Below are positions 1-64,000 of a DNA stretch of 64,000 bases, piece by piece. The translations under genes and the position numbers were made by a program. This stretch comes from Elusimicrobiota bacterium. Lineage in GTDB: Bacteria > Elusimicrobiota > JBDRON01. Every line of letters starts with the position of its first letter. Positions within the stretch are counted from its first letter, which is position 1. The notes under the pieces are model-generated. The model was not told the DNA's origin. It did no database searches and was given only the letters and a program-made list of their open reading frames with translations. The stretch lies in contig JBDRON010000056.1 of the NCBI GenBank assembly GCA_043810025.1, positions 19,377 through 83,376 of the forward strand, in the 5' to 3' direction.

Positions 1-22
1 ACAGCTCAAAGTTAAAGTTATC

Positions 23-3000
23 GTGGTGCGCCGAATAACCGGGGGTTTTAAGACTTTGGATAACCGGCGAACGGTGACGATTAGCGCTCAAGATCCCAAT
101 TATAAAGAGTTTTTTACCCAAACGGTTAAGCTTAACGAGTTAGGCAGCGCCAGTGTCAGTCTGGAAATACCGCAAGGCCGTCTGCTGGGCCGCTATACCC
201 TCAATGCTCAAAGTTCTGATGGGCAGTTTAGCAACAGCAGCGCGATTAATTTTTCCGTTGAGGAATATAAGCGGCCGGAGTTTGAGCTTAGTTTAAAACC
301 GGCGGAGAAGGTTTGGAAATATGATCAGCCGGTAGAGGTTAAAGGTTCGGCCAAATATTATTTTGGCGGAGCGGTACCGTCAGCGGTCATTAAATACCGG
401 ATTAAGCGGCAAAGTTATATTCCCTGGTGTTACCGTTATTGGTTTGCGGAAAATTATACCGGATCTCCACAGGAGATGGCCAGCGGAGAATTGAAAACTG
501 ACGCGGAAGGCAATTTTTCGATTCCTTTTACGCCGACCGGTGGACAGGGTGGATATGCGGGTAATATTCCGGAGATCGCCCGGTTTGTGGTGGAAGTGGA
601 GGGAAGAGATGCCGGCGGCCGGACGATCCAGACAGAGCAAACTTATCAAGCCAGCCGGCAGGCGTTCTATTTTGCCGTCCAGCCGCAGAAAGGTTTTTAT
701 CGGGAAAAAGAAAAAATTGGGATAGAAACTAAACTGTTGACGATTAACGACGCGCCGCTGGCCGGTAAAGCTGATTTTCAAGCGTTTGTCTTAGCCAATC
801 AGCCGGCTAAACCGTTGTCCGAAAGCCGTCACCAATCTGGAGGAATATGGACGCCGCCGCTCGATCTGCAGTTAAAGGATGTGCCGAATGCGGAATTGGT
901 GGAAGAAGGAGAAATTAAGTATGGTCAGGATGGGCAGACCATTATAAACTTGCGGTCACTGCCCCAGGGGGTGTATCGGATCCGATTAAAATCCCAAGAT
1001 CAGTGGGGCGGGGAAGTTGAACAAAACAAAATTTTTGTGGTCGCAAAAAGCGTAAAAGAGGCCGTGCCTGTGCCCGCGGCTTCAGTGACGCTGGTGGAAA
1101 AAGACGAATATCAAGTTGGCCGGACGGCCCGGCTGCTGATCGGTTCGGCGCTGGCCGGCGGCCGTTACTGGGTGGAAATCTGGGCGGGTGAATATTTTTT
1201 GCGCAGTGAGTTTATCGACCGCGGTCAGCCGGTGCAGTTAATCGAAATACCGGTGACCGAAGCGCTGAAAGGCGGGTTTACCGTGCGCTGGTTCGGAGTT
1301 AAAGATTTGGATGTTTACGCCGGCCAGACGGTAATTGCCGTACCCTGGAAAGAAAAAAAACTTACTTTAAGTTTAGAGCCTTTTAGCAAAAAACTAAAAC
1401 CGGGAGAAAAAATTAACTGGGGACTGAGAGTAAAAAATTTTGCCGGCCAGCCGCAAAAAGCGGAGGCGCTGGTTTTAATGTACGACCGTTCCTTAGAATA
1501 TTATCGGACTTCCCAAAACCCCTGGCTGGATAATCTTTATGCCTTAAAACCTCAGCCTTATAATTATCTGAATTCGGTTTTTGACCCGCCAACAATCCAT
1601 CTCCCGATTACCGAAGGACTGCTGGAAAAAGTACTGCGCTCTTTTCGTCAACCGTCGCCAGGGCCGGCGCTGCCCGGTTTGCGTACCCGCCGCACCTGGT
1701 CACAGGGGTATGATCTTGATAGTTTCGCGAATTTTGGAAGTGAGTATAAAGGTAAAAACAATGTAATGAGAAAAGAGATGGCCAGTGTTGTTTTGGAAGA
1801 CAACAAAAGAGATGCTGAAGGTCGGGGAATTGTGAAATCTTCGTCACTCCCTGATGCCTCCGGCTCAGCAGCCGGCAAACCGTATGCTGGTGCACTCAGC
1901 AAAGTCGAAGCGCGCAAAACTTTTGCCGACACCGCCTTTTTTAAACCGCAGATTAGCACCGCGCTGGACGGCCGGGGTAAATTTTCTTTCACCGCTCCCG
2001 AACAGTTAACCAGCTGGCGGATAAAAATGTTTGCTTTTACTAAAGACGCGCAGGAAGGTATTTTGGTGGAAGAAGCCCAAACCCAAAAAGAGCTGATGGT
2101 CCGCTTGGACCTGCCGCGGTTTTTCCGGGAGAAAGACCAGGGAACAGTGACAGCGATTGTGCACAACGAGTCCGAAGTGGAGCAGGAAGGGGAGCTGCTT
2201 ATGGAGATCAGGGAAAACAAACAATTGATTAACGAAAAATTGCAACTGGCCGCCCCTCAGAAACATTTTAAGATTAAACCTCATCAGCTGGCCAGTTTTA
2301 ATTGGCTGGTGAAAATTCCCGCAGGGGTAACTAATTACCAGGTGAAGGCTGCCGCGGTTAGTAAAAAACTTTCCGATGTCGAGGAAAGGGAACTGCCGAT
2401 CCTGCCTTCCCGCCAGCGGTTAAGCGAATCGGCTTTCACGGTTTTGTCCGGTGATGTATCGCGAAAATTGGCCATCGTTCTGAAAGCCGATCCGACCCGG
2501 ATTAACGAAACGATGGTCTTGCAAATTGATCCTCAACTGGCGCTAACTATTTTGAATACGATCCCCTTTTTGATCGAGTATCCTTACCATTGCGTGGAAC
2601 AGCTGTTAAATAAATATGTGCCTTTAAGTATCGTTAACGAACTGTACAAAAAATATCCGAATATCCAAAAAGCGGTCAGTAAAATTCCCAAACGCCAGAC
2701 GGTTACGCCGGACTGGGAGAAAGACGATCCCCGCCGGCTGCTTAGCTTAATGGAAACGCCCTGGGTCTGGGAATCGGAAGGGCGTCCGGCCCCCTGGCCG
2801 CTGATCGATCTGCTTGATCCCCAGATCGTGGAAAATCAAAAAAACAATATTCTGGAACAGCTGCAATCCGCCCAACTGTCCAACGGCGCTTTCCCCTGGT
2901 GGCCGGGCGGCGAGGCTGATCCTTATATCACCCTTTATGTGCTGGCCGGTCTGGCCGAAGCCCGTCGTTATGGGGTAGAGATGCCCAAACAGCTGGTAGA

Positions 3001-4180
3001 AAAAGCCCTGCGTTATGTCAACTATGAAATACCGCGCCGTTTGACCGCTGAAGAATACAACCTCAGTCTGGTAGCCTACGCCGGCTATGTGCTTACCTCA
3101 TTTTCCCCGCAGGAGTTTTCCGCGGCAAAAAACGGACACACCGCCGCCAAATCCTGGGTGGTCTTCCTGGAACGGCATCTTCAGGCGCTGCCCCCCTTGG
3201 GGAAAGCTTATCTGGCCTACACCTATTGGCGGCTGGGTAATAAGGATCAAGCGAACAAAGTATTGGCTATGGCTTTAGACGGAGCGCGGGATGATTCTCT
3301 CACCGGTGTTTACTGGACACCGGAAAAATATTCCTGGGTCTGGTATGCGGATACGGTGGAAAAACATGCCTTCTTTTTGCGCGCCCTGCAGGAGCTGCGT
3401 CCGAAAGATAGCCGGATCCCGGGGATGGTGCGCTGGTTATTGTTCAGCCGGAAAGGAACTGTTTGGAAATCGACGAAAGCTTCCGTGGCCGCCGTTTTTT
3501 CTTTACTGGATTATCTTAACCAGCAAGGAGCGTTAAGCGGTGAGGAAAATTTTAAGATTAAATGGGGTGACCGTATCGACTCGGTAGTCGTCAAAGCCGA
3601 CGATTGGCTGGATAAACCTTTGCGCTGGCAGGAGAAAGGTTTTGAGATTACCCCGGATAAACAATCGGCAATCGTCGAGAAAAAAGGTCCGGGGGTGGCC
3701 TTCGCCAGTCTGCACTGGACCTATTCCACCGATCAGATACCGGAAGCTTCCACGCCCGGCTTGCTGGAACTAAAACGGATTTTTTACCGGCGGGTGAAAG
3801 AAGGCCGGGAGTATCATCTTAAACCGTTGGTTTCCGGTGATACTATCCACGTGGGCGACCAAATTGAAGTCCAGCTAAAAATCAACACCCGCAGCCGGTT
3901 CGAATATATGCACCTGAAAGATCCGAAAACCGCCGGTTTCGAAGCCGAAACCCTGCTCAGCGGCTGGAAATACGACCCGCTTTCCTTCTACGAGGAGCCG
4001 CGCGATTCGCTAACCAATTTTTTCTTAAGCCGGCTGCCCCACGGCGAATACATTCTGCGCTACCGCCTCAGACCAACCAAACCCGGCCTATACCGCGTCG
4101 GCGCCGCCACTCTGCAGTCGATGTACTCCCCGGAAATGACCGCCCACAGCGCCGGCTTTGTGATTAAGGTGGGGGAGTAA
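23..4180 (+). CDS. alpha-2-macroglobulin family protein (bacterial A2M, thioester-containing); 5' partial, ORF open to window start
   Basis: 1385-aa ORF running from the window edge; thioester-type motif CxEQ present (YPYHCVEQLL); very large multi-domain size; hydrophobic alpha/alpha-toroid-like region LAGLAEARRYG. Confidence 0.75.
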   Translation: MVRRITGGFKTLDNRRTVTISAQDPNYKEFFTQTVKLNELGSASVSLEIPQGRLLGRYTLNAQSSDGQFSNSSAINFSVEEYKRPEFELSLKPAEKVWKYDQPVEVKGSAKYYFGGAVPSAVIKYRIKRQSYIPWCYRYWFAENYTGSPQEMASGELKTDAEGNFSIPFTPTGGQGGYAGNIPEIARFVVEVEGRDAGGRTIQTEQTYQASRQAFYFAVQPQKGFYREKEKIGIETKLLTINDAPLAGKADFQAFVLANQPAKPLSESRHQSGGIWTPPLDLQLKDVPNAELVEEGEIKYGQDGQTIINLRSLPQGVYRIRLKSQDQWGGEVEQNKIFVVAKSVKEAVPVPAASVTLVEKDEYQVGRTARLLIGSALAGGRYWVEIWAGEYFLRSEFIDRGQPVQLIEIPVTEALKGGFTVRWFGVKDLDVYAGQTVIAVPWKEKKLTLSLEPFSKKLKPGEKINWGLRVKNFAGQPQKAEALVLMYDRSLEYYRTSQNPWLDNLYALKPQPYNYLNSVFDPPTIHLPITEGLLEKVLRSFRQPSPGPALPGLRTRRTWSQGYDLDSFANFGSEYKGKNNVMRKEMASVVLEDNKRDAEGRGIVKSSSLPDASGSAAGKPYAGALSKVEARKTFADTAFFKPQISTALDGRGKFSFTAPEQLTSWRIKMFAFTKDAQEGILVEEAQTQKELMVRLDLPRFFREKDQGTVTAIVHNESEVEQEGELLMEIRENKQLINEKLQLAAPQKHFKIKPHQLASFNWLVKIPAGVTNYQVKAAAVSKKLSDVEERELPILPSRQRLSESAFTVLSGDVSRKLAIVLKADPTRINETMVLQIDPQLALTILNTIPFLIEYPYHCVEQLLNKYVPLSIVNELYKKYPNIQKAVSKIPKRQTVTPDWEKDDPRRLLSLMETPWVWESEGRPAPWPLIDLLDPQIVENQKNNILEQLQSAQLSNGAFPWWPGGEADPYITLYVLAGLAEARRYGVEMPKQLVEKALRYVNYEIPRRLTAEEYNLSLVAYAGYVLTSFSPQEFSAAKNGHTAAKSWVVFLERHLQALPPLGKAYLAYTYWRLGNKDQANKVLAMALDGARDDSLTGVYWTPEKYSWVWYADTVEKHAFFLRALQELRPKDSRIPGMVRWLLFSRKGTVWKSTKASVAAVFSLLDYLNQQGALSGEENFKIKWGDRIDSVVVKADDWLDKPLRWQEKGFEITPDKQSAIVEKKGPGVAFASLHWTYSTDQIPEASTPGLLELKRIFYRRVKEGREYHLKPLVSGDTIHVGDQIEVQLKINTRSRFEYMHLKDPKTAGFEAETLLSGWKYDPLSFYEEPRDSLTNFFLSRLPHGEYILRYRLRPTKPGLYRVGAATLQSMYSPEMTAHSAGFVIKVGE

Positions 4181-4353
4181 AAATACAACGATTAGTCGAT
4201 TTAAAAAATCCGTGGTGAAGGGATAGGCATTTACAAGTTAAGCAACGTAGGAAACAACGTCCCCTAGTTTTTGCTCTTTTTTTCTTGCCTTTTATAAAAA
4301 ACTTTGTTATATTCACTATTTTAGTTCTGGCAGCTCCTTTTAGAGGAAGATCA

Positions 4354-4707
4354 ATGAATAATTATGGGCAAATCTTAATTTTCTTGCTGGTGGGGGTAGC
4401 TTTTGTTTTTGTTTCCCTGATGATGGCTTATTTGGTCCGCAGTGTTTCCGGCGGTCTGCAGAAAGCCTCTACTTATGAGTGCGGCGAGGAAGCGGTTGGC
4501 CAGTCCTGGGTGCAGTTCAATGTTCGTTACTATGTATTTGCCTTGATTTTTGTGATCTTCGATGTGGAAACGATTTTTTTGTATCCCTGGGCGGTGGTTT
4601 TTAAAAGTTTAGGATTATTTGCTTTTGTGGAGATGATAATTTTTATCGGGATACTGGGTTTAGGGCTGGCTTACGCCTGGCGCAAAGGGGCCTTGCTGTG
4701 GGGTTAG
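4354..4707 (+). CDS. nuoA: NADH-quinone oxidoreductase subunit A
   Basis: Three-TM small protein [14 protein letters not shown]...; GAGGAAG RBS 6-8 nt upstream of ATG 4354 (the track ORF from 4285 is an N-terminal over-extension); first gene of the nuo cluster. Confidence 0.88.
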
Positions 4708-5246
4708 AATTAGAAAAAGAAAATAAAATGGGGATTATTTTGGATAAAGCCCCGCTGATTCTGGAGAAAATACCCGGCGGAGGGATTGTTTTAACCACGA
4801 TGGATTTTTTTGTCAACTGGGCGCGCGAGTCTTCCTTGTGGCCGTTAACTTTTGGGCTGGCTTGCTGCGCGATTGAAATGATGTGCGCTTACGCTTCCCG
4901 GTTTGATTTCGACCGCTTGGGGGTTTTCCCCCGGCCGACACCCCGCCAAGCCGATCTGATGATTGTGGCCGGTACGGTAACCAAAAAAATGGCTTGTCGT
5001 CTGGAGCGGCTTTATCAACAGATGCCCGAACCGCGGTTTGTTGTTTCGATGGGGTCGTGTTCGAACAGCGGCGGCCCTTTTTTTGATTCTTATTCCGTTG
5101 TTAAAGGTGTGGATAAAATTGTTCCGGTGGACATTTACATCCCCGGCTGTCCGCCCCGCCCGGAAGCGTTGATTTACGGGGTAATGCAGCTGCAGAAAAA
5201 AATCGAAAAGATGAAGCTGTTGGAGTTAAGTAAAAGAAAATTGTAG
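4698..5246 (+). CDS. nuoB: NADH-quinone oxidoreductase subunit B (N2 Fe-S cluster)
   Basis: Conserved motifs [18 protein letters not shown] and IPGCPPRPE; overlaps the nuoA stop. Confidence 0.92.
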
Positions 5247-5255
5247 TGAGGACAA

Positions 5256-5723
5256 TTGATGGATAAAGATAATTTATTTGCTTACATTGTCAATAAGTTT
5301 CCGTTTGTGGAAAAATTAGCGAATTTTTTGCCGGCGGAAGAACTGGCGCTAAAAGTTCCGAAAGAAATATTTTTTGAACTGGCCCGTTTGCTGAAAGAAG
5401 ATCCGACCCTGAATTTTGATTATCTTTCCTTTATTACCGCTGTCGATTATGCCGATCGTCTTGAAGTTGTTTATCATTTTTTTTCTTTTGAGCACCGGCA
5501 CAAAATTTTTTTAAAGATTGATGTTTCCAGGGATAAATCCGAAATTCCCTCGTTGTTCGGGCTTTGGCCGACGGCGAATTGGCACGAACGGGAAACGTAT
5601 GATTTGCTGGGAATAAATTTTATCGGTCACCCTGATTTGCGCCGGATTCTTTTACCGGCGGATTGGCCGGAAGGACCGCCGTTAAGAAAAGACTATCAGC
5701 ACCAGGCAGATAAATACGACTGA
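5256..5723 (+). CDS. nuoC: NADH-quinone oxidoreductase subunit C
   Basis: 155-aa NuoC/30-kDa subunit-like (WPTANWHERETYDLLGI); position between nuoB and nuoD; not fused to nuoD. Confidence 0.88.
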   Translation: MMDKDNLFAYIVNKFPFVEKLANFLPAEELALKVPKEIFFELARLLKEDPTLNFDYLSFITAVDYADRLEVVYHFFSFEHRHKIFLKIDVSRDKSEIPSLFGLWPTANWHERETYDLLGINFIGHPDLRRILLPADWPEGPPLRKDYQHQADKYD

Positions 5724-5724
5724 G

Positions 5725-6837
5725 ATGAATAGTACAGAAAAGTTGCAAACAGAGACGATGTATATTAATATGGGGCCGCAGCATCCTTCGACGCACGGGG
5801 TGCTGCGGTTGGGTTTGACTTTGGACGGAGAAGTCGTTACCGCGGCAGATCCGGACATCGGTTATTTACACCGGGGAATAGAAAAGCTGGCCGAGAAACG
5901 CAATTATTTTCAGTTTAACCCGCTGACTGACCGGTTGGATTATCTGGCCTCGATGTCCAATAATTTGGCCTATTGTTTAACCGTGGAAAAAATACTGGGG
6001 GTGGCCATACCGCCGCGGGCCCAGGTGCTTCGCGTAATTATGGCCGAGCTGCAGCGAATTGCCAGCCATCTGGTTTATTTTGGCACTTATGGGGTTGATC
6101 TGGGAGCCGTTACGCCCTTTATGTACGCTTTTCGCGACCGGGAAGTGATTGTCGATTTGTTTGAATCGGTTTGCGGCGCCCGTCTCACCTATAATTATAT
6201 CCGTATCGGCGGGGCGGCCGCTGATCTGCCGGAAGGTTTTGTTGAAAAAACAAAAATATTTATCCAATCGATGGGGCCGCATCTCCAGGATTATGACAAC
6301 CTGCTTTCCGATAATGCTATTTTTCTGGACCGAACCAAAGGGATCGGAATTATCTCTGGAGAAAAAGCGATCGCTTATGGCTTAAGCGGTCCCAATCTGC
6401 GGGCTTCCGGGATAAAGTTTGATTTGCGCAAAGACGAACCTTATTCCGGATACGACCAATATAATTTTGCCGTGCCGGTTGGGACCAGGGGTGATTGCTG
6501 GGATCGGTATTATTTAAGGATGTCCGAGATTCGGGAAAGTTTAAAGATTGTTGAACAGGCTTTGAACAAATTGCCGTCAGGCGAGTATCTGGCTAAGGTA
6601 CCGAAAGTATTGAAAGTCCCGGCGGGAGAAACTTATCAGCATATTGAGTCCCCGCGCGGGGATTTGGGGTTCTATCTGGTCAGTGACGGGACAGAAAAAC
6701 CTTACCGGCTGAAAATTCGGGCGCCCTCCTTTGTTAATTTGCAAATCCTGGGAGATATTATGCCGGGTGGAAAGATCGCCGACATCGTCGCTATTTTAGG
6801 CAGTATCGATATAGTTCTTGGGGAAGTGGATAGGTGA
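5725..6837 (+). CDS. nuoD: NADH-quinone oxidoreductase subunit D (49 kDa)
   Basis: 370 aa; NiFe-hydrogenase-large-subunit-like fold typical of NuoD (MYINMGPQHPSTHGVLRL...RAPSF). Confidence 0.93.
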   Translation: MNSTEKLQTETMYINMGPQHPSTHGVLRLGLTLDGEVVTAADPDIGYLHRGIEKLAEKRNYFQFNPLTDRLDYLASMSNNLAYCLTVEKILGVAIPPRAQVLRVIMAELQRIASHLVYFGTYGVDLGAVTPFMYAFRDREVIVDLFESVCGARLTYNYIRIGGAAADLPEGFVEKTKIFIQSMGPHLQDYDNLLSDNAIFLDRTKGIGIISGEKAIAYGLSGPNLRASGIKFDLRKDEPYSGYDQYNFAVPVGTRGDCWDRYYLRMSEIRESLKIVEQALNKLPSGEYLAKVPKVLKVPAGETYQHIESPRGDLGFYLVSDGTEKPYRLKIRAPSFVNLQILGDIMPGGKIADIVAILGSIDIVLGEVDR

Positions 6838-6865
6838 TAAAGGCTGGGGATCGTAAAAAGCGGAC

Positions 6866-6955
6866 AGGTCATGAGTCATGGGTTATGAGTTATGAGTTTA
6901 TAAAGAATAGAGTCTTTTAATCACAAGACACATGACTCATAACTTGTGACTTATT
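6866..6955. repeat. Family B long palindrome (tandem-heptamer arms + conserved AAAGAATAGAGTCTTTTAA centre), copy B1
   Basis: Arms GTCATGAGTCATGGGTTATGAGTTATGAG / CACAAGACACATGACTCATAACTTGTGAC; lies between nuoD and nuoH. Confidence 0.7.
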
Positions 6956-6982
6956 TTGGTAATTTAACAACCAAAGGTGATA

Positions 6983-8032
6983 ATGAGATATTTGGATATT
7001 GATTTTTGGGGTTCCTTTATTATTGAGCAGGCGCAGAAGTTCTGGCTTCAGTTTCATTTGCCGGCCGAACTGCTGACTTTGCTTTTCGGGTTGGTTAAAG
7101 CGGCGGCGGTCTTGGGGCTGATTCTGGTTACCGTGCTTTTTCTCGTTTGGTTGGAAAGGAAAATATCCGCTCATGTGCAGCTGCGGCTGGGACCGATGCG
7201 GACCGGCCGTTGGCATGGGTGGGCACAGACGATTGCCGATGCGATTAAATTGTTTCTAAAAGAGGACATTGTTCCGGAAGCGGCTGATCGTTGGATACAT
7301 TTTCTTGCTCCGGTGGTCACTTTTGTGCCGGCGCTTTTATGTTTTGCCGTGATCCCTTTTAGCCGGTTGATGGTGGCGGCAGATTTGAATGTCGGCTTGC
7401 TTTATGTTTTTTCCCTCAGTTCGATTACCGTAATCGGGATTATTATGGCCGGCTGGGGTTCAAATAACAAATATACTTTATTGGGTGGTATCCGCTCGGC
7501 GGCTCAGATGGTTTCCTACGAGATCCCGCGGGCGTTGTCGATTTTACCGGTGGTGATGTGGGCAGGCAGTTTAAAACTTTCGGAAATTGTTTTGGCGCAA
7601 AAGGGGATGTGGTTTATTGCCTATCCGGTGGTCGGCCAATTAGCTTTCCTTCTTTATCTGATTTCCTCGGTTGCCGAGACCAACCGCATACCGTTTGATT
7701 TACCGGAGGCGGAGGCGGAATTAGTGGCTGGATTTAATACGGAGTATTGCGGTCTGAAATTTGCCTTCTTCTTTTTATCGGAATTTGCTTATGTGTTCTT
7801 AGCCTCCGTTTTAGCCGCGGCGCTGTTTTTTGGCGGAGGGGCGGGTCCCTGGCTGCCGTCGTGGATCTGGTTTTTTGTTAAAACTTATGCGATAATTTTT
7901 CTTATTATGATGTTCCGCTGGACTTACCCGCGGCTTCGGGTTGACCGCTTAATGGATTTTAGCTGGAAATTTTTACTGCCGCTGGCCTTCATCAATATTG
8001 TCTTGGCCGGGATATTGTTTTTGATCTTTTAA
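6983..8032 (+). CDS. nuoH: NADH-quinone oxidoreductase subunit H
   Basis: Polytopic membrane protein with NuoH signature (WLERKISAHVQLRLGP, EAEAELVAGFNTEY); ATG 6983 lies after an AAAGG RBS, and the track alternative GTG 6977 is also possible. Confidence 0.9.
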   Translation: MRYLDIDFWGSFIIEQAQKFWLQFHLPAELLTLLFGLVKAAAVLGLILVTVLFLVWLERKISAHVQLRLGPMRTGRWHGWAQTIADAIKLFLKEDIVPEAADRWIHFLAPVVTFVPALLCFAVIPFSRLMVAADLNVGLLYVFSLSSITVIGIIMAGWGSNNKYTLLGGIRSAAQMVSYEIPRALSILPVVMWAGSLKLSEIVLAQKGMWFIAYPVVGQLAFLLYLISSVAETNRIPFDLPEAEAELVAGFNTEYCGLKFAFFFLSEFAYVFLASVLAAALFFGGGAGPWLPSWIWFFVKTYAIIFLIMMFRWTYPRLRVDRLMDFSWKFLLPLAFINIVLAGILFLIF

Positions 8033-8095
8033 ATAGTAGTTTTATTGTTTATTCTTGAACCCTCGAACCCTTTGCTTCTGAAGGAAGTATATTTT

Positions 8096-8503
8096 ATGAA
8101 CTATCTGAAACATGTCTTAATCTCAGCGCTTAGTTTGCTTAAAGGACTACTGGTCACTTTCCGCTATTTGTTTAAACCGGCGATTACTGTGCAGTATCCC
8201 TGGCAAAAAGTTGCCCTTAGCCCGCGGTATCGGGGTTTTTTGGAATTTAACGCCAAGACCTGCATCGTCTGCGGGATGTGCGTGAAAGCCTGCCCGGTGC
8301 AGTGTATTGCGTTGACGACGACTAAGGATGCCAACGGTAAAAGAGTTTTAGCCGGTTACGCGATCAATTTTAGCCTTTGCCAGTTTTGCCGGCTTTGTGA
8401 GGAAAGTTGTCCGGTGGCGGATAAATCGATAAAGCACGGTCAGAAATACGAAGTTTGTTTTACCAAACGGGAAGAGATGAATATTGTGATGTATCAAATC
8501 TGA
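8096..8503 (+). CDS. nuoI: NADH-quinone oxidoreductase subunit I (2x[4Fe-4S] ferredoxin-type)
   Basis: Two CxxCxxCxxxCP motifs (CIVCGMCVKACP, CQFCRLCEESCP); AAGGAAG RBS before ATG 8096 (the track start 8045 is an over-extension). Confidence 0.9.
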   Translation: MNYLKHVLISALSLLKGLLVTFRYLFKPAITVQYPWQKVALSPRYRGFLEFNAKTCIVCGMCVKACPVQCIALTTTKDANGKRVLAGYAINFSLCQFCRLCEESCPVADKSIKHGQKYEVCFTKREEMNIVMYQI

Positions 8504-8526
8504 TTTTTGCGTAGGGAGTTAACAAC

Positions 8527-9024
8527 TTGAATTTACCTTTAATGATTTTTTATGGATTAGCGGCCTTAGTTGTGGCGGGCGCCTTAGGCGCGGTGCTGTT
8601 TAAAAACTTGATGCATAGCGCTTTGTCTTTAATCCTGAGTTTGTTTTTTGTAGCCGGTATTTTTTTTATGTTGGAAGCGGATTTCCTGGCGGTTGTCCAG
8701 ATCATGTTGTATGTCGGCGGGATCACAGTTTTGATTTTATTTGTGATCATGCTGACCTACAGATTAACCGATAAAGATATCCGACAAACTAACCATCAGG
8801 TTTTGCCGGCGGGGATTGCCGGTTTGGGATTAATCTTCGTCTTTTTATTAATTCTGAGCAAAACTAAATTTGTCTTTGATCCCGGTGCGGCCCAGGACAA
8901 CTCCGTGGTAATTATCGGCAAACTTTTGTTAACAAAATATGTTTTGCCTTTTGAGGCGGCCGGTATACTGCTTTTAGTCGCGATGGTTGGCGCCATCCTA
9001 ATGGCCAGAAAAGAAGAAAAATAA
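8527..9024 (+). CDS. nuoJ: NADH-quinone oxidoreductase subunit J
   Basis: 165-aa, 5-TM NuoJ-like; TTG/ATG start ambiguity (TTG 8527 or ATG 8542). Confidence 0.85.
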   Translation: MNLPLMIFYGLAALVVAGALGAVLFKNLMHSALSLILSLFFVAGIFFMLEADFLAVVQIMLYVGGITVLILFVIMLTYRLTDKDIRQTNHQVLPAGIAGLGLIFVFLLILSKTKFVFDPGAAQDNSVVIIGKLLLTKYVLPFEAAGILLLVAMVGAILMARKEEK

Positions 9025-9028
9025 ACGA

Positions 9029-9063
9029 GTTAGTTGTAGGGAACGGTCGCGACCGTTCCGCAT
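9029..9063. repeat. Family D palindrome GTTAGTTGTAGGGAACGGTCGCGACCGTTCCGC, copy D1
   Basis: Perfect 20-bp palindrome GGAACGGTCGCGACCGTTCC directly after the nuoJ stop. Confidence 0.65.
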
Positions 9064-9084
9064 CGATAATTTGAGGTTTTGATC

Positions 9085-9393
9085 ATGGTGACAATATATC
9101 ATTATCTGGTTTTGAGTTGTATACTGTTTGCGATTGGCGTCTTTGGCGCTTTGACCCGGCGGAACATTTTGGGTATTTTAATTAGTTTGGAATTAATTTT
9201 TAACGCGGCCAATATCAATTTAATCGCTTTTTCTCACTATTTGCCTTCTTCGGAGATCGTCGGACAAATTTTTGCCATTTTTGTGATCGCTGTCGCCGCG
9301 GCTGAAGCGGTGGTCGGTCTGGCTTTAGTCTTAGCTCTCTATCGAAACACAAAAGAAGTTTTTGCCGAAAAAATGAACATTATGAAAGGATAA
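9085..9393 (+). CDS. nuoK: NADH-quinone oxidoreductase subunit K
   Basis: 100-aa, 3-TM NuoK (ILISLELIFNAANINLIAF); GAGG RBS before ATG 9085. Confidence 0.9.
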   Translation: MVTIYHYLVLSCILFAIGVFGALTRRNILGILISLELIFNAANINLIAFSHYLPSSEIVGQIFAIFVIAVAAAEAVVGLALVLALYRNTKEVFAEKMNIMKG

Positions 9394-9410
9394 ATCAACC
9401 GTATAATATT

Positions 9411-9505
9411 GGTCGTGAGTCATGAGTCTTGGGTTATGAGCTTGAAAGGAATCGATTCTTTTAGACTCAAGACTCATAACGCATGACTCAGGACTTGTAA
9501 CTTGC
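9411..9505. repeat. Family B palindrome, copy B2
   Basis: GGTCGTGAGTCATGAGTCTTGGGTTATGAGCTTGAAAGGAATCGATTCTTTTAGACTCAAGACTCATAACGCATGACTCAGGACTTG; between nuoK and nuoL. Confidence 0.7.
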
Positions 9506-9510
9506 TAACT

Positions 9511-11466
9511 ATGAACTATATCTACCTTGTTCCTCTGCTCCCGTTGTTTAGCGCTGTTTTGATTTTCTTTTTTGGCCGCTGGCTGCCCAAAAAAGGGGCG
9601 GTTGTTGGTATTTTGGCGATTGGAGCCTCGGCGCTGATCTCGCTGGTCGCTTTTGCCCAAACACTTTTGGGGTTGCCCTGTTTCCGGGAAGAGAGCTGGC
9701 TGTGGTTCCGCAGTGGTTCGATCAGTTTGGAAGTTGGCTTGTTGGTGGATGGGCTGAGCCTGGTGATGCTTTTGGTCGTGACGATCGTCAGTTTGCTGGT
9801 CCAGATTTATTCACTGGGGTACATGAAGGATGACCCGCGCTTTAAACGGTATTATGCTTATTTGTCTTTATTCACTTTCTCGATGTTGGGGCTGGTCTTA
9901 GCCAACAATTTTTTACAGCTGTTTATTTGTTGGGAACTCGTCGGGGTATGCTCGTATTTACTGATTGGCTTTTGGTTTGAGAAAAAATCGGCCGCGGAGG
10001 CCGGCAAAAAAGCTTTTATTACCACCAAGATCGGTGATTTGGGATTTTATCTCGGGATGTTTTTAATTTTTGCGGCAGGCGGCACATTCCATTTTGGCCA
10101 GCTTTCTTTAGCGGCGGAAAATGGTGTTTTTAGCGCGCAGTTGGCGACCTGGATCAGTTTGTTGATTTTTTGCGGAGCGGTGGGGAAATCCGCCCAGTTC
10201 CCGCTTCATGTCTGGCTGCCGGATGCGATGGAAGGCCCCACTCCGGTATCGGCCTTAATTCATGCGGCGACGATGGTCGCGGCTGGGGTTTATTTAGTGG
10301 CCCGCTGTTATTTTATTTTCAGTCTTTCCGGCACGGCCTTAATTGTCGTGGCTTCGATCGGCATTTTTACGGCGTTTCTCGCCGCGACGATGGCTTTAAC
10401 GGCTAACGATATTAAACAGGTGTTGGCTTATTCGACAATTAGTCAATTAGGTTATATGATGATGGCTTTGGGTGTGGGCGGTTATACGGCCGGAATATTC
10501 CATTTAACCACCCATGCTTTTTTTAAGGCTTTGCTCTTTCTCGGCGCCGGCAGTGTGATTCACGCCATGCATACTAACGATCTTTGGCAGATGGGCGGGT
10601 TGTGGGAAAAAATGAAGCTCACGGCTTTTACTTTTTTTGTCGCCGCTCTATCCATCTCTGGGATTCCGCCGTTCAGCGGTTTTTATTCCAAGGATGAGAT
10701 CCTCCTGGCCGCTTATCGGTCTGGGCATACTTTTATTTATTTTCTAGCCACTCTGGTGGCCGGAATGACCTCTTTTTACATGTTCCGGCTTTACTTCCTC
10801 GCTTTTACCGGTAAACCGCGGAATAAGGAAAAGTATGAACACGCTCACGAGTCGCCGCTTTCCATGACGATTCCTTTAGTGGTTTTAGCCTTTTTTTCGG
10901 TTTTTCTGGGGATGCTGGCCCTGGTTAAATTTAAATATTCCCAGCCAGCCCAAACTATTTTTCAATATTTTGTCAGTTGGCCGGGGTTGGCGGAGGAACA
11001 TGAAAGTTTGCCGGTGATGTTGGTTTCGATTGCGGTTGCCGGGTTGGGGATTTTTCTGGCTTACTCATTTTATTGCCGGAAATGGTTTGCCCCGGAAAGA
11101 CTGGCTGAGCGCTTGCCGGCAGTTTATAAAATATTAGTTAATAAATATTATCTGGATGAGATTTATTTGAAATTTGTGGTGCGTCCCCTGATGGCTTTTG
11201 CCGGCGCTCTATCCCATTTTGATTGGCGGGTAATTGACAGCTTTTTTGTCGACGGCAGCGCCTGGCTGGTAATCAAACTCAGTTTGATTAAAGATTGGAT
11301 TGACCGATGGATTATTGACAAAACAGTGGATGGATTGGGTTTTATTACTGTCGGGGCGGGTAAAATTCTGCAGTTCACTCAGACCGGTCAAATCCAAAAT
11401 TATTTATTAATGATCGTCCTCGGTCTGGGAATAATGGTAGTACTAAAAATATTCTTCGGGATGTAA
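9511..11466 (+). CDS. nuoL: NADH-quinone oxidoreductase subunit L (antiporter-like)
   Basis: About 650-aa Mrp/antiporter-like subunit with long C-terminal amphipathic extension; conserved AKSAQFPLHVWLPDAMEGPTPVSALIHAATMV. Confidence 0.92.
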   Translation: MNYIYLVPLLPLFSAVLIFFFGRWLPKKGAVVGILAIGASALISLVAFAQTLLGLPCFREESWLWFRSGSISLEVGLLVDGLSLVMLLVVTIVSLLVQIYSLGYMKDDPRFKRYYAYLSLFTFSMLGLVLANNFLQLFICWELVGVCSYLLIGFWFEKKSAAEAGKKAFITTKIGDLGFYLGMFLIFAAGGTFHFGQLSLAAENGVFSAQLATWISLLIFCGAVGKSAQFPLHVWLPDAMEGPTPVSALIHAATMVAAGVYLVARCYFIFSLSGTALIVVASIGIFTAFLAATMALTANDIKQVLAYSTISQLGYMMMALGVGGYTAGIFHLTTHAFFKALLFLGAGSVIHAMHTNDLWQMGGLWEKMKLTAFTFFVAALSISGIPPFSGFYSKDEILLAAYRSGHTFIYFLATLVAGMTSFYMFRLYFLAFTGKPRNKEKYEHAHESPLSMTIPLVVLAFFSVFLGMLALVKFKYSQPAQTIFQYFVSWPGLAEEHESLPVMLVSIAVAGLGIFLAYSFYCRKWFAPERLAERLPAVYKILVNKYYLDEIYLKFVVRPLMAFAGALSHFDWRVIDSFFVDGSAWLVIKLSLIKDWIDRWIIDKTVDGLGFITVGAGKILQFTQTGQIQNYLLMIVLGLGIMVVLKIFFGM

Positions 11467-11513
11467 TAGTTAAATTGAAGTTTTTTAAGATAAAATTGAA
11501 TGATTTTGGAAAA

Positions 11514-11572
11514 GTAGGGCAGGGCTTTAGCTCTGCGTTTTTTAAAGATGCAAGCCTAAAGGCTTGCCCTAC
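11514..11572. repeat. Family C nested-hairpin element (GTAG...CTAC bounded), copy C1
   Basis: GTAGGGCAGGGCTTTAGCTCTGCGTTTTTTAAAGATGCAAGCCTAAAGGCTTGCCCTAC; outer stem GTAGGGCA/TGCCCTAC enclosing two inner hairpins; between nuoL and nuoM. Confidence 0.65.
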
Positions 11573-11628
11573 ATTTTAAATCTAGTTTTAATTTTCCGAA
11601 TTAATCGGATTATCTAGGGAGAAAACAG

Positions 11629-13110
11629 ATGGGTATACTGACGGCAATAACTTTTTTACCTCTAATTGGAGCGATAATAATCTTATTTGTTCCTAAAACA
11701 AGAACCGGTTTAATTCAACTGCTGGCGATGGCTTTTTCTCTGGCCACCCTGGGACTTTGCGGCTGGTTGTATTACGCCTTTGATCGGACCACGGCCAGCA
11801 TGCAATTCGTGGAACAATGTTCCTGGATTCCTAATCTGAATGTTGAATATTTTCTTGGTGTCGACGGGCTTTCCGTGCCGCTGATTATTTTGACCGCGCT
11901 GCTGTCTTTATTGTCGATTGTCTACTCTTATTCGATTAAGGAACGGGTTAAAGAATATTTCTTTTTCTTTTTGCTTTTAGAGACCGGGATGCTCGGGGTT
12001 TTTGCGGCCCTGGATTTCTTTCTTTTTTATATGTTTTGGGAAATCAGTCTGGTGCCGATGTATTTTCTCATCGGGATCTGGGGTGGGCCGAAAAAAGAAT
12101 ATGCGGCGATAAAATTTTTCCTCTATACGCTTTTTGGCAGTGTGTTTATGCTTTTGGCGATTCTGGCTTTGTATTTTAAATCCGATCCGCATACATTTAA
12201 CATGATCACGCTGATTGGCCAATATAAGAATTCCTGGACCTTCCCCTTTCAGATGTTGGTGTTTTTAGCTTTTTATTTGGCTTTTGCGATTAAGGTCCCG
12301 ATTTTTCCCTTCCATACCTGGCTGCCGCTGGCCCATGTGGAAGCTCCGACGGCGGGCAGTGTAATTCTGGCGGGAATTTTGCTGAAGATGGGTGTTTATG
12401 GTCTGTTGCGGGTAAATTATACAATTTTACCGGAGATGGCTGTTTATTTTGCCTTACCCCTGGCCATCTTGGCTTTGATTAACATCGTCTACGGCGCTTT
12501 GGTGGCGATGGCGCAGCAGGATTTGAAAAAGATGGTGGCCTACTCTTCAATTAGCCATATGGGTTATTGTTTGTTGGGGATGGCCGCTCTGACCACTACC
12601 GGGTTTAACGGAGCGGTCTTTCAAATGATTAACCATGGGGTAATTACCGGCGCTTTATTCTTGCTGGTTGGAGTAATTTATGAACGGACGCATACCCGTC
12701 AGCTTAACGATTTTGGCGGTTTGGGAGCCAGACTTCCCGTCTATACCGGGATTATGGTTACCGCCACTCTAGCCTCGTTAGGTTTGCCCGGATTAGCCGG
12801 TTTTGTCAGCGAGTTGATGTGTCTTTTGGGGGCTTTTATGGGTAAAACGCCGCTGATTCAATTGATCACCATTATCGCGATCAGCGGTATCGTGATTACT
12901 GCCGCCTTTTTCCTCTGGATGATTCAGAAGGTTTTTCTGGGACCGTTAAAAGAAACCTGGGCGAATTTGACCGACATGACTGCCCGGGAGCTTCTTTGTC
13001 TCGTTCCTCTGGTAATCTTGATGCTGCTGCTGGGAATTTTTCCAAAATTTGCCGTCGATTTAATGGATGTAACCATGACTCATCTGGCGAATATGTTGGG
13101 AAACATTTAA
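11629..13110 (+). CDS. nuoM: NADH-quinone oxidoreductase subunit M
   Basis: 493-aa antiporter-like subunit (FPFHTWLPLAHVEAPTAGSVILAGILLKMG); GGGAG RBS before the start. Confidence 0.92.
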   Translation: MGILTAITFLPLIGAIIILFVPKTRTGLIQLLAMAFSLATLGLCGWLYYAFDRTTASMQFVEQCSWIPNLNVEYFLGVDGLSVPLIILTALLSLLSIVYSYSIKERVKEYFFFFLLLETGMLGVFAALDFFLFYMFWEISLVPMYFLIGIWGGPKKEYAAIKFFLYTLFGSVFMLLAILALYFKSDPHTFNMITLIGQYKNSWTFPFQMLVFLAFYLAFAIKVPIFPFHTWLPLAHVEAPTAGSVILAGILLKMGVYGLLRVNYTILPEMAVYFALPLAILALINIVYGALVAMAQQDLKKMVAYSSISHMGYCLLGMAALTTTGFNGAVFQMINHGVITGALFLLVGVIYERTHTRQLNDFGGLGARLPVYTGIMVTATLASLGLPGLAGFVSELMCLLGAFMGKTPLIQLITIIAISGIVITAAFFLWMIQKVFLGPLKETWANLTDMTARELLCLVPLVILMLLLGIFPKFAVDLMDVTMTHLANMLGNI

Positions 13111-14517
13111 ATGAATATATTATTTTTACCGGAATTGATTATTTGTATGACTTTACTGGTTGTGTTGGGGGTGGATTTATTTATTCCTTCCCGCCATCAG
13201 CCGAAGTTGTATCTGGTTTCTTTGGCTGGGGTAATCCTGGCTTTTTTAGCGGTGGTCTATCTCTGGAGCAGCGGTAAAGAAGGGGCGATGTTTTACCAGT
13301 TTTTTCTTGCTGATAATTTTGCCTATTTTATTAAAGCGCTGATTCTAATTACCGTATTTTTTGTTTTGATTATTTCTTACCCTTACCAGCCGCTGAGCGA
13401 AAGCAAATATTTGGCCGAGTATCAGTTTTTGCTGCTCGGGGCCACCTTGGGGATGTTCCTACTGGTTAGCGCGCAGAATTTATTGATGATTTTCCTGGCT
13501 TTAGAATTGGTGGGAATTGCTTCCTATATCCTGGTCGGTTTTATCCGGAAAGACGTTCTTTCCAACGAAGCGGCGATAAAATATTTTCTCATCGGAACTT
13601 TTTCCTCAGGGATAATGATTTTCGGGATGTCTTTGTTTTACGGGTTAACCGGCGACATCTCCCTTTTTGATCTGGGTGGTAAAATTAGTCAGGGTCCGCT
13701 GGTTATTTTTTCTTTACTCTGCATTACTGCGGGGTTGGGTTTTAAAATTTCCCTGGTACCTTTTCATTTCTGGGCGCCGGACGCTTATCAGGGGGCGCCC
13801 ACACCGATTACCGCTTTTCTTTCTTTAGCTCCCAAGATGGCCGGGTTAGCGATAATTCTGCGGTTTTTTGACACCTTCATTCCTTTGGATAAAATTAATT
13901 TTAATCTGCTTTTTGCTTTTCTGGCCGCGGTGACCATGACGGTCGGAAATTTAATGGCGATTCAGCAGACAAACATTAAACGGCTGCTGGCCTATTCTTC
14001 GATCGCTCAGATCGGGTATTTGCTGGTGGGATTTGTGGTAGTGGATAGTTTTGGTAAACAGGGGATGATGGTTTATTTAACGGCTTATCTTTTCACCAAC
14101 CTGGGAGCGTTCAGCTGCGTGATTGCCGTTTCCAATAAACTGTTTTCCAATGAGATTAAAGATTATGCGGGGTTGGCTCACCGCTCTTTAGGTTTGGCTT
14201 TGATGATGTTTGTGTTTTTGCTTTCTCTGGCCGGGTTACCGCCGATGGGAGGATTTTTAGGGAAGTTTTTGGTCTTCGGCTCAGCGATAAAAACCGGCTA
14301 TTTGTGGTTGGCCGTTTTCGGCATCTTGAACAGCGTCGTTTCAGTCTACTACTATTTTCGGGTTGTCTACCGGATGTTTTTTCAGTTTCCCGCCGACCAA
14401 AACAGGTTAGTGGTATCTCCGGTGATTAATCTGGTTATTGCGGTTAGCGGGATCATGGTTTTGCTCATCGGCCTTTATCCAAACCCGCTGATTCAGTTGA
14501 TCAGCTGGTGGAAGTGA
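13111..14517 (+). CDS. nuoN: NADH-quinone oxidoreductase subunit N
   Basis: 468-aa antiporter-like subunit (VPFHFWAPDAYQGAPTPITAFLS); start abuts the nuoM stop. Confidence 0.92.
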   Translation: MNILFLPELIICMTLLVVLGVDLFIPSRHQPKLYLVSLAGVILAFLAVVYLWSSGKEGAMFYQFFLADNFAYFIKALILITVFFVLIISYPYQPLSESKYLAEYQFLLLGATLGMFLLVSAQNLLMIFLALELVGIASYILVGFIRKDVLSNEAAIKYFLIGTFSSGIMIFGMSLFYGLTGDISLFDLGGKISQGPLVIFSLLCITAGLGFKISLVPFHFWAPDAYQGAPTPITAFLSLAPKMAGLAIILRFFDTFIPLDKINFNLLFAFLAAVTMTVGNLMAIQQTNIKRLLAYSSIAQIGYLLVGFVVVDSFGKQGMMVYLTAYLFTNLGAFSCVIAVSNKLFSNEIKDYAGLAHRSLGLALMMFVFLLSLAGLPPMGGFLGKFLVFGSAIKTGYLWLAVFGILNSVVSVYYYFRVVYRMFFQFPADQNRLVVSPVINLVIAVSGIMVLLIGLYPNPLIQLISWWK

Positions 14518-14527
14518 GGGAGTGTAT

Positions 14528-14650
14528 AGGAAATTAGAAGTTTGTTGAAGTGTTCCCCCTTTTGAAAGGGGGATGAAGGGGGATTTTAAAATATTGATAA
14601 AATCTCCCCTACCCCTCTTTTTAAAGAGGGAAAAAAACGTCACAGGTGTG
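14528..14650 (+). repeat. Family A triple-hairpin REP-like element, copy A1
   Basis: GAAATTAGAAGTTTGTTGAAGTGTT-CCCCCTTTTGAAAGGGGG-ATGAAGGGGGATTTT...AAATCTCCCCTA-CCCCTCTTTTTAAAGAGGG-AAAAAAACGTCACAG; three consecutive stem-loops; immediately downstream of nuoN. Confidence 0.7.
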
Positions 14651-14690
14651 TAAAGTTCTGAACGTAGCTCGGAACAACTTAGGGGGGATT

Positions 14691-15470
14691 ATGGTCTTGG
14701 TTTTTGATATTGGCAATACCCAGGTTACGGTTGGTTTATTTGAGAAGGATGAGGTGGTTGGCTGCTGGAGTGTTTCCAGCGATGAAAAAAAAACAGCTGA
14801 TGAATACGGGATAACCCTGCGGATGTTGTTGAAGAATAATTTAGCAGGCAAGGCTTCTTTAGAAGGGGTGGTTATCTGTTCGGTTGTTCCCGGTTTAACC
14901 CCGGTTTTTGAGAAAGCCGCTAAAAGTTATTTCTCCTGTTCGGCGCTGATAATTTCTTCAAAATTAAACCTGCCGATGAAAATTTTGGTTGATTATCCCA
15001 AAGAAGTCGGAGCAGACCGGCTGGCTAATGCGGTTGCCGTGCAGAAATTGGGGTATACCCCGGCGATTGTTATCGACATGGGAACAGCGACAACTTTTGA
15101 TGTCGTCGATTCCTCCGGCGGCTATTGGGGCGGGGTGATTGCTCCCGGGATGGAAATCTCCATTCAGTCCCTGGCGAAGAAAACCACTCAGCTTCCCAAA
15201 ATTGAATTGAATGTTCCGCAAAACGCGTTAGGAAGAAATACCCGCGAATGCATTGTGTCCGGAATTTATTGGGGTACAATTGGGCAGATCAAAGAAATTA
15301 TTCAGCGGCTGCAAACAGAGTTAAGTCCGCAGATTGGCGGTAGGGAATTTAAGGTTGTCCTAACCGGCGGTTTGTCTTCTCTGGTTACTCCCAATCTGGA
15401 AAAAGTATATTTGGTTGATCCTTATTTAACCTTACGCGGGATTAAGTTTATTTGGGATACGAATCATTGA
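14691..15470 (+). CDS. coaX: type III pantothenate kinase
   Basis: N-terminal MVLVFDIGNTQVTVGLF and ASKHD-fold motifs (IVIDMGTATTFDVV); AGGGGGG RBS before ATG 14691 (the track start 14646 lies inside the repeat). Confidence 0.85.
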   Translation: MVLVFDIGNTQVTVGLFEKDEVVGCWSVSSDEKKTADEYGITLRMLLKNNLAGKASLEGVVICSVVPGLTPVFEKAAKSYFSCSALIISSKLNLPMKILVDYPKEVGADRLANAVAVQKLGYTPAIVIDMGTATTFDVVDSSGGYWGGVIAPGMEISIQSLAKKTTQLPKIELNVPQNALGRNTRECIVSGIYWGTIGQIKEIIQRLQTELSPQIGGREFKVVLTGGLSSLVTPNLEKVYLVDPYLTLRGIKFIWDTNH

Positions 15471-15516
15471 GGAAGAAAATTCCTGGTTAGCGAGAACTGA
15501 TTTCTTGTGCTATGTG

Positions 15517-15580
15517 TTGTAGGGAACGGTTTTTTAAAGAGGGAAAAAAACGTTACAGACAGGTAAAGTTCCGAGCGAAG
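15517..15580 (+). repeat. Composite repeat: Family D head (GTTGTAGGGAACGG) fused to a Family A 3' tail (TTAAAGAGGGAAAAAAACGTTACAGACAGGTAAAGTTCCGAGCG)
   Basis: The tail matches A1 positions about 14620-14665 almost base for base; the head matches D1/D2. Confidence 0.55.
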
Positions 15581-15684
15581 TGAGGACTAACTTAATTGAT
15601 AAATGAAGGCAAAAAAGCTTTTTTGACTAACTTGTGGATACTGTGGATAAGGTTGTGGATAACTATTACATACAAAAGAACACA

Positions 15685-15770
15685 GGTCATGAGTTGTGGG
15701 TCGTGGGTTGTGAGCTTAAAAGAATCGAGTCTTTTAATCTCAAGACTCATGACTCATAACCCATGACTTA
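15685..15770. repeat. Family B palindrome, copy B3
   Basis: GGTCATGAGTTGTGGGTCGTGGGTTGTGAGCTTAAAAGAATCGAGTCTTTTAATCTCAAGACTCATGACTCATAACCCATGACTTA; upstream of bamA. Confidence 0.7.
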
Positions 15771-15895
15771 TTTCGGGAATTTCGCAGGCAATCGCGGTTC
15801 TAGGGATCATAGTTCTGGTTTGACTTTTGCTGTAAAAATGGTAAGATAAATTAAACTAAACTATTATAAATTGGATTACAAGGAGTTTACTTAAG

Positions 15896-18229
15896 ATGAA
15901 AAAGCTACTGGTTTATTTTAACATAATTTGTTTTTTGTTTGGTCTTTTTCCGACCGCTGTCTTCGCCGAGACCGTCGATGTCTACACTGGAAAAAAAATC
16001 CGGGCAATAGAGATTAAGGGAAATAGAAATGTTAAGGAGAGCGCTATCCGGGAAAAAATGAAGTTGAGTAAAGGTGATTTCTATAATCAAGGAAGTGTCG
16101 ATGAAGATATTCAAAAAATTAATGAATTGGGTTTGTTCGACGAGGTTAAGGTTGATCTGGAAGAAGTGAAGAAAGGGGTGAAACTGATTTATTATTTGGT
16201 GGAAAAACCGATTATTAAAAAAATTGAGTTTAAGGGTAATAAAAAATTTCCTAACCGCCGGTTAAAAGAAAAAATTGCCAGTAAAGAAGAGGAGTCTTAT
16301 AACAAAACCAGAGTTGAAGATGATCTTGGCAAGCTGATCATTTTTTACAAAGATGAAGGTTATAGCGAGGTTAAAGTCGAAGCTTTTCCGGCTGTCGATG
16401 AAAAAACAAATCAAGCGGTGATAACCTTTTTTATTCGGGAAGGCAAACAGGTTTTAGTTGATAAAGTCCTTTTGAGCGGAACAAAAGATTTTAGCGCCAA
16501 GAAAGTGCTTAAAGGGATGAAACTGCGCAGGAAAAAGGTTTTTAAAGAAGATACTCTGCGGGCGGATATCAAGGAGATAGAAAGTTTTTATAAAAATCGC
16601 GGGTATTTGCAAGTGACGGTTGTCGAACCACAGATTACTTACAATAAGGAGCGGACAAAAGTCAGTATCGAAATAAAAGTTGTTGAGGGCAGGAAATTCA
16701 GGTTTGGAGCTATTACTTTTGAAGGGAGCAGTTTGTACCCGGAAAAAAAATTATTGACTAACCTTACCTTTAAACCCGGGCAGATTTTTTCCCAGCAGGA
16801 ACTGGACAAAAGTGTGGAAAATGTTCATCAGCTTTATTATAGCAAAGGATATCTGCGCTCGTTGGTGGAAGCTAAACAAGATGTGCAAGAGATTGCCGGT
16901 ATTTTAAATGTGGCCGTCAATATTACTGAGGGCGGGATTGTTTATATCGATCGGATTTATATTGAAGGCAATACCTTCACCAAAGATTATGTGCTCCGCC
17001 GGGAACTGCTGGTTAAGGAAGGGGATCCGTTTGATTTAACTAAAATTAAACGCAGTCAGGAAAAACTTTACAATTTGGGATTTTTAAAAGAGGTGTCGAT
17101 AGACATTCAAGAAACACCGGTTGAGGATAAGGCCGACTTGGCCATTGATATTAAAGAAGACAAGCCGGGAATTTTAACCATGGGCGCGGGCTATTCTTCC
17201 GTGGACCGGTTTTCCGGAACCTTGCAGGTTTCCCATGTCAATATGTTTGGCCTGGGCCAGCGTCTTAACCTGCTCTGGGAGTTCGGCCAGCGCAAACAGA
17301 ATTATGAAATCGGTTTTACTGAGCCCTGGATCTTCAGTAACCCGATTTATGCCGAAAGTCCTTCGGCTTTGTTTCGTTGGTTAAATCGCCATCAAACCAC
17401 CGCCGGTTTCGGTGTTTTTAACACGATTCGCAAAAGGCAGTATGGCACGGAGTCCGATGCTTATAAAGAACAGCGCCGGGGTGGAGATTTGCGCTTGGGC
17501 CGCAGTTTTACTGATTTCGTTTCGGGAAACCTTACATACTCTTATGAAGAAATAAAGCTATTTGATTCTATCGTGACCGATGTTAAACCTTCTCTGGCGG
17601 TTACCTCCAGCATTTCGTCCGGGTTATCCCGGGATAGCCGCGATAACATTTTTGATGCGGCCCGCGGGTCCCGAAATAGTGTTTCAGTGGAACTGGCCGG
17701 CGGTCCGGTTGGCGGGAATGTGCATTTCTACCGGCCGAGCGTTACCTCTTCCTGGTTTTTTCCGACCTTTTGGAAGTTTGTGTTTTCCACCAATTTGCGC
17801 TTGGGTCTGATTCGCTCTTTTCCACCATCATCAGAAATACCGGTCTATGAGCGGTACTATGTGGGTGGGGCGGATACGGTGCGCGGCTATGACTACCGCG
17901 GGCAAATCGGCCCTCAGGAAGGCGGCAATATCATGAGCGTGGTGAATGCTGAATACAAGTTTCCTTTTGTCGAAGAAGGCGGTCGGACAATATTGCAGGG
18001 AGCCTTCTTCTTTGATTTGGGCGGCGCCTGGCGGAACTTTCGGGATATAAGGTTAGCTCTGGGTAACGAAGAACTGAATTGGAAAGCCGGGGTGGGTTTC
18101 GGGATCCGGATTTTTGTGATGGCGGTATTCCCGATCAGGCTGGACTGGGGCTATGGTTTAAATCATCGCCGGGACATTCAAAAAGCCAGCCGTCACCAGT
18201 TCTACTTTACCATCGGCCAGGTGTTTTAA
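15896..18229 (+). CDS. bamA: outer membrane protein assembly factor BamA
   Basis: 777 aa; N-terminal signal peptide, repeated POTRA-like segments (IEFKGNKKF..., ITFEGSSLY..., IYIEGNTFT...); C-terminal beta-barrel ending ...FYFTIGQVF; followed by skp-lpxD. Confidence 0.9.
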   Translation: MKKLLVYFNIICFLFGLFPTAVFAETVDVYTGKKIRAIEIKGNRNVKESAIREKMKLSKGDFYNQGSVDEDIQKINELGLFDEVKVDLEEVKKGVKLIYYLVEKPIIKKIEFKGNKKFPNRRLKEKIASKEEESYNKTRVEDDLGKLIIFYKDEGYSEVKVEAFPAVDEKTNQAVITFFIREGKQVLVDKVLLSGTKDFSAKKVLKGMKLRRKKVFKEDTLRADIKEIESFYKNRGYLQVTVVEPQITYNKERTKVSIEIKVVEGRKFRFGAITFEGSSLYPEKKLLTNLTFKPGQIFSQQELDKSVENVHQLYYSKGYLRSLVEAKQDVQEIAGILNVAVNITEGGIVYIDRIYIEGNTFTKDYVLRRELLVKEGDPFDLTKIKRSQEKLYNLGFLKEVSIDIQETPVEDKADLAIDIKEDKPGILTMGAGYSSVDRFSGTLQVSHVNMFGLGQRLNLLWEFGQRKQNYEIGFTEPWIFSNPIYAESPSALFRWLNRHQTTAGFGVFNTIRKRQYGTESDAYKEQRRGGDLRLGRSFTDFVSGNLTYSYEEIKLFDSIVTDVKPSLAVTSSISSGLSRDSRDNIFDAARGSRNSVSVELAGGPVGGNVHFYRPSVTSSWFFPTFWKFVFSTNLRLGLIRSFPPSSEIPVYERYYVGGADTVRGYDYRGQIGPQEGGNIMSVVNAEYKFPFVEEGGRTILQGAFFFDLGGAWRNFRDIRLALGNEELNWKAGVGFGIRIFVMAVFPIRLDWGYGLNHRRDIQKASRHQFYFTIGQVF

Positions 18230-18232
18230 TAG

Positions 18233-18328
18233 TGCAAAACGCAAAGCGCAAAACGCAAAATGCAAAGTCAAAAGCATCGAGTCTTTAAAAGTCCTTAAGT
18301 TTTGCGCTTTGCGCATTGAGTTTTACGC
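18233..18328. repeat. Family B-type palindrome, copy B4 (arms built from GCAAAAC heptamers)
   Basis: TGCAAAACGCAAAGCGCAAAACGCAAAATGCAAAGTCAAAAGCATCGAGTCTTTAAAAGTCC...TTTTGCGCTTTGCGCATTGAGTTTTACGC; same centre as B1-3 but different arm heptamers. Confidence 0.65.
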
Positions 18329-18358
18329 TATTATGTTTGTTGGGGGGGAGTCAAAAAT

Positions 18359-19132
18359 ATGAATAGAAAATATTTTACTTTGCTCTTGATTGTTAGTATC
18401 GGGGCGCTGCCGTGTTGGGGATTTCGGCTTACCGATCAGCCGCAGACCGCAGCGACTCCATCCAGTGTTCAGCCGGCCAAACTTCTTCAAGCGGCTCCGG
18501 CCGAAAAAAAAGCGCCGAAGATTGCTTTTGTGGATATGGAGAAAATTTTTAACGAATTTCCGGAAACCAAAACAGCTAAAGAGCAATTGGATGCGATGGT
18601 TAATAAAGGCAAGGAAGAAATTGTTTTAAAAGAACAAAAAGTAAAAAATTTAAAAGCTGAAATTGTTTCTCTTTCTGTCCAACCTTCGTCGCCGGCTGTC
18701 AAGCAGCAGTCCTATACGGTCCAACCATCATCGCCTTCGATCAATCAGCAGTCCTATACTGTTCCGCCATCCTCATCGTCATGGAGTCAACCATCGGATC
18801 TGGAACAACCGGTTTCTTCCCGCTCTTCTGCGGAGATTCTGTCGGATAAACAGGCGGAATTAAAACAAGCTCAAGACGCTTTGGACAAATTTATTGCCGA
18901 CACCGAACAACGGCTTACGGAATGGGAAAGTAAAGCCATGCGCGGGATCTTGGGCAAGTTTTACCAATCCCTCCGCAAAATTGCCGAGGAGGAAAATTTT
19001 AGCATTATTGTTGATAAAAACAGTGTTCTTTATGGTGAGCAGGGATTGGATATCACCGATCGTCTCCAAAAAGACTTGGAAAAAGCAGCCGAAGAATTAA
19101 TTGAAATTGAAGAAAATCCGGAGGATGAGTAA
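18359..19132 (+). CDS. skp: periplasmic chaperone Skp (OmpH family) with internal P/S/Q-rich tandem repeat insert
   Basis: Signal peptide; coiled-coil Skp-like ends; position between bamA and lpxD; tandem 14-aa repeats QPSSPAVKQQSYTV/QPSSPSINQQSYTV. Confidence 0.72.
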   Translation: MNRKYFTLLLIVSIGALPCWGFRLTDQPQTAATPSSVQPAKLLQAAPAEKKAPKIAFVDMEKIFNEFPETKTAKEQLDAMVNKGKEEIVLKEQKVKNLKAEIVSLSVQPSSPAVKQQSYTVQPSSPSINQQSYTVPPSSSSWSQPSDLEQPVSSRSSAEILSDKQAELKQAQDALDKFIADTEQRLTEWESKAMRGILGKFYQSLRKIAEEENFSIIVDKNSVLYGEQGLDITDRLQKDLEKAAEELIEIEENPEDE

Positions 19133-19140
19133 TAAAACTT

Positions 19141-20157
19141 ATGCAAAAAACCGTTGAAGAAATTAGTCGGCTGCTGGATGGTAAGCTGGAGGGTAACGGA
19201 CAAATAATTATTACCGGCGCGGCCGGTATTCGAGAGGCGGCGCCTGGAGAGATAACTTTTTTGGCGAATCCCAAATATGTTGAGGATCTAACAACTACAC
19301 AGGCTTCGGCGGTAATTGTGCCTAAGGATATTTCGCTAGAGGGTAAAACCTTGATCCGGGTAGATAATCCGCAATTTGCTTTCGGTAAAATTTTGGAAAT
19401 TATCGATAAGGAAAAAAAGACTATCGCCCGGGGTATCCACCCGACGGCGGTTTTGGGCAAAAACATCAAGATCGCTCCGGGGGTAACCTTAGGAGCTTAC
19501 ACGGTAGTTGAGGATGGTGCGGAGATCGGGGAAGAAACGGTCATCTATCCGCACTGCTACATCGGACAGAAAACAAAAGTCGGTTCTTTTTGCCGGATCT
19601 ATCCCCAGGTAACCATTCGGGAAGAGGTGAAGGTTGGCGATAGAGTTATTATCCATTCCGGCACGGTCATCGGGTCCGATGGTTATGGTTTTGCCGCTTT
19701 TGAAGGGGTTCATCACAAAATACCGCAAATCGGCACGGTAATCATTGAGGATGATGTAGAAATCGGGGCGAATGTCACTATTGACCGGGCGACAACCAGC
19801 GCTACCCGGATTGGAACTGGGACAAAAATTGACAATCTGGTTCAGATTGCCCATAATGTAGTTGTCGGAAAAAATTGTTTAATTATCGCCCAGGTAGGTA
19901 TCGCCGGTTCGACAAAAATTGGCGATGGTGTGACGCTGGCCGGGCAGGCCGGTCTGGTCGGGCATATTAGTATCGGTGATAAAGCGGTGGTGGCGGCTCA
20001 GGCCGGGGTGATTGCCGATGTGCCGGCCAACACGGTAGTTTCCGGTTATCCGGCTCGCCCGCATCGGGAGGCTTTAAAATTGCAGGCCTACATGCAGAAA
20101 CTGCCGGAATTGATTGCGCTAGTCAAAGAATTAAAAGAAAAAATAGAAAGAAAATAA
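19141..20157 (+). CDS. lpxD: UDP-3-O-(3-hydroxyacyl)glucosamine N-acyltransferase
   Basis: 338 aa; left-handed beta-helix hexapeptide repeats; LpxD N-terminal domain; conserved bamA-skp-lpxD synteny. Confidence 0.9.
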   Translation: MQKTVEEISRLLDGKLEGNGQIIITGAAGIREAAPGEITFLANPKYVEDLTTTQASAVIVPKDISLEGKTLIRVDNPQFAFGKILEIIDKEKKTIARGIHPTAVLGKNIKIAPGVTLGAYTVVEDGAEIGEETVIYPHCYIGQKTKVGSFCRIYPQVTIREEVKVGDRVIIHSGTVIGSDGYGFAAFEGVHHKIPQIGTVIIEDDVEIGANVTIDRATTSATRIGTGTKIDNLVQIAHNVVVGKNCLIIAQVGIAGSTKIGDGVTLAGQAGLVGHISIGDKAVVAAQAGVIADVPANTVVSGYPARPHREALKLQAYMQKLPELIALVKELKEKIERK

Positions 20158-20171
20158 GGGGGGAAGGCCAG

Positions 20172-21485
20172 TTGGATAAACAGCGAACAATCGAGAAAGA
20201 AATAAGTTATTCGGGAATCGGTTTGCATACCGGGAATACTACTACGGTGAGTTTTAAACCGGCGCCGGCTAATTCCGGGATCAAGTTTGTACGTAGTGAT
20301 CTGACCGGCCGGCCGGAGATAGCCGCTAATTTTTCTAATGTTTTAGGGGTTGTGCGCGGTACCAGTATCGGTGTTGGCGAAGTGCAAATACATACAGTTG
20401 AACATTTGATGGCGGCCGTCTGTGGTTTGGGGATTGATAATTTAGCGATTGAAGTTAACGCCAACGAACCGCCCGTTGCCGATGGTTCCAGCCGGCCCTT
20501 CATTGATATTCTGGAAAAAGCCGGTATTATTGAGCAGGATGCCCCGCGCAATTATTTTGCGATAGAGTCACCGCTGAAGTATTCGGTTGACAATGTGGAA
20601 ATAATTGCTTTGCCCGATGATAAATTTCGTATTTCTTACATTATAGAATACAATCATCCGCTGGTGAGCGTAGAGTTTGCTTCTTTCGAGATTACCCCGG
20701 AAATATTTAAAAAGGAAATTAGTTCCGCCCGAACTTATTGTTTTGATTATGAAATCGAGATGTTAAAAAAGAAAGGGCTGGGCAAAGGCGGCAGTTTGGA
20801 TAATGCGATTGTCATCGGAGAAAAAAATATTCATAATAAAGAAGCTTTACGGTATCCTAATGAGTTTGTCCGGCATAAAATTCTGGATTTGATTGGCGAC
20901 CTTTATCTGCTGGGATGCCCTCTGAAGGGTCACATTATTGCGGTTCGGTCCGGTCACGGACACAATATCAATTTTGCTAAGCAGCTTAGCCGGCAGATCA
21001 ACAAAAAACCTGAGCTGGCGGCTAAAAAGGACATTGCGCCGGCGCCGGTCGGCCGGATGTTGGATATTATTGAGATTAAAAAAGTTATTCCACACCGTTA
21101 TCCCTTCCTGCTGATTGATAAAGTTATTGTTACCGAAGAACAAAAAAAAGCTGTTGGCTACAAGTGTGTCACCGCAAACGAAGAATTCTTTCAGGGACAT
21201 TTTCCGGAACGGCCGATTATGCCCGGGGTTTTGATCGTTGAGGCGATGGCCCAGACCGCCTGCGTGCTTTTTCTATCCCGCCCGGATTTGAAAAATAAGC
21301 TGGCTTATTTTATGGGATTGAATGAAGTAAAGTTCCGGCGGCCGGTCGTTCCCGGCGATGTTTTGCGGCTGGAAGTAGAAGTGCTTCGGGCGCGGGAACG
21401 CGGGGGTAAGGTGCAGGGAAAGGCTTATGTCGATGAACATCTGGCGGCCGAATCGGAATTTATGTTCACGTTAGTGGATAAGTAA
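20172..21485 (+). CDS. lpxC-fabZ: bifunctional UDP-3-O-acyl-N-acetylglucosamine deacetylase / 3-hydroxyacyl-ACP dehydratase (LpxC::FabZ fusion)
   Basis: 437 aa; N-terminal LpxC (GIGLHTG..., HTVEHLMAAV, zinc motif region), C-terminal FabZ hot-dog (IPHRYPFLLIDKV...FFQGHFPERPIMPGVLIVEAMAQ); TTG start. Confidence 0.88.
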   Translation: MDKQRTIEKEISYSGIGLHTGNTTTVSFKPAPANSGIKFVRSDLTGRPEIAANFSNVLGVVRGTSIGVGEVQIHTVEHLMAAVCGLGIDNLAIEVNANEPPVADGSSRPFIDILEKAGIIEQDAPRNYFAIESPLKYSVDNVEIIALPDDKFRISYIIEYNHPLVSVEFASFEITPEIFKKEISSARTYCFDYEIEMLKKKGLGKGGSLDNAIVIGEKNIHNKEALRYPNEFVRHKILDLIGDLYLLGCPLKGHIIAVRSGHGHNINFAKQLSRQINKKPELAAKKDIAPAPVGRMLDIIEIKKVIPHRYPFLLIDKVIVTEEQKKAVGYKCVTANEEFFQGHFPERPIMPGVLIVEAMAQTACVLFLSRPDLKNKLAYFMGLNEVKFRRPVVPGDVLRLEVEVLRARERGGKVQGKAYVDEHLAAESEFMFTLVDK

Positions 21486-21593
21486 ACGGCAGCCTAAAAG
21501 CCTAAAAGGCTAAGAGTTATTAGCCCAAGAGTAAAGAATAAAAGCCTTTTTGGAGAAAATATGCTGACAAAAGAAAAAAGCAAGGAGACCTTG

Positions 21594-22368
21594 ATGAACA
21601 TTCATAAAACTGCTTTAGTCCATCCCGATGCGGTCATCGGTGAAGATGTGGAAATCGGTCCCTTTTCAATTATTGGGGGCGAGGTAAAAATTGGCAAGAA
21701 TACCCGGATTGGCGCCCATGTGGTAATTGAGGGAATAAGCGAGATCGGTGAGAATTGCCGGATATTTACCGGAGCAATCATTGGGAATTTCCCGCAGGAT
21801 TTAAAATATAAAGGGGGAAAAAACGAAAGTTGTGATCGGCAGCAACAATGTTATCCGCGAATATGTAACGATTAATCGGGGAACTGTGGCTGTGGGGGAA
21901 ACAAGAATCGGGGATAATTGTTTATTGATGGCTTATGTGCATATCGCTCACGATTGTTCCGTTGGTAACGGGGTAATTTTGGCGAATGTGGCTACTCTGG
22001 CCGGCCATGTGATAATTGAGGATAAGGCGGTCATCGGCGGGGTTACTCCAATCCATCAGTTTGTCCGGATTGGGACGATGGCCATCGTTGGCGGGGCCAG
22101 CCGGGTGGCTAAAGATGTGCCTCCTTATTGTATGGCGGCCGGTATGCCGATCCGGACATTCGGTTTAAATGTTGTCGGGTTACAGCGCAACGGAGTCTCT
22201 TCGGAGACTAGGGAACAGTTGAAGAAAGCTTACAAAACAGTTTTTCGTTCCAGCCTCAATGTCAGCGATGCGATCGCCGCTTTGGAGAGGGAAAGCAATC
22301 ATTGTGAAGAGGTTGCCTATTTTATTAATTTCATTAAACAATCCGAACGAGGGATATGCAAAGAGTAG
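21594..22368 (+). pseudogene. lpxA: acyl-ACP--UDP-GlcNAc O-acyltransferase LpxA, interrupted by a +1 frameshift in a G5 run (sequencing error or real pseudogene)
   Basis: Two overlapping ORFs (21561..21875, 21832..22368) together give a full LpxA. Deleting one G from GGGGG at 21813-21817 restores ...[29 protein letters not shown]... in one frame. Confidence 0.75.
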
Positions 22369-23159
22369 GTTTAATTGCCGGCAACGGATCATTCCCGTTT
22401 GTGTTTGCCAAACAAGCCAGAGAGTTGGGCAATCAGGTTGTGGTGATCGGGCTGAAAGAAGAGACGGATCCTTCCTTGGAAAAGTTTGTGGACAAACTCT
22501 ACTGGATATCCTTAGGCGAATTTGGAAAATTAATCAGGATTTTAAAAGAAGAAAATATTACCCGGCTGGTGATGGCCGGGCAGGTTAAACATGTCCAGAT
22601 TTTTAAGAATATCAAACTGGATTTGCGCGCCGGCGCTCTGCTTTTTAAACTGATCAACAAAAAAACCGATACCATTCTTAAAGCTGTCGCCGATGAATTG
22701 AAAAAAGAAGGTATCGAACTGCTTTCCTCGGCCACCTTCCTCCCTCATTTGCTGGCCACCAAAGGCCTGATCTCTTCCCGCCAACCAACCAAAGAAGAAT
22801 CCGAAGACATAAAATTTGGCCAAAGTATCGCCAAACAGATTGCCGGCCTCGATATCGGCCAGACCGTAGTGGTTAAAGACAAAGCGGTAGTGGCGGTAGA
22901 ATCGGTAGAAGGCACCGACCAATGCATTCGCCGCGGCGCATCTTTAGCCGGTGAAGGTGTAGTCGTGGTTAAAGTAGCCAAACCCAACCAGGATTTCCGC
23001 TTCGATTTACCGATTATCGGCCTGAACACCATTACCACCTTAAGCGAATCCGGCAGTTCGGTCATCGCCATCGAAGCCGGAAAAACGCTGATGCTGGATA
23101 AAGAAGAAATAATCCGCCAGGCCAACGAAAAAAATATCAGCATATTCGGGATAGAGTAA
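22356..23159 (+). CDS. lpxI: UDP-2,3-diacylglucosamine pyrophosphatase LpxI (DUF1009 family)
   Basis: 267 aa beginning MQRVGLIAGNGSFPF, the typical LpxI N-terminus; located right after lpxA. Confidence 0.8.
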   Translation: MQRVGLIAGNGSFPFVFAKQARELGNQVVVIGLKEETDPSLEKFVDKLYWISLGEFGKLIRILKEENITRLVMAGQVKHVQIFKNIKLDLRAGALLFKLINKKTDTILKAVADELKKEGIELLSSATFLPHLLATKGLISSRQPTKEESEDIKFGQSIAKQIAGLDIGQTVVVKDKAVVAVESVEGTDQCIRRGASLAGEGVVVVKVAKPNQDFRFDLPIIGLNTITTLSESGSSVIAIEAGKTLMLDKEEIIRQANEKNISIFGIE

Positions 23160-23180
23160 AAAAATAATTCGGATAGTAAT

Positions 23181-23265
23181 GTTAGTTGTAGGGAACGGTC
23201 GTGACCGTTCCGCTTTTGTCATGTAACAGAAATATAAGTTGTAGGGAAAGCATATCTGCGTTCCC
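23181..23265. repeat. Family D element, copy D2 (two GTTGTAGGGA units)
   Basis: GTTAGTTGTAGGGAACGGTCGTGACCGTTCCGC...GTTGTAGGGAAAGCATATCTGCGTTCCC; downstream of lpxI. Confidence 0.6.
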
Positions 23266-23287
23266 AGGTGAACCATAAAAATAGTCC

Positions 23288-23316
23288 TTGACAATACAAG
23301 TTATAACTTGTATACT
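23288..23316 (+). promoter_or_regulatory. sigma70-like promoter TTGACA-17-TATACT with a palindromic operator (CAAGTTATAACTTG) in the spacer, upstream of higB-like/higA-like
   Basis: Consensus -35 at 23288-93, 17-nt spacer that is itself a perfect 14-bp palindrome, -10 TATACT at 23311-16. Confidence 0.5.
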
Positions 23317-23340
23317 CTTATTAGAAATAAAGAGTAAAAG

Positions 23341-23688
23341 ATGCTGAAAAATATCTATTATTTTGTAGATGAACGGGGTGATAACCCGGTTAGAGAATTT
23401 ATAGATTCTTTGCCGATTAAAGAACGGGCAAAGATATTTGCTTACATTGAAGAATTAAGAAATCAGGGTCACAATTTGCGTAGGCCGATAGCGGATTATT
23501 TAGGTAACGATATTTATGAACTAAGACCTAAAAGCAATAGAATCTTTTATTTCTTCTTTTTAAAAGATAACGCGGTTTTGGTTCATGCCATAAAAAAGAA
23601 GACGGACAAAATTCCCAATGCCGATTTAAACTTAAGTATAAAAAGAAAAGGGTTGGTTGAGGAGTATGAACGAGTAGAAAAAATATAA
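23341..23688 (+). CDS. type II toxin, HigB-like / phage-related Gp49 (RelE/ParE superfamily)
   Basis: 115 aa, MLKNIYYFVDERGDNPVREFIDSLPIKERAKI...; followed 8 nt later by an XRE HTH gene (toxin-first HigBA arrangement). Confidence 0.68.
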   Translation: MLKNIYYFVDERGDNPVREFIDSLPIKERAKIFAYIEELRNQGHNLRRPIADYLGNDIYELRPKSNRIFYFFFLKDNAVLVHAIKKKTDKIPNADLNLSIKRKGLVEEYERVEKI

Positions 23689-23704
23689 TAGTGAGGTGAG
23701 CGGG

Positions 23705-24031
23705 ATGAAAAAAATTAAATTAGAAAAAATCGACGACCATTTAAACGCGGAATTAAAGAATGAAGAATTCAGAAGGAATTTTGAATTAGAAAGAGCTAAA
23801 GTATCGTTGGCTCAAAAAATAGCGGAGCTGAGACAGGATAAAAAACTGAAACAAATTGATCTCGCCAAGAAACTGCATGTTTCGCAGCAATTCATTTCCC
23901 TGATTGAAACTGCGCAAGAAAAGAATTTGACTCTGGAAACTTTAGTAAAAATTGCCAAGTCCTTGGGAAGAAGTGTCAAAATTTCTTTCCCCAAAGCCTC
24001 TGCCCAAGGTGCTCATCTCAAGATAGCATAA
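23705..24031 (+). CDS. HigA-like antitoxin, XRE-family HTH DNA-binding protein
   Basis: HTH region LRQDKKLKQIDLAKKLHVSQQFISLIE; GAGGTG RBS before ATG 23705. Confidence 0.68.
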   Translation: MKKIKLEKIDDHLNAELKNEEFRRNFELERAKVSLAQKIAELRQDKKLKQIDLAKKLHVSQQFISLIETAQEKNLTLETLVKIAKSLGRSVKISFPKASAQGAHLKIA

Positions 24032-24119
24032 TTTGTTTGAATACAAAGTAACAGATAAAAAAATACAGCCGACTAATTTTAGTTTAATTCCCTAGTTTAA
24101 GAATATAAGTAAGTTTAAT

Positions 24120-24593
24120 ATGAGTGAAGAAGAAAAATACGAGTACGATAGTAATATTTTGTCAATAAAGTATACAAAAATTACTGATACGATACCTGTT
24201 TCTGGTGCGAATACATCTACCAGTATATTTTGGGATCAAACAGAAATGCCTGATGCCGGAGTTCTTAAATTTTTAGAACCTTGTGGTCGGAATTGGAGAT
24301 TCGGAAAACTGGAAAATGAAATGAAGTATGTAGCGAGGGTGCACCACAAATTAAAATCAAATTCTAAAGGTAATTTCTATACTTTAATATGGAGTTGGAA
24401 AGATATTCATCAAGTAAAGGAGTGGCTTGAATTAGACGGTGTTGCAATAGACTTAAAAACAAAATTTGTTATTAGGCCAGGATGTTTAATCGCAATTGGG
24501 AATTTTAAGAAAAACAATAATCATCAAATTTATGTAAAAGAAAAAGAGGAATTTGTTCTTGAAATTACAGAAAGTACTACTAATATAGAATGA
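24120..24593 (+). CDS. hypothetical protein (ORF A of AT-rich island), translationally coupled to the next gene
   Basis: 157-aa ORF in a markedly AT-rich segment; 4-bp overlap (ATGA) with the downstream ORF; no recognisable motif. Confidence 0.5.
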   Translation: MSEEEKYEYDSNILSIKYTKITDTIPVSGANTSTSIFWDQTEMPDAGVLKFLEPCGRNWRFGKLENEMKYVARVHHKLKSNSKGNFYTLIWSWKDIHQVKEWLELDGVAIDLKTKFVIRPGCLIAIGNFKKNNNHQIYVKEKEEFVLEITESTTNIE

Positions 24594-25666
24594 AAACTTC
24601 TCCGATAAAACAATTACCAAACAATGACTATTTAATAAATCCTGGTGCTTCATTTGAAATGCATCTTTATAATACCGACATCAATACCGTAACCGAACTA
24701 GTTAATATTATGAAAAAAGGTGAGGAAGAAGGATCAGGAACTGGCGTTGTTAACTGTAAATTGTTGGAATTACTAGTAAAAAATAATGTTAGATGCCGTG
24801 AAATTGATTCTTATGTAAATGAATTTCGGCCACAATATATTCAAAATCTAAAAACATATTCTGGATTAAATGTTGACTGGCAGAGTATTAATGAAATTGA
24901 TATAAGTAGTATTCCAGAAGAAATCAGAAAAAAAGCAGTTGATGAGTTGCGCATAAAACCAGACACTAATATAGAGGTTTTGTTTAAACTTTATCCTTGT
25001 GATGATTCTGTGCCGATAGAAGTATTTAGGAAGTATCCCTTTAAAGTTATAGTAAAATATCTTAATGTTTGGGATCGGGGCAAAGAATTGAAAGTTATTC
25101 CTCTGGAACACCGAGATAGAAAAATTTACGAGAAAATGGTTGAATTGAATCTGTCTATGCAAGGGGAAGCAATTCCGCTTAAAGATATATTAGTGACTTT
25201 GAAATTATCTGAATTAAAGGAAATCGGTTTAAAGGTAAATACAGAGCCATCAAATAAGAAAGAAAAAGTTATTGAAAATTTACTGAGCAAAGAAGGTGTT
25301 GAAAAACAAATTCAAGGTAGTATTAATCTTAAAGACTATTTTAAACTTATTTCTATCGAACGAGAGTTTGGCTCCGATATATTCAGTAAATTAAATTCAT
25401 CCATTAAATATAATGAACTTAATGCAGACTTAATTGGGAGAACTTTTTTATTCTCTTATTACAATGATTCTAGGGATAATTCCTGGTCGAATCCAATATC
25501 TTCTGAACTAATCACAGGATATGAAATTTCAATGGTTTCCGATGCAAGATGTTGCCCTTACTGTAAAGATATGAAAGGAAAAAAGTTTGACAAAGTTAAT
25601 TGTCCTAAAATACCATTGCATTTGGCTTGTCGATGTGCGAAAGTCCCGCTAACAAAATATGGCTAA
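24590..25666 (+). CDS. hypothetical protein (ORF B) with SAP-like helix-extended-helix motif and C-terminal Mu-F/SPP1-gp7-like zinc-ribbon motif (CxYC...PLHxxCRC)
   Basis: 358 aa; LKDILVTLKLSELKEIGLKVNT...KKEKVIENLLSK resembles a SAP DNA-binding motif; C-terminus CCPYCKDMKGKKFDKVNCPKIPLHLACRCAKVPL resembles the conserved end of phage head-morphogenesis (Mu F) domains. Confidence 0.5.
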   Translation: MKTSPIKQLPNNDYLINPGASFEMHLYNTDINTVTELVNIMKKGEEEGSGTGVVNCKLLELLVKNNVRCREIDSYVNEFRPQYIQNLKTYSGLNVDWQSINEIDISSIPEEIRKKAVDELRIKPDTNIEVLFKLYPCDDSVPIEVFRKYPFKVIVKYLNVWDRGKELKVIPLEHRDRKIYEKMVELNLSMQGEAIPLKDILVTLKLSELKEIGLKVNTEPSNKKEKVIENLLSKEGVEKQIQGSINLKDYFKLISIEREFGSDIFSKLNSSIKYNELNADLIGRTFLFSYYNDSRDNSWSNPISSELITGYEISMVSDARCCPYCKDMKGKKFDKVNCPKIPLHLACRCAKVPLTKYG

Positions 25667-25702
25667 AGTATTTGAATAAAACACTGTATTAGGGGATTAA
25701 AT

Positions 25703-26155
25703 ATGTCGGGATCATTTTTATACATTGGAATTCATTTTATTTTTAGTACAAAAAATCGTGTGAACATAATTACTAGCGAAATAAAAGATAGGTTGTATTC
25801 CTATATTGGCGGAATAATAAAATCAATTAAAGGTATACCAATTGCTATAAATGGAATGCCTGATCATATCCATGTTTTTTGTATTGTATCACGGGAAATG
25901 ACCATTGCTGATTTTATGCGTATTGTTAAATCAAATTCATCAAAATGGTTGAATGAAACTTTTCCTGTTAAGCCAAAATTCCAATGGCAAGACGGATACG
26001 GTTCGTTTTCAGTCACTAAATCATCAGAAAATAAAATCATTGAATATGTAAAAAATCAAGAAGAACATCATAAACAAAAATCATTTCAGGATGAATTTAT
26101 TGAATATTTAAGATTGATGAAAATTGACTATGATGAAAGATATATATGGCAATAA
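25703..26155 (+). mobile_element. tnpA: IS200/IS605-family Y1 HUH transposase (TnpA) / REP-associated tyrosine transposase (RAYT)-like, solitary
   Basis: 150 aa; HUH motif MPDHIHVFCIV; C-terminal catalytic Tyr in EYVKNQEEHH (Y-x-x-NQ motif of IS200 TnpA/RAYT); no tnpB partner. Confidence 0.75.
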
Positions 26156-26400
26156 TACTCCGCCGCCCCGTTGGGGCTTATATTTTCATGGGTGATTATA
26201 GCGGGGATTACATCCCCGCCTATAATCCGCAATCCCTTCGGGATAATAAATTGAAAAAGATTGTAGTATGCTTTTATTTGTCCTGAAAGGACAACGGAAT
26301 ATAGGCGGGGGGCTTGCCCCCCGAAAATGAAATATTCCATGAACGATAAGCCCTGAAAGGGCGGAGGAAAAGCGCCCAAATTATTTATAAATTTTCAGTG
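26156..26400 (+). other. structured GC-rich hairpin cluster downstream of tnpA (possible IS end / REP-like hairpins / small RNA)
   Basis: Hairpins TATAGCGGGGATTACATCCCCGCCTATA (26195-26225), GTCCTGAAAGGAC, GGCGGGGGGCTTGCCCCCCG (about 26300-26322), GCCCTGAAAGGGC; the outer complement CTCCGCCGCCCC...GGGCGGAG frames the region. Confidence 0.45.
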
Positions 26401-26592
26401 TAATAAAAAGAGGTAAGCTATGGATTTCAAAATTTTATCTACTCACTCGTGGGGCGGAGATTTGACAGAAAAAAATTATTGGCCTAGAATCGGGGGAAAG
26501 TTTCCCTATTACGAAATTATCTGGTCGAAGGTTATAGCGCTCTTAACAAAGAGATCAGACAATTTACTTTTGGTTTAAAAAGGGGGGGTGTT

Positions 26593-27498
26593 ATGAAAAA
26601 TTTTTTTGAGAAAAATAAAATATTCTTGGGTATAATTATAGCCGGTTTGATGATTGCCGCAGCTATTTATTTTGGTTTAAATAAGCCGGCTGATAAAGAA
26701 AAATATTTATCATTATCGTCCTCGCCGTCTCCTGCCCAAAGTTTGGCGCCGGCTGAGGCTCTTGTCACTAAAGTTATCGATGGTGATACGATAATTGTTG
26801 AAGGCGGTTATAATGTCCGGCTTTTGGGTATTGATGCTGATGAGGCGGGTTATCCCTGTTACGAAGCAGCCAAAAAACGCTTAGAAGAATTGATTTTAAA
26901 TAAAACGGTGAGATTGGAAAAAGACCAAACCGATGTTGACCAATATAAAAGATATTTGAGGTATATTTTTCTTGACGACAAAAATATATGTTTAGAGTTG
27001 GTAAAAGAAGGCTTGGCAATTGCCAGATTTTATGAGCCGGATAGAAAATACAAAAACGAGATTGTTTCCGGCGAAAAAGAAGCGATTGAGAAAAAAGTTG
27101 GTTGCAAATGGTCCGCTTCCACCAATGTTTCGGCGGATAAATTATCTTACGAAAAAAACGAATTCTCCTATGAGAAATTAACCACGGGGAAGACCGGTTT
27201 AAAAGTAGTTGGCGCTTACCAATCAGGGAATTATTACGGAAGAGAAGTCATTGTGGAAGGAAAAGTAGTTGGCGCTTATCGCTCAAAAACAAATATAGTT
27301 TTCTTAAATTTTGATAAAACCTATCCCAATCAATATTTTGTCGGAGTTATTTTTAGTTCAGACCAGTATAAGTTTGTTGAGGCGCCGGAAAAATATTATG
27401 CGGGAAAAACCGTTAGAATCAAAGGAAAAATTAAGGAGTATCGCGGCAAACCGGAAATTATTATAAAAGACCCTTCCCAGATTGAGATAGGAAAATAA
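26593..27498 (+). CDS. membrane-anchored thermonuclease (SNase-like) with C-terminal OB-fold domain
   Basis: N-terminal TM; SNase core VIDGDTIIVEGGYNVRLLGIDADE...RYLRYIFLDDKN...; C-terminal OB-fold-like repeat (KVVGAY...KGKIKEYRGKPEIIIKD). Confidence 0.72.
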   Translation: MKNFFEKNKIFLGIIIAGLMIAAAIYFGLNKPADKEKYLSLSSSPSPAQSLAPAEALVTKVIDGDTIIVEGGYNVRLLGIDADEAGYPCYEAAKKRLEELILNKTVRLEKDQTDVDQYKRYLRYIFLDDKNICLELVKEGLAIARFYEPDRKYKNEIVSGEKEAIEKKVGCKWSASTNVSADKLSYEKNEFSYEKLTTGKTGLKVVGAYQSGNYYGREVIVEGKVVGAYRSKTNIVFLNFDKTYPNQYFVGVIFSSDQYKFVEAPEKYYAGKTVRIKGKIKEYRGKPEIIIKDPSQIEIGK

Positions 27499-27735
27499 AC
27501 TCATATATGCAAAGTCAAAATAAAAAAGGGAAAAATCTTTTTACAGTATCAAAAATTAGAGGGTATTGATTGGTTATGAAACTCACTAAAAAAGATTCAG
27601 AGACAATTTGTGATGTTTTTTTGTTTTCTGGTAAATATGATCTTATGGATGGAAATTGATAATGAGTAAAGAGACAATAGAAAAGCTCACAAATACAATT
27701 GCTCAAAATACCGAACCTAAAATTCAGCCGCGTAT

Positions 27736-27764
27736 TGTATATAACTGCGCATAATTAAAGGGAC
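27736..27764. repeat. left arm of a 29-bp perfect inverted repeat (TATATAACTGCGCATAATTAAAGGGACAT)
   Basis: Exact reverse complement found at 27958-27986; the pair flanks a 193-bp segment containing Family A copy A3. Confidence 0.8.
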
Positions 27765-27817
27765 ATCAGCAAAAGTGTCATAGCAACGAAAGCTGGTATC
27801 CAGAAAGTGTGATATAC

Positions 27818-27957
27818 AGAAATTTGAATGTTTGTTTTGCGTATATTCCCCCTTAAAAAAGGGGGACACAGGGGGATTTTGAAAATTAGAAATATTGTCT
27901 AAATCTCCCCTACCCCTCTTTTTAAAAGAGGGGAAAAAATACCACAGAACGAAACTC
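27818..27957 (+). repeat. Family A triple-hairpin element, copy A3 (inside the 29-bp IR pair)
   Basis: GAAATTTGAATGTTTGTTTTGCGTATATT-CCCCCTTAAAAAAGGGGG-ACACAGGGGGATTTTGAAAATTAGAAATATTGTCTAAATCTCCCCTA-CCCCTCTTTTTAAAAGAGGGG-AAAAAATACCACAG. Confidence 0.7.
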
Positions 27958-27986
27958 ATGTCCCTTTAATTATGCGCAGTTATATA
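27958..27986. repeat. right arm of the 29-bp perfect inverted repeat; contains the start codon of the downstream wHTH gene
   Basis: ATGTCCCTTTAATTATGCGCAGTTATATA; ATG 27972 (MRSYIVEK...) lies inside it. Confidence 0.8.
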
Positions 27987-28196
27987 GTCGAAAAAATAGA
28001 GGATAAAAACATAATTGTAGTTGATGTAAATGAATCTATTTATTTAAGAGAACATAAAGAAATAACTAGAAATGAATGTATGGAATTATTGAATTTAACG
28101 AGAGATATTGCAATTAGAGAACTTTTATCGTTGAAGAGAAAGGGAATTATTAAACAAATTGGTAAAGGGAAGAACATTTATTATGTACTTGTCTAA
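27972..28196 (+). CDS. small winged-helix DNA-binding protein (possibly a gene fragment)
   Basis: 74 aa; ...ITRNECMELLNLTRDIAIRELLSLKRKGIIKQIGKGKNIYYVL resembles C-terminal wHTH domains of Fic/AAA-type regulators; the start is embedded in the inverted repeat. Confidence 0.4.
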   Translation: MRSYIVEKIEDKNIIVVDVNESIYLREHKEITRNECMELLNLTRDIAIRELLSLKRKGIIKQIGKGKNIYYVLV

Positions 28197-28256
28197 CGAA
28201 AATGCGACGAATCCGATTCGTCTCAGGCGGATTGATTTTTGGTTTTGCGGAGTGAT

Positions 28257-29237
28257 ATGGCTAAAATAAAAGTTGCGGTTGTTGGGGTGGGGCATTTGGG
28301 GCAGCATCATGCGCGGGTTTATTCCCAGTTGCCGGAAGCGGAATTGGCGGCGGTGGTGGATAACGATTTTTCTGCGGCGCAGAAGTTTGGGAAAAAATTT
28401 GGCTGTGCGGCTTTGGCGGATTACCGGCAAATTTTGGGCAAAGTTGAGGCGGTTTCGCTGGTCGTGCCTACCCCGCTGCATTTTTCCATCGGCAAAGATT
28501 TGCTTTCTGCCGGTCTGCATGTTTTAATCGAAAAACCACTGGCTTCCTCTTTGGAAGAAGCGGAAGAATTAATTGCCTTGGCTCAGCAAAAAAACTCCAT
28601 ACTGCAAGTCGGGCATATCGAACGGTTTAACAGCGGCCTGGTAGAAACGCAAAAGTATATCAGCCGGCCGCGGTTTATTGAAGCTAACCGGCTGGGGCCT
28701 TACGATCCCCGCACCGGTCATATCGGGGTGATCCTGGATTTGATGATTCACGATCTGGACATAGTTTTACAGTTGGTTAATTCCAAGATCGAAACAATCG
28801 AGGCGGATGCGGCGGCGGTTTTTTCCGGCCACGAGGATATCGCCAAAGTGCGTTTAAGGTTTGCCAACGGTTGTATCGCCGATTTATCGGCAAGCCGGAT
28901 TTCTCTGGAAAAATTTCGTAAAATAAGAATTTTTCAGCCGGAGAGTTATATTTCGCTGGATTATATCCGTCAGGAGCTGAAAATTTATCGCAAGAAAGAG
29001 TCGGTGGAGCAGGTTAAATCCCTGATGGACATTGAGGTTATCCGTCCAAAGTTAAAAAGCCAGGAACCTTTGCAGGAAGAGCTGAAACATTTTCTGGAAT
29101 GCGTCCGAACCGGTAAAACCCCGCTGGTCACCGGCGAACACGGCCGCGGCGCCCTGGAGCTGGCTTTGGAAATTTTAAAGAAAACAAAAGTACAAGTAGT
29201 AAATAGTCCACAGTCCACGGTCCACAGTCCACACTAA
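28257..29237 (+). CDS. Gfo/Idh/MocA-family NAD(P)-dependent oxidoreductase (possible UDP-GlcNAc 3-dehydrogenase GnnA-like, lipid A associated)
   Basis: Rossmann N-terminus MAKIKVAVVGVGHLGQHHARVY; immediately upstream of lpxB-msbA; the last 11 codons (NSPQSTVHSPH) are encoded by a GTCCACA heptamer-repeat arm. Confidence 0.75.
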   Translation: MAKIKVAVVGVGHLGQHHARVYSQLPEAELAAVVDNDFSAAQKFGKKFGCAALADYRQILGKVEAVSLVVPTPLHFSIGKDLLSAGLHVLIEKPLASSLEEAEELIALAQQKNSILQVGHIERFNSGLVETQKYISRPRFIEANRLGPYDPRTGHIGVILDLMIHDLDIVLQLVNSKIETIEADAAAVFSGHEDIAKVRLRFANGCIADLSASRISLEKFRKIRIFQPESYISLDYIRQELKIYRKKESVEQVKSLMDIEVIRPKLKSQEPLQEELKHFLECVRTGKTPLVTGEHGRGALELALEILKKTKVQVVNSPQSTVHSPH

Positions 29238-29290
29238 TAACAGCTCCTTTTATTTTTATTCTGTGGTCAGTGGACTGTCGACTGTGGACG
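29217..29290. repeat. heptamer-arm palindrome (GTCCACA x4 ... TGTGGAC x2) at the oxidoreductase 3' end
   Basis: GTCCACAGTCCACGGTCCACAGTCCACAC-TAATAACAGCTCCTTTTATTTTTATTC-TGTGGTCAGTGGACTGTCGACTGTGGAC; same architecture as Family B with a different centre. Confidence 0.65.
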
Positions 29291-29306
29291 AAGTAACTTT
29301 GATATT

Positions 29307-30434
29307 ATGGATAAAAAAATATTTATTTGTGCTGGCGATGTTTCCGGGGACGAGCATGCTGGCCGGCTGGTCGAGGAGTTAAAAAAAATTAATCCCTCTT
29401 TAACCATTTTTTCTTGCGGTGGAGAAAAACTTAAAAGTAAGACTAATTTTATTTGCGATCTGGTTGGGCTGTCGGCGTTTGGTTTCCTGGAACCGCTGCG
29501 GGAAATTTTTACTTTTCGGAACATTTTAAAAAAAATCATTCAACCTTTGTTGGTTGGCAATAAAATTGATTTGGTTGTTCTGGTTGACTATTATGGATTT
29601 AATGTTCATGTGGCCCGTTTAGCCAAAGAGTTAGCTATACCGGTAGTTTATTATATCAGCCCGCAGGTTTGGGCGAGCCGGCCGGGAAGGATAAAAGTTT
29701 TAGCGAAATTGGTTAAAAAAATGCTGGTCATCTTCCCCTTTGAGGAAGAAGTTTATCGAAAGTCCGGGCTGGAGGCGGTTTGGGTGGGACATCCCTTAAT
29801 GGATAAAATACCCGAGCCTAATTTCTCCAGTCAAAATACGGCTAAAGAATGTTTGATCGGCCTTTTTCCAGGCAGTCGGCGAGGAGAGGTTGTCAGTCAT
29901 TTACCGATTATGGAAAAGACTGTTCGGTTAATTATTAAACAGTTTCCGCAAGCGTATTTCGTGATCTTTGCCGCTTCGGCGATGGCTGAGGATTTAATCA
30001 ATAATTATTGGGCCGGGGATGATTTGCCGGTATCGATCGTGCGCGATCATAATTACAGTTTTCGCCGAATGCTTAAATTTGCGATTGTTGTTTCCGGCAC
30101 GGTTACACTGGAAAATGCCTGTTTGGGAATACCGATGCTGGTAATTTACCGGACCAATTGGCCGACTTATTTTTTAGCTAAACAGTTGATTAAAATCCGT
30201 TACATTAGTATAGTTAATCTATTGGCCGGGCGCGAAATTGTCCCGGAGTTCATTCAGCGGAAGGCCGCAGCGGAAAATCTGGCCGCGGCGACGGTTAAGC
30301 TGCTGAAAAACCCTGATGAATTGGAACAATTTCGACAACAATTGCTTGAGATAAGAAAAAAACTCGGCGCGCCGGGAGCGAACCGAAAAGCAGCAGAAAT
30401 TATTCTCGGGTGCTTGGGGGAAGGTGGGGTTTAA
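29307..30434 (+). CDS. lpxB: lipid-A-disaccharide synthase
   Basis: 375 aa starting MDKKIFICAGDVSGDEHAGRLV (GT19 LpxB signature); followed by msbA. Confidence 0.88.
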   Translation: MDKKIFICAGDVSGDEHAGRLVEELKKINPSLTIFSCGGEKLKSKTNFICDLVGLSAFGFLEPLREIFTFRNILKKIIQPLLVGNKIDLVVLVDYYGFNVHVARLAKELAIPVVYYISPQVWASRPGRIKVLAKLVKKMLVIFPFEEEVYRKSGLEAVWVGHPLMDKIPEPNFSSQNTAKECLIGLFPGSRRGEVVSHLPIMEKTVRLIIKQFPQAYFVIFAASAMAEDLINNYWAGDDLPVSIVRDHNYSFRRMLKFAIVVSGTVTLENACLGIPMLVIYRTNWPTYFLAKQLIKIRYISIVNLLAGREIVPEFIQRKAAAENLAAATVKLLKNPDELEQFRQQLLEIRKKLGAPGANRKAAEIILGCLGEGGV

Positions 30435-30437
30435 ACT

Positions 30438-32162
30438 ATGTATTCACGGTTAGCAAAGTATTTTCGGCCTTATTTAGCGCGGTTTTTGCAGGCGGTGGTC
30501 TGTATGCTTTTAGTTGCCGGCTTAACTGCTTTGTCAATGTGGATTTTGCGCGATGTCATCGATAAAATATTTATTGCTAAAAACCAAAAAATGCTGTTCT
30601 GGGTTGCCGGAGCCGTGCCGGCGATTTTTTTATTGAAAGCGATTTTCTCTTATATTCAAACTTATTTGATTGCTTATATCGGCCAGCAGATCATTAAGAC
30701 TCTGCGCAACGAATTATTTAATCATCTCCAGAAACTTTCCCTGGATTTTTACCATCGTAACCCCAGCGGCAAGATTATGGCCCGCCTGACCAACGATGTG
30801 CAAACATTACAGAATGCGATCACCCATGTGCCGTTGTATTTTATTCGTGACGGCTTTACGATAATTTTCCTGGCCGGGTTTCTTTTTTATCTGAATTGGC
30901 AATTTGCTTTGATTACGCCAATCGCGATTCTGGTTGCCGGCTGGCCGATTGTCCTCTTTGGCAAGAAACTGCGCAGTGTTGGCCGGCATGGCCAGCAAAA
31001 AATGAGCGATGTTTACACCTCGCTTCAGGAGAATGTCAGCGGGGTAATGGTGATTAAGGCTTTTAATATGGAGGATTACGAGCGGGAGAAGTTCACCCGG
31101 GAAAACCAGAACTATTTCAATATTGTGATGCGTTCCTTACGGGTGGAGGCGCTTTCCACTCCGGTTATGGAACTTATTGGGGCGGTCTCGATAACGATAA
31201 TTATTTTCTGGGGCGGCTGGGATGTAATTAAAGGGGTATGGACCGCGGGATCTTTTTTTGCTTTTTTGGGAGCTTGCTGGTCCACATATAATCCAATCAA
31301 GAATTTTGCCCAAATGAACAACAATGTCCAACAGGCTTTGTCGGCGGTGGAACGAATTTTTTCCTTGCTCGATGAGAAACCAAAAATCCAGGAAGTTGAC
31401 CATCCGATACAGCTGTGCCCGATCGAGCAGGAGATTCGGTTTCAAGATATCTGGTTTTCTTACTACCCTGGTGAATATATTCTAAAAGACATAAATTTTA
31501 TTATCAATAAAGGCGAGGTTGCGGCGCTAGTCGGCCCTTCCGGCGTAGGGAAAACCACCTTGATTAATTTATTGGCGCGGTTTTACGATCCGGTGCAAGG
31601 AGCAATTTTCATTGACGGTATCGATATCCGGCAAGCCGGCAAGAAATCGTTGTATGAGCAGATTGGGATAGTCACCCAGGAGACGATTCTTTTTAACGAT
31701 ACAATTTACAACAACATCGCCTACGGGCGCTGGGGAGCGTCGGATAAAGAAGTGGAGACCGCCGCTCAAATGGCTAACGCCCATGAATTTATTGGCCGGC
31801 TTCCCCAGGGTTATGGCACTTTTGTCGGTGAGCGGGGGGTGCTGTTGTCCGGCGGTCAAAAACAACGGATCGCCATCGCCCGGGCGATCCTAAAAAAACC
31901 TTCTATTTTAATTCTGGATGAAGCCACCTCCAATCTGGATACCGAATCGGAAAAACTAGTCCAGGAGGCTTTAGAACGGTTAATGGTCCGGCAAACCACT
32001 CTGGTAATTGCCCACCGTCTTTCCACGATCGCCCGCGCCGATAAAATAGTGGTTTTTAACCATGGCCGGATCGCCCAGATCGGCCGCCATCAGGAACTTT
32101 TAAAACAAGAAGGAATATACAAAAAACTTTTTGAACTCCAGTTTTCCAAAACCACAATTTGA
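30438..32162 (+). CDS. msbA: lipid A export ABC transporter permease/ATP-binding protein MsbA
   Basis: 574 aa; six TM + NBD with Walker A GPSGVGKTT, signature LSGGQKQRIAIARA, Walker B ILILDEATS. Confidence 0.85.
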   Translation: MYSRLAKYFRPYLARFLQAVVCMLLVAGLTALSMWILRDVIDKIFIAKNQKMLFWVAGAVPAIFLLKAIFSYIQTYLIAYIGQQIIKTLRNELFNHLQKLSLDFYHRNPSGKIMARLTNDVQTLQNAITHVPLYFIRDGFTIIFLAGFLFYLNWQFALITPIAILVAGWPIVLFGKKLRSVGRHGQQKMSDVYTSLQENVSGVMVIKAFNMEDYEREKFTRENQNYFNIVMRSLRVEALSTPVMELIGAVSITIIIFWGGWDVIKGVWTAGSFFAFLGACWSTYNPIKNFAQMNNNVQQALSAVERIFSLLDEKPKIQEVDHPIQLCPIEQEIRFQDIWFSYYPGEYILKDINFIINKGEVAALVGPSGVGKTTLINLLARFYDPVQGAIFIDGIDIRQAGKKSLYEQIGIVTQETILFNDTIYNNIAYGRWGASDKEVETAAQMANAHEFIGRLPQGYGTFVGERGVLLSGGQKQRIAIARAILKKPSILILDEATSNLDTESEKLVQEALERLMVRQTTLVIAHRLSTIARADKIVVFNHGRIAQIGRHQELLKQEGIYKKLFELQFSKTTI

Positions 32163-32383
32163 ACCGGTAACACCAGACCAGCCTCAACCTCGTCCCGATG
32201 CCCCTCTCCCCAGTAAGGGAAATTTTAAATGGGCTAATAATTTTGTTAATGGGTTAATAAATAGGGTAATATCGAAGTTGCTGCTTACCAAGAAAAAAAT
32301 TACTTTAATTGTCGTTAGTAGGGCAATTACACAACGTTGGTAGCCCAATAAATTGGGCAATTACTCTATTAAGGTAGACCACG

Positions 32384-32947
32384 CTAAATTGACTGATCGG
32401 TTAATTTTGGGATACCGAATTCTTTCTCTTTAATCATTTTTATATTTTTTTGGTTATCCCTGGAAAATATTTCAGTACTGAGCATAGTTAAACTAATTCC
32501 AAACATAATCATAAATACCGTGGCTATGTTAAAAAATTTCGCAGGTTTTGCTGTTATATTTTTCTGAAATTCGTGTTCAGATGTTTTCTGAAAAATCGGC
32601 AGGGTTAAAACATCAAATCCCAGACTTTGCCAATGAGGATAATCAATTTTTGCATATTCCAGATCGTCTTCCGAGCAGACCAGCAGCCCTCCCCGAATTA
32701 AGGACGGAGACAATTCTTCTAGTAATTGGGACACAAGATTCCATGGATTGGTCAGATAGACATAAACATTCTGACAGAATATGATATCCAATCTATTCAT
32801 TCGTTTTTTTTGGTGTTCATTTGTTATATTCAAAAACTCAAAATTTACCATTTTTTTAACTTTATCCTTCACCTGATAATATTCCGTTGCTTGGGGAAAG
32901 GGTAAAAAATATTCATTTACTATACTAGGCGGGTCAAAAAAGACCAT
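32384..32947 (-). CDS. CheR-like SAM-dependent methyltransferase C-terminal fragment with C-terminal TM segment (probably truncated)
   Basis: LDIIFCQNVYVYL and GGLLV motifs typical of CheR/class I MTase post-motif I regions; lacks a GxGxG N-terminus; AT-rich island. Confidence 0.3.
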   Translation of the reverse strand: MVFFDPPSIVNEYFLPFPQATEYYQVKDKVKKMVNFEFLNITNEHQKKRMNRLDIIFCQNVYVYLTNPWNLVSQLLEELSPSLIRGGLLVCSEDDLEYAKIDYPHWQSLGFDVLTLPIFQKTSEHEFQKNITAKPAKFFNIATVFMIMFGISLTMLSTEIFSRDNQKNIKMIKEKEFGIPKLTDQSI

Positions 32948-33598
32948 GAATTAATGAAAATTAGAGCAGCGATCGATTGGAGTTTTGTCGAAACTATGAC
33001 GCGTGAATTGTCTCGTGTTTTAATAGGAGTTTTATTTCATTGTAGATTCTTGTATCTTCTGTTTCGCCTGACAGTTTCATTGCCCAATCGAGTAGATATT
33101 TCTTATCCAGTTTGCCTGAATTTTTAATGGCGATACTTTCTGCATCGGCGATGTCTTTCGGTTTTCCGGGAATTATTTTCAGTAAAATCAAATCTTCAGG
33201 TGTGGGCAGATTTTTCTTTATTGAGAAATGTTACGATTTTTTTAAATACTTCAATTAAATTCATCTCTTTGCCTTTAACAGTAACTCATAACTTAAAGGT
33301 GTGTCTTTAATAAAATCACTTCCATGATGGTCGAAAAAAATCAACAAGGATTTTTGCAACTCTTCCTAGTTATTATACGCAATAGTTCAAGGATAGTAAA
33401 GAAATTTAAATTACAGAAATTTCCAGTTGTCCCTTTAGCAATATTGTATTACATACTTATTGTCGATGATAACTACGGATTGCTTCGTCACTTCGCTTCT
33501 CGCAATGACACTTCTGGCGGCTTTTCGAGCAGGAACTATGTCTGGCCCAGCTTTAAACTTTATAAAGTTTTACCGTATTTGACATTCTTTATAAAGTT

Positions 33599-34543
33599 AT
33601 GTATATTTTAAATATGGATATAAAAGAAAAACTTACTCTGATTAAAAGGTTGTCGAGGAAGACACAGGAAAAGCTGGCGGCTGAACTCGGGGTTTCTTTC
33701 CCGACGCTGAACAGCTGGATTAACGGAAAATCTGTTCCGCGCAAAGATGCGCAACGATTGATTGATGAGTTATACCTGCGTCTGATCGGACAGAATATAA
33801 TTCCTCAAACGCTGATTGAAGCAAAGAAGTTGGGAATATTAAATAAGCGGCTGGAGTATCCGAAAATTTTGCGCTTATTGCAAGACCGAAAAGATCTATA
33901 TGATCAATTTTTGCTTTCGCTAACCTATAATACCAACCGCATTGAGGGGAGCACATTAACCGAACCGGAAACGGCGGCAATCCTTTTCCAAAATGCCGCT
34001 CTGCCGGACAAATCCATTATTGAGCAGATGGAAGTAAAAAATCATCAGGCGGCTTTCCAATACATGATCCGGCATTTGGCTGGAGGGGGGGGAATTTCGG
34101 AAGAATTCATTCTTAGAATGCATGCTATCTTGATGAACGGGATCAGGGAAGACGTCGGACAGTATCGCCGGCACGGGGTGCGAATAGTCGGTTCTAATCT
34201 TCCGACTGCCAATTATCTGAAAGTGCCGGCGTTGATGCAAATCCTGATTGAGGAAATTTTTAAGGGTGAAAAAGATATCATCGGCTTGGTTACCCGTATT
34301 CACAGCCGTTTTGAGCAAATCCATCCTTTTTCCGACGGAAACGGTCGGATAGGCCGCTTACTGTTGACCGCGATGCTTTTAAAAGAAAACCTGCCGCCAG
34401 CGATTATTCCACAAGCGCAAAGACGATACTATATTCTCTACCTGAATCAATCCCAAACCCGGAATGATTATAGCCGTTTGGAAGATTTTATCAGCGATGC
34501 AATTCTGTCCGGCTATGATCTTTTGAACGAAAAATCATTGTAG
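33599..34543 (+). CDS. Fic/DOC-family protein with N-terminal HTH
   Basis: Fic motif HPFSDGNGRIGR; N-terminal HTH-like LSRKTQEKLAAELGVSFPTLNSWINGKSVP. Confidence 0.85.
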   Translation: MYILNMDIKEKLTLIKRLSRKTQEKLAAELGVSFPTLNSWINGKSVPRKDAQRLIDELYLRLIGQNIIPQTLIEAKKLGILNKRLEYPKILRLLQDRKDLYDQFLLSLTYNTNRIEGSTLTEPETAAILFQNAALPDKSIIEQMEVKNHQAAFQYMIRHLAGGGGISEEFILRMHAILMNGIREDVGQYRRHGVRIVGSNLPTANYLKVPALMQILIEEIFKGEKDIIGLVTRIHSRFEQIHPFSDGNGRIGRLLLTAMLLKENLPPAIIPQAQRRYYILYLNQSQTRNDYSRLEDFISDAILSGYDLLNEKSL

Positions 34544-34620
34544 GGGCAGGACAGGCTAAGGTATGAGCGGTAATGTGGATGCCTTTCTAAAGATGTTTTA
34601 GGATGTTTTTTAGTAACTAC

Positions 34621-34872
34621 TCAGGTACATGACCGCTCACAATTAACTGGAAACACAGAAATTTTAATGTTTGTTTTTTTTGTGTTCCCCCTTAATGAAC
34701 TTCTTATTTCCCAGTAGTTTTTTCTGAGGTGTTTCAAGCCTAAGCCTTCCGGCTTTTTTTTAGAGGTAAAAAAATCAATCGCCTGGCAAACTGACTCTTT
34801 GGCTTTCTTTTTACGTAAGTGGTCCAAATTTCGCAGTGATTTATCAAAAGACGGTTTAAATTCAAATCTCAT
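34621..34872 (-). CDS. RelE/ParE-family toxin-like protein, 3' end replaced by a partial Family A repeat (likely inactivated)
   Basis: MRFEFKPSFDKSLRNL...GLGLKHLRKNYWEIR matches RelE/ParE toxin N-terminus and core; the expected C-terminal catalytic region is missing, and the last about 15 codons are encoded by the Family A head sequence (34657-34695). Confidence 0.5.
   Translation of the reverse strand: MRFEFKPSFDKSLRNLDHLRKKKAKESVCQAIDFFTSKKKPEGLGLKHLRKNYWEIRSSLRGNTKKTNIKISVFPVNCERSCT
34657..34695 (+). repeat. partial Family A element (5' head only: AGAAATTTTAATGTTTGTTTTTTTTGTGTTCCCCCTTA), copy A9
   Basis: Matches the head of A3 (GAAATTTGAATGTTTGTTTTGCGTATATTCCCCCTT); embedded in the 3' end of the RelE-like ORF. 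Confidence 0.55.
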
Positions 34873-35129
34873 AGTTTAGCTAAGTATTCCTTCGCTTCTT
34901 TACCGGTTAAACAGGTTTTACCCTTTTGGTCGGCCAATTTTTCAATCTTTGACCACTCATCAGGGCTAAAGATAGATTCAAATTCCCACTCTTCCAAGAA
35001 ATGTTTAATTGCTTTAGAAATTAACCATGATTTGGAGCGTTCTTCTCTTTTGCAGAATTCATTAAATTTAATAAAAATTTCTTTGTCTAATGTTGCCGAA
35101 ATATGCACAGCATTACGCATAAAAACCAC
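34869..35129 (-). CDS. ribbon-helix-helix (CopG/Arc-like) antitoxin-like protein
   Basis: ISATLDKEIFIKFNEFCKREERSKSWLISKAIKHFL is RHH-like; 4-bp overlap with the downstream toxin-like ORF (antitoxin-first operon). Confidence 0.55.
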   Translation of the reverse strand: MVFMRNAVHISATLDKEIFIKFNEFCKREERSKSWLISKAIKHFLEEWEFESIFSPDEWSKIEKLADQKGKTCLTGKEAKEYLAKL

Positions 35130-35200
35130 CTCCTAGTTAGATATTAACATAAGTATTAACAAATATTAAGAAGTTTCTGGTCGTCTATTAAATTTTTTAC

Positions 35201-35229
35201 TTGACATTTGTTGATTGATTTTTTATAAT
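35201..35229 (+). promoter_or_regulatory. consensus sigma70 promoter TTGACA-17 nt-TATAAT driving the cobalamin riboswitch/cob operon
   Basis: TTGACA at 35201-06, exactly 17-nt spacer, TATAAT at 35224-29; a riboswitch follows immediately. Confidence 0.65.
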
Positions 35230-35236
35230 ACGGCTA

Positions 35237-35400
35237 GAATTTAAGAAACACTTCAGCCAGGGGAAGTCCGTGGGAATCGGACACTGCCCCGCAACGGTGA
35301 TTCCTTCCGCCATCAGGCGGATTGGATAAGTCCGGTCTACTGTCTGAAGCATAAATCCTAAAAAGTGTTTTTAGGATTGCCTGCGCGGGCGGGATGGGTT
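35237..35400 (+). promoter_or_regulatory. cobalamin (AdoCbl) riboswitch
   Basis: B12-box-like core ...AGGGGAAGTCCGTGGGAATCGGACACTGCCCCGCAACGGTGA... (the conserved ...GCCACTG... region appears as CACTGCC); 5' UTR of the cobO-btuFCD-cobCUTS operon. Confidence 0.75.
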
Positions 35401-35408
35401 TTTGTCTG

Positions 35409-35441
35409 CCCAACCTCCGTCGGAGGTTGGGTTTTTTTTAT
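35409..35441 (+). terminator. intrinsic terminator / riboswitch expression platform (CCCAACCTCCGTCGGAGGTTGGG + U8)
   Basis: Perfect 9-bp stem with CGTC loop followed by TTTTTTTT, located between the riboswitch aptamer and the cobO RBS. Confidence 0.65.
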
Positions 35442-35457
35442 TTAGGGGGGATAGCTA

Positions 35458-36006
35458 ATGAACAATTCAAAAAAAAATATTCGAGGCCTGGTTCAGGTTT
35501 ATACCGGCAACGGGAAAGGTAAAACAACGGCGGCGGTCGGTTCGGCGATCCGGGCTTTAGGTCAAGGCTTAAGGGTCTGTTTTGTTCAATTTTTTAAAAA
35601 TGACAAAAAATTTTCTTACGGGGAGCAAAAAATATTTTCCCAGTTAAAAAATTTGGAATTCCATTGTTTTTCCCCTCATCATCCGCGGTTGGAAAAGATG
35701 GTCGATGATGCGGAAATCCGTCAGGGATGCCGGCAGGGAATGGAATTTATCAAAAATATTTTTCTGCGGAATAATTTTGACCTGCTGATTATCGATGAAT
35801 TAAATATTGCTTTGCGCGATGGATTTTTAAGCCCGGAAACGGTAATCGGCCTGCTCAAAAATAAGCCGGCAAAAATGGAAGTAATTATCACCGGACGGGG
35901 CGCGTCGAAAGAGTTGATGGAATACGCTGATTTAGTGACCGAAATGCTGCCGGTAAAACATCCTTATGATAAAGGTATCCCCTGCCGCAAAGGAATAGAA
36001 TATTAA
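35458..36006 (+). CDS. cobO: cob(I)yrinic acid a,c-diamide adenosyltransferase (CobA/CobO/BtuR)
   Basis: P-loop VQVYTGNGKGKTTAAVGSAIRALGQG typical of BtuR/CobO. Confidence 0.88.
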   Translation: MNNSKKNIRGLVQVYTGNGKGKTTAAVGSAIRALGQGLRVCFVQFFKNDKKFSYGEQKIFSQLKNLEFHCFSPHHPRLEKMVDDAEIRQGCRQGMEFIKNIFLRNNFDLLIIDELNIALRDGFLSPETVIGLLKNKPAKMEVIITGRGASKELMEYADLVTEMLPVKHPYDKGIPCRKGIEY

Positions 36007-36023
36007 AGCAGGTAAATTAAAAA

Positions 36024-36683
36024 ATGAGCAAAATAGTTTATTTAGTAAAAAGAAGTTTGTTGTTAAGTTTTGCGTTTTGCGCTTTGCACTTTACGCTTGT
36101 TTTCGCGGCTTCACCGCAAAGGATTGTCTCTTTGTCGCCTTCCGTAACGGAGATACTTTTTTTGCTTGGTTTGGGGGATAAAGTGGTCGGGGTCACCACT
36201 TCCTGCGATTATCCGCCGCTGGCCAAAGAAAAATTTAAAGTTGGTGATTTTTCCAATCCGAACCTGGAAAAAATTGTTGCGCTTCAACCGGATCTGGTTT
36301 TTGTTACCGACGGCATACAGGAGCCGCTGGCGCGGAAATTGAGGCAGTTTGGTTTAAGGGTGGAGGTGGTTGCCCCCCAGAATATTGAAGGGATTCTCCG
36401 CTCATTTGTTTCAATTGGTGAATCTACCGGAACAAGCGGGCCGGCGATGAGGTTGGTAAAAGAAATTCGCCGCAGGTTGAATAAGGTTGAGGTGAAAGTT
36501 GCCGCTGTTCCCCGGGAGAAAAGGCCGAAAATTTTTCTGGAGATTTGGCCTAAACCCTTGATGACGGTCGGCAAAGACTGTTTTGTTGACCTTGACCCGG
36601 ATTTATTGCTGCGCACCGGACCGCGTTTTGTCCAGGGGGTAGAAGATTTGTACCGGATTTTCTACCCGGATGATAAACCATGA
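36024..36683 (+). CDS. btuF: periplasmic cobalamin-binding protein (ABC substrate-binding, BtuF-like)
   Basis: Signal peptide, then PQRIVSLSPSVTEILFLLGLGDKVVGVT (BtuF/FecB family). Confidence 0.78.
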   Translation: MSKIVYLVKRSLLLSFAFCALHFTLVFAASPQRIVSLSPSVTEILFLLGLGDKVVGVTTSCDYPPLAKEKFKVGDFSNPNLEKIVALQPDLVFVTDGIQEPLARKLRQFGLRVEVVAPQNIEGILRSFVSIGESTGTSGPAMRLVKEIRRRLNKVEVKVAAVPREKRPKIFLEIWPKPLMTVGKDCFVDLDPDLLLRTGPRFVQGVEDLYRIFYPDDKP

Positions 36684-37378
36684 AAAAAATACCGCCGTTT
36701 AATTTTTTAGTTATTCTGCTGATTTTTTTGTTGGGTGTCTTTATTTTATCGATTTTTATCGGGTCCAGTTCTATTTCTCCATTGAAAATAATGAAAATTC
36801 TTCAGGCAAAGTTTTTGGCCGGTCAGACTTCCTGGGAAACTGCGGTTATCTGGAATATCCGTCTTCCCCGGATTTTTCTCGGGTTTATAGTTGGGGCCGG
36901 TTTGGGCTGTGTGGGGGCGGTGTTCCAGGGGTTGCTGGGTTCTCTCAGCCAAACCGAGGGGAAACTGTTGGTTCTGGTCAGTATTATTATTTTGCTGGGG
37001 ATTGCGCTGCTGCAGCTGTTCTCCTGGCAGCTTAACCTGATTTCTTTAAGCGAAGATAAAGCCGCTCATCTGGGTGTGGATACGGAACGAACTAAAAAAG
37101 CTGTTTTTACTATTGCCTCGATCATCATCGGGGCGGTAGTCAGCGTTTCCGGGTTGATTGGTTTTGTCGGTTTGATTATTCCGCATATCATCCGGCTGTT
37201 TATCGGCCCTGACCACCGCTATTTATTAATCGGTTCGGCTTTGGGCGGGGGGATATTCTTGATTTTTTCCGACACAATCGCCCGAACGATATTCAGCCCG
37301 GTGGAACTGCCGGTCGGCATAGTCACCGCAATTTTTGGCGCCCCTTTTTTCCTTTATCTGTTAAGAAAGGGGAGATAA
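36680..37378 (+). CDS. btuC: FecCD-family ABC permease (BtuC-like), unusually short (about 100-aa internal in-frame deletion)
   Basis: N- and C-terminal FecCD motifs (RLPRIFLGFIVGAGLG..., GFVGLIIPHIIRLFIGPDHRYLL...ELPVGIVTAIFGAPFFLYLLRK), but only 232 aa versus about 330 expected. Confidence 0.65.
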   Translation: MKKIPPFNFLVILLIFLLGVFILSIFIGSSSISPLKIMKILQAKFLAGQTSWETAVIWNIRLPRIFLGFIVGAGLGCVGAVFQGLLGSLSQTEGKLLVLVSIIILLGIALLQLFSWQLNLISLSEDKAAHLGVDTERTKKAVFTIASIIIGAVVSVSGLIGFVGLIIPHIIRLFIGPDHRYLLIGSALGGGIFLIFSDTIARTIFSPVELPVGIVTAIFGAPFFLYLLRKGR

Positions 37379-37459
37379 TAGCCATTTTTGTGGTAGCCGC
37401 AACCTTTAGGTGCGTTTCAAATTATGCGCAGGCTAAAGCCTGCGGCTACCAAGTGATAC

Positions 37460-37560
37460 TGATGTTATGTGTGTTCCCCTTTTAGAAAGGGGGATAAGGG
37501 GGATTTAGAAAATAATTACTAAATCTCCCCTAACCCCTCTTTATAAAAGAGGGGAATAAG
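37460..37560 (+). repeat. Family A triple-hairpin element, copy A4
   Basis: TGATGTTATGTGTGTT-CCCCTTTTAGAAAGGGGG-ATAAGGGGGATTTAGAAAATAATTACTAAATCTCCCCTAA-CCCCTCTTTATAAAAGAGGGG-AATAAG; between btuC and btuD. Confidence 0.7.
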
Positions 37561-37578
37561 AAATGAGGTGCCTAACTA

Positions 37579-38385
37579 ATGCTGCTAAAATTCGAAAATC
37601 TAAGTTTTTATTATAACGGCGCTCCGGTGCTTGAGGATATTTCCAGCCAGATCAGGGGTGGAGAGTTTTTAGGGGTGATTGGGCCGAATGGCGCCGGTAA
37701 ATCCACCTTCTTAAAAATTCTCAGCCGGGCCGTTTTGCCGGCCCGTGGCCGGGTTTTTTTCCAGGATCGGGAGATGCGGAAATATTCGATTAAGCAGTTG
37801 GCCCAAAACATCGCTTTTGTCAGCGCGGAAAATTTTGTCCCTTACGATTTTACCGTGCGAGAAATTGTTCAGATGGGACGCACCCCGTATCTTGGTTTCT
37901 TTCCGCGGTTTTCGGTTAACGACCAGGAGATAGTCGAGCGGATGCTAAGGGAAACGAATATTTTAAAATTAGCTCAGCGTTCGATAAACTCGCTTTCCAG
38001 CGGTGAAAGACAGCGGGTTTTTATTGCCCAGGCTTTTGCTCAGGAACCAAAGCTATTATTGCTGGACGAGCCGACTAATCATTTGGATATCCGCTACGAA
38101 ATTGAGATCTTTAAACAATTAAAAAAATTCAACCGGCTGCAGCAAACCACGATAGTGGTAGTCACCCATAACCTGAATTTAGCCGGAGCCTATTGCCGGA
38201 AACTGATTCTGCTTAAATCCGGCCGAATTTTTGCCCAGGGTAGTCCGGAGGAAGTGATCACAGAAAATAACATTCGCCGTGTTTATCAGGCCGAGGTGGA
38301 AGTAGTCAAAAATTACCGGAACAACACAGTACAGGTTTTCCCCAAAACGGAAAACACAAATATAAATTTATGCCCACAAAATTAA
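37579..38385 (+). CDS. btuD: ABC transporter ATP-binding protein (BtuD/FecE-like)
   Basis: Walker A GPNGAGKST, signature LSSGERQRVFIAQA, Walker B LLLLDEPTNHLD. Confidence 0.8.
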   Translation: MLLKFENLSFYYNGAPVLEDISSQIRGGEFLGVIGPNGAGKSTFLKILSRAVLPARGRVFFQDREMRKYSIKQLAQNIAFVSAENFVPYDFTVREIVQMGRTPYLGFFPRFSVNDQEIVERMLRETNILKLAQRSINSLSSGERQRVFIAQAFAQEPKLLLLDEPTNHLDIRYEIEIFKQLKKFNRLQQTTIVVVTHNLNLAGAYCRKLILLKSGRIFAQGSPEEVITENNIRRVYQAEVEVVKNYRNNTVQVFPKTENTNINLCPQN

Positions 38386-38927
38386 TCTTAATCCGGCACG
38401 GTGAAACTGCTTGGAGCAGTCAGAAGAGGTATTGCGGGATTAGCGATGTGGAGCTGAACGAAAACGGCCGAAAACAGGCTCTCCTGCTGGCCGGGAAATT
38501 GAGCGGAGAAAGAGTGGACAAAATTTATTCCAGCGACCGGAAAAGAACCTGGCAGTTTGCCCGGATCGTTTTTCCGGGTTTGCCGGTGGAAAAGGTTCCG
38601 GAGCTGCAGGAAATAAATTTTGGAATTTTTGAAGGGTTTACTTATCGGCAGATTTTGAAAACTCATCCGGAGATTTATCGAGCCTGGCTGGCTAACCCGG
38701 TCGATACCCAAATTCCGGGAGGAGAATCCCTAAGTAATCTGGCCGAAAGGGTCAAAAAAATATTAGAAAAAATTTTGGCGGATAACCGGAACAAAACAAT
38801 TGCCGTGGTTACCCATAGCGGCCCGATTCGGATAATTTTGGGCGGGATCAGGAAATTGGAGTTAAAAAATATCTGGCAAATCAAACCTGATTTAGCCAGC
38901 GTCAATATTGTGGAGTTCAATGGGTAA
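38370..38927 (+). CDS. cobC: alpha-ribazole phosphatase / histidine phosphatase family (CobC)
   Basis: LILIRHGETAWS catalytic RHG motif; sits within the cob salvage operon. Confidence 0.75.
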   Translation: MPTKLILIRHGETAWSSQKRYCGISDVELNENGRKQALLLAGKLSGERVDKIYSSDRKRTWQFARIVFPGLPVEKVPELQEINFGIFEGFTYRQILKTHPEIYRAWLANPVDTQIPGGESLSNLAERVKKILEKILADNRNKTIAVVTHSGPIRIILGGIRKLELKNIWQIKPDLASVNIVEFNG

Positions 38928-39438
38928 AATTATATTTATTCTTGGTGGAGCAAGAAGCGGGAAAAGTTCCCACTCGCTTAAATTAGCCGGAGCGGTCCGA
39001 GGCCGGGCCGCCTTTGTGGCCACCTGCGCGCCGCTGGATAAAGAAATGGAAAAGCGGATCGAAAAGCATAAAAGTTCGCGGCCGCTTAACTGGCAGACTT
39101 TTGAAGAGCGGCGAAATTTACCGGCGCTGATGGCGAAGATTGGATCAAAGTTCCGGGTGATTATTGTTGATTGTCTAACGCTTTATCTGACTAATCTTCT
39201 CTTGGCCGGTCTGGATGAGGCGGCAATCGAGCGGAATATCGGCCAATTGCTCCAAACGGTTAAAGCGGTAAAAAGTAAAACGTTGATTGTTTCCAACGAA
39301 GTGGGGTTGGGGATTGTTCCCCAGAACCGGTTAGCCAGAAAGTTCCGGGATTTAGCCGGCAGGATAAACCAGATTGTTGCCGAAAAATCCGACGAAGTTA
39401 TTTTTATGGTCTCCGGTCTGCCAATTAAAGTTAAATAA
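38908..39438 (+). CDS. cobU: bifunctional adenosylcobinamide kinase / adenosylcobinamide-phosphate guanylyltransferase (CobU/CobP)
   Basis: P-loop IIFILGGARSGKSSHSL; about 176 aa. Confidence 0.88.
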   Translation: MWSSMGKIIFILGGARSGKSSHSLKLAGAVRGRAAFVATCAPLDKEMEKRIEKHKSSRPLNWQTFEERRNLPALMAKIGSKFRVIIVDCLTLYLTNLLLAGLDEAAIERNIGQLLQTVKAVKSKTLIVSNEVGLGIVPQNRLARKFRDLAGRINQIVAEKSDEVIFMVSGLPIKVK

Positions 39439-39457
39439 TTTTTCAAAAGGAGAAAAC

Positions 39458-40513
39458 ATGGAAAAAGTGGAAGAAATTGTAGTGAAAATTGCCGGGCTTG
39501 ATTCGGATCTGCTAAGGAGGACACAAGAAAGGTTGGATAATCTTACCAAGCCGCCGGGCAGTTTGGGAAGGCTGGAAGAGTTGGCCAGGATGATCGTCGG
39601 AATGACCGGAAAAGCTAACCCCTCTTTGGACAACAAGGTTATTTTTACCCTTGCTGCTGATCATGGAGCGGCGGAGGACGGGGTCAGCGCTTATCCCCGG
39701 GAAGTGACGGCTCAGATGGTTTATAATTTTTTAAATGGCGGGGCGGCGATCAATGTTTTGGCTAAGCATGCGGGGGCGAGGGTGGTGGTCGTGGATCTGG
39801 GAGTGGCCGTCGATTTAAAACCTCATCCGGAGTTAATGATTAAAAAAATAAATTATGGGACAAAAAACATGCGCCAGGGGCCGGCGATGAGCCGTGGGGA
39901 AGCGATAAAATCCATCGAAGCCGGGAAGGAAATTTTTCAGGTGGCGGCGGAGAAAGGGATTGATATCGCCGGGACCGGAGATATGGGCATTGGGAATACG
40001 ACGGCCAGCGCGGCTTTAACGGCTGTTTTTACCGGCCGGGCTGTGGAGGATGTTACCGGCCGCGGTACCGGCCTTGAGGATCAGGCTTTAAAAAACAAAG
40101 TTGCCTTTATTGCTGAGGCGATAGGCTTAAACAAGCCGGATAAAAACGATCCGTTGGATGTGCTGGCTAAACTGGGCGGGTTTGAGATCGGGGGGTTGGC
40201 CGGAATAATTTTGGCGGCTGCTTCCCGAAGGGTGCCGGTGGTGATTGATGGTTTTATTTCCGGGACGGCGGCTTTGCTGGCTTATCAGCTAGAGCCAAAA
40301 GTTAAGGATTATCTGATCGCTTCGCATTGTTCGGTAGAAAAGGGGCATAAAATAATTCTTGATTTTATTGGTTTAAAACCGTTTTTGGATTTGAATTTAA
40401 GGTTAGGCGAAGGAACGGGAGCGGCCTTGGGCATCAGTCTGGCCGAAGCTAGTATAAAAATATTAACCCAAATGGCCACCTTTGCCAAAGCCGGAGTTTC
40501 CACAAAAAAGTAG
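39458..40513 (+). CDS. cobT: nicotinate-nucleotide--dimethylbenzimidazole phosphoribosyltransferase
   Basis: CobT family (KPPGSLGRLEELA..., GIGNTTASAAL, ...ALGISLAEASIKIL); AAGGAG RBS before ATG 39458 (track start 39374 is an over-extension). Confidence 0.88.
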   Translation: MEKVEEIVVKIAGLDSDLLRRTQERLDNLTKPPGSLGRLEELARMIVGMTGKANPSLDNKVIFTLAADHGAAEDGVSAYPREVTAQMVYNFLNGGAAINVLAKHAGARVVVVDLGVAVDLKPHPELMIKKINYGTKNMRQGPAMSRGEAIKSIEAGKEIFQVAAEKGIDIAGTGDMGIGNTTASAALTAVFTGRAVEDVTGRGTGLEDQALKNKVAFIAEAIGLNKPDKNDPLDVLAKLGGFEIGGLAGIILAAASRRVPVVIDGFISGTAALLAYQLEPKVKDYLIASHCSVEKGHKIILDFIGLKPFLDLNLRLGEGTGAALGISLAEASIKILTQMATFAKAGVSTKK

Positions 40514-40516
40514 TAG

Positions 40517-40590
40517 TTGTGGGTCATGGGTCTTGAGCTCAAAAGACTCGATTCCTTTAAAATCACAACCCATGACACACAACTCAGAAC
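40517..40590. repeat. Family B palindrome, copy B5
   Basis: TTGTGGGTCATGGGTCTTGAGCTCAAAAGACTCGATTCCTTTAAAATCACAACCCATGACACACAACTCAGAAC; between cobT and cobS. Confidence 0.7.
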
Positions 40591-40616
40591 CATTACTTTA
40601 GGGAGCTTGTTTTATC

Positions 40617-41360
40617 TTGAAAGAGTTTTTATTGGCTTTACAGTTTTTAACGATCATACCGCTGGGATCTACGGAGGTGTTCGAGGAAAAAAAACTTCTT
40701 CGGGCGCCGGCGTTCTTTCCGCTCGTCGGACTGCTGATCGGTTTAATTTTAGCCGGAATGAATAATATTCTCTCATGGCTGTCCGTAGAACAGTTTTTGT
40801 CTAATGCTGTTCTACTGGTCTTGCTGATTGTTTTAACCGGAGGACTGCATCTGGATGGATTGGCCGATACTTTTGACGCTTTAGGCAGTGGAAAAGATCG
40901 AGCTCGCCGGCTGGAAATTATGCGCGATTCCCATATCGGGACGATGGGTGTTTTAAGCCTGATCAGTCTTCTTTTGCTGAAACTGGCGCTTCTCTGTTCT
41001 TTGGTCCCGGTCTTAACGAATAATTCTTTAATTCTGATGTGTTTATTAAGCCGGTATGCTTTAATTTTGGCGATGTTTTTGTTCCCTTACGCCCGCCAGG
41101 AAGGTAAAGCAAAACTTTTTATGCAGGGAATGAATTATAAGGTTTTTTTTCTGGGAAGCGGGCTAAGCTTAGCTTTCTCCTTAATTTTTTTTCAACTCCA
41201 GGGGGTGATATTTTTTATTTTAGTAACCATCTTTGTTTTTTTAGCCGGTAAATATGCGGCGAATAAGATTGGCGGAATTACCGGAGATGTTTTAGGGGCG
41301 ATCAGCGAATTGACCGAAATTTTTGTCCTCTGCAATGTTTTAATTTTGAGTAAATTTTAA
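40617..41360 (+). CDS. cobS: adenosylcobinamide-GDP ribazoletransferase (cobalamin synthase)
   Basis: Polytopic membrane protein starting LLALQFLTIIPL (CobS signature); TTG start. Confidence 0.85.
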   Translation: MKEFLLALQFLTIIPLGSTEVFEEKKLLRAPAFFPLVGLLIGLILAGMNNILSWLSVEQFLSNAVLLVLLIVLTGGLHLDGLADTFDALGSGKDRARRLEIMRDSHIGTMGVLSLISLLLLKLALLCSLVPVLTNNSLILMCLLSRYALILAMFLFPYARQEGKAKLFMQGMNYKVFFLGSGLSLAFSLIFFQLQGVIFFILVTIFVFLAGKYAANKIGGITGDVLGAISELTEIFVLCNVLILSKF

Positions 41361-41383
41361 TGGATGCTAATTTTCTTGTGATA

Positions 41384-41432
41384 GTGATGTGATTTGTGTT
41401 CCCTCTTTATAAAAGAGGGAATGAAAAAAATC
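41384..41432 (+). repeat. internally deleted Family A element (head + hairpin 3 only), copy A8
   Basis: GTGATGTGATTTGTGTT-CCCTCTTTATAAAAGAGGG-AATGAAAAAAATCGC. Confidence 0.5.
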
Positions 41433-41472
41433 GCGCTAAGCTAAATAAACCAAATCAGAAGGAGTAACTAAA

Positions 41473-43347
41473 ATGTTTAAGAGAAAAAAAGATGTTTTGC
41501 TGGTTATTTTTTTATTTTTTGTCTGGGGGGGGAGAACTTTTTTATATTCAAAAGATGAACCTTTGATCGTGGTGAGCGCGACCCTTGCGCCGTTAAGTTA
41601 TCCCAATGCCCCTACTAATGTCAATGTGATCAGCCGGGAAGAGATTGAGCAAACCAACGCGCAAAATGTGGGCGAGGCGATTAATTATTTGCCGGGTATC
41701 GAAGTCAGCCGGCATGGCAGTCTGGGAGCCTTAAGTCAGGTGCGGTTAAGAGGTTTTTTTGCCGACCAGGTGCTGGTGTTAATTGATAATCGGCCGGTGG
41801 GTGGTATATCGCTGGGTGTTGTCGATCTCAGTTTAATTCCCCTGGATAATGTGGAACGGATCGAAGTGGTTCGCGGGCCGGGATCCAGTGTTTACGGGGC
41901 GAACGCTCTAGGCGGTGTGGTCAATATTATCACCAAAACACCGAAGAATGAAATTCCTTATACCGAATATACTGTTCAACAGGGTAGTTTTTCGACCTAC
42001 CTTAATCGCCTTAGTTTTGATGTCCGCAAAGAGAAACTAGGGATACTTCTTTCCGCTAGTGAGAATAATTCTCAGGGTTTCCGGGATAACGGCGGATTTC
42101 AGTCGGCTAACTATTTCGGTAGTTTTGAGTACCGGCTCAATGAGAATAATCAATTGCTGTTTAGTGGCGGTTACGCTAAAAAAAGAACGGATGTTCCCGG
42201 ACCAAATCCTTTACGTTTGAACGAATTCGACGGACATAAGGAACGGTCTGCTTCCACCCCCAACACTTTTCAGAAGGACAAAGATGTTTATGGCCAGCTG
42301 GTTTATAAACTGCTGGTCGGAGAAAAAAATATGTTTCAAGGAAGAGTTTATTCTAATGTAAAAGAAAATTTTTATAACCAGCCCGACGACTGGGCGATAA
42401 AAAATTTAGCCGACGAGAAAAGTAACGGCGCTGAACTTCAGTGGGACACAGTCTATGGATTTGTTTTAGGGACAAACCTGCATACCGATTACTATGTTTT
42501 GACCGATCAACTTGCCGACAGCGAACAAATAAATAAGAAAGCCGGCAACTTCGCCTTTTTCCTGGAAGATAACTTGCATTTGAAAAAGTTAACGGTTGTT
42601 CCTGGTGTTCGATATGATCGGCATAAGACTTTTGGCGCTGAGGTTAATCCGCGTCTGTCGGCGATCTATCAAGCTAATGAACAAATAAAATTTTCTACTA
42701 ATTTTGGCCGCGCCTATCGGGTACCGACTTTCAATGATTTGTATTACCCATCCGGTGGTAATCCGGATTTAAAACCGGAGATTTCTTTGGGCGGGGATTG
42801 TGGAACCGAATATAAAATCAGGGGAAGTCTGACGGCCCGGCTTACTTATTTTCATTCCCGGGTCAAAGAGATGATTCGTTGGTCCGAAGATGCTAATACC
42901 GGAGTCTGGCATCCGGTTAATAACAAAGTTATTAATCAAGGTCTGGAGTTGGAACTGGAGAACAATTTTTTTTCTAATTTGAGTGGTAAACTTGGTTATT
43001 CTTTCCTTCACAACCGCAAATACGATTTTAAGGCCAGCCGCTATGTAGAGTGGTTTTATACGCCGGCGCATCGGCTTACTTATCAAATCGGTTACCAGCC
43101 CTCTGCGGCCTGGAATATTAATACTGGCTTGGAGTATGTCGATAAACAGTATGCTTCTGACGATAAAACGGGAACAAAACTGCCTTCCTATACTTTATGG
43201 GGGTTGCGCGTTTCCCGAAAAATTATTTCCTGGGATTTCTTCGCCGGTGTAGACAATCTAACCAATAAAAGATATATTATCCGCCAGGGCTATCCTCTGC
43301 CCGGCCGCACTTATTATGCCGGCGCCACCGCCAGATTTTCGAATTGA
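41473..43347 (+). CDS. btuB: TonB-dependent outer-membrane receptor (BtuB-like vitamin B12 transporter)
   Basis: Signal peptide, TonB-box-like DEPLIVVSAT, plug and 22-strand barrel-sized body; located after cobS. Confidence 0.78.
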   Translation: MFKRKKDVLLVIFLFFVWGGRTFLYSKDEPLIVVSATLAPLSYPNAPTNVNVISREEIEQTNAQNVGEAINYLPGIEVSRHGSLGALSQVRLRGFFADQVLVLIDNRPVGGISLGVVDLSLIPLDNVERIEVVRGPGSSVYGANALGGVVNIITKTPKNEIPYTEYTVQQGSFSTYLNRLSFDVRKEKLGILLSASENNSQGFRDNGGFQSANYFGSFEYRLNENNQLLFSGGYAKKRTDVPGPNPLRLNEFDGHKERSASTPNTFQKDKDVYGQLVYKLLVGEKNMFQGRVYSNVKENFYNQPDDWAIKNLADEKSNGAELQWDTVYGFVLGTNLHTDYYVLTDQLADSEQINKKAGNFAFFLEDNLHLKKLTVVPGVRYDRHKTFGAEVNPRLSAIYQANEQIKFSTNFGRAYRVPTFNDLYYPSGGNPDLKPEISLGGDCGTEYKIRGSLTARLTYFHSRVKEMIRWSEDANTGVWHPVNNKVINQGLELELENNFFSNLSGKLGYSFLHNRKYDFKASRYVEWFYTPAHRLTYQIGYQPSAAWNINTGLEYVDKQYASDDKTGTKLPSYTLWGLRVSRKIISWDFFAGVDNLTNKRYIIRQGYPLPGRTYYAGATARFSN

Positions 43348-43462
43348 TTTTGGGGGATCAGTTGTATTAAAATGTCCCCCTTTGATAAAGGGGGATTAAG
43401 GGGGTTGGGTTTTATATTTTTAAACTCCCCTAACCCCTCTTTAATAAAGAGGGGAATTAAAG
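43340..43462 (+). repeat. Family A triple-hairpin element, copy A5
   Basis: GAATTGATTTTGGGGGATCAGTTGTATTAAAATGT-CCCCCTTTGATAAAGGGGG-ATTAAGGGGGTTGGGTTTTATATTTTTAAACTCCCCTAA-CCCCTCTTTAATAAAGAGGGG-AATTAAAG. Confidence 0.7.
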
Positions 43463-43479
43463 CTCCGATAAATAAAAAT

Positions 43480-44283
43480 ATGTTCTCCAAACTTAACCAT
43501 TTAGAAAAAATTCTTAAAAAATTGGGCCGGGTGCTGGTGGCTTATTCCGGCGGGGTGGATTCGGCTTTTCTTTTGCTGGCGGCGATAAAATTTCTTGGCC
43601 GGGAAAATGTTTTTGCGGTGATTGCCGAAAGCGAGACCTATCCCCGGGCGGAAAAAAAATCGGCTGTTAGTTTGGCAAAAAAATTACGGGTCAAATATCA
43701 AGTTATTTTAACCGAAGAATTGAAAAATAAAAATTTTGCCGACAACCCGGTGGAACGATGTTTCTGGTGTAAAAACGAACTGTTTGCCAAGTTGACTGTC
43801 TTGGCCGATCAGAAAAAGATGGTGGTTGTTGACGGGTTGAATTATTCCGATCGAGGCGATTTTCGTCCCGGGGTGAAGGCGGCGGCTAAATGGAATGTGC
43901 TGCACCCGCTCCAACAGGCGAAGCTGACGAAGGAAGAAATTCGTTTTTGGAGCAGGGAATGGGACCTGCCGACCTGGGATAAACCGGCGCAAGCCTGTTT
44001 GGCTTCGCGGTTTCCTTATGGGCAGCCGATTACCGGGGAATCGCTGGGCAGGATCGAACGGGCCGAGAAAAACCTGTCTAAGTTAGGTTTTAAAATAATT
44101 CGGGTGCGCCATTACGGATCAACTGCCCGGATTGAGGTCGGAAAGAATGAATTAATAAAAATCATTAAAGATGATATCCGGGAGAAGATTATTTCCAGTT
44201 TTAAAAAATTAGGCTATCAATATGTTACTTTGGATTTGGCCGGCTATCGGACGGGAAGCATGAACGTCAGCCTAAAAGCCTAA
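43480..44283 (+). CDS. PP-loop ATP pyrophosphatase, LarE-like (TIGR00268 family)
   Basis: SGGxDS PP-loop (LVAYSGGVDSAFLL), conserved CFWCK cysteine; the track N-terminus (43372-43479) is encoded by repeat A5, so ATG 43480 is used. Confidence 0.7.
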   Translation: MFSKLNHLEKILKKLGRVLVAYSGGVDSAFLLLAAIKFLGRENVFAVIAESETYPRAEKKSAVSLAKKLRVKYQVILTEELKNKNFADNPVERCFWCKNELFAKLTVLADQKKMVVVDGLNYSDRGDFRPGVKAAAKWNVLHPLQQAKLTKEEIRFWSREWDLPTWDKPAQACLASRFPYGQPITGESLGRIERAEKNLSKLGFKIIRVRHYGSTARIEVGKNELIKIIKDDIREKIISSFKKLGYQYVTLDLAGYRTGSMNVSLKA

Positions 44284-44345
44284 GAGTCGGGGAACTAAAA
44301 AGCCCGCACCGCAGGCGCCCTAATTCCCTGTTTACCGCCGGTTTT

Positions 44346-44810
44346 TTAAGCCAGCTGTTTAATCATGCCTTTAATTCCGGTAGGGTAAATTTCCAATAGT
44401 CCGTAAGTACGATAGATGGAAAATACCCGGTCGGTGGGTGAGCCGGGGTTAAAACAAAGTATGCCGTTGAGGACTTTATTGTAAGGTTTATGCGTATGAC
44501 CAAAAACCAGACAATCGATTTTTTCGCCGCTGTATTTTTTTAGGAGAGAAATCGGCAGATTAAAAGGACTGCCGCTGCCATGGGTGAGGGCAATCCGCCG
44601 GCCTTCGATCTCAATTATCTTGTGTTCAGGAAGTATTTTACAGAGCGCCGGTTCGTCCATGTTGCCGCAGACACCCTCCATCTTTATGCCCATGGAGTTT
44701 AACTTTTCATAAGTTTCTTTGCTGACAAAGTCACCGGCATGAAGAATTAAATCTACTTTTTTTAGCTCTTCGATTAATTCGTCAGGAAGATTTTTTGCCC
44801 GCATCGGCAT
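44346..44810 (-). CDS. YfcE/MJ0936-family metallophosphoesterase; conserved N-terminus extends upstream of the annotated ATG without a canonical start
   Basis: GDFVSKETYEKL, ...VFGHTHKPY motifs; the upstream in-frame codons (to 44843) encode KIFRIAILSDTH, the canonical metal-binding N-terminus, following an AAGGAGG RBS but with no ATG/GTG/TTG. Confidence 0.7.
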   Translation of the reverse strand: MPMRAKNLPDELIEELKKVDLILHAGDFVSKETYEKLNSMGIKMEGVCGNMDEPALCKILPEHKIIEIEGRRIALTHGSGSPFNLPISLLKKYSGEKIDCLVFGHTHKPYNKVLNGILCFNPGSPTDRVFSIYRTYGLLEIYPTGIKGMIKQLA

Positions 44811-44867
44811 ATGTGTGTCGGAAAGAATCGCTATCCTAAAAATTTTTTTTACCTCCTTATGTGTGTG

Positions 44868-44905
44868 TTTAATTTACTGCAAGTCACAGGCTGCAAGCAG
44901 CCTGT
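44868..44905. repeat. palindrome GCAAGTCACAGGCTGC-AAGC-AGCCTGTGACTTGC
   Basis: Perfect 16-bp stem; shares the CAAGTCACAGGCTGCA core with the 45295-45365 element. Confidence 0.6.
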
Positions 44906-45005
44906 GACTTGCGGCCTGCTTCATAATATATACATGGAAAGAAAGAAAATTTCCACTGTTTTTTTTAAAAATAAGGGGGGGTGCTGGGTTTGAGGAAAAA
45001 CGATT

Positions 45006-45257
45006 TTATAAAATTATCCCAAAAGCGATGCCAATATAGCCGGCGATGATCAGGAGCTGAGATAGATTGCTGGCCCAATTATCGCCTTGCGGGTTGGTTT
45101 TGGTCAGGATATAGAAACCGATGATCACAATAATAATCGCGAAAGTAATTATTTTTTTTCCTCTCCGGCTAAGACCGGAGTTAAGTGGTAATACTTTTGC
45201 CTCAGCGGTTTGCAAAACAGCTTTTCTATCTTTCCTTTTAGACATTTTTTCCTCCAA
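45006..45257 (-). CDS. small membrane protein (hypothetical)
   Basis: 83 aa with two predicted TM helices; flanked on both sides by CAAGTCACAGGCTGCA-type palindromic repeats. Confidence 0.35.
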   Translation of the reverse strand: MEEKMSKRKDRKAVLQTAEAKVLPLNSGLSRRGKKIITFAIIIVIIGFYILTKTNPQGDNWASNLSQLLIIAGYIGIAFGIIL

Positions 45258-45294
45258 AAAGCCGTTAATTGTCAGCTTCGATATGCAATATGCG

Positions 45295-45365
45295 TAATTA
45301 TACCAAATTTTCCAGTTTCGTCAAGTCACAAGTCACAGGCTGCAGGTCGCAAGACACAAGACTCA
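45295..45365. repeat. heptamer-arm element (AAGTCAC AAGTCAC AGGCTGC AGGTCGC AAGACAC AAGACTC)
   Basis: GTCAAGTCACAAGTCACAGGCTGCAGGTCGCAAGACACAAGACTCAAGC; tandem 7-mers like the Family B arms. Confidence 0.55.
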
Positions 45366-45462
45366 AGCTACTTGCATCTTGTACAGCTTGATTGTTTAAG
45401 TATTTTTTTGTATTATAGATGGAAGTAAATGGCAAATTAAATCGTGGGCAGAGGAAGTCCGG

Positions 45463-45990
45463 ATGAAAAAAAAGCAAAAATCTGCGGTCAGCGCTAAGGA
45501 ATTGGAGAAAAAATTGGCCGATTTTATTGTCAAGACAGGCTTGAAAAATATTAAAAAAATTGATTTCTCATCTAGCGAAGAAAATTATTTGTGGCGGGAA
45601 ATGATCATCGTTAATGTGTTTGCCGTGATTCAGGTAATTCGCCAAATTCTTAATAATGAGCATTTAGAAAACGAAATTTTAGAAAATCTGCACCGGGATT
45701 ATTATCAGGGACTGGTAGAACAATTCGACTTTACGGAAGAGCAGATTGTCGGACAGTTTAATCATGCTTTGAGCCGTTATCAGGATTATCAGGAAATCAT
45801 TGATGATGAATCTTCCTCGGATTGGCTGGAAAAGGTTACGGAGCGGATGTATCGTAATTTGCAGAAGTTTAATGAAGATGAGCCGGTTGATCCGGAAGAG
45901 CTGGAGCGGTTCGGCGAAATTTTTTCTTTAATGTTAAAGGAGATTACAGGGTTCTTGCCGGACGGTAAAATTATCAGCGAATGGGAGTAA
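45463..45990 (+). CDS. hypothetical acidic protein
   Basis: 175-aa ORF with a good RBS region; no recognisable motif. Confidence 0.45.
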   Translation: MKKKQKSAVSAKELEKKLADFIVKTGLKNIKKIDFSSSEENYLWREMIIVNVFAVIQVIRQILNNEHLENEILENLHRDYYQGLVEQFDFTEEQIVGQFNHALSRYQDYQEIIDDESSSDWLEKVTERMYRNLQKFNEDEPVDPEELERFGEIFSLMLKEITGFLPDGKIISEWE

Positions 45991-45995
45991 GGCCA

Positions 45996-47132
45996 ATGCG
46001 CGAGCCAAAAATACTTTTTCTTTATATTTCGGTTAGTTCCGGCCATCAACAGGCGGCTGAATCAATTCAAAAAGCGATAAAAGAAATTGTCCCGGAAGCA
46101 AAGACTTTAGGGTTGGATTCCTTTAATTATGCCTATCCTTTTGTGGGCAAATTTATTGCCGGCACTTATCTGCAAATTGTTAAACGGACACCATTTCTTT
46201 GGGATTATCTTTACGATAACCCCGATGTGGTTACCGCCACGCAGGAAATTCGCGAGGTGTTAAACCGCCTTAATTCCAGGAAATTCAAAAAATTGCTTGC
46301 CTCGTTTCATCCTTCGGCCGTTGTTTGTACCCAGGCTGTTCCCTGTAGTGTGGTGGCTGCCGCGAAACGACACCGGAAGATTAACGTGCCGTTGATCGCC
46401 GTGATTACGGATTTTGCCGCCCATGCTTACTGGGTTTATAAAGAAGTCGATGCTTATGTCGTGGCTAATGAGAGTACCCGGCGGGAACTGATGAAAAAAG
46501 GCATCCCCGAAGAAAAAATTTATCTCTTTGGCATCCCGATCAATCCGGTGTTTAATCAGCAGGTCGGAAAAGAAGACGCCCGGCTCAGTTTGGGGTTTAA
46601 ACCCAATTTGCCGGTCTTATTGGTAATGGGCGGCAGTCAAGGGCTGGGGCCGATCGAGAGTATACTCTCCGCCCTGGATTGGATATCCATTCCTTTTCAG
46701 GTGGCGGTAATTACCGGACTGAATGAAAAATTGCGGCGTTCTTTAAAAAAAGATTTTGCCAAAAGTATTCATCGGTTTCACATTTTTGGTTATATCGATG
46801 GGATTGACAAGTTTATGGAAGCGGCGGATATTTTGATTACCAAACCCGGTGGATTAACGTCTTCAGAGGCCTTGGCAAAAGGTTTGCCGATGATTATTGT
46901 CAATCCGATACCCGGTCAGGAGGAAAGAAACAGCAGTTATTTAATTAAACATGGTGTTGCTGAACGCGCGGATAATCTTGAAGAATTGGCTCATTATGTA
47001 AGTGATTTTTTTTCTCATCCGGTAAAACTGTCCCGGATGCGCCATCAAGCCCTCTCCATGGCCCAGCCTGATGCGGCTTATAATACGGCTTTATTGGTTT
47101 TGAAACAAATCGGCTGGCCGACAATAGTGTAA
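45996..47132 (+). CDS. glycosyltransferase family 28, MGDG-synthase/UgtP-like (diacylglycerol glycosyltransferase)
   Basis: N-terminal KILFLYISVSSGHQQAAESI (MGDG_synth domain signature) and C-terminal GT-B fold (LVMGGSQG..., ITKPGGLTSSEALAKGLPMIIVNPIPGQEERN). Confidence 0.75.
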   Translation: MREPKILFLYISVSSGHQQAAESIQKAIKEIVPEAKTLGLDSFNYAYPFVGKFIAGTYLQIVKRTPFLWDYLYDNPDVVTATQEIREVLNRLNSRKFKKLLASFHPSAVVCTQAVPCSVVAAAKRHRKINVPLIAVITDFAAHAYWVYKEVDAYVVANESTRRELMKKGIPEEKIYLFGIPINPVFNQQVGKEDARLSLGFKPNLPVLLVMGGSQGLGPIESILSALDWISIPFQVAVITGLNEKLRRSLKKDFAKSIHRFHIFGYIDGIDKFMEAADILITKPGGLTSSEALAKGLPMIIVNPIPGQEERNSSYLIKHGVAERADNLEELAHYVSDFFSHPVKLSRMRHQALSMAQPDAAYNTALLVLKQIGWPTIV

Positions 47133-47190
47133 AACGCAAAGCGCAAAACTTAAAGTCAAAAGATAAAAGAATCAAGTTAGTCGCTTTCGG
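47129..47190. repeat. half Family B element (GCAAAAC-type arm + AAAAGAATCAAG centre, right arm missing), copy B8
   Basis: GTAAAACGCAAAGCGCAAAACTTAAAGTCAAAAGATAAAAGAATCAAGTTAGTCGC, abutting Family A copy A6. Confidence 0.5.
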
Positions 47191-47204
47191 CGCTGACTTT
47201 TAAA

Positions 47205-47340
47205 ATTTCCTTCTTCTTTTGTTCCCCTCTTTTATAAAGAGGGGTTAGGGGAGATTTGGTAATTATTATTGTCTAAATCCCCCTTATCCCCCTTTAAAAA
47301 AGGGGGAAATTAGATTTTTGCTACACATTGAATTTCCTTA
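47205..47340 (-). repeat. Family A triple-hairpin element, copy A6 (reverse orientation)
   Basis: Reverse complement reads GGAAATTCAATGTGTAGCAAAAATCTAATTT-CCCCCTTTTTTAAAGGGGG-ATAAGGGGGATTTAGACAATAATAATTACCAAATCTCCCCTAA-CCCCTCTTTATAAAAGAGGGG-AACAAAAG. Confidence 0.7.
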
Positions 47341-47393
47341 ACTTCGAGTTTTCAAAAGTTTTTAAACTTTGTGTTTTTCGCTAAATTATAACA

Positions 47394-48242
47394 ATGTCGG
47401 TTTATTTAATCTATAAATTTATTTCTGTTCTGGTCCGCCTTTTGCCTCGGAGAATTAGTTATTTATTGGCTGATCTGGCGTCTACGATCAGTTGGTTGAT
47501 CAGCAGAAAAATAAGGTTGAACATTCAAAGCAACTTAAGTCGGATTTTAGGTGTTAGCGAAAAAAAATGCCTGCTAAAAAGCCGAAAGGCAGTGGTGTAT
47601 TTTACCCAGTATCTGGTGGATTTTTTTTTATTCCCGCACCTGGACGAAAAGAAATTTTTAGAAATAGTTACACCGCCCAGCCGGGATAAAGTAGAAGATT
47701 TATTCAAACAAAAAAAGGGGATCATCGCTCTTTCCGGCCATTTAGGACATTGGGAATTAGGGGCGTTGGTCTTAGGTTTGTGGGGATTCCCGGTTAATGT
47801 GATTTATTTGCCGCATCAAGATCAAAGGATTGACCGGCTTTTTCTCCAAACCCGCTTGCGGCAGATTCATTGGGTGCCTGTGGGCAGCGCTTTGCGCCGG
47901 GGGATGAAGGTTTTGAAGCATGGGGAAATCTTGGCTACCGGCGGAGATTTGGTTTATGGCGAGGGCGGAGTGGAAATAAATTTCTTAGGAAAACCGGCGC
48001 GGTTTCCGACCGGTCCGGCCCTCCTTTCCATCAGAACAGGAGCGCCGATTTTAGTGGCGTTTTTTGTCCGGGATAGTCAAGGCAACTACCGGGGAATTAT
48101 GGAAGAGCCGATTTATCCCCTGGCCAATAACGATCAGAAAAATGAAGCCTATAGAATTACCAAAGAGTTTGTTAAAATCTTAGAGAGGTATGTGTACAAA
48201 TATCCGGAACAATGGCATATTTTTCAAAAATTTTGGCTTTAG
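47394..48242 (+). CDS. lipid A biosynthesis late acyltransferase (LpxL/HtrB-family lysophospholipid acyltransferase)
   Basis: LPLAT fold with HX4E-like motif SGHLGHWELG (compare HFGNWE of LpxL); 282 aa. Confidence 0.65.
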   Translation: MSVYLIYKFISVLVRLLPRRISYLLADLASTISWLISRKIRLNIQSNLSRILGVSEKKCLLKSRKAVVYFTQYLVDFFLFPHLDEKKFLEIVTPPSRDKVEDLFKQKKGIIALSGHLGHWELGALVLGLWGFPVNVIYLPHQDQRIDRLFLQTRLRQIHWVPVGSALRRGMKVLKHGEILATGGDLVYGEGGVEINFLGKPARFPTGPALLSIRTGAPILVAFFVRDSQGNYRGIMEEPIYPLANNDQKNEAYRITKEFVKILERYVYKYPEQWHIFQKFWL

Positions 48243-48700
48243 CGGTTATCCATACTCTTTTTAGCCGGCTGGTTTCCATACCGACAGGGATGCTGATGTT
48301 CGGGGATTGGTCGGTGGTAGTTGTATTGGTATTTTTGATGGATTTAGTCCAAATACCTCTTCTCTATTATCTTTATGAGCAGCACAAAAAAATTGGGTTC
48401 CTCGCCAGATTTTTGGAAAAGTTATACAGTAAACTGGAACAGCTGCAAAAAAAAACTCTTTTTCAGAAATCACTGCGTTTTCACGAATGGGGAGTAATCT
48501 TGCTTACGGCGATGCCTACCTTTGGCGGGGGGATGTGGTCGGGAGTACTGCTGACTCATTTGTTAAAAATTAACCGGCAAAAAAGTTATTTCCTCGTTAG
48601 TTTGGGGAGCATTTTAGGCTGTGTTTTCCTGGCTTTGGGCTGGGGAGGGATAAAAAACTTATTTTATCCGGTCTGGCGTTATCTGGAAAAATTGGTTTAA
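48212..48700 (+). CDS. small multi-TM membrane protein (hypothetical; COG2426-like)
   Basis: Four predicted TM helices; overlaps the previous gene by 31 nt, so the start may lie further downstream. Confidence 0.45.
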   Translation: MAYFSKILALAVIHTLFSRLVSIPTGMLMFGDWSVVVVLVFLMDLVQIPLLYYLYEQHKKIGFLARFLEKLYSKLEQLQKKTLFQKSLRFHEWGVILLTAMPTFGGGMWSGVLLTHLLKINRQKSYFLVSLGSILGCVFLALGWGGIKNLFYPVWRYLEKLV

Positions 48701-48808
48701 CGGTGTCCGATTAAAAATAAAAATTTCTTGCTCTTTGTTTTATTCTATGATAAAATTCCTCCCGTTAAGGCTTTAAATAGTCGGATTATAGTTGTGGATG
48801 TGGATTGG

Positions 48809-49105
48809 ATGACGATGAATAGCGGGCTGTCCAAGGCAGCCGTGCATATTTTAATTCAGGGAACGGTGCAGGGGATTGGCTACCGCTGCTTTGCGCTGCG
48901 GCAGGCAAAGGCCTTAGGGATCATGGGTTGGGTAAAAAATTTAGCTAACGGCGATGTGGAGCTGGAAGCGCAGGGGGATAAAAAAAGTTTGGAAGATTTC
49001 ATTGAAAGTTTGAAAACCGGTCATCCCTGGGCATCGGTGCAGCAAGCAAAAATAAGCCGGCTGGAAGGTAATAAACAATACGATCAGTTTGTGATTAAGG
49101 CATAG
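48809..49105 (+). CDS. acyP: acylphosphatase
   Basis: VHILIQGTVQGIGYRCFALRQAKALGIMGWVKNLANGDVELEAQGD (VxGxVQGVxFR motif and GWVxNxxDGxVE motif); start set at the internal ATG. Confidence 0.78.
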   Translation: MTMNSGLSKAAVHILIQGTVQGIGYRCFALRQAKALGIMGWVKNLANGDVELEAQGDKKSLEDFIESLKTGHPWASVQQAKISRLEGNKQYDQFVIKA

Positions 49106-49113
49106 GGAGAAAA

Positions 49114-49950
49114 GTGGATTCGTTAGATCCTTTAAAACTATATTTTCAGCAGATCAGAAAGATTCCCCGTTTAAGCGCCGACGAGTTTGACAGCCTTTGG
49201 AAGCTGTGGATGAAAACCGGGAACAGGAGAGCAAAGGAGCGCTTGATCGAAGGTAATCAGCGGCTGGTGATTACTTTAGCCAAACGCTACCATCGTTGGG
49301 GGATGGAGTTTTTAGATCTGATTGAAGAAGGCAATTTGGGCATGCTGCGGGCGCTGGAGAAATATAACCCGAGAAAAGGCAACCGCTTTTCCACTTACGC
49401 CGCTTATTGGATTGACCAGGCGATGCGCCGGGCCATGGATACCCAATCGAAGACCATTCGGATTCCTCCTCATGCCTGGGAAGGACTGCGAAAATGGATT
49501 AAAGAATGGGACAAACTTCGCGGCCAGTATGGCCGGGCTCCAACGATGACCGAGATGTCGTCAAGGCTTGGGCTTTCGGCTAGAGAGATGAAGAGCATTA
49601 TGGAGTTAAACGAGCTGACCAAAAGTTTAAGTTCTCTGGATGCTCCGATTAATTTGGAAGAAAATCTTTATCTCAAGGATGTTATACCCGATGGTGAAAA
49701 AAATTCACCGGAACACATTATTTCTCTGCTCCGGGCTAACGATGATTTAAGCAAGGTGATCGATCAGCTCTCTCCCAAAGAGAAAGCAGTCATCCAGATG
49801 CGGTTTGGTCTTAACGATGGAAAAAGATTAACCCTGGATGAGGTGGGCCGACGTTTTAAGCTTTCCCGGGAAAGAATTCGCCAGATCGAACATAAAGCCT
49901 TACTTCGTCTGCGCCGGTTTGCCCAACGCAAAGGATTGATCCAACCCTGA
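49114..49950 (+). CDS. RNA polymerase sigma factor, sigma-70 family (group-3-like, e.g. FliA/SigB-type)
   Basis: Region 2 (LIEGNQRLVITLAKRYHRWGMEFLDLIEEGNLGMLRALEKYNPRKGNRFSTYAAYWIDQAM) and region 4.2 (LTLDEVGRRFKLSRERIRQIEHKALLRLR); no region 1.1; followed by a PilZ gene. Confidence 0.85.
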   Translation: MDSLDPLKLYFQQIRKIPRLSADEFDSLWKLWMKTGNRRAKERLIEGNQRLVITLAKRYHRWGMEFLDLIEEGNLGMLRALEKYNPRKGNRFSTYAAYWIDQAMRRAMDTQSKTIRIPPHAWEGLRKWIKEWDKLRGQYGRAPTMTEMSSRLGLSAREMKSIMELNELTKSLSSLDAPINLEENLYLKDVIPDGEKNSPEHIISLLRANDDLSKVIDQLSPKEKAVIQMRFGLNDGKRLTLDEVGRRFKLSRERIRQIEHKALLRLRRFAQRKGLIQP

Positions 49951-49965
49951 TTTTTTTGAAGCAAT

Positions 49966-50496
49966 TTGGAGGATAAGATGAATCGAAGAGAAGATACTGA
50001 ACGGCGAAAAGGTAATTTATCCGTCTCGCATGTAGACCGGCGCCGGTTCAATGACCGGCGGTCGGTTTCTGAACGAAGAAGACATTTTCGAGTTCCGGTA
50101 ATTCACGATTTAGCCAAACAAATTGAATTGCGTTTTTTCCCCTCCACTTTGGAAACCGCCATTCCGGCCGTGATCACCCAGCTTTCCAGCGGCGGGATGA
50201 CCGTGGTTGCTTTTTTTCCGCTTGTTGATGAACAACATTTGCCTTCCGTCATAGTTGATTTGCCGGTGATCGGGATTAGACAGGTTGAAGGCAAGATTAT
50301 CTGGTTTGACAAAAAAGACAGTAGTTATCTGCTGGGAGTAAAATTTTCCCGTATTGCCCAGGAAGATGCCGAGAAAATCAAGACCATGGCTTACGATTAT
50401 CTTGATTGCAATAACAAGCTTTCTTTTGGGGTAAAGGATGTTTGTTTTCCCAACTGCAGTTATAAAGCGCTTTGCGCAAAACCGGAAAAAGACTAA
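49966..50496 (+). CDS. PilZ-domain (c-di-GMP-binding) protein
   Basis: Arg-rich N-terminal RxxxR cluster RRFNDRRSVSERRRHFRVPV and a following beta-barrel-sized domain. Confidence 0.65.
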   Translation: MEDKMNRREDTERRKGNLSVSHVDRRRFNDRRSVSERRRHFRVPVIHDLAKQIELRFFPSTLETAIPAVITQLSSGGMTVVAFFPLVDEQHLPSVIVDLPVIGIRQVEGKIIWFDKKDSSYLLGVKFSRIAQEDAEKIKTMAYDYLDCNNKLSFGVKDVCFPNCSYKALCAKPEKD

Positions 50497-51546
50497 ATGG
50501 CTAATTTTACCTATGCGACAATGATCGGGAGCCTGCCTCACCTCAACCCCGAGGAAGCCTGTCGCTTGGTGCTTGCCTGTTTCCCGCAATTTCCGGTCTG
50601 GCCGCAGCTTACCCGTCTAAGTTTCAAAGAAAATATGTATGTTCAGTATTCCCAGTGCGTGCCCGGCCTGGTAATCAATGAAGAAAAAAATATAATCTAT
50701 TTTAAACAGGGGCCAGAGTGGGAAAAAGATCTGGAAAAGTTTTATGAACGGTTTCTGGAAGATGATTTAAATTATTTTGCGATTACCCCGGAATATGCCT
50801 GCGGTCTCCATACCCTTTACGAACAGATCAAGCAATCCCCTCCCAAACGGCTGAAAATGATTAAAGGACAGATTACCGGTCCGATCACTTTCGGTTTGGC
50901 GATTAAAGACGAGCATGGCCGGTCGATTTTTTATAATCAGCAGATGGTTGATTTGATTGTGAAAAACTGTATGATGAAAGCCCGCTGGCAGATCCAAAAA
51001 TTCCGCCGGCTGCATCAGGATTTTGTTTTGTTTCTGGATGAGCCTTACCTCTCGGCCTACGGTTCAGCCTTTACGGCTTTGAGCCGGCAGGAAGTGATCA
51101 ATTGTCTAAATGAGATAATTGAGGCGGTGCATCGGGAAAAGGTCCCGGTGGGGGTGCACTGCTGCGGCAACACCGACTGGTCGTTACTGCTGGATTCGGA
51201 GATTGATATCCTTTCCTTCGACGCCTACGAGTTTTTTGATACCCTGAATCTTTATCCCGATCAATTAAGGAAATTTATCAATTCCGGTAAAACCTTGGCC
51301 TGGGGGTTGGTGCCGACCGGCGAAACAGTTTCACAGGAAAATGTGGAAAAATTGAGTAAAAATTTCTTTACGAAAATAGAATCGTTGGCCCAAAAAGGTA
51401 TTTCTAAGGAACAACTGCTCAGACAGGTGATCATTACCCCGGCCTGCGGGGTGGGTACGCGTTCGCCGGAACTGGCGGAAAAAGTTTTAAAATTCACCCA
51501 ACAACTGGCTGAGGAGATCGATAGAACAAAAAATGAAAATTTATAA
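50497..51546 (+). CDS. UROD/MetE-like TIM-barrel family protein (methyltransferase/decarboxylase-like), function unclear
   Basis: [26 protein letters not shown] resembles the metal-binding C-terminal region of URO-D/MtaA/MetE-like enzymes. Confidence 0.35.
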
Positions 51547-52006
51547 TACTTTAGAAAAAATTAAAGAGTCTGTTTTCGGTTATCTCGGCTATCTCCGGAG
51601 GAAGCTGGGCCGCTATCCAATCCCGACGGCGGATATTATTATCGAATATGGGGACGGGATCATTTTGGTGGACCGGGTAAATCCGCCTTTTGGCTGGGCG
51701 ATACCGGGCGGGTTTGTGGAGTACGGGGAAAGTTTAGAGCAGGCCGCCCGGCGGGAAGCGAAAGAAGAAACCGGTTTGGAGTTGGAAAATCTGGCGCAGT
51801 TTCACACCTATTCCGCCCCGGACCGCGATCCTCGCTTCCAGACGATTTCTACCGTCTTTACCGCTAAAGGAAAAGGCCGGTTCCGGGCGGCCAGCGATGC
51901 CAAAAATATCGGTGTCTTCAACCCAAAAAAATTGCCGGAGAAAATAGTTTTTGATCACAAAAAAATTCTAGAAGATTATTTTCAGCGTCAGAACTTACTT
52001 AGTTAA
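51533..52006 (+). CDS. NUDIX hydrolase
   Basis: Nudix box [26 protein letters not shown]. Confidence 0.8.
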
Positions 52007-52023
52007 TTGTATAGGAGTTTTAA

Positions 52024-52082
52024 TGTAGGGCAAGCCTTTAGGCTTGCGTTTCTAAAACCGCAGGGCTAAAGCCCTGCCCTAC
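52024..52082. repeat. Family C nested-hairpin element, copy C2 (approximately the reverse complement of C1)
   Basis: GTAGGGCAAGCCTTTAGGCTTGCGTTTCTAAAACCGCAGGGCTAAAGCCCTGCCCTAC. Confidence 0.65.
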
Positions 52083-52121
52083 GATGAAAAATCATAACGA
52101 TTCAATGCAGAGGATAAATCG

Positions 52122-52868
52122 ATGAAAATAGCGGTGGCCGGCAAAGGCGGGGTTGGTAAAACTACCTTAAGCTGCGGTCTGGCCCTGATTTTTGCCGAAG
52201 CGGGGAAGAAAGTATTGGCGATCGATGCTGATCCGGACGCCAATTTGGCGGTTTATTTAGGTTTCCCGCCGGCCCTTAAAATTGTGCCGATGAGCGAGCT
52301 GAAAGAAGAGATTGCTCAGCGGGTGGGCGGCAAGGAAGATTGGGGCGGTTATTTTCGCCTCAACCCCAAGGTGGATGACATACCCGCTAAATATTGTCCG
52401 GTTTATCAGGGGATTCAGCTGATGGTGCTGGGTTATGTCCGGAAAGGCGGCGGCGGCTGTATCTGTCCGGAAAATTCTTTCCTGAAAGCTTTGCTCACCC
52501 ATGCTTTGTTTAATCACGAGGCGGTAATTATCGACTTGGTTGCCGGTACCGAGCATTTAGGGCGGGGAACTGCCGGCAGTGTCGACGGTTTTATTATTGT
52601 TGCTGAACCGAATGCCCGCAGTCTGGATACGGCTTTGCGTTCGGAAAAACTGGCCAAAGAAGTCGGGATAAAAAAAATTTATTTCGTCGGCAATAAAATT
52701 CGCTCCCTTGAGGACGAAAAATATATTTCTGCCCAATTACCCCAAAAAAATGTGATTGGATTTCTTAACTATGAACCGGCTCTGGAAAACAGCCGGGACC
52801 AATTCAGTTTTACCCCGCAGTTGTCTACCCAGATAAAGTCAATTATCCAAAAGTTAAGAAATGCTTAA
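52122..52868 (+). CDS. CooC-type nickel-insertion accessory ATPase (MinD/ParA superfamily)
   Basis: Deviant Walker A AGKGGVGKTT, DADPDANL motif and CxC metal motif (GGGCICPEN) characteristic of CooC/AcsF. Confidence 0.72.
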   Translation: MKIAVAGKGGVGKTTLSCGLALIFAEAGKKVLAIDADPDANLAVYLGFPPALKIVPMSELKEEIAQRVGGKEDWGGYFRLNPKVDDIPAKYCPVYQGIQLMVLGYVRKGGGGCICPENSFLKALLTHALFNHEAVIIDLVAGTEHLGRGTAGSVDGFIIVAEPNARSLDTALRSEKLAKEVGIKKIYFVGNKIRSLEDEKYISAQLPQKNVIGFLNYEPALENSRDQFSFTPQLSTQIKSIIQKLRNA

Positions 52869-52957
52869 ACCGGCACTAATCCTCCAAATTTCCTTCTTGT
52901 TGCCCATTTTAATGTCTTCCGTGATAATACAGGATATTAGAATATAATATTATTTAC

Positions 52958-54694
52958 TTGAAAAATATTAAGAAAACGGTTATTAATATCTTAGGCAGCA
53001 GCGGCCGGGGCTGTTCACCGTGCAATCCGGCATCTTCGGCGAACATGCCCAATAAACGGGCTAAACGAAGGGAGGTTAACTTGAAACCAAACATTGTCAA
53101 AATTTTTTTTCTTGGATTTATCAGCATAATCATCTTGATAACGGCTATCGCCGTTTTTGGCTGGTATGCAGCGAAAAAAATCGGTTATATCAAGGACAGG
53201 GTAATTGCCGGTTACCGGTTGGAAAAAGAAATTCTGCTCTGCCGGAGAGAAGAAAAAAACATTATAATTAGGGGTGTATCGCCGGAAGCTATTGCCCAAT
53301 GGCGGAATTCTTATGTCCGGATTCAAGATCTTATTCCGGAGATGAAAGCTAAAAGATATATTGGTTTAGCGGAAAGCCGGACTTTGGAAAAAAATCTGCT
53401 TACTTATGGACAATTATTTTTGACGTTTGTCAAACAAATCCAAGGGAAAAAGGCGTTGAATACGGAAATATTGAATTCTTACGATGAACAATTGAAAAAA
53501 ACCGGCCGGTTAATCTTGGAGACCGGTGAGCAAATTATTCAGCAATCCAAAACCCGGGCGAGAAAAATTACTCGAAGCGCTTTCAGTTTGTTAATTATTA
53601 TTTCTCTTTTGGGGATTGGTTTTTCGCTAATTTTGGGTTACAGGATTATCAAAACTACTCGGCAATCATTAAAAGAAAACGAAGATCTGGCTAAGCAATT
53701 AAAGCAAAATAATTTAGAACTAACCTTGGGTTTATCTGAGCTGAAACAGACGCAAAAAGAATTGGAAGAAATTAGTCTGGAAATGGCGCTGGAGTTGTCG
53801 GAGATTTTTAATATCCTAAGACGGGTGGCTGGAGGGGATTTAACCGCCGCCCCTTTAAGGGAATCCAAAAACGAACTGTTGACCAAGCTAAGAGTTGAAC
53901 TTAATCAAACGATCGGCAAGATTAAGCAGCAGAGGGAAGAGCTAAAAAGTTATACGGAGAAGCTGAAAGAAAGCAATACAAATTTGGAAGATTTTGCTTA
54001 TGTTGCCTCCCACGATTTGCAGGAACCTTTACGCAAGATAAAAAGTTTTGGCGACCTTTTAATGCTTAAATATAAAGATAACATAGATAGTCAGGGAGGC
54101 GATTATATTCAGCGGATGCAGGGTGCGGCTATTCGGATGCAGAAGCTGATTGAAGACTTGTTAAGCTACTCGCGGGTAACCCAAAAAGGACAACCGTTTA
54201 TGGCTGTTGATCTGAACATTGTAGTGAAGGAAGCGCTTTCTGATCTGGAAATCCGGCTCCGGGAGACTAATGGCCGGGTGGAAGCCGGGGATTTACCGGT
54301 AGTTAATGGAGATTCCCTGCAGCTTCGCCGGCTTTTTCAAAACCTGCTTGGCAACGCTTTGAAATTCCACAAAAAAGATCAGCCGCCGGTAATCAAGGTC
54401 TACAAAAACGATGTGCAGTTGGCCGGCGCTGATTCTTCAGTTAAACGGTTTTGCCTGATTGTTGTAGAAGACAATGGGATCGGGTTTGACGAACAATACA
54501 CGAACAAAATATTCGAAATTTTTCAGCGCCTGCACGGACGCGATGAATACGAGGGAACCGGGGTGGGGCTGGCAATTTGCAAAAAAATAGTTGAGTGGCA
54601 CGGTGGCGCAATAACCGCCCAAAGCCAGCCCGGGGAAGGAACAAAATTTATCGTTACTTTGCCGATGAAACAGATGGCGGTGGATGCGGGTTGA
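52958..54694 (+). CDS. sensor histidine kinase (membrane-anchored, coiled-coil/HAMP-like linker, HisKA + HATPase_c)
   Basis: TM segments; H-box FAYVASHDLQEPLRKI; N, G1, G2 boxes (LGNALKFH, DNGIGFD, GTGVGLAICKKIVEWHGG). Confidence 0.8.
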   Translation: MKNIKKTVINILGSSGRGCSPCNPASSANMPNKRAKRREVNLKPNIVKIFFLGFISIIILITAIAVFGWYAAKKIGYIKDRVIAGYRLEKEILLCRREEKNIIIRGVSPEAIAQWRNSYVRIQDLIPEMKAKRYIGLAESRTLEKNLLTYGQLFLTFVKQIQGKKALNTEILNSYDEQLKKTGRLILETGEQIIQQSKTRARKITRSAFSLLIIISLLGIGFSLILGYRIIKTTRQSLKENEDLAKQLKQNNLELTLGLSELKQTQKELEEISLEMALELSEIFNILRRVAGGDLTAAPLRESKNELLTKLRVELNQTIGKIKQQREELKSYTEKLKESNTNLEDFAYVASHDLQEPLRKIKSFGDLLMLKYKDNIDSQGGDYIQRMQGAAIRMQKLIEDLLSYSRVTQKGQPFMAVDLNIVVKEALSDLEIRLRETNGRVEAGDLPVVNGDSLQLRRLFQNLLGNALKFHKKDQPPVIKVYKNDVQLAGADSSVKRFCLIVVEDNGIGFDEQYTNKIFEIFQRLHGRDEYEGTGVGLAICKKIVEWHGGAITAQSQPGEGTKFIVTLPMKQMAVDAG

Positions 54695-54760
54695 AGAAAT
54701 AAGGAAAAATACCGGTTTATTGCCCAAGTAGAGCAGTCGAAATAAAAAAGGAGGATTTTT

Positions 54761-54985
54761 ATGGCGGTAGAAGTTCTGGATACCTGCGGTTTGAAATGTC
54801 CTCAACCGGTTTTAAAGCTTGCGGTTAAATCTCCGGATATGAAGACGGGAGATGTTTTGGAGATTGTTGGGGATTGCGAAACTATGGAACGAGATGTCCG
54901 GCTGTGGTGCCGGCGGCTGGGCAAAATTTTTCTTTCTACCCGTGATGAAGGACAAAACCGGAAACGGCTCCGAATCCAGTTTTGA
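54761..54985 (+). CDS. TusA-like sulfurtransferase
   Basis: 74 aa with LDTCGLKCPQPVLKL (CPxP motif). Confidence 0.7.
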   Translation: MAVEVLDTCGLKCPQPVLKLAVKSPDMKTGDVLEIVGDCETMERDVRLWCRRLGKIFLSTRDEGQNRKRLRIQF

Positions 54986-55071
54986 TGCCTGCCTCGCGGA
55001 TATCGGAAATTGAAAGTAGTAGCGGTCCTTATATTGTCGAAAAAAATATTTCCCTAAGGCGGTGCGTCTAG

Positions 55072-55449
55072 ATGAATGATCAGCGAATAAAAGTTCTTCT
55101 GGTTGATGATGATGAAGATTATTGGGTGATCACCCGTTCTTTATTAGCCGAGTCTAAAGATGTCCATTATGAGCTGGATTGGATCGCGGCCTACGACGCC
55201 GCTTTGGAAACAATTAAGTTGAATAAACACGATATTTATCTGCTTGATTATCGGATCGGATCGCATACCGGGCTGGATCTTCTTTCTATGGCGCTCGAGA
55301 ATGGTTGTAAAGCCCCGTTCATTATGCTAACCGGCCAGGGGGACCGGAAAACGGATGTAAAAGCGATGCAGATGGGGGCCGCCGATTATTTAAGTAAAGA
55401 CAAGATTGATGCGGCCTTACTGGATCGTTCCGTCCGCTATGCTATTTAG
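55072..55449 (+). CDS. response regulator receiver domain protein (CheY-like); ends at an in-frame TAG immediately before the PAS domain of the next gene
   Basis: REC motifs (VLLVDDDED, DLLDYRIG, FIMLTGQGDR, K at ...YLSKD); stop TAG at 55447-49. Confidence 0.8.
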   Translation: MNDQRIKVLLVDDDEDYWVITRSLLAESKDVHYELDWIAAYDAALETIKLNKHDIYLLDYRIGSHTGLDLLSMALENGCKAPFIMLTGQGDRKTDVKAMQMGAADYLSKDKIDAALLDRSVRYAI

Positions 55450-55533
55450 CGGAAAAAAAATGAAGATTACCTGCGTAATTCCGCCCAAGAGTGGCAAACC
55501 ACTTTTGACGCGATCAGCGACGGGGTAGTAGTA

Positions 55534-56979
55534 GTGGATGTTAAGGGGGAAATTCTGCGCTGCAATCGGGCAATGACCGAAATAATCGGAAAGCCGGCGG
55601 GAGAAATAATCCGGCGAAAATGCCATGAAATTATTCCCGGCGGTTCCGAGGTGGAAAGATGTCTTTTCTCAAGGGCGAAAGCTGCCGGTAAAGGGGAAAC
55701 CGGCGAGCTGGAATTTGGGGGAAAAAAATATCAATATTTTATTGATCTAATCCGGAATATTCAAGGCAATATTGTCGGCGGTGTCGGGAAAATAATGGAT
55801 ATTACCGAACGCAGGAAACTGGAGGAACGGTTATTGCAGTCGCAAAGGCTGGAAGCAATCGGTCAGTTAGCCGGCGGTATTGCCCACGATTTTAACAATC
55901 TGATGACTTCGGTGCTGGGTTACAGCTCTCTGATCTTAAACGGGTTGGCCGAAAATGATGTTTTAAGGGCAGACCTTGAGGAAATCCATAAAGCCGGTAA
56001 ACGGGCTTCTTTGCTTACCCAGCAGCTTCTGGCTTTCAGCCGCAAACAGATGCTGAAAGTTCAGCTAACGGATTTAAACAGCCTGGTTAGGGACATGGTC
56101 ATAATGCTCCAGAGGCTGATCGGGGAAGATATTAAACTATTTCTGGAGTTGGAACCAAAAATTGAAAAAATAAATCTTGATCCGGGGCAGGTGGAACAAG
56201 TAATTATGAATTTAGTGCTTAATGCCCGCGATGCGATGCCCGGTGGAGGTAAAATTACTTTCTCTACGGAGAATGTAAATATTAGCGGGAAGGAAAACAA
56301 AATTTTACCCGGCGCCCGGCCGGGACGGTTCGTCCGCTTTTCGGTTCAAGATAACGGAATCGGAATGAACGAAGAAATTCTTAAGCGTATTTTCGAACCG
56401 TTCTTTACCACCAAAGAGAAAAATAAAGGCACCGGACTGGGGCTTTCTACGGCTTACGGAATTATTGCCCAGCACGAGGGTTGGATTAATGTGGAGAGCG
56501 AGCCGAAGAAAGGAGCAATATTTAAGGTTTACCTGCCTGTGGTCAATACCGCGATAGAAAAGGAAATTATTGAAGAGGCTGCGGTTATTTTAAATGAACA
56601 CAAGGGTAAGGGGGAACGGATACTTCTGGTTGAAGATGAAGAAAATGTGCGCAAATTTGTTTGCCGGCTTTTAGCAGATAACGGCTATGATGTTTGTGAT
56701 GCCGTTGATGCCCGGCAGGCCCTGGAAATTTTTAAGCGGGATACAGGAAATTTTCAGCTTGTTTTTAGCGATGTGGTTTTGCCGGATAAAAATGGCCTGC
56801 AGTTGGCGGAGGAATTATTATTGCTTAAGCCCGATTTAGCCGTAGTTTTGGTCAGCGGTTATCTGGACGAAAAATCCCAGTTGGCGGCCGTGCAGGAAAA
56901 AGGTCTGGTCCTTCTTCAAAAACCTTATCCGGCGTCTTTATTGTTCAAGACCTTTAAGGAACAGATAAAACCGAAATGA
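55534..56979 (+). CDS. hybrid sensor histidine kinase (PAS + HisKA + HATPase_c + C-terminal REC); reading frame is open upstream to 55450
   Basis: H-box [18 protein letters not shown]-binding boxes, C-terminal REC ([10 protein letters not shown]...[12 protein letters not shown]). The annotated GTG start 55534 sits inside the PAS S1 box (...[19 protein letters not shown]). Confidence 0.8.
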
Positions 56980-57069
56980 AAGAAGCAGTTTTGGCAGGCT
57001 GGAATATTATTTGATGTTTGTATTGGTCATTTCGCTCGGACAAAATAGCTGGCTGGTAAAGGGGGGGGA

Positions 57070-59007
57070 ATGGTAGAAAAGGTTGGGGTGTTCATTTGTG
57101 ATTGCGGCACAAATATTTCTGAGAGTATCGAAACGGCAGAATTAGCCAAGTTTGCCGAAAAGCACGATGATGTAGTAGAAGTAAAAATTCATCGCTTGTG
57201 GTGTTCAGATGAAGGAAAAGAGGAACTGAAGCGCATAATTATGGAGAAAAAACTTTCCCGGGTAGTAATGGCTGCTTGTTCTCCGAAACAACACGAGTTA
57301 ACCTTCCAAAAAGTCCTAAGTTCAGCCGGATTGAATCCTTATCTCCTGCAGATGGTTAATCTTCGCGAGCAAATTGCCTGGGTTACTAAAGATAAGGCGG
57401 CGGCTTTGAAAAAAGCGGTTTCCCAATTAAATTCGGCGCTGAAAAGGGTGAGATTGCACAAACCTTTAGAAAAGAAAGAAATTGAATGTAAAACCGATCT
57501 ATTGGTAATCGGAGCCGGTATTGCCGGTATGTCGGCGGCTTTAACGGCTGTTCAGAAAAACAGGAAGGTCTATCTGGTGGAAAAACAACCTTGGATTGGC
57601 GGGAAGGTAGCGGCCTATGAAGATGTTTTCCCAAATTTAGATTGCGCTCCTTGTATGCTGGAACCAAAAGAAGACGATGTTCTTCATCATCAACAAATTA
57701 CCCTGCTAACCAATAGTGAAGTGGAAAATGTAAAAGGATTTTTTGGCAATTTTGAAGTGGAAGTTAAAAACAAAGCCCGGTTTATCGATGCCGATAAATG
57801 CATCGGCTGCGGGGCCTGTTTTGAGGTTTGTCCGGTTAAAGTGAAAAATAAGTTTGACGGTAACCTTTCGGAAAGGAGAGCTGTTTATACCGCGTTTGCC
57901 GGGGCGCTTCCTAATTTACCGGTAATCGATCGGGAAAACTGTCTGCGTTTTATCAAAGGTGAAGATTGCCGGAAATGTCAGGATGCTTGTCCGTGCGGCG
58001 CGGTTGATTACGAACAAAAGGATAAAACTGTTTCTGTGCAAGTCGGAGCGCTAGTGGTGGCCACAGGTTTTGAGCTTATGGATGTCAGCCGGCTGGAAAA
58101 TTTTTCTCCTCACCTGCCAAATGTTGTTAACGGTTATCAGTTTGAGCGGTTAACCAGTTCTACCGGACCAACCGGAGGAAAAATTTTAACTGCCGGCAAT
58201 CAACCGCCTAATTCCATTGCCTTTATCCACTGTGCAGGCAGCCGGGATAAAAATTACCGGGACTATTGCAGCGGTGTTTGCTGCGCTTATAGCCTTAAGC
58301 TGGCCCATCTGGCCAGAAAAAAACTCGGTAATATCAAAACCTACGAAATTTACTCCGACTGGTGTTTGCCCGGTAAAGGTTATCAGGAGTTTTATAATAA
58401 ATTTGCCTCGGAGGGAACCTGCTACCTGCGGGTGAATAATCCCAACGAAATCAAAATCGGCGCTAGCGGGAAAGGATTATTAGTTAATTACGGCGGCGGT
58501 TCCTTAACGGTGGATATGGTGGTCCTGGCGCCGGCAATCGTGCCTTCGTCCGGGGTGGAGGATCTGGCAATTTTACTGGGATTAGCCAGGGATAAAAATG
58601 GGTTTTACTTGGCTGAACACGAAAAAATCTCTCCGGCCTCGACGACTAACCGGGGAATTTATATTGCCGGATGCGCCGCCGGACCAAAAGATATCGCTCA
58701 ATCTGTCTTACAGGCGCAGGCCGGAGCGGGGATGGTTTTGAATATCCTTGTTCCCGGAGAAAAACTTGAGCTGGAAGCAGCTGTCTCCACCATTGATGAG
58801 AAACGATGCGGGGCCTGCCTGGTTTGTGTTCCCCTTTGTCCCTATCAAGCGATAAGTTTTGACGCAAAAGGAAAAACGGCGGTAATAAACGATGTTTTGT
58901 GTAGAGGGTGCGGGGTGTGTGCCGCCTCTTGTCCGTCCGGTGCGGCAGAAAATAAACATTTTACCGCCCGGCAAATATTCGCCGAGATCGAAGGAGTTAT
59001 GGAATGA
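57070..59007 (+). CDS. hdrA: heterodisulfide reductase subunit A-like flavoprotein (HdrA; FAD + multiple [4Fe-4S])
   Basis: FAD fold DLLVIGAGIAGMSAAL; four ferredoxin-type Cys clusters (CIGCGACFEVCP, CRKCQDACPCG, CGACLVCVPLCP, CRGCGVCAASCP); followed by mvhD. Confidence 0.85.
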   Translation: MVEKVGVFICDCGTNISESIETAELAKFAEKHDDVVEVKIHRLWCSDEGKEELKRIIMEKKLSRVVMAACSPKQHELTFQKVLSSAGLNPYLLQMVNLREQIAWVTKDKAAALKKAVSQLNSALKRVRLHKPLEKKEIECKTDLLVIGAGIAGMSAALTAVQKNRKVYLVEKQPWIGGKVAAYEDVFPNLDCAPCMLEPKEDDVLHHQQITLLTNSEVENVKGFFGNFEVEVKNKARFIDADKCIGCGACFEVCPVKVKNKFDGNLSERRAVYTAFAGALPNLPVIDRENCLRFIKGEDCRKCQDACPCGAVDYEQKDKTVSVQVGALVVATGFELMDVSRLENFSPHLPNVVNGYQFERLTSSTGPTGGKILTAGNQPPNSIAFIHCAGSRDKNYRDYCSGVCCAYSLKLAHLARKKLGNIKTYEIYSDWCLPGKGYQEFYNKFASEGTCYLRVNNPNEIKIGASGKGLLVNYGGGSLTVDMVVLAPAIVPSSGVEDLAILLGLARDKNGFYLAEHEKISPASTTNRGIYIAGCAAGPKDIAQSVLQAQAGAGMVLNILVPGEKLELEAAVSTIDEKRCGACLVCVPLCPYQAISFDAKGKTAVINDVLCRGCGVCAASCPSGAAENKHFTARQIFAEIEGVME

Positions 59008-59426
59008 ACAAAAATGATTTCGAACCGAAAATTGTCGGATTTTTTTGTAACTGGTGCAGTTATGCCGGAGCCGACCAGTCAGGTAATCAGCATAAAGAGA
59101 TACCGGCAAACTTGCGGACTATTCGGGTAATGTGTTCCGGCCGGGTGGAGCCGCAGTTCGTGCTCAAGGCTTTTAAAGAGGGAGCTGATGGAGTAATGGT
59201 GATGGGTTGTCATCCCGGCGACTGTCATTATAAGGAAGGTAATTACAAAATGCTGCGCCGGAAAAAATTGTTGGACCAGATGCTCAAGCAGTTTGGCATT
59301 GAGAAAGAACGTTTCCGGCTTGACTGGGTTTCGGCCGGTGAAGGCGAAAAATTCTCTCAATTGGTCACGGAAATGGCGGATACTTTAAAGAAACTGGGAC
59401 CGTTAAGAGTTAATAGAGCAGCTTGA
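59004..59426 (+). CDS. mvhD: methyl-viologen-reducing hydrogenase delta subunit (MvhD)
   Basis: IVGFFCNWCSYAGADQSG...IRVMCSGRVEPQFVLKAFKEGADGVMVMGCHPGDCHY (MvhD Cys pattern). Confidence 0.85.
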   Translation: MNKNDFEPKIVGFFCNWCSYAGADQSGNQHKEIPANLRTIRVMCSGRVEPQFVLKAFKEGADGVMVMGCHPGDCHYKEGNYKMLRRKKLLDQMLKQFGIEKERFRLDWVSAGEGEKFSQLVTEMADTLKKLGPLRVNRAA

Positions 59427-59460
59427 ATATCTTGCGTTCATTTTCCAAAGGAGGATGTAG

Positions 59461-60408
59461 ATGGGTAAACTTAAACTGGCTTTATATTGGGGGGCGTCCT
59501 GCGGCGGATGCGAAATCGCGGCGCTGGATATAAATGAAAAAATTTTGGCTGTGGCGGCTGTGGCCGACATTTTGCTTTGGCCGCTGGTTGTTGACGGCAA
59601 ATATAAAGATATTGAGGCGCTGCCGGATAAAACAATTGATGTCTGTTTATTTAACGGCGGGATACGTAATTCTGAAGCGGAACATAGAGCTAAAATGCTG
59701 CGAGTTAAATCCAAGACGCTGGTGGCTTTTGGCGCTTGCGCCGGTCTGGGAGGGGTGCCGGGCTTAGCTAACCAGTTTAGCCGGGAAGAAATTTTAGAAC
59801 GGGTCTATCAAACTACTCCTTCCACAGTAAACCCTGAAAAGGTTCGTCCCCAAACTAAAACTAAAATGCCGGAAGGCGAATTGGAAATACCGGAATTTTT
59901 TCCGCGGGTCCTGCCTTTAGATGAAGTGGTTAGCGTTGATTATTATCTTCCGGGATGTCCACCGACTGCCGAATGGGTGTTAAAAGCCATCGATGCTATC
60001 GTCAAGAATCAATGGCCGGCGCCCGGTTCAGTGATCGGATTGGAAAAAGCCGTCTGTGATGAATGTCCCTTGGAGCGGAAAAGTGAACGAAGTATAAAGA
60101 AATTTTATCGGCCGCAAGAAATTATTCCCGAACCGAAAAAATGTCTGCTGGAACAGGGGATAATTTGCTGCGGGCCGGCCACGCGAAGCGGGTGCAAAGC
60201 TCGTTGTTTGGAAGTGAATATTCCTTGTAGAGGCTGTTACGGACCACCGCCGGGAGTAGTTGACCAGGGGGCTAAAATGCTAAGCGCTGTAGCTTCGCTG
60301 ATTGATTCCGATCAAGAGGAGGAAATTGATCAAATAATCTCCGGAATCAAAGACCCTTTAGGAATATTTTATCAGTTCTCTTTGCCTAAATCTCTGTATA
60401 AGAAATAA
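59461..60408 (+). CDS. mvhG: NiFe hydrogenase small subunit, group 3c (MvhG-like)
   Basis: N-terminal proximal-cluster motif WGASCGGCEIAALD, further Cys clusters (GACAGLGG, CxxC...C); between mvhD and the large subunit. Confidence 0.8.
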   Translation: MGKLKLALYWGASCGGCEIAALDINEKILAVAAVADILLWPLVVDGKYKDIEALPDKTIDVCLFNGGIRNSEAEHRAKMLRVKSKTLVAFGACAGLGGVPGLANQFSREEILERVYQTTPSTVNPEKVRPQTKTKMPEGELEIPEFFPRVLPLDEVVSVDYYLPGCPPTAEWVLKAIDAIVKNQWPAPGSVIGLEKAVCDECPLERKSERSIKKFYRPQEIIPEPKKCLLEQGIICCGPATRSGCKARCLEVNIPCRGCYGPPPGVVDQGAKMLSAVASLIDSDQEEEIDQIISGIKDPLGIFYQFSLPKSLYKK

Positions 60409-60535
60409 GAATTCCCTTCCCCTTAAGGCTGGGTTTCCCCCTTTTTAAAGGGGGATCAAGGGGGATTTTACGACGATAAAAATCCTCCCTAACCCTCCTT
60501 TACAAAGGAGGGAATAACTAAAAAAACCGCGTTTT
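60408..60535 (+). repeat. Family A triple-hairpin element, copy A7 (compensatory stem-3 variant)
   Basis: ...TTT-CCCCCTTTTTAAAGGGGG-ATCAAGGGGGATTTTACGACGATAAAAATCCTCCCTAA-CCCTCCTTTACAAAGGAGGG-AATAACT; stem 3 reads CCCTCCTTT/AAAGGAGGG here versus CCCCTCTTT/AAAGAGGGG elsewhere. Confidence 0.7.
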
Positions 60536-60583
60536 TAGTAATATTATTTTTGACATTACCGCTAATTAGAAAGGGAGGTTAGA

Positions 60584-62047
60584 ATGAGGAAAATTACTAT
60601 CGATCCGATCACCCGGCTCGAAGGTCACGGTAAAATTGAGATATTTTTGAACGATGCAGGGGATGTGGAGAAGGCTTATTTACAGATCCCTGAACTGCGC
60701 GGTTTCGAAAAGTTTTGCGAAGGCCGGCCGGTCGAAGAATTGCCCAGAATTACAGCGAAGATTTGCGGGGTTTGTCCGGAAGCCCATCATCTTGCTTCCA
60801 GTAAGGCTGTGGATGCCGTTTACAAAGTTGATCCGCCGCCGGCGGCAAAAAAACTGCGGGAGTTGTTTTATATGGCCCATATCATGCATTCCCATATCGC
60901 TCATTTTTATGCCTTGGCTGCTCCCGATTTTGTTGTGGGTCCCGATGCTTTACCGGCGGAGAGAAATATTTTAGGGGTAATTGCTAAAGTCGGCGTGGAT
61001 ATCGGCAAAGAGGTAATCAAACACCGGGCTTATGCGCAGGACATTCAGACAACGATCGGGGGACGAGCCGCTTATCCGGTTTGTGGTTTGCCCGGCGGAT
61101 GCTCCAAAGCAATCAACGAAGACGAACGAAAGGAAATTGAAATTAAAGCTAAATCCTGTATCGAGTTTGCCAGATTTTCTTTAAAAATTTTTGAAGATAC
61201 GGTTTTAAAAAACAAAACTTATCTGGATATAATATTGTCTAAGGATCTTTATTATTTGAAAACTTATTATATGGGTCTGGTGGATAAAAATAACCTGGTC
61301 AATTTTTACGACGGCGCTATCCGGGTGGTTGATCCCGAAGGAAAAGAGTTTGCCAAATTTAAACCGGCCGATTATTTAGAACACATCGCCGAACATGTCG
61401 AGCCTTGGACTTATTTGAAATTTCCTTACCTGAAGAAGGTGGGCTGGAAAGGGCTTGTTGACGGAAAAGATTCCGGGGTATTTCGGGTTGCTCCGCTGGC
61501 TCGCTTGAATGCGGCTGAGGGGATGTCTACCCCGCTGGCTCAGACCGAGTACGAAAAAATGTATAAAACTCTTGGCGGGAAGCCGGTTCATCATACTTTG
61601 GCTTTTCATTGGGCCAGGTTGGTGGAACTGCTTTATGCCGCGGAACGGATGCTGGAGTTGAGTCAGGATAAAGATATTACTTCACCGGATGTCCGCGTTA
61701 TACCTACAGCTGTGCCGGATGAAGGCGTGGGGGTTGTCGAAGCCCCGCGCGGCACTTTGTTTCACCATTACAAAACTGATGCTGACGGAATGGTTAAGGC
61801 CGTTAATTTGATTGTAGCAACCGTCAATAACCATGCGGCGATGTGTTTGTCGGTAACCAAAGTTTCTCAAGGATTGATTAAAAAAGGGCAGGTTAACGAC
61901 GGTTTGCTGAATATGGTGGAGATGGCTTTTCGGGCTTATGATCCCTGTATGTCCTGCGCTACCCATTCCTTGCCCGGCAAAATGCCGCTGATCGTTAACC
62001 TGAAAAATCATCAAGGTGAAGTCATAAAGACGCTTCGGCGGGATTAA
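60584..62047 (+). CDS. mvhA: NiFe hydrogenase large subunit, group 3c (MvhA-like)
   Basis: N-terminal RLEGHGKI and Ni-binding CGVCPEAH; C-terminal DPCMSCATH motif. Confidence 0.88.
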
Positions 62048-62049
62048 CA

Positions 62050-62586
62050 GTGGATTTTGGATTGGCGATTGCGGAATGCGGAATGAAAAACAATAAAACT
62101 TTAATTCTGGGTCTTGGCAACCCGATTTTGTCCGATGATGCGGCGGGAATTATCGTTGGCAGAAAAGTCTATGAGTTTTTGCTGAATTCAAGATCAGTGT
62201 TTGCTGTGGAGTTTAGAGAAGCATCTTATGCCGGTTGGCGGTTAATTGATTTTCTTGGCGGATACAGCCGGGCAGTAATTATTGACGCTGTGCTTGATGA
62301 CAGTATGGCTGTGGGGGAAGTTTGTGAAATTAACAGATCGGCTATCTGTTCAATCCACTTGCAGTCTTCTCACGGAATGGGTTTGGCGGAAGCTTTGGAA
62401 TTAGCCGGGCAAAGCGGAATGCTGATGCCCAGGCAAATTTATATTTATGGGATCGGGATAAATAAGGCCGACAAATTTGGCGAGTCGCTTTCACCGGAAA
62501 TCGAACAAAAATTACCGTCAATTGTCCAAGAGATTGCAGAGGCTGTTAAAGACCGGTATCGAGAGTCGGATATTTGTTATAAATAA
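62050..62586 (+). CDS. hydrogenase maturation endopeptidase (HycI/HoxW/FrhD family)
   Basis: LILGLGNPILSDDAAGIIVG and ...DAV...HGMGLAEAL motifs; directly after the large subunit. Confidence 0.8.
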   Translation: MDFGLAIAECGMKNNKTLILGLGNPILSDDAAGIIVGRKVYEFLLNSRSVFAVEFREASYAGWRLIDFLGGYSRAVIIDAVLDDSMAVGEVCEINRSAICSIHLQSSHGMGLAEALELAGQSGMLMPRQIYIYGIGINKADKFGESLSPEIEQKLPSIVQEIAEAVKDRYRESDICYK

Positions 62587-62647
62587 GATCGATGTTATTT
62601 TATCTAAGGAGGAACGGGCTGGTTTTTTTACCCATTCAGATAAATTT

Positions 62648-63280
62648 TTATTCATAATCCTCCAGCTGATAGCTGGCGGCGATATTTTCTAACTGTTCAA
62701 GAATATGCTGTGTTTCGGTTTCCACTTTATTGAGTATTACTGTTTCTTCCTGACTAATTTTGCCGCTAAGTTTTTGCTGCAGCAAATTTAATCCGTTATT
62801 GGAGGCGGTCAAAGATGATTTTAATTCATCACCAAGAAATTGGCACAAGCTTTTATTTGTATCTTCCGCCTTTTTTAATTTGCGCAAACTTTCCTGCAAA
62901 TAATCATTGAGTTTGCGGATTCTCAGCAAACTTTTTACTCTGGTTAGCAGCTCTAATTGATTAAATGGTTTAGTGAGGAAATCGTCGGCTTTGTGCTGGA
63001 GACCTTTAATCTTATCGTCTAATTGGGAGAGAGCGGTCAGAAATATTATCGGAATAAACTGTGTAGCCGGTTCGCTTTTTAGAATTGAGCAGACCTGATA
63101 ACCGCTAAGTTCGGGCATCATTATATCCAAAATAATCAGATCGATATCCGCTTCTTTGGCTTTTTTCAATACTTCTTTGCCGTTTCTGCAAACGATAACT
63201 TCGAAATCTTCCGACTCCAAAATAATTTTCAAAGCATCGGTAATTGACAGCTCGTCATCCGCAACCAAAATCTTTCCCAT
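62648..63280 (-). CDS. response regulator (REC domain + C-terminal coiled-coil; no DNA-binding output domain)
   Basis: MGKILVADDELS..., DLIILDIMMPELSG, ...FLTALSQLDDKIKG; AAGGAG RBS before ATG 63280. The track N-terminal extension to 63403 runs through a Family B repeat and is rejected. Confidence 0.8.
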   Translation of the reverse strand: MGKILVADDELSITDALKIILESEDFEVIVCRNGKEVLKKAKEADIDLIILDIMMPELSGYQVCSILKSEPATQFIPIIFLTALSQLDDKIKGLQHKADDFLTKPFNQLELLTRVKSLLRIRKLNDYLQESLRKLKKAEDTNKSLCQFLGDELKSSLTASNNGLNLLQQKLSGKISQEETVILNKVETETQHILEQLENIAASYQLEDYE

Positions 63281-63310
63281 TTTTTTTCTCCTTTTACTAT
63301 TATTCGATAT

Positions 63311-63408
63311 AGTCGTAGTCTTGAGCCATGGGTCTTGAGTCTTGAGTCTTGAGTTTAAAAGAATCGATTCCTTTAAACTCAGAACCCATGACACATAACG
63401 CATGACCC
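63311..63408. repeat. Family B palindrome, copy B6
   Basis: GTCGTAGTCTTGAGCCATGGGTCTTGAGTCTTGAGTCTTGAGTTTAAAAGAATCGATTCCTTTAAACTCAGAACCCATGACACATAACGCATGACC; between the HK stop and the RR start within a minus-strand operon. Confidence 0.7.
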
Positions 63409-63413
63409 GTTAG

Positions 63414-64000
63414 TTATTCCCTTGTTATCGGTAATTCAATAATAAATTGCGCTCCACCCGACGGATTGTTTTGAGCAAAAATATTACCGCCGTGTTCTTT
63501 GATTATCCCGTAGCTGACACTTAAGCCCAAACCGGTATTTTTTTCTTTGGTGGTGAAAAAAGGATTAAATATTTTTGGCAGAATTTCTTTAGGAATACCT
63601 TCTCCGGTGTCAGAAAATTCAATAATGATCCGTCCTTCCTTGATGCCGGTTTTTACGCTAATCTGTTTGGCCGGCTTATTGCAGGCCGACAGCGCCTGGT
63701 GCGCGTTGTTTAAGAGATTAAAAAAAGCCTGTTGTAGTTTATTTTCGTCAACCATTAGATAGATATCTCGATCATATTGACGGATTAACTCAATATTGGA
63801 CAATTTCAATTCGTATTCTCTTATTTTAAGAACTGTTTCCAGGCATTTGTTGATACTGCACAACCTTTTTTCTGATTTGTAACTGCGGGTAAAAGTGACA
63901 AGGTTTTCAATAATTTTTTTACAACGCAAGGCATTCTCTTTTATTTGCAGCAATATCTTGTCTCGTTCTTCAACGGGGGCTCGTTCGATTATTTGTGAAA
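63414..64000 (-). CDS. sensor histidine kinase, C-terminal part (HATPase_c); 5' end lies beyond the window
   Basis: N-box LLNNAHQAL, G-boxes DTGEGIP, GLGLSVSYGIIKEHGG; frame still open at position 64000. Confidence 0.75.
   Translation of the reverse strand, partial: SQIIERAPVEERDKILLQIKENALRCKKIIENLVTFTRSYKSEKRLCSINKCLETVLKIREYELKLSNIELIRQYDRDIYLMVDENKLQQAFFNLLNNAHQALSACNKPAKQISVKTGIKEGRIIIEFSDTGEGIPKEILPKIFNPFFTTKEKNTGLGLSVSYGIIKEHGGNIFAQNNPSGGAQFIIELPITRE

Follow-up and report, generated by a model that had tools for sequence, protein, structure and literature searches.

A one-base excess in a short G run breaks the lpxA reading frame of an Elusimicrobiota metagenome-assembled genome and is probably a data artefact

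Results

The lpxA locus as deposited

The window, by which is meant the whole 64-kb stretch of DNA that was analysed, belongs to the record of a metagenome-assembled genome (MAG) of an Elusimicrobiota bacterium with the locus tag prefix ABII74. It contains a cluster of genes for lipid A synthesis in which lpxA, the gene whose product carries out the first acyl transfer of the pathway, is represented by two overlapping open reading frames (ORFs) rather than by one. The original prediction had described lpxA as lying in two such frames, at 21561..21875 and 21832..22368, and both ORFs exist as described, with the second in the +1 frame; each of them has been deposited in GenBank as a protein in its own right. 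The features of the locus are listed here, where L082 and L001 denote the two close relatives to which the window is compared below.

21561..21875, forward strand: 5' ORF, deposited as MFH1259238.1, 'hypothetical protein ABII74_05425', 104 aa (exact protein match)
21582..21587, forward strand: Shine-Dalgarno-like AAGGAG, separated by 6 nt from ATG 21594, the probable lpxA start
21594..21815, forward strand: frame-0 5' segment of lpxA, with the native codons M1 to G74 (NF003657 positions 4-80)
21813..21817, forward strand: G5 homopolymer which carries one extra G, the frameshift site (GGGG in L082 and GGTG in L001 at this place)
21816..21875, forward strand: out-of-frame tail of the 5' ORF, 19 aberrant codons (from the translation and the stop map)
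21817..22368, forward strand: 3' segment of lpxA in frame +1, codons E75 to E257 and the stop codon TAG (NF003657 positions 84-260)
21818..21823, forward strand: A6 run adjoining the G run, of the same length as in the relatives
21832..22368, forward strand: 3' ORF, deposited as MFH1259239.1, 'acyl-ACP--UDP-N-acetylglucosamine O-acyltransferase', 178 aa, with a GTG start (exact protein match)

The window sequence at 21810-21825 is AAA GGGGG AAAAAA CG. The ORF that begins at ATG 21561 stays in frame 0 up to the TAA at 21873-21875, which is the 0-frame stop, and the +1 frame, which is open from 21805 onwards, offers GTG 21832 as its first start codon and is closed by the TAG at 22366-22368. A single uninterrupted lpxA frame is not present, the switch from one frame to the other falling at 21813-21817, and in the deposited sequence the lpxA reading frame is broken after codon 74 by one extra G.

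The coordinate 21561, from which the original prediction had counted the gene, holds as the boundary of the ORF and not as the start of lpxA. The true start is almost certainly ATG 21594, which gives a protein beginning MNIHK, because AAGGAG lies 6 nt upstream of this codon and the homologous start is called in both close relatives, whose lpxA genes encode 257 aa when they are read from the homologous ATG. Shine-Dalgarno-like motifs of a similar kind also precede bamA, the gene of a btuB-like receptor, and vhuG in the window.

Family membership of the repaired protein

When the two ORFs are compared separately with the LpxA equivalog model NF003657, which has 264 positions, the 5' ORF matches positions 4-80 (E=2e-29) and the 3' ORF matches positions 84-260 (E=3e-76). 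Because the second match takes up the model almost where the first leaves it, the two ORFs are consecutive parts of one family member and not a chance juxtaposition. Deletion of one G produces a 257-aa protein which covers positions 4-260 of the model with a score of 376 bits, the curated cut-off being 226 bits, and it is only after this removal that the score and the end-to-end coverage expected of an LpxA equivalog (NF003657 / TIGR01852) are obtained together. A tblastn search of the window with the repaired protein places residues 1-78 on the 5' segment and residues 73-257 on the 3' segment, the latter with 100% identity.

The repaired protein also aligns with the solved structures 4r36 (Bacteroides LpxA) and 4eqy without a gap across the junction, and its PQDLKYKGE segment and its HIAHDC region, which contains the catalytic histidine, match the same motifs in both structures. 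Both of the features by which LpxA is recognized, the HxxH of the catalytic region in the beta-helix and the QDLK segment that binds UDP-GlcNAc, are conserved in the repaired product.

Comparison with relatives

Two intact 257-aa LpxA proteins, those of L082 and L001, share a 90%-identity protein cluster with the 3' fragment. L082 (GCA_017973895.1, JAEMOI010032261.1) has approximately 94% nucleotide identity to the window over lpxC-fabZ, lpxA and lpxI, and its site reads AAA GGG GAA AAA ACG, in which G4 is followed by the same A6 and which is exactly the repaired window sequence. The expectation that removing one G from the run at 21813-21817 would restore a conserved junction is borne out by this comparison, in which the 51 nt around the repaired site are identical to those of L082. 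Since L082 has G4 and then the same A6, it is a G rather than an A that is in excess. L001 (ENA ERZ27228609) has 89% nucleotide identity, and its site reads AAA GGT GAA AAA ACC.

A homopolymer indel is recognized by a change in run length of plus or minus one whose repair restores the orthologous sequence, and this is the pattern found here, where G5 stands against G4 in L082 between identical flanks. Across lpxA and lpxI the frameshift is the only frame-changing gap between the window and L082. The lesion is therefore a private G4-to-G5 insertion with G4 as the ancestral state.

The lesion is restricted to the one sequence. The best 120 protein matches are all single-ORF proteins with at least 93% of the query covered, and a pattern scan of JGI metagenomes for lpxA sites with the DLKYKGEK nucleotide motif returned sites that are in frame in 82 cases out of 82, the pattern being a relaxed one and the organisms being unrelated and mostly marine. 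At 4 of these 82 sites GGGG is followed by A6 or A7. With strict flanks the metagenome scan gave no match. Eleven metagenomic sites resembled matches with a 3-nt gap and were rejected as frameshifts, since they read in frame as GGN GAA AAA AAC, with an Asn codon. A scan of genome contigs for LpxA by means of generic peptide motifs gave a best protein, among the matches listed, that is 55% identical, with no second lpxA copy of the genome among them, and a literature search under the accessions of the relatives found no papers on their environment.

Selection on the two parts of the gene

In order to compare the parts of lpxA that lie before and after the shift, dN/dS was computed on the repaired gene by the Nei-Gojobori method. 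The values against L001 are 0.024 before the shift and 0.036 after it, and those against L082 are 0.20 in both parts, as expected for a very close pair. When L001 is used as the outgroup, 5-6 private amino-acid changes are assigned to the window lineage and 6 to the lineage of L082, in which the gene is intact. Comparison with L082 reveals no further indels in lpxA or lpxI besides the extra G. Both halves of lpxA are under strong purifying selection (dN/dS approximately 0.03). The substitution pattern gives no sign of a period in which the 3' part of lpxA evolved without constraint, and a decaying pseudogene was rejected as an explanation on the grounds that dN/dS is 0.02-0.04 in both halves, that the private changes do not exceed those of the sister lineage, and that the pathway is intact.

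The lipid A pathway and its neighbourhood

The original prediction had stated that lpxD, lpxC-fabZ, lpxI, lpxB, msbA and an lpxL-like gene accompany lpxA, and all of these are present at full length against their profiles, in an envelope cluster of the customary kind. The genes concerned, together with two that precede them, are the following.

15896-18229: bamA, full length against its profile
18359-19132: skp-like gene, an assumed assignment for a gene without a family match
19141..20157, forward strand: lpxD, intact (NF002060 positions 3-343 of 345, 398 bits)
20172..21485, forward strand: lpxC-fabZ fusion, intact (NF009667 positions 2-462 of 464, 532 bits)
22356..23159, forward strand: lpxI, intact, 267 aa as in L082 (NF047836 positions 1-273 of 275, 157 bits, which is below the equivalog cut-off of 400 bits; named LpxI in GenBank)
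29307..30434, forward strand: lpxB, intact (TIGR00215 positions 9-378 of 382)
30438..32162, forward strand: msbA-like ABC exporter, intact (TIGR02203 positions 2-571 of 572)
47394..48242, forward strand: LpxL-like lipid A late acyltransferase, intact (NF006270 positions 8-287 of 298, 91 bits, which is below the cut-off of 248 bits; 'lysophospholipid acyltransferase family protein' in GenBank)

The start of lpxI overlaps the stop of lpxA by 13 nt. No second lpxA was found within the 64-kb window, where the only paralogue is lpxD (28% identity), and no second lpxA of the same genome was found among 10 close NCBI homologues, the accessions of which belong to other genomes.

The lipid A cluster is split, between lpxI and a block formed by an oxidoreductase gene, lpxB and msbA, by approximately 5 kb of accessory genes (23160-28238), which comprise a small two-gene pair (23341-24031), two unknown genes, an IS200/IS605-type TnpA-like gene (25703-26155) and a thermonuclease-like gene (26593-27498); L082 lacks 23163-23687. 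The oxidoreductase (28239-29237), a member of the Gfo/Idh/MocA type encoded directly upstream of lpxB, has UDP-GlcNAc 3-dehydrogenase as its best match, at 259 bits against a cut-off of 450 bits. Its position could hint at a lipid A of the GlcN3N type, for which no partner aminotransferase was seen in the window.

Assembly quality and other features of the window

Approximately 60 ORFs of the window were checked against NCBIfam or Pfam, in a survey which took in every adjacent pair of ORFs in different frames, and lpxA is the only frame break among them. The further candidates for frameshifts were all rejected, since cobU/cobT, the LpxL-like gene with a small exporter gene, msbA with the ORF downstream of it, hdrA/mvhD and a set of small minus-strand ORFs proved to be separate complete genes or to have no family match; in the case of hdrA/mvhD, which might have been a frameshifted fusion, the genes are separate and overlap by 4 nt.

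The 33 genes that were verified as intact (35,073 bases) contain 362 homopolymer runs of at least 5 nt, none of which breaks a frame and 55 of which are at least 7 nt long, including A9, T9 and G8. Because all 362 runs are in frame, a sequencing technology with systematic homopolymer errors is unlikely, and given a contig that is clean at homopolymers, an error at a G4-5 run would be a sporadic one. No other error of the same kind was found within the window. The genes of the window lie nearly all on the plus strand, and G runs of at least 5 nt (65) are far more numerous than C runs of at least 5 nt (13). Two stretches of approximately 0.5 kb each, 27498-27972 and 38385-38908, lack both a convincing ORF and any match in Pfam or Rfam, and contain only short overlapping minus-strand ORFs.

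Two genes of the window are shorter than their counterparts in other genomes. A btuF-like gene (36024-36683, 219 aa) lacks an internal in-frame block of approximately 171 nt (junction at approximately 36590), and a btuC-like gene (36680-37378, 232 aa) lacks one of approximately 294 nt (junction at approximately 36939). Both blocks occur in all homologues, among them a 75%-identical relative (L165), and the BtuC block is present in all 119 listed BtuC homologues (314-362 aa); it is possible that the gaps are real private deletions, or alternatively that they are assembly collapses. The two genes belong to a cobalamin salvage and uptake operon (window 35238-43347) which is headed by an AdoCbl riboswitch (35238-35379, 53 bits) and which comprises cobA/btuR, the btuF-like and btuC-like genes, a btuD-like gene, cobU, cobT, cobS and the gene of a TonB-dependent receptor of the B12 type.

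Elsewhere in the window there is an ORF of at least 1392 aa (2-4180) which continues beyond the left end, includes a thioester-like CVEQ motif and resembles alpha-2-macroglobulin by eye, with no NCBIfam match at E<=1e-20. There are also an 11-subunit complex I operon, nuoABCDHIJKLMN, without nuoEFG (4285-14517), and a cluster of the hdrA-mvhD-vhuG-vhuA type for a heterodisulfide reductase and a [NiFe] hydrogenase (57070-62047).

Discussion

The break in lpxA is probably explained by a contig that carries one G too many in the GGGG run of an otherwise functional gene. The cause would be a sporadic sequencing, assembly or consensus indel at the homopolymer, the origin of which would lie in the data and not in the cell, and in the organism lpxA would read AAA GGG GAA AAA ACG and would encode a normal LpxA of 257 aa. 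A homopolymer indel of this kind was also the reading preferred in the original prediction, and the singleton status of the lesion and the lack of other decay make it the likely one. It is favoured because the lesion consists of one homopolymer base whose removal restores a full-length LpxA well above the cut-off, because it is a singleton which is absent from all relatives and which occurs in a gene without other decay, and because the neighbouring pathway genes and bamA are full length. Nearly all diderm bacteria cannot do without lpxA, so that a fixed lpxA null has a far lower prior probability than a single indel in 64 kb, a frequency which is within the range reported for metagenomic contigs. 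A survey of frame transitions has likewise concluded that a singleton validated by homology is more probably a sequencing error than a genuine mutation (Antonov et al. 2013, PMC3711429). Against an artefact it must be set that the contig is otherwise clean at homopolymers, including far longer runs, and that the private deletions in the btuF-like and btuC-like genes, if they are real, would indicate a lineage that tolerates some gene damage.

It is unlikely, if by no means fanciful, that the extra G is instead genuine and results from a very recent slipped-strand insertion which has produced an lpxA null allele in the sampled population, where the null would be tolerated by virtue of an lpxA copy elsewhere, would mark an incipient loss of lipid A, or would be a deleterious variant picked by the assembler. 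The change from G4 to G5 is a classic product of replication slippage, and a genuine mutation would be in keeping both with an assembly that has no other homopolymer errors and with the occurrence of private deletions in the btuF-like and btuC-like genes of the same window; but lpxA has neither a second lesion nor any sign of relaxed selection, the remaining pathway and bamA are intact, a second lpxA is absent from the 64-kb window and none of the close NCBI homologues (0/10) comes from the same genome, and the gene is, as a matter of general knowledge, essential in most diderms. The precedents for such an allele come from Neisseria meningitidis, in which homopolymer frameshifts inactivate lpxL1 in natural isolates, and in which lpxA itself can be inactivated, constructed lpxA nulls being viable (PMC2667671). 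A genuine G5 would be a naturally occurring lpxA null of a rare kind, from a diderm phylum that is uncultured, and possibly a step towards an outer membrane free of LPS, and the present evidence does not point there. A much smaller probability attaches to the idea that G5 is real and that LpxA is nevertheless made by recoding, through a +1 slip of tRNA-Gly (GGG-G) or tRNA-Lys (AAA-A), possibly helped by the Shine-Dalgarno-like AGGGGG in the fashion of prfB, or through slippage of RNA polymerase on the G5 and A6 runs. Both GGG-G and AAA-A re-pair perfectly in the +1 frame, as is expected of slippery P-site codons, and the ancestral KGEKTK would be restored exactly by a slip on GGG-G, with a slip on AAA-A giving a single Glu-to-Gly change; moreover, AGGGGG is, from general knowledge, the hexamer that stimulates the +1 shift in prfB, and the organism uses canonical ribosome-binding sites of the AGGAG type. 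These attributes are offset by the context of the site, in that the 0-frame codons that come after the slip sites are common ones (in the 33 window genes GGA accounts for 22% of Gly codons and AAC for 37% of Asn codons), there is no stop codon directly after the site, the Shine-Dalgarno-like element overlaps the slip site or is 1 nt away from it rather than 3 nt upstream as in prfB, and the downstream hairpin is predicted to be weak (z = -1.9) and is kept in neither L082 nor L001. Efficient transcriptional slippage needs an A or T run of approximately 8-9 nt or more, and the G5 and A6 runs at the site are below that length. Conservation of the shift is also lacking, since the frame is intact in the two close relatives and in every other homologue examined, and it is a conserved position and direction that serve as the criterion for recoding (Antonov et al. 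2013, PMC3711429). Recoding, if true, would be a newly arisen, lineage-private event in an essential envelope gene.

It is scarcely credible that lpxA is truly split and functions as two polypeptides, an N-terminal one of 93 aa and a C-terminal one of 178 aa which is started at GTG 21832 with GGGGG as its ribosome-binding site. The GTG does lie downstream of the G run, and the C-terminal piece contains the catalytic histidine region and by itself scores 256 bits against the cut-off of 226 bits; but 14 nt is a long distance between a ribosome-binding site and its start codon, the last 19 residues of the N-terminal piece are unrelated ones, no relative is split likewise among the best 120 matches and L082, and the chain would be interrupted midway through the left-handed beta-helix, directly behind the conserved QDLK segment, which is known from the literature on Escherichia coli LpxA to contribute to UDP-GlcNAc binding. 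There is just as little to recommend the notion that the G run is a phase-variation switch for lipid A synthesis, even though its length differs between the window (G5) and the closest relative (G4) and Neisseria has phase-variable lipid A and LPS genes. Phase-variable loci have a long tract of approximately 7-8 or more G or C, the length of which varies among strains, and the tract here is far below that at 4-5 nt, shows only one length difference, and is interrupted in L001 (GGTG); furthermore, most diderms cannot survive once the first step of lipid A synthesis is turned off.

An indel in the data being the probable origin of the extra G, the finding is an ordinary one, for which the evidence favours error, or at the outside a very recent private mutation, over special biology. 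Its main value lies in curation. The two GenBank proteins should be read as one frameshifted lpxA, and the GenBank record should carry a note of the frameshift, as automated pathway calls could otherwise score lpxA as truncated or odd.

Comparison with known systems

The repaired 257-aa product is a typical member of the LpxA family (NF003657, TIGR01852; PDB 1lxa, 4r36), which it resembles in its left-handed beta-helix with a C-terminal helical domain, in its HxxH catalytic region, and in the gene order lpxD / lpxC-fabZ / lpxA / lpxI; it differs from the family in that the deposited frame is broken after codon 74. With +1 frameshifting of the prfB type the site has in common the direction of the shift, a slippery codon that can re-pair, and an AGGGGG hexamer, but it lacks conservation among orthologues, an A-site codon that is rare or a stop, and the right spacing of the Shine-Dalgarno element. 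The lpxL1 gene of Neisseria meningitidis (Fransen et al. 2009, PMC2667671) is similar in that it suffers one-base indels in A or G runs by slipped-strand mispairing, but lpxL1 encodes a late and dispensable acyltransferase whose mutations recur in many isolates, whereas lpxA of the window encodes the first and normally essential step and has been hit once, in a run of 4-5 nt. The singletons of the GeneTack survey (Antonov et al. 2013, PMC3711429) are like the lesion described here in that they have homology on both sides of the shift, are unshared with orthologues and lie at a short homopolymer, the difference being that those singletons were found in finished isolate genomes and the present one is found in a metagenome-assembled genome.

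Follow-up and report, generated by a model that had tools for sequence, protein, structure and literature searches.

Between the gene for LpxI (5.5e-50) and a gene for a Gfo/Idh/MocA oxidoreductase, which is followed by lpxB, the window analysed here (the whole stretch of DNA, 64 kb) holds an AT-rich island of ~5 kb (23.28-28.2 kb), all genes of which lie on the + strand. Measured over 500 nt at a time, the GC content is 0.288-0.388 over 23.25-28.25 kb, while the lpx genes on either side have 0.436-0.508; with bins of 1 kb, the island (0.306-0.364) forms the minimum of the 64-kb window, which elsewhere lies at about 0.45. The low GC that the first-pass annotation reported for this segment is thus borne out on both scales, and every gene that it listed is present. 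The island contains five runs of 150 or more codons without a stop, while 500 shuffles give a mean of 0.02 and a maximum of 1. These data support the earlier description of an accessory segment of foreign composition within the lpx gene string, with a toxin-antitoxin (TA) module, a transposase and a nuclease inside. We infer that the segment was acquired horizontally between lpxI and the oxidoreductase-lpxB genes of an Elusimicrobiota genome; the insertion is deduced solely from its composition and the logic of the operon.

The left edge of the island is marked by a pair of REP-like palindromic units 3' of lpxI (23181-23264, + strand), with a direct repeat, D1, at 23175-23195 and 23228-23248. 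The first unit (GGAACGGTC..GACCGTTCC, then a T-run) is terminator-like, with a terminator-like site at 23192-23211; a 33-nt copy, 97% identical, occupies 9029-9061, with a further instance of the core motif at 15516. At the right edge, just 5' of the oxidoreductase gene, there is a hairpin with a T-run (28206-28234, + strand) with terminator-like sites on both strands, and it is here that GC climbs from 0.33 to 0.51. Terminator-like hairpins follow lpxI, tnpA and the winged helix-turn-helix (wHTH) ORF on their 3' sides, and strong promoter-like sites precede the TA pair (23288) and the nuclease gene (26462).

The TA promoter, TTGACA-17-TATACT (23288-23316, + strand; 11 of 12 consensus matches), carries in its spacer a perfect 20-nt palindrome, ATACAAGTTATAACTTGTAT, at 23294-23313 (a self-complementary match), which is likely to be the antitoxin operator. 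The promoter is followed by the gene for a type II toxin of the Gp49/DUF891 family (HigB/RelE-like; 115 aa, 23341-23688, + strand), which matches PF05973 with an E-value of 1.8e-20 (73.2 bits, cut-off 23.9) and also phrog_2523 (3.8e-15). An XRE-family HTH antitoxin (HigA-like; 111 aa, 23696-24031, + strand) is encoded downstream in the same operon, separated from the toxin stop by an 8-nt gap; it matches HTH_3 (2.5e-12, 47.1 bits, cut-off 23) and HTH_37 (1e-10), and the HipB and HigA antitoxin models were matched sub-threshold. Pair, consensus promoter and palindrome had all been noted before and are confirmed; as to the operator function also named there, the XRE antitoxin would probably repress its own promoter via the spacer palindrome.

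Downstream of the TA pair, the stop of ORF A (157 aa, no known domain; 24120-24593, + strand) overlaps the start of ORF B (358 aa; 24590-25666, + strand) in an ATGA, which can be read directly from the sequence and confirms the earlier report; the two ORFs would probably share one transcript and be co-translated. ORF A is coding-like in its own frame only (GC3 0.24). No family of Pfam, PHROGs, PADLOC or NCBIfam matches it, nothing resembling it was found in phages, plasmids, viral contigs or 68 related loci, and its sole match among 5.8 billion proteins is itself. Judged by these sequence searches, ORF A is a true orphan, and since it has no homologue anywhere, its pairing with ORF B is unique to this contig and not conserved; it may be a lineage-specific add-on. 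The label of "two unknown genes" therefore fits ORF A, but ORF B belongs to a widespread family, though one whose annotation is always hypothetical. That the two genes match no named defence system was upheld by a PADLOC-DB 2.0 run, in which neither gave a match at E<=0.1.

In a profile search, the ORF B family comprises at least 435 cluster representatives (clusters at 50% identity) at E<=1e-3, and 124 at E<=1e-30; it occurs in bacteria and archaea and is conserved over the full length. The protein consists of an N-terminal β-hairpin plus helical domain, a SAP-like helix-turn-helix segment (25178-25288, + strand; about residues 197-233), which is a putative DNA-binding motif, and a MuF-core zinc domain. 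An AlphaFold2 model, as had been suggested in the first-pass annotation, is confident (pLDDT 93.0, pTM 0.89). In structure ORF B matches FAN1 and SAP, although the likeness to FAN1 is modest (TM below 0.3); the family profile found nothing at E<=1 among the PDB sequences, so that FAN1 is not matched at the sequence level, and a VRR-NUC (PD-(D/E)xK) nuclease domain is absent from ORF B according to Pfam. Outside the zinc site, the near-invariant polar residues are N17, E71, R177, K224 and T285, which form no recognisable catalytic set. A DNA-binding role of ORF B is likely, and its C-terminal Cys/His domain is predicted to bind zinc. We propose that ORF B is a cytoplasmic, non-enzymatic DNA-binding protein in which a FAN1-like/SAP-type module for DNA recognition is linked to the Cys/His zinc domain of MuF/gp7 ancestry; it would recognise DNA ends or branched DNA, and recruit or regulate nucleases, whether these are provided in cis or in trans.

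In the zinc domain (25421-25663, + strand; residues 278-358), the conserved residues are R284-T285, C322, C325, P342, H344, C347, R348 and C349. Comparison of the ORF B family to phage MuF proteins with hhalign gives 98.2% and an E-value of 5.2e-14 over 79 columns; ORF B also matches phrog_2841 (5e-6), and its best matches in Foldseek BFVD are minor capsid proteins. When phage genomes were searched with tblastn, ORF B matched head-morphogenesis genes only; the matches cover residues 275-357 in most records, and begin at residue 230 or 261 in five records from Bacillus phages. No full-length match was found in 50,697 phage genomes. Membership of ORF B in the MuF family itself was considered and rejected, as the scores for TIGR01641 (1.6e-6; 28.5 bits vs 39.65) and PF04233 (E 0.046; 14.9 vs 29.6) are under the curated cut-offs and there is no portal/terminase context among the genes scanned.

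An N-terminal transmembrane (TM) segment is found in 87 of 154 family sequences, with more K/R after the segment in 73 of the 87. In most relatives the ORF B module would, from this topology, be held at the inner face of the membrane by the N-terminal helix; the ORF B of the window has no membrane anchor. In a few relatives the module is fused to other domains: P0034 carries a VRR-NUC domain (6.2e-17), its C-terminus matching FAN1 nuclease domains at 1.8e-19. An independently assembled copy of this fusion exists at 99% identity, and within the family VRR-NUC is limited to the P0034 lineage. A HIRAN domain is fused in P0057 (28.8 bits, cut-off 24.7; on 6 contigs), while P0021 has the order SNase-TM-module. 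Barring clusters of near-identical contigs, no neighbour gene family is common to the 54 loci with a strong ORF B-family match. Defence genes near the relatives include DruA (1e-87), a type IIG RM (4e-83), SspH (2e-57), ThsB and Mokosh-like helicases; SbcD/SbcC-like pairs adjoin ORF B homologues in two unrelated loci, other neighbours are Schlafen/AlbA_2, RelA/SpoT and TA genes, and housekeeping neighbours include XseA, a PurQ-like GATase, ThyX, RF-1 and efflux pumps. PADLOC families number 57 in 129 neighbours compared to 10 in 59 ordinary window genes, a ~2.6-fold difference against a small and imperfect control; a role of the family in defence is only suggestive. Decayed family copies were seen as split genes in two loci (L039 and L052).

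The tnpA gene (150 aa; 25703-26155, + strand) encodes a Y1 (HUH) transposase of the IS200/IS605 family (PF01797 2.3e-26); it passes the NCBIfam equivalog NF033573 with 69.4 bits (cut-off 55), its translation shows the HIH motif and the tyrosine of GYGSF, and its relatives carry the annotation tnpA. The earlier assignment as RAYT-like failed, since the RAYT model NF047646 yields 21 bits where 80 are required; nor is tnpA flanked by the REP-like repeats that are dispersed through the window. No left end is recognisable: the distance to the intact ORF B stop is 36 bp, with no hairpin in between. On the 3' side of tnpA there is a GC-rich nested-hairpin element (26159-26370, + strand) with an MFE of -99.1 kcal/mol and a z-score of -7.2 (0 of 200 shuffles as stable); it has no match in Rfam even at E<=1, and is a candidate for the IS right end or for an RNA.

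Next comes a 52-aa ORF (26420-26578, + strand) with no Pfam match, within which lies the strong promoter-like site 5' of the nuclease gene (26462-26490, TTGACA-17-TAGAAT). The nuclease (301 aa; 26593-27498, + strand) has an SNase domain above threshold (PF00565 5.9e-16, 59.3 bits, cut-off 21), an OB fold under the cut-off (E 3.9e-4), a partial NucI-like match (3.1e-21) and a hydrophobic N-terminus (residues about 10-28), in agreement with its previous description as a membrane-anchored SNase/OB-fold nuclease; given the N-terminal anchor, it is probably extracytoplasmic. Further downstream is a 249-bp foldback/MITE-like element (27738-27986) with 32-nt terminal inverted repeats that are 97% complementary (arms at 27738-27769 and 27955-27986; DNA fold z -10.9). 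Its interior contains dispersed REP-like hairpins, and the stretch 27901-27939 repeats at 14600, 37519 and 47257. The last ORF (74 aa; 27972-28196, + strand), with a wHTH-like C-terminus, has weak matches only (HTH_Crp_2 3.7e-3, AbiEi_4 0.033, phrog_12156 1.9e-5, ArsR-type 2.9e-3). A wHTH gene had been placed behind an inverted repeat; while both the small ORF and the repeat exist, the start codon lies in the right arm, so that the gene overlaps the inverted repeat and may be a remnant.

Taken together, we believe that the island is probably a mosaic of independent accessory modules, and not one defence system, with ORF B as a protein that combines DNA recognition and a MuF-core zinc domain. 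There would be five independent parts: the HigBA-type TA pair; ORF A with ORF B; a solo IS200-type transposase with its structured 3' element; the SNase-OB nuclease with its own promoter; and the foldback element with the wHTH remnant. GC3 is 0.32-0.38 in the TA genes, 0.21-0.24 in ORF A, ORF B and tnpA, and 0.34 in the SNase gene; this inequality fits piecemeal assembly, and points to piecemeal acquisition of the modules. The coherent multi-gene defence or mobile module proposed in the first-pass annotation is not supported, in view of the orphan status of ORF A, the lack of a neighbour common to the 54 loci, the uneven GC3, and a defence signal only ~2.6-fold over a small control.

Other observations run counter to a mosaic. 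The ATGA overlap and the common GC3 of ORF A, ORF B and tnpA would also suit one jointly functioning import, and some genes next to ORF B relatives clearly belong to defence systems. In addition, the fusion P0021 joins an SNase on the outside to an ORF B module on the inside, an arrangement mirrored in the window, whose SNase gene is 0.9 kb downstream of ORF B, so ORF B and the nuclease could cooperate.

That a prophage left this island behind as a remnant, with ORF B as its degenerate minor head (MuF) protein, is extremely improbable. The weak MuF/minor-head matches (PF04233, phrog_2841, TIGR01641), the minor capsid proteins at the top of the Foldseek BFVD matches and the phage-derived name of the Gp49 toxin family would agree with such an origin; however, the MuF homology is limited to the last ~80 residues of ORF B, the full-length protein is missing from the 50,697 phage genomes, and the family is conserved full-length across bacteria and archaea. 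Among bacterial muf genes, 96% are in prophages or remnants, and 85-87% adjoin portal or terminase genes (PMC5576092), whereas no portal, terminase or capsid gene was found inside the island (Pfam, PHROGs) or around the 54 related loci. Portal and terminase were absent from the 129 neighbours of ORF B relatives (among the 25 families listed) and from 10 genes adjoining relatives that were scanned one by one, and phage portal and TerL queries found nothing in 399 genes. An ordinary phage structural protein in prophage context, the finding that the first-pass annotation had named as speaking against its proposal, is thus not what ORF B turned out to be. A single IS200/IS605-type transposable unit made up of tnpA and, as its cargo, ORF A/B, with 26159-26370 as the right end, is in our view also very unlikely. 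The common GC3 of the three genes (0.21-0.24), their tight spacing, the strong structure 3' of tnpA and the Y1 transposases close to the ORF B-family members of L052 and L019 are in line with such a unit, but there is no hairpin-bearing left end 5' of ORF A and no second copy within the window, the Y1 genes in L052 and L019 are RAYT-like, thus of another type, without similarity to the tnpA of the window, and cargo 5' of tnpA is rare in IS200 elements.

A new lineage-specific anti-phage system made of ORF A and ORF B, possibly with the nuclease, in which ORF B senses phage DNA or portal-like proteins via its SAP and MuF-core parts and ORF A or the nuclease is the effector, appears quite improbable to us. 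While the ATGA overlap, the common GC3, the adjoining TA module and transposase, the defence genes near relatives and the P0021 SNase fusion argue for it, ORF A has no homologue and hence there is no conserved gene pair, neither gene matches a PADLOC model, tnpA lies between ORF B and the nuclease, the latter has its own promoter and an N-terminal anchor that probably puts it outside the cell, and PADLOC matches are only modestly more frequent in the neighbours than in ordinary genes. We regard it as not very likely that ORF B alone, as a domesticated phage head protein with a membrane tether in most species, acts in defence or exclusion as a single gene, intercepting incoming phage DNA or binding phage portals via its MuF core. 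The MuF-core homology seen with hhalign would agree with this, as would the precedent of SPP1 gp7, a head protein that binds portal and DNA (PMC5576092). The gene is solitary, in variable settings that include RM, Druantia, Ssp, Thoeris-like, Mokosh-like, Schlafen/AlbA_2, RelA/SpoT and TA genes, more than half of the members have a membrane tether, and the decayed copies in L039 and L052 are typical of accessory genes; on the other hand, many neighbours are housekeeping genes, the enrichment over the control is weak, there is no experimental precedent, and the copy in the window has no membrane anchor. It is likewise unlikely, in our opinion, that in this widespread, previously undescribed family a cell-captured MuF/gp7 zinc core and a FAN1-like/SAP module, usually membrane-tethered, act on their own to block or sense invading DNA ends or phage portal complexes. 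If true, ORF B would represent a new single-gene anti-phage or DNA-surveillance family, some lineages of which recruit FAN1-type, HIRAN or SNase domains directly.

Compared to known systems, the TA pair of the island is like HigBA-type type II modules in its toxin-first order, above-threshold families and palindrome inside the promoter, and shows nothing unusual. The nuclease shares with NucI and YhcR-like SNase-OB nucleases the D-G-D-T, R and E positions of the SNase domain, the OB fold and the N-terminal anchor, but it scores under the equivalog cut-offs and is therefore not an orthologue of a named enzyme. The transposase resembles IS200/IS605 elements in having a Y1 HUH domain over the cut-off and structured DNA 3' of the gene; it differs in the lack of a recognisable left end and of tnpB, and in being a single copy in the window. 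As in defence islands and variable genomic hotspots, low GC goes along with a TA module, transposase and nuclease clustered amid conserved genes, yet the island is without any system recognised by PADLOC-DB 2.0. Unlike FAN1 and its bacterial homologues, ORF B has no VRR-NUC domain, and FAN1 in turn lacks the MuF-type zinc domain. With MuF/SPP1 gp7 proteins (PF04233, TIGR01641), ORF B shares in its C-terminal ~80 residues the core R-T...D..CxxC...PxH(L/I)(G/A)CRC, while its first ~275 residues have no sequence homology to them. The MuF core forms the very C-terminal end of ORF B, and the family, without portal/terminase neighbours or prophage, differs from MuF proteins also in the N-terminal membrane anchor of most members; a zinc domain of phage head proteins is reused here outside phages, in cells, and in a widespread, undescribed family.

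In 1-kb bins, no stretch of the window is lower in GC than the island at 23281-28200; the window itself comes from an 84-kb contig of an Elusimicrobiota metagenome-assembled genome. GC content is 0.44-0.51 in the lpx genes but only 0.29-0.39 across about 23.25-28.25 kb, and the low-GC segment described in the first-pass annotation is thus real, as are all of the ORFs listed there, each present on the plus strand. The island contains five stretches of 150 codons or more without a stop, compared with 0.02 expected from shuffles. To the left lie lpxD, a fused lpxC-fabZ, lpxA and lpxI; to the right are a Gfo/Idh/MocA oxidoreductase gene (best match UDP-GlcNAc 3-dehydrogenase), lpxB and a gene for an MsbA-like ABC transporter. 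Since lpx genes are found on both sides and are co-oriented, the island interrupts a string of lipid A genes; we infer the insertion and its boundaries from composition and operon logic. A search for tRNA genes as potential integration sites found none, and an exact protein look-up of LpxI and ORF B for the same species elsewhere returned nothing on record. GC3 is unequal between the modules (0.32 and 0.38 for the toxin-antitoxin (TA) genes, 0.24 for ORF A, 0.24 for ORF B, 0.21 for tnpA and 0.34 for the SNase gene, with 0.44-0.54 in the flanking genes), which fits stepwise accumulation and not the import of one system. We read the island as a mosaic of independently expressed modules; it is an ordinary variable hotspot that combines a TA pair, a nuclease and an IS-type transposase.

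Several features were observed outside the island. The lpxA gene (21561-22368), an essential lipid A gene, is frameshifted: it falls into an ORF of 104 aa (21561-21875), which has out-of-frame residues at its end, and an overlapping ORF of 178 aa (21832-22368). Either lpxA is a pseudogene here or the assembly has an indel, and the apparent frameshift means that indels may be present in the assembly. Right after the MsbA-like gene is a milder low-GC stretch (32000-34000, 0.37) with a 187-aa ORF (32384-32947, minus strand) and small ORFs, and an AdoCbl (cobalamin) riboswitch lies at 35238-35379 on the plus strand (53.1 bits, gathering score 50). PADLOC matches to ordinary window genes outside 23281-28200 include MzaA (1.7e-49), PDC-S04 (2e-44), mad3 (two genes, 8e-34), SoFic (7e-29) and AriA (1.6e-14); these are either real defence genes elsewhere in the window or cross-hits of generic domains.

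The first two genes of the island form a standard toxin-first type II TA pair, a Gp49/DUF891 protein (73 bits) followed by an XRE helix-turn-helix protein. The pair is preceded by TTGACA-17-TATACT (11 of 12 positions matching), the spacer of which is filled by a perfect 20-nt palindrome; antitoxins that repress their own promoter usually have this layout, and autorepression would then operate here as well. The transposase had been described as RAYT-like, an identity that we reject: tnpA clears the NCBIfam IS200/IS605 model and falls short of the RAYT model. With the intact ORF B stop only 36 bp away, there is no room for a left end. On the 3' side of tnpA, a nested multi-hairpin region of ~210 nt (26159-26370; MFE -99 kcal/mol, z -7.2) is possibly the right end of the IS or an undescribed structured RNA; the structured regions gave no match to Rfam, either at gathering thresholds or at E<=1. 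In the nuclease, a hydrophobic anchor at the N-terminus is followed by an SNase domain and an OB fold; its gene has a strong promoter-like site to itself (26462-26490).

The wHTH ORF gave weak matches only, and its ATG and first five codons come from the right arm of a 249-bp foldback (27738-27986), mirrored by the left arm. The terminal inverted repeats of the foldback are 32 nt long and 97% complementary; the element may represent a MITE, the scar of a rearrangement or an inverton-like switch, and there is no recombinase gene near it. Its interior holds a REP-like hairpin with three further copies in the window (TCTAAATCTCCCCTACCCCTCTTTTTAAAAGAGGGG; 27901-27939, 14600-14637, 37519-37556 and 47222-47257), all intergenic and 94-95% identical. 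A separate dispersed REP-like palindromic repeat (TGTTAGTTGTAGGGAACGGTCGTGACCGTTCCGC) occurs at 23181-23213, 9029-9061, 15516-15530 and 23228-23264; the copy following lpxI reappears 14 kb upstream with 97% identity over 33 nt, and the core GTTGTAGGGAA is found four times, against 0.98 expected.

The first-pass annotation had proposed a candidate novel defence or mobile module that includes ORF A (24120-24593, 157 aa) and ORF B (24590-25666, 358 aa) as co-transcribed genes. Its interpretation is supported in part only, and the pairing of a proposed two-gene system is not conserved. The two genes, hypothetical proteins ABII74_05450 and ABII74_05455 in the NCBI record, overlap at stop and start (ATGA), and the codon usage of ORF A is coding-like in its own frame only. 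ORF A found no family in four HMM libraries, matched only itself among 5.8 billion proteins, and had no match in 50,697 phage genomes, 72,556 plasmids and IMG/VR, or by tblastn and phmmer in 68 loci with ORF B relatives or MuF genes. We considered whether ORF A might once have been the N-terminal extension of ORF B, since diverged and separated from it by a frameshift, and rejected this; ORF A resembles neither the N-terminal extensions of ORF B family members nor the upstream genes in related loci. ORF A having no homologue, the pairing is unique to this contig, and ORF A is a lineage-specific partner.

ORF B itself had looked like a near-orphan in a word-indexed search (three hits, two of them relatives), a view overturned by a full HMMER scan. 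Using an alignment of the two indexed relatives as query and clustering at 50% identity, the scan recovered at least 435 cluster representatives (E<=1e-3), 124 of them with E<=1e-30; most are about 400 aa long and matched over their full length. Repeating the indexed search with a 70-sequence profile added at least two further usable proteins. Where members are named at all, they are called "hypothetical protein", the sole exception being one DUF433 family label. The nearest genomic relative, from a scan of genome contigs that returned one archaeal locus, belongs to an ANME-1 archaeon. The AlphaFold2 model of ORF B from the 70-sequence alignment has a pLDDT of 93.0 and a pTM of 0.89. Of 154 sequences, 87 have a transmembrane (TM) segment in front of the module, and in 73 of these 87 K/R is richer after the segment, an excess that would place the module in the cytoplasm; ORF B of the window and its closest relatives are without this anchor. 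Two homologues (at 2420-3645 in locus L039 and 5821-7036 in locus L052, of the 68 compared) are split into two ORFs, i.e. are decayed or frameshifted copies.

Residues 278-358 of ORF B are homologous to the phage MuF/SPP1-gp7 core (hhalign 98.2%, E 5e-14, 79 columns), and the match to TIGR01641 (1.6e-6) is below cut-off. The conserved Cys322, Cys325, His344, Cys347 and Cys349 suggest a zinc site here. One reading that we considered is a prophage remnant. Of bacterial muf genes, 96% lie within prophages or their remnants, and 85-87% of muf genes adjoin portal or terminase genes (PMC5576092). In real phage contigs, genes of ~430-480 aa and 420-580 aa precede the MuF gene; their size and order are as expected for portal and large terminase. 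Searching phages by tblastn with ORF B returned head-morphogenesis genes only, with most matches spanning residues 275-357 and those in five Bacillus phage records reaching back to residue 230 or 261. We reject the prophage reading: the MuF homology is confined to the C-terminus of ORF B, and among the matches listed there are no portal, terminase or capsid genes near ORF B or its relatives. The ORF B family is cellular and non-prophage, and is built around the MuF zinc core.

Three lineages of the family carry extra domains. One protein (P0034) has a C-terminal VRR-NUC domain (6.2e-17) that matches the nuclease domains of human (1.8e-19) and Pseudomonas (3e-13) FAN1, and this fusion recurs at 99% identity in a second, independent assembly. 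Another (P0057), on six contigs, carries at its N-terminus a HIRAN domain that exceeds the Pfam cut-off, and a singleton (P0021) shows the order signal peptide, SNase, TM, module. HIRAN binds 3' DNA ends. No recognisable catalytic set is formed by N17, E71, R177, K224 and T285, the polar residues that are near-invariant away from the zinc site, and ORF B most likely binds DNA without being an enzyme. Both the SAP and FAN1-like module and the fusions to HIRAN, FAN1-type and SNase domains suggest that DNA ends or branched DNA are recognised and that nuclease activity comes in cis or in trans; DNA or partner binding may be contributed by the MuF core.

Genes were called in 54 family loci with a simple greedy ORF picker, and two genes on either side of each homologue were scanned and clustered; no neighbour is common to these loci beyond near-identical contigs. 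The 129 neighbours matched 124 Pfam families, none of the top 25 listed occurring in more than two of them. SbcD-like (Metallophos) and SbcC-like (AAA_23) pairs adjoin the homologue in two unrelated loci (L003, 278-3455; L030, 7160-11060), the SbcC-like gene in L003 stopping 2 nt ahead of it. The neighbours also include HicB and VapB antitoxins, Schlafen/AlbA_2 and RelA/SpoT proteins, and in the PADLOC scan type IIG RM, DruA, SspH, ThsB and Mokosh-like helicases; housekeeping neighbours are XseA, a PurQ-like GATase, ThyX, RF-1 and efflux pumps. PADLOC matched 57 families in the 129 neighbours and 10 in 59 ordinary window genes, a small control that may itself contain defence genes; as the control also gave matches, the association with defence is weak and suggestive only. 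The cellular role may be repair or defence against invading DNA; overall we consider defence rather unlikely.

Two further arrangements were seen at family loci. In ANME-1-type loci (L001, 2-973; L010, 1880-3370) a conserved ~496-aa protein is encoded directly upstream of the homologue; it has a coiled coil, and its C-terminus faintly resembles Mrr_cat (E 0.063). In L010 a gene of type IIG RM-like character comes before it. Y1 (HUH) transposase genes that are RAYT-like stand by homologues in two unrelated loci (L052, 5242-5754, plus strand; L019, 8047-8517, minus strand), directly upstream in L052, and in the window the IS200-type Y1 gene directly follows ORF B; the association may be recurrent or coincidental.

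So far, MuF-domain proteins have been regarded almost without exception as components of phage heads; the best studied, SPP1 gp7, binds DNA and the portal, and the core biochemical function is described as unknown for GpF of phage Mu (PMC5576092). The MuF zinc core is now seen in at least 435 cellular clusters, with no packaging genes nearby among the matches listed, joined to a FAN1-like or SAP module, often to a membrane anchor and sometimes to DNA-repair-type domains. If this is correct, the biochemistry of the core could be approached in a simpler, non-virion setting. The likeness of ORF B to FAN1 is modest; the family would then be new either as a DNA-surveillance or defence protein or as a prokaryotic branch of FAN1-like DNA-structure recognition.

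What the first reader, a model, noticed from the sequence alone, without database searches (positions are those of the whole stretch)
24590..25666. ORF B combines a SAP-like motif with a C-terminal Mu-F/SPP1-gp7-like CxxC...PLHxxCRC zinc-ribbon signature
The C-terminus CCPYCKDMKGKKFDKVNCPKIPLHLACRCAKVPL mirrors the conserved end of phage head-morphogenesis (Mu F) domains (...TCxxC...G.V...PPxHPNCRC...P). Those domains are otherwise known from phage minor capsid proteins and as carrier domains of polymorphic/ADP-ribosylating toxins. The mid-region LKDILVTLKLSELKEIGLKVNT...KKEKVIENLLSK looks like a SAP helix-extended-helix DNA-binding motif. A chromosomal, non-prophage protein combining these, coupled to a small partner ORF next to a TA pair, is unusual. 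It may be a toxin/effector-like or DNA-targeting component.
Basis: partly seen in the sequence, partly recalled or inferred. Interest (0 to 1): 0.6.

Follow-up and report, generated by a model that had tools for sequence, protein, structure and literature searches.

The report
Cellular MuF-like, SAP-containing DNA-binding protein
This 358-residue gene, in a small foreign-DNA islet of an Elusimicrobiota genome, belongs to an undescribed but widespread protein family that joins a FAN1/SAP-like DNA-binding body to the zinc-binding core of a phage head protein (MuF/gp7); its relatives are mostly membrane-anchored and sometimes fused to, or next to, nucleases, and its function is untested.

Summary
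ORF B (24590-25666, +, 358 aa) is intact and overlaps ORF A by ATGA. Its last ~90 residues are a remote but real relative of the phage MuF/SPP1-gp7 core. This rests on TIGR01641 (E 1.6e-6, below cutoff), tblastn to phage minor head proteins (best 6e-6), and Foldseek hits to viral minor capsid proteins. The SAP-like motif is supported by the predicted fold only, not by any sequence profile.

It is not a prophage remnant or a toxin carrier. An exhaustive HMM search found 235 cluster representatives (E<=1e-10) that match over the full length. None has a Pfam, NCBIfam or PADLOC family covering the body.

- About 72% of full-length representatives have an N-terminal membrane anchor; ORF B lacks one.
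- Rare members are fused to SNase, HIRAN or a FAN1-type VRR-NUC nuclease.
- Three of about 21 informative loci place the gene next to a membrane-embedded Mre11/Rad50-like (SbcE/SbcF-type) pair, in three different gene orders.
- No relative lies next to portal or terminase genes.

The closest solved structure to the AlphaFold model (pLDDT 93.5) is FAN1, at modest scores.

Best reading: a non-catalytic DNA-recognition subunit that works with nucleases on DNA ends at or near the membrane. ORF A is an orphan. Function is inferred, not shown.

The parts
24590..25666 (+). ORF B, 358 aa. A soluble (no membrane anchor) member of an uncharacterised family of about 400 aa.
   Evidence: ORF. Full-length family. 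AlphaFold model with pLDDT 93.5 and pTM 0.89. The near-invariant family residues E71, Y157, R177, G192, K224, F251, T285, C322, P342, H344, C347 and C349 are all kept.
24590..25174 (+). N-terminal body of ORF B (residues 1-195): a helical bundle followed by an alpha/beta, winged-helix-like region.
25178..25321 (+). SAP-like helix, extended loop, helix (residues 197-244; core helices 206-215 and 224-233; near-invariant K224).
   Evidence: There is no Pfam SAP hit, so this rests on the predicted fold.
25391..25651 (+). MuF/SPP1-gp7-type core (residues 268-354), preceded by a long helix (264-298).
   Evidence: TIGR01641 E 1.6e-6. PHROG minor head proteins. tblastn to phage minor head proteins. 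hhalign. Foldseek against BFVD.
25553..25636 (+). Putative zinc site, C322-x2-C325 ... P342-x-H344-x2-C347-x-C349.
   Evidence: Conservation across 107 relatives: C322 99, C325 76, P342 107, H344 105, C347 106, C349 103. Metal binding is inferred, not tested.
24120..24593 (+). ORF A, 157 aa, with a 4-nt ATGA overlap onto ORF B and the same GC content (0.312). It is an orphan.
   Evidence: Only itself was found among 5.8 billion proteins. No similarity to neighbours of relatives. No family hit.
23341..23688 (+). Context: Gp49/HigB-like toxin gene.
   Evidence: Pfam Gp49 E 1.8e-20, above cutoff.
23696..24031 (+). Context: HTH_3 (XRE-type) antitoxin or regulator gene.
   Evidence: Pfam HTH_3 E 2.5e-12, above cutoff.
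25703..26155 (+). Context: IS200/IS605-family Y1 transposase gene, 37 nt after ORF B.
   Evidence: Pfam Y1_Tnp 2.3e-26. NCBIfam transpos_IS200 69 bits against a cutoff of 55.
26593..27498 (+). Context: membrane-anchored SNase + OB-fold nuclease. This is a possible functional neighbour, because one family member is a SNase-TM-family fusion.
   Evidence: Pfam SNase 5.9e-16. The P0021 fusion is shown. The link is inferred from one fusion only.

Best explanation
ORF B is a soluble member of a previously undescribed prokaryotic protein family.

**Family body (about 350 aa).** It has three parts:
- an N-terminal helical / winged-helix region plus a SAP-type helix-loop-helix, whose nearest solved relative is the DNA-binding N-terminal part of the nuclease FAN1;
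- a long connecting helix;
- a Cys3His zinc-ribbon core homologous to the conserved core of the phage head proteins MuF/SPP1 gp7.

**Most likely role.** The body is a non-catalytic DNA-recognition module for DNA ends or branched DNA that brings nucleases to their substrate.
- In most relatives an N-terminal membrane helix anchors it on the cytoplasmic face of the inner membrane.
- In some relatives it is fused to a nuclease or a DNA-end-binding domain (FAN1-type VRR-NUC, SNase, HIRAN).
- In others it is encoded next to a membrane-embedded Mre11/Rad50-like (SbcE/SbcF-type) pair.
- The likely substrate is DNA at or entering through the membrane, for defence against incoming DNA or for break repair and DNA uptake.

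**In this window.** The gene was acquired horizontally together with the orphan ORF A, inside a small mobile islet that also holds a HigB-like/HTH pair, IS200 and a SNase nuclease.

**Shown versus inferred.**
- Shown: the anatomy, the homologies, the family's existence, the non-phage context, the fusions and the neighbours.
- Inferred: DNA binding, zinc binding, partnership with nucleases, and the biological role.
For: **Family.** The HMM search returned 435 representatives at E<=1e-3, 235 at <=1e-10 and 124 at <=1e-30, matching over the full length.

**MuF core.**

**Fusions.**
- P0034 is the family body plus a FAN1-type nuclease module (E 1.8e-19 to human FAN1).
- P0021 is signal peptide + SNase + TM + body.
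- P0057 is HIRAN + body.

**Membrane anchor.** 81 of 113 representatives of >=370 aa have an N-terminal hydrophobic segment.

**Neighbours.**
- Among 94 neighbour proteins, the most recurrent Pfam families are Metallophos (3) and AAA_23/AAA_27 (3).
- These pairs occur in L003, L026 and L029 in three different gene orders. Each Rad50-like protein has a central hydrophobic segment.
- L026 also has an SF1 helicase-nuclease directly upstream.
- L009 has xseA directly upstream.

**Published background.** SPP1 gp7, the best-studied MuF protein, is described as a DNA-binding protein (PMC5576092 reference list). SbcE/SbcF act in break repair and transformation at the DNA-uptake pole (PMC2811018).

**Horizontal acquisition.** GC is 0.31 against 0.46-0.47 in the flanks. 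The closest relatives are in an ANME-1 archaeon.
Against: - There is no experimental datum for any member.
- No SAP profile hit exists.
- The nuclease association covers a minority of loci: 3 of about 21 with useful flanks. Most relatives sit alone in unrelated neighbourhoods.
- ORF B itself has no membrane anchor, no Mre11/Rad50-like gene anywhere in the 64 kb window, and deviates at several well-conserved positions (D107S, R191Q, G346A).
- Conserved acidic and basic residues in the N-terminal body (E71, D104, R177, E181) leave room for an unrecognised enzymatic activity.
- No PADLOC defence model matches.
Confidence: 0.45

Rival explanations
1. Host-encoded mimic of the phage head-completion protein. 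The MuF-like core, held at the inner membrane, recognises something that phage MuF/gp7 normally contacts (the portal, or the DNA end that travels with it). It thereby senses or blocks genome injection, recruiting nucleases where these are present. On this reading the family is an anti-phage system, and ORF A + ORF B is a soluble two-gene variant.
For: - The MuF core is otherwise almost confined to phage packaging modules. 96% of muf genes in bacterial genomes lie in prophages or remnants (PMC5576092).
- Most relatives are membrane-anchored.
- The phyletic spread is patchy, across bacterial phyla and ANME-1 archaea.
- Neighbours suggest mobile or defence DNA:
  - a low-GC islet with a TA pair and IS200 in the window;
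  - a Type IIG restriction-modification methylase beside the ANME-1 homologue;
  - an IS66 fragment and a Y1 transposase near others.
- A precedent exists for membrane-localised DNA-targeting defence: SNIPE has a TM helix, a DNA-binding domain and a nuclease (bioRxiv 10.1101/2025.11.03.685801).
Against: - No PADLOC model hits the family.
- Most relatives lie among housekeeping genes rather than in defence islands.
- ORF B lacks the anchor.
- Nothing shows that the MuF core, rather than other parts of gp7, contacts the portal.
Confidence: 0.17
2. An enzyme with an unrecognised activity. The conserved polar residues of the N-terminal body (E71, D104/D107, R177, E181, K224) would form an active site, for example a new nuclease or a DNA-modifying enzyme. 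The SAP and zinc-ribbon parts would serve only for substrate binding.
For: These residues are kept in 81-101 of 107 relatives. Most members carry no separate catalytic domain and no conserved partner, yet the family is maintained as a solitary gene.
Against: No fold or profile match to any catalytic domain was found. Nuclease domains are added by fusion in some members, which suggests the body itself lacks that activity.
Confidence: 0.12
3. Nucleoid-associated protein or transcriptional regulator. A winged-helix plus SAP DNA-binding protein that regulates the islet, or tethers DNA to the membrane in anchored relatives, with no nuclease link.
Confidence: 0.1
4. Prophage remnant: a decayed minor capsid (MuF) gene left behind by a lost phage.
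For: The C-terminal core is homologous to phage MuF proteins. The islet has foreign composition and carries a transposase.
Against: - No portal, terminase or other virion gene is nearby.
- Canonical phage relatives sit directly after the portal gene.
- ORF B is intact and keeps all near-invariant residues of a full-length family with 235+ cluster representatives, found in non-phage contexts.
- No relative was found in IMG/VR.
- No phage record covers >=80% of the protein.
Confidence: 0.04
5. MuF-type polymorphic toxin or effector carrier, with ORF A as partner or immunity protein.
For: MuF domains do carry toxin domains in temperate phages (PMC5576092 and PMC5512222). A TA pair lies next door.
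Against: - In those toxins the MuF domain is N-terminal and the toxin C-terminal, with the immunity gene downstream.
- Here the MuF core is the extreme C-terminus, no toxin domain is detected, and the downstream gene is an IS200 transposase.
- ORF A is upstream and is an orphan.
Confidence: 0.04

Closest known systems
Phage MuF / SPP1 gp7 minor capsid (head morphogenesis) proteins (Pfam PF04233, TIGR01641)
   Same: They share a core of about 85 residues: a helix with an A-x-x-I-x-R-T motif, then a beta-hairpin region with C..C ... P-x-H-x-x-C-R-C. Evidence comes from TIGR01641 (E 1.6e-6), tblastn (6e-6), hhalign (1.9e-4) and Foldseek hits to viral minor capsid proteins. gp7 is described as a DNA-binding protein (references cited in PMC5576092).
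   Different: - Scores are below both curated cutoffs.
- The core is C-terminal, not followed by anything.
- The N-terminal 260 residues have no detectable phage counterpart by sequence.
- The gene is never next to a portal or terminase gene, whereas canonical muf genes are (PMC5576092).
- Most relatives are membrane-anchored cellular proteins.
FAN1 (Fanconi-associated nuclease 1) and its bacterial homologues
SAP domains (PIAS1, Ku70, DEK, SAF-A; Pfam PF02037)
   Different: There is no significant profile match (E about 1). The motif is embedded in a larger fold rather than being a free module.
SbcE/SbcF (YhaN/YhaO) and SbcC/SbcD, Mre11/Rad50 nuclease complexes
   Same: These are not homologues of ORF B, but they are the only recurrent neighbours of the family (3 loci). 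The Rad50-like partners match AAA_23/AAA_27 and have a hydrophobic central segment, as described for SbcE (PMC2811018).
   Different: No such genes occur in this window. Orthology of the neighbours to B. subtilis SbcE/SbcF was not tested beyond the Pfam hits and the architecture.
SNIPE (membrane-bound anti-phage nuclease) and Zorya: membrane-localised DNA-targeting defence
   Same: Typical family members share an architectural logic with SNIPE. SNIPE has an N-out single membrane helix, then a cytoplasmic DNA-binding domain, then a nuclease (bioRxiv 10.1101/2025.11.03.685801). In the family the nuclease is fused in only a few members.
   Different: There is no sequence or domain relationship: SNIPE has DUF4041 and GIY-YIG. 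ORF B lacks both an anchor and a nuclease. This is an analogy only.
MuF polymorphic toxins of temperate phages
   Same: They share the MuF core.
   Different: The domain order is opposite. ORF B has no toxin domain, no immunity gene and no prophage.

Membership tests
MuF / SPP1 gp7 (PF04233, TIGR01641) | Profile match at or above the curated cutoff | tested here: not met
   PF04233 gives 14.9 bits against 29.6. TIGR01641 gives 28.5 bits against 39.65.
MuF / SPP1 gp7 (PF04233, TIGR01641) | Statistically significant similarity of the core to bona fide phage MuF proteins | tested here: met
   TIGR01641 E 1.6e-6, with 26 of 107 relatives hit. tblastn 6e-6 to a phage head morphogenesis protein. hhalign 1.9e-4. 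Foldseek against BFVD 2.2e-5.
MuF / SPP1 gp7 (PF04233, TIGR01641) | Gene lies in the phage packaging/head module, typically directly after the portal gene (PMC5576092) | tested here: not met
   The window has lpx genes, a TA pair and IS200 around the gene. None of about 40 related loci has a portal or terminase neighbour. Phage controls do.
MuF / SPP1 gp7 (PF04233, TIGR01641) | Virion incorporation through portal binding | not testable with these tools
   Needs biochemistry or virion proteomics.
SAP domain (PF02037) | Profile match | tested here: not met
   No hit for ORF B at E<=1. None in 107 relatives at E<=0.01. 2rno is hit only at E about 1.
SAP domain (PF02037) | Helix, extended loop, helix fold | tested here: met
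SAP domain (PF02037) | DNA binding | not testable with these tools
   Needs EMSA or a similar assay.
FAN1 | C-terminal VRR-NUC nuclease domain with the preceding TPR region | tested here: not met
   Absent from ORF B. Present in family member P0034.
FAN1 | N-terminal DNA-binding region (NTD + SAP) of the same fold | tested here: inconclusive
MuF polymorphic toxin | Toxin domain C-terminal to MuF, plus a downstream immunity gene | tested here: not met
   The protein ends 9 residues after C349. The next gene is an IS200 transposase.
Known anti-phage defence systems (PADLOC v2) | Match to any defence protein model | tested here: not met
   No hit for ORF A or ORF B. There is no consistent hit among 107 relatives.
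New family (ORF B relatives) | Full-length match with the near-invariant residues E71, Y157, R177, G192, K224, F251, T285, C322, P342, H344, C347 and C349 | tested here: met
New family (ORF B relatives) | N-terminal membrane anchor (72% of full-length representatives) | tested here: not met
   ORF B and its closest relatives (P0002, P0003, P0005) have none.

The most novel reading that the evidence does not exclude
The family is a host-encoded, usually membrane-anchored copy of the phage head-completion (MuF/gp7) core, joined to a FAN1-like DNA-binding module. It recognises the leading end of DNA entering through the inner membrane, or the phage proteins that travel with that DNA. It then hands the DNA to nucleases: SbcE/SbcF-like, VRR-NUC or SNase. 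This would be a new class of injection-site immunity, or of DNA-uptake processing. ORF A + ORF B would be a soluble two-gene variant of it.
Probability: 0.15. Interest if true: 0.85.

Novelty: new variant of a known kind. Interest (0 to 1): 0.6.

Why it matters
**What is new about the MuF core.** The MuF/gp7 core is among the commoner conserved domains of tailed phages (35% of the Caudovirales genomes surveyed), yet its function is still described as unknown (PMC5576092). Here the same core appears in a sizeable cellular family that has nothing to do with virions. It is always joined to a predicted DNA-binding body. It is repeatedly combined with nucleases, either by fusion or by gene neighbourhood, and usually with a membrane anchor.

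**Two testable ideas follow.**
- The MuF core is a zinc-dependent module for handling DNA ends or nucleic acid, rather than a purely structural head component.
- Prokaryotes have a so-far unnamed partner for membrane-embedded Mre11/Rad50-like (SbcE/SbcF-type) nucleases. This partner would act on DNA at the membrane, in defence against incoming DNA, in repair, or in DNA uptake.

**Database gap.** The family is absent from Pfam, NCBIfam and PADLOC, so it currently goes unannotated in genomes.

Tried and rejected
**Searches that found nothing or failed.**
- The first AlphaFold run, with a 3-sequence alignment, was unusable (pLDDT 44). It was repeated with 107 sequences.
- The word-index homologue search found only two relatives. 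A repeat with the 107-sequence profile was swamped and returned 4 proteins. The exhaustive HMM search was what revealed the family.
A narrower sub-alignment worked.
- The AFDB50 library was not available.
- Sequence searches of the PDB found nothing meaningful, using ORF B, the family profile or the SAP-region profile.
- Rfam found nothing in 22-30 kb.
- There were no relatives in IMG/VR or in plasmids.

**ORF A.** It has no homologue, no family hit and no PDB hit. It shows no similarity to N-terminal extensions of relatives or to their neighbours. The idea that ORF A + ORF B is a conserved pair, or a split gene, was therefore dropped.

**Readings considered and rejected.**
- Prophage remnant and toxin carrier (see rival explanations).
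- A conserved link to Y1 transposases, seen in only 2 loci.
- Direct repeats as islet boundaries; only short, probably chance, repeats were found.

**Weak evidence, not relied on.** Promoter-like sites are no more frequent than in shuffled sequence. The single-operon idea for the TA pair, ORF A, ORF B and tnpA is therefore only a weak suggestion.
Full report
**1. What is in the sequence**

ORF B runs from 24590 to 25666 on the + strand (ATG start, 358 aa). ORF A (24120-24593, 157 aa) ends in a TGA that overlaps the ATG of ORF B, giving an ATGA overlap.

The pair lies in a roughly 5 kb low-GC stretch. ORF A is 0.312 GC and ORF B 0.313, against 0.46-0.47 in the flanking genes. This stretch interrupts a lipid A gene cluster. 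Read by eye, the cluster is lpxD, an lpxC-fabZ fusion and lpxA. It continues with a DUF1009/lpxI-like gene upstream, and a Gfo/Idh/MocA gene, lpxB and msbA downstream.

The islet contains, in order:
- a Gp49/HigB-like toxin gene;
- an XRE-type HTH gene;
- ORF A and ORF B;
- an IS200/IS605 transposase gene, 37 nt after ORF B;
- a membrane-anchored SNase + OB nuclease gene;
- a small winged-helix ORF.

The identical protein is on record as a hypothetical protein of an Elusimicrobiota MAG. No virion gene is nearby.

**2. Is the MuF resemblance real?**

Yes, but it is remote and limited to about 85-90 residues.
- Pfam Phage_Mu_F alone is not convincing (E 0.046, 14.9 bits, cutoff 29.6).
- NCBIfam TIGR01641, the SPP1 gp7 domain, matches residues 268-354 almost end to end (profile positions 22-108 of 109) at E 1.6e-6. 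This is still below the curated cutoff. It also matches 26 of 107 relatives, best 1.1e-11.
- Several PHROG minor-head / head-morphogenesis families hit the same stretch, best 5.2e-6.
- tblastn against 50,697 phage genomes gives 187 weak hits. In the 15 listed, the match lies in the C-terminal third to half of ORF B. Of those 15, 10 fall under genes annotated minor head or head morphogenesis and 1 under a portal-annotated gene. Best is 6e-6, with 35% identity over residues 275-356. No record covers 80% of the protein.
- Two of these phage genes were inspected. Both sit directly after the portal gene, the canonical MuF position.
- hhalign of the family profile against one of them aligns 80 columns at E 1.9e-4. 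The alignment includes the A-x-x-I-x-R-T helix and the P-x-H-x-x-C-R-C end.
- Foldseek of the model against predicted viral structures returns mainly minor capsid / head morphogenesis proteins, best 2.2e-5.

Across 107 relatives the candidate zinc ligands are kept: C322 in 99, H344 in 105, C347 in 106 and C349 in 103. P342 is invariant, and C325 is kept in 76.

**3. Is the SAP resemblance real?**

Only at the level of the predicted fold.
- No Pfam SAP hit exists for ORF B (E<=1) or for any of 107 relatives (E<=0.01).
- A profile of the region finds a plant SAP domain (2rno) in register, but at E about 1.
- The AlphaFold model built with the 107-sequence alignment is confident (pLDDT 93.5, pTM 0.89). 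It shows helix 206-215, a loop, and helix 224-233.
- K224, at the start of the second helix, is kept in 98 of 107 relatives.

**4. What the protein belongs to**

The word-index search found only two relatives. The exhaustive HMM search found 435 cluster representatives at E<=1e-3, 235 at <=1e-10 and 124 at <=1e-30. Nearly all match over the whole length.

No Pfam, NCBIfam or PADLOC family covers the body. The sources call members 'hypothetical protein'.

By a simple hydropathy scan, 81 of 113 representatives of >=370 aa start with a membrane helix followed by basic residues. That topology puts the body in the cytoplasm. ORF B and its nearest relatives lack this helix. Those relatives are 36-39% identical, and one comes from an ANME-1 archaeon.

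Three clades carry extra domains:
- P0021: signal peptide + SNase + membrane helix + body.
- P0057: HIRAN + body.
- P0034: body + a C-terminal module that matches the FAN1 nuclease region at E 1.8e-19.

**5. Genomic company of the family**

I collected about 40 independent loci, about 21 of them with at least 3 kb of flank.
- None has a portal or terminase gene.
- No relative was found in IMG/VR or in plasmids.
- Most members are solitary genes in unrelated neighbourhoods: beside flagellar export genes, Lon, a 2-oxoacid dehydrogenase E2 gene, and so on.
- A Pfam census of 94 neighbours shows one recurrent theme, Metallophos (3) together with AAA_23/AAA_27/SMC_N (3).
- These are Mre11/SbcD-like and Rad50/SbcC-like pairs in L003, L026 and L029. 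They are arranged in three different orders relative to the family gene. Each Rad50-like protein has a hydrophobic segment in the middle of its coiled coil.
- That architecture is the one described for B. subtilis SbcE (YhaN) with SbcF (YhaO). These act in double-strand-break repair and transformation, and gather at the DNA-uptake pole (PMC2811018).
- L026 also has an SF1 helicase-nuclease directly upstream. L009 has xseA directly upstream. The ANME-1 homologue follows a Type IIG restriction-modification methylase.
- The window itself has no Mre11/Rad50-like gene.

**6. ORF A**

ORF A has the same composition as ORF B and is translationally coupled to it. It has no homologue among 5.8 billion proteins and no family or PDB match. 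It shows no similarity to any neighbour or N-terminal extension of relatives. The A + B pairing is therefore lineage-specific. The role of ORF A is unknown.

**7. How it most likely works**

- Shown: the domain anatomy, the homology of the core to MuF, the existence and breadth of the family, the non-phage context, the nuclease fusions and the Mre11/Rad50-like neighbours.
- Inferred: the body binds DNA through its winged-helix/SAP region and its zinc-ribbon core. Ends or branched structures are the likely targets, by analogy with FAN1, HIRAN and gp7. It then serves as the recognition subunit for nucleases.
- In anchored relatives this would happen at the inner membrane, so the substrate could be DNA entering the cell or broken DNA near the membrane.
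- The extracytoplasmic SNase in the P0021 fusion and the SNase gene 0.9 kb downstream of ORF B fit this picture. That link rests on one fusion and one neighbourhood only.
- I put this explanation at about 0.45.

Rivals are an injection-site anti-phage mimic of MuF (0.17), an unrecognised enzyme (0.12), a regulator or nucleoid protein (0.10), a prophage remnant (0.04) and a toxin carrier (0.04).

**8. Comparison with what is known, and novelty**

- The core is a MuF relative, but the protein fails two defining features of MuF proteins: the curated score and the position next to the portal gene. I do not file it as a MuF protein.
- It is FAN1-like in fold but lacks the nuclease.
- It is SAP-like in fold but not by profile.
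- It resembles SNIPE only in architectural logic.

It is best described as a new variant: a cellular family that re-uses the MuF core together with a FAN1/SAP-like DNA-binding body. The interest lies in a possible handle on the long-unknown function of the MuF core, and in a candidate partner for membrane-embedded Mre11/Rad50-like nucleases. All functional statements remain to be tested.

Noticed in passing
window 21561-22368: lpxA appears split into two overlapping ORFs in different frames: 21561-21875 (104 aa) and 21832-22368 (178 aa). This is either a frameshift (pseudogene) or an assembly error in the MAG.
   Followed up: no
window 27738-27986: A 32-nt inverted repeat, 97% complementary, with arms 185 nt apart. 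The right arm overlaps the start of a 74-aa winged-helix ORF (27972-28196). It may be a small mobile element or an operator.
   Followed up: no
window 25703-26310: An IS200/IS605-family Y1 transposase gene lies 37 nt after ORF B, followed by hairpins at 26165-26177 and 26214-26310. A Y1 transposase also lies about 1 kb from the family gene in the unrelated locus L009 (10245-10715).
   Followed up: partly
window 26593-27498: A membrane-anchored SNase + OB-fold nuclease with an internal 60-nt tandem duplication (27201 / 27261). Family member P0021 fuses such a SNase to the family body through a membrane helix.
   Followed up: partly
window 32000-34600: A second low-GC patch (0.37) after msbA holds an HTH + Fic-domain protein (33599-34543, motif HPFSDGNGRIGR). 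It is probably another small acquired element.
   Followed up: no
L003 1386-3455; L026 7172-9970; L029 8386-11154: These Rad50/SbcC-like ATPases have a hydrophobic, probably membrane-inserted, segment at the apex of the coiled coil instead of a zinc hook. Each is paired with an Mre11/SbcD-like phosphoesterase. They resemble B. subtilis SbcE/SbcF and appear in both archaeal-like and bacterial metagenome contigs.
   Followed up: partly
L007 487-3370 and L001 65-973: In ANME-1 archaeal contigs, the closest relative of ORF B follows a Type IIG restriction-modification methylase and a 496-aa coiled-coil protein. The C-terminus of that protein looks like a PD-(D/E)xK nuclease (D...EIK) but has no family hit.
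   Followed up: partly
L026 2191-5613: A 1140-aa protein with an RNase_H_2-type exonuclease domain plus SF1 helicase domains lies directly upstream of the family gene. The SbcE/SbcF-like pair is convergent downstream, so this is a compact DNA-processing cluster.
   Followed up: no
window 23288-23316 and 26165-26177: A near-consensus sigma-70-like site (11 of 12) precedes the HigB-like gene, and no terminator-like hairpin occurs until after the transposase gene. The TA pair, ORF A, ORF B and tnpA could therefore be co-transcribed. This is a consensus match only.
   Followed up: no
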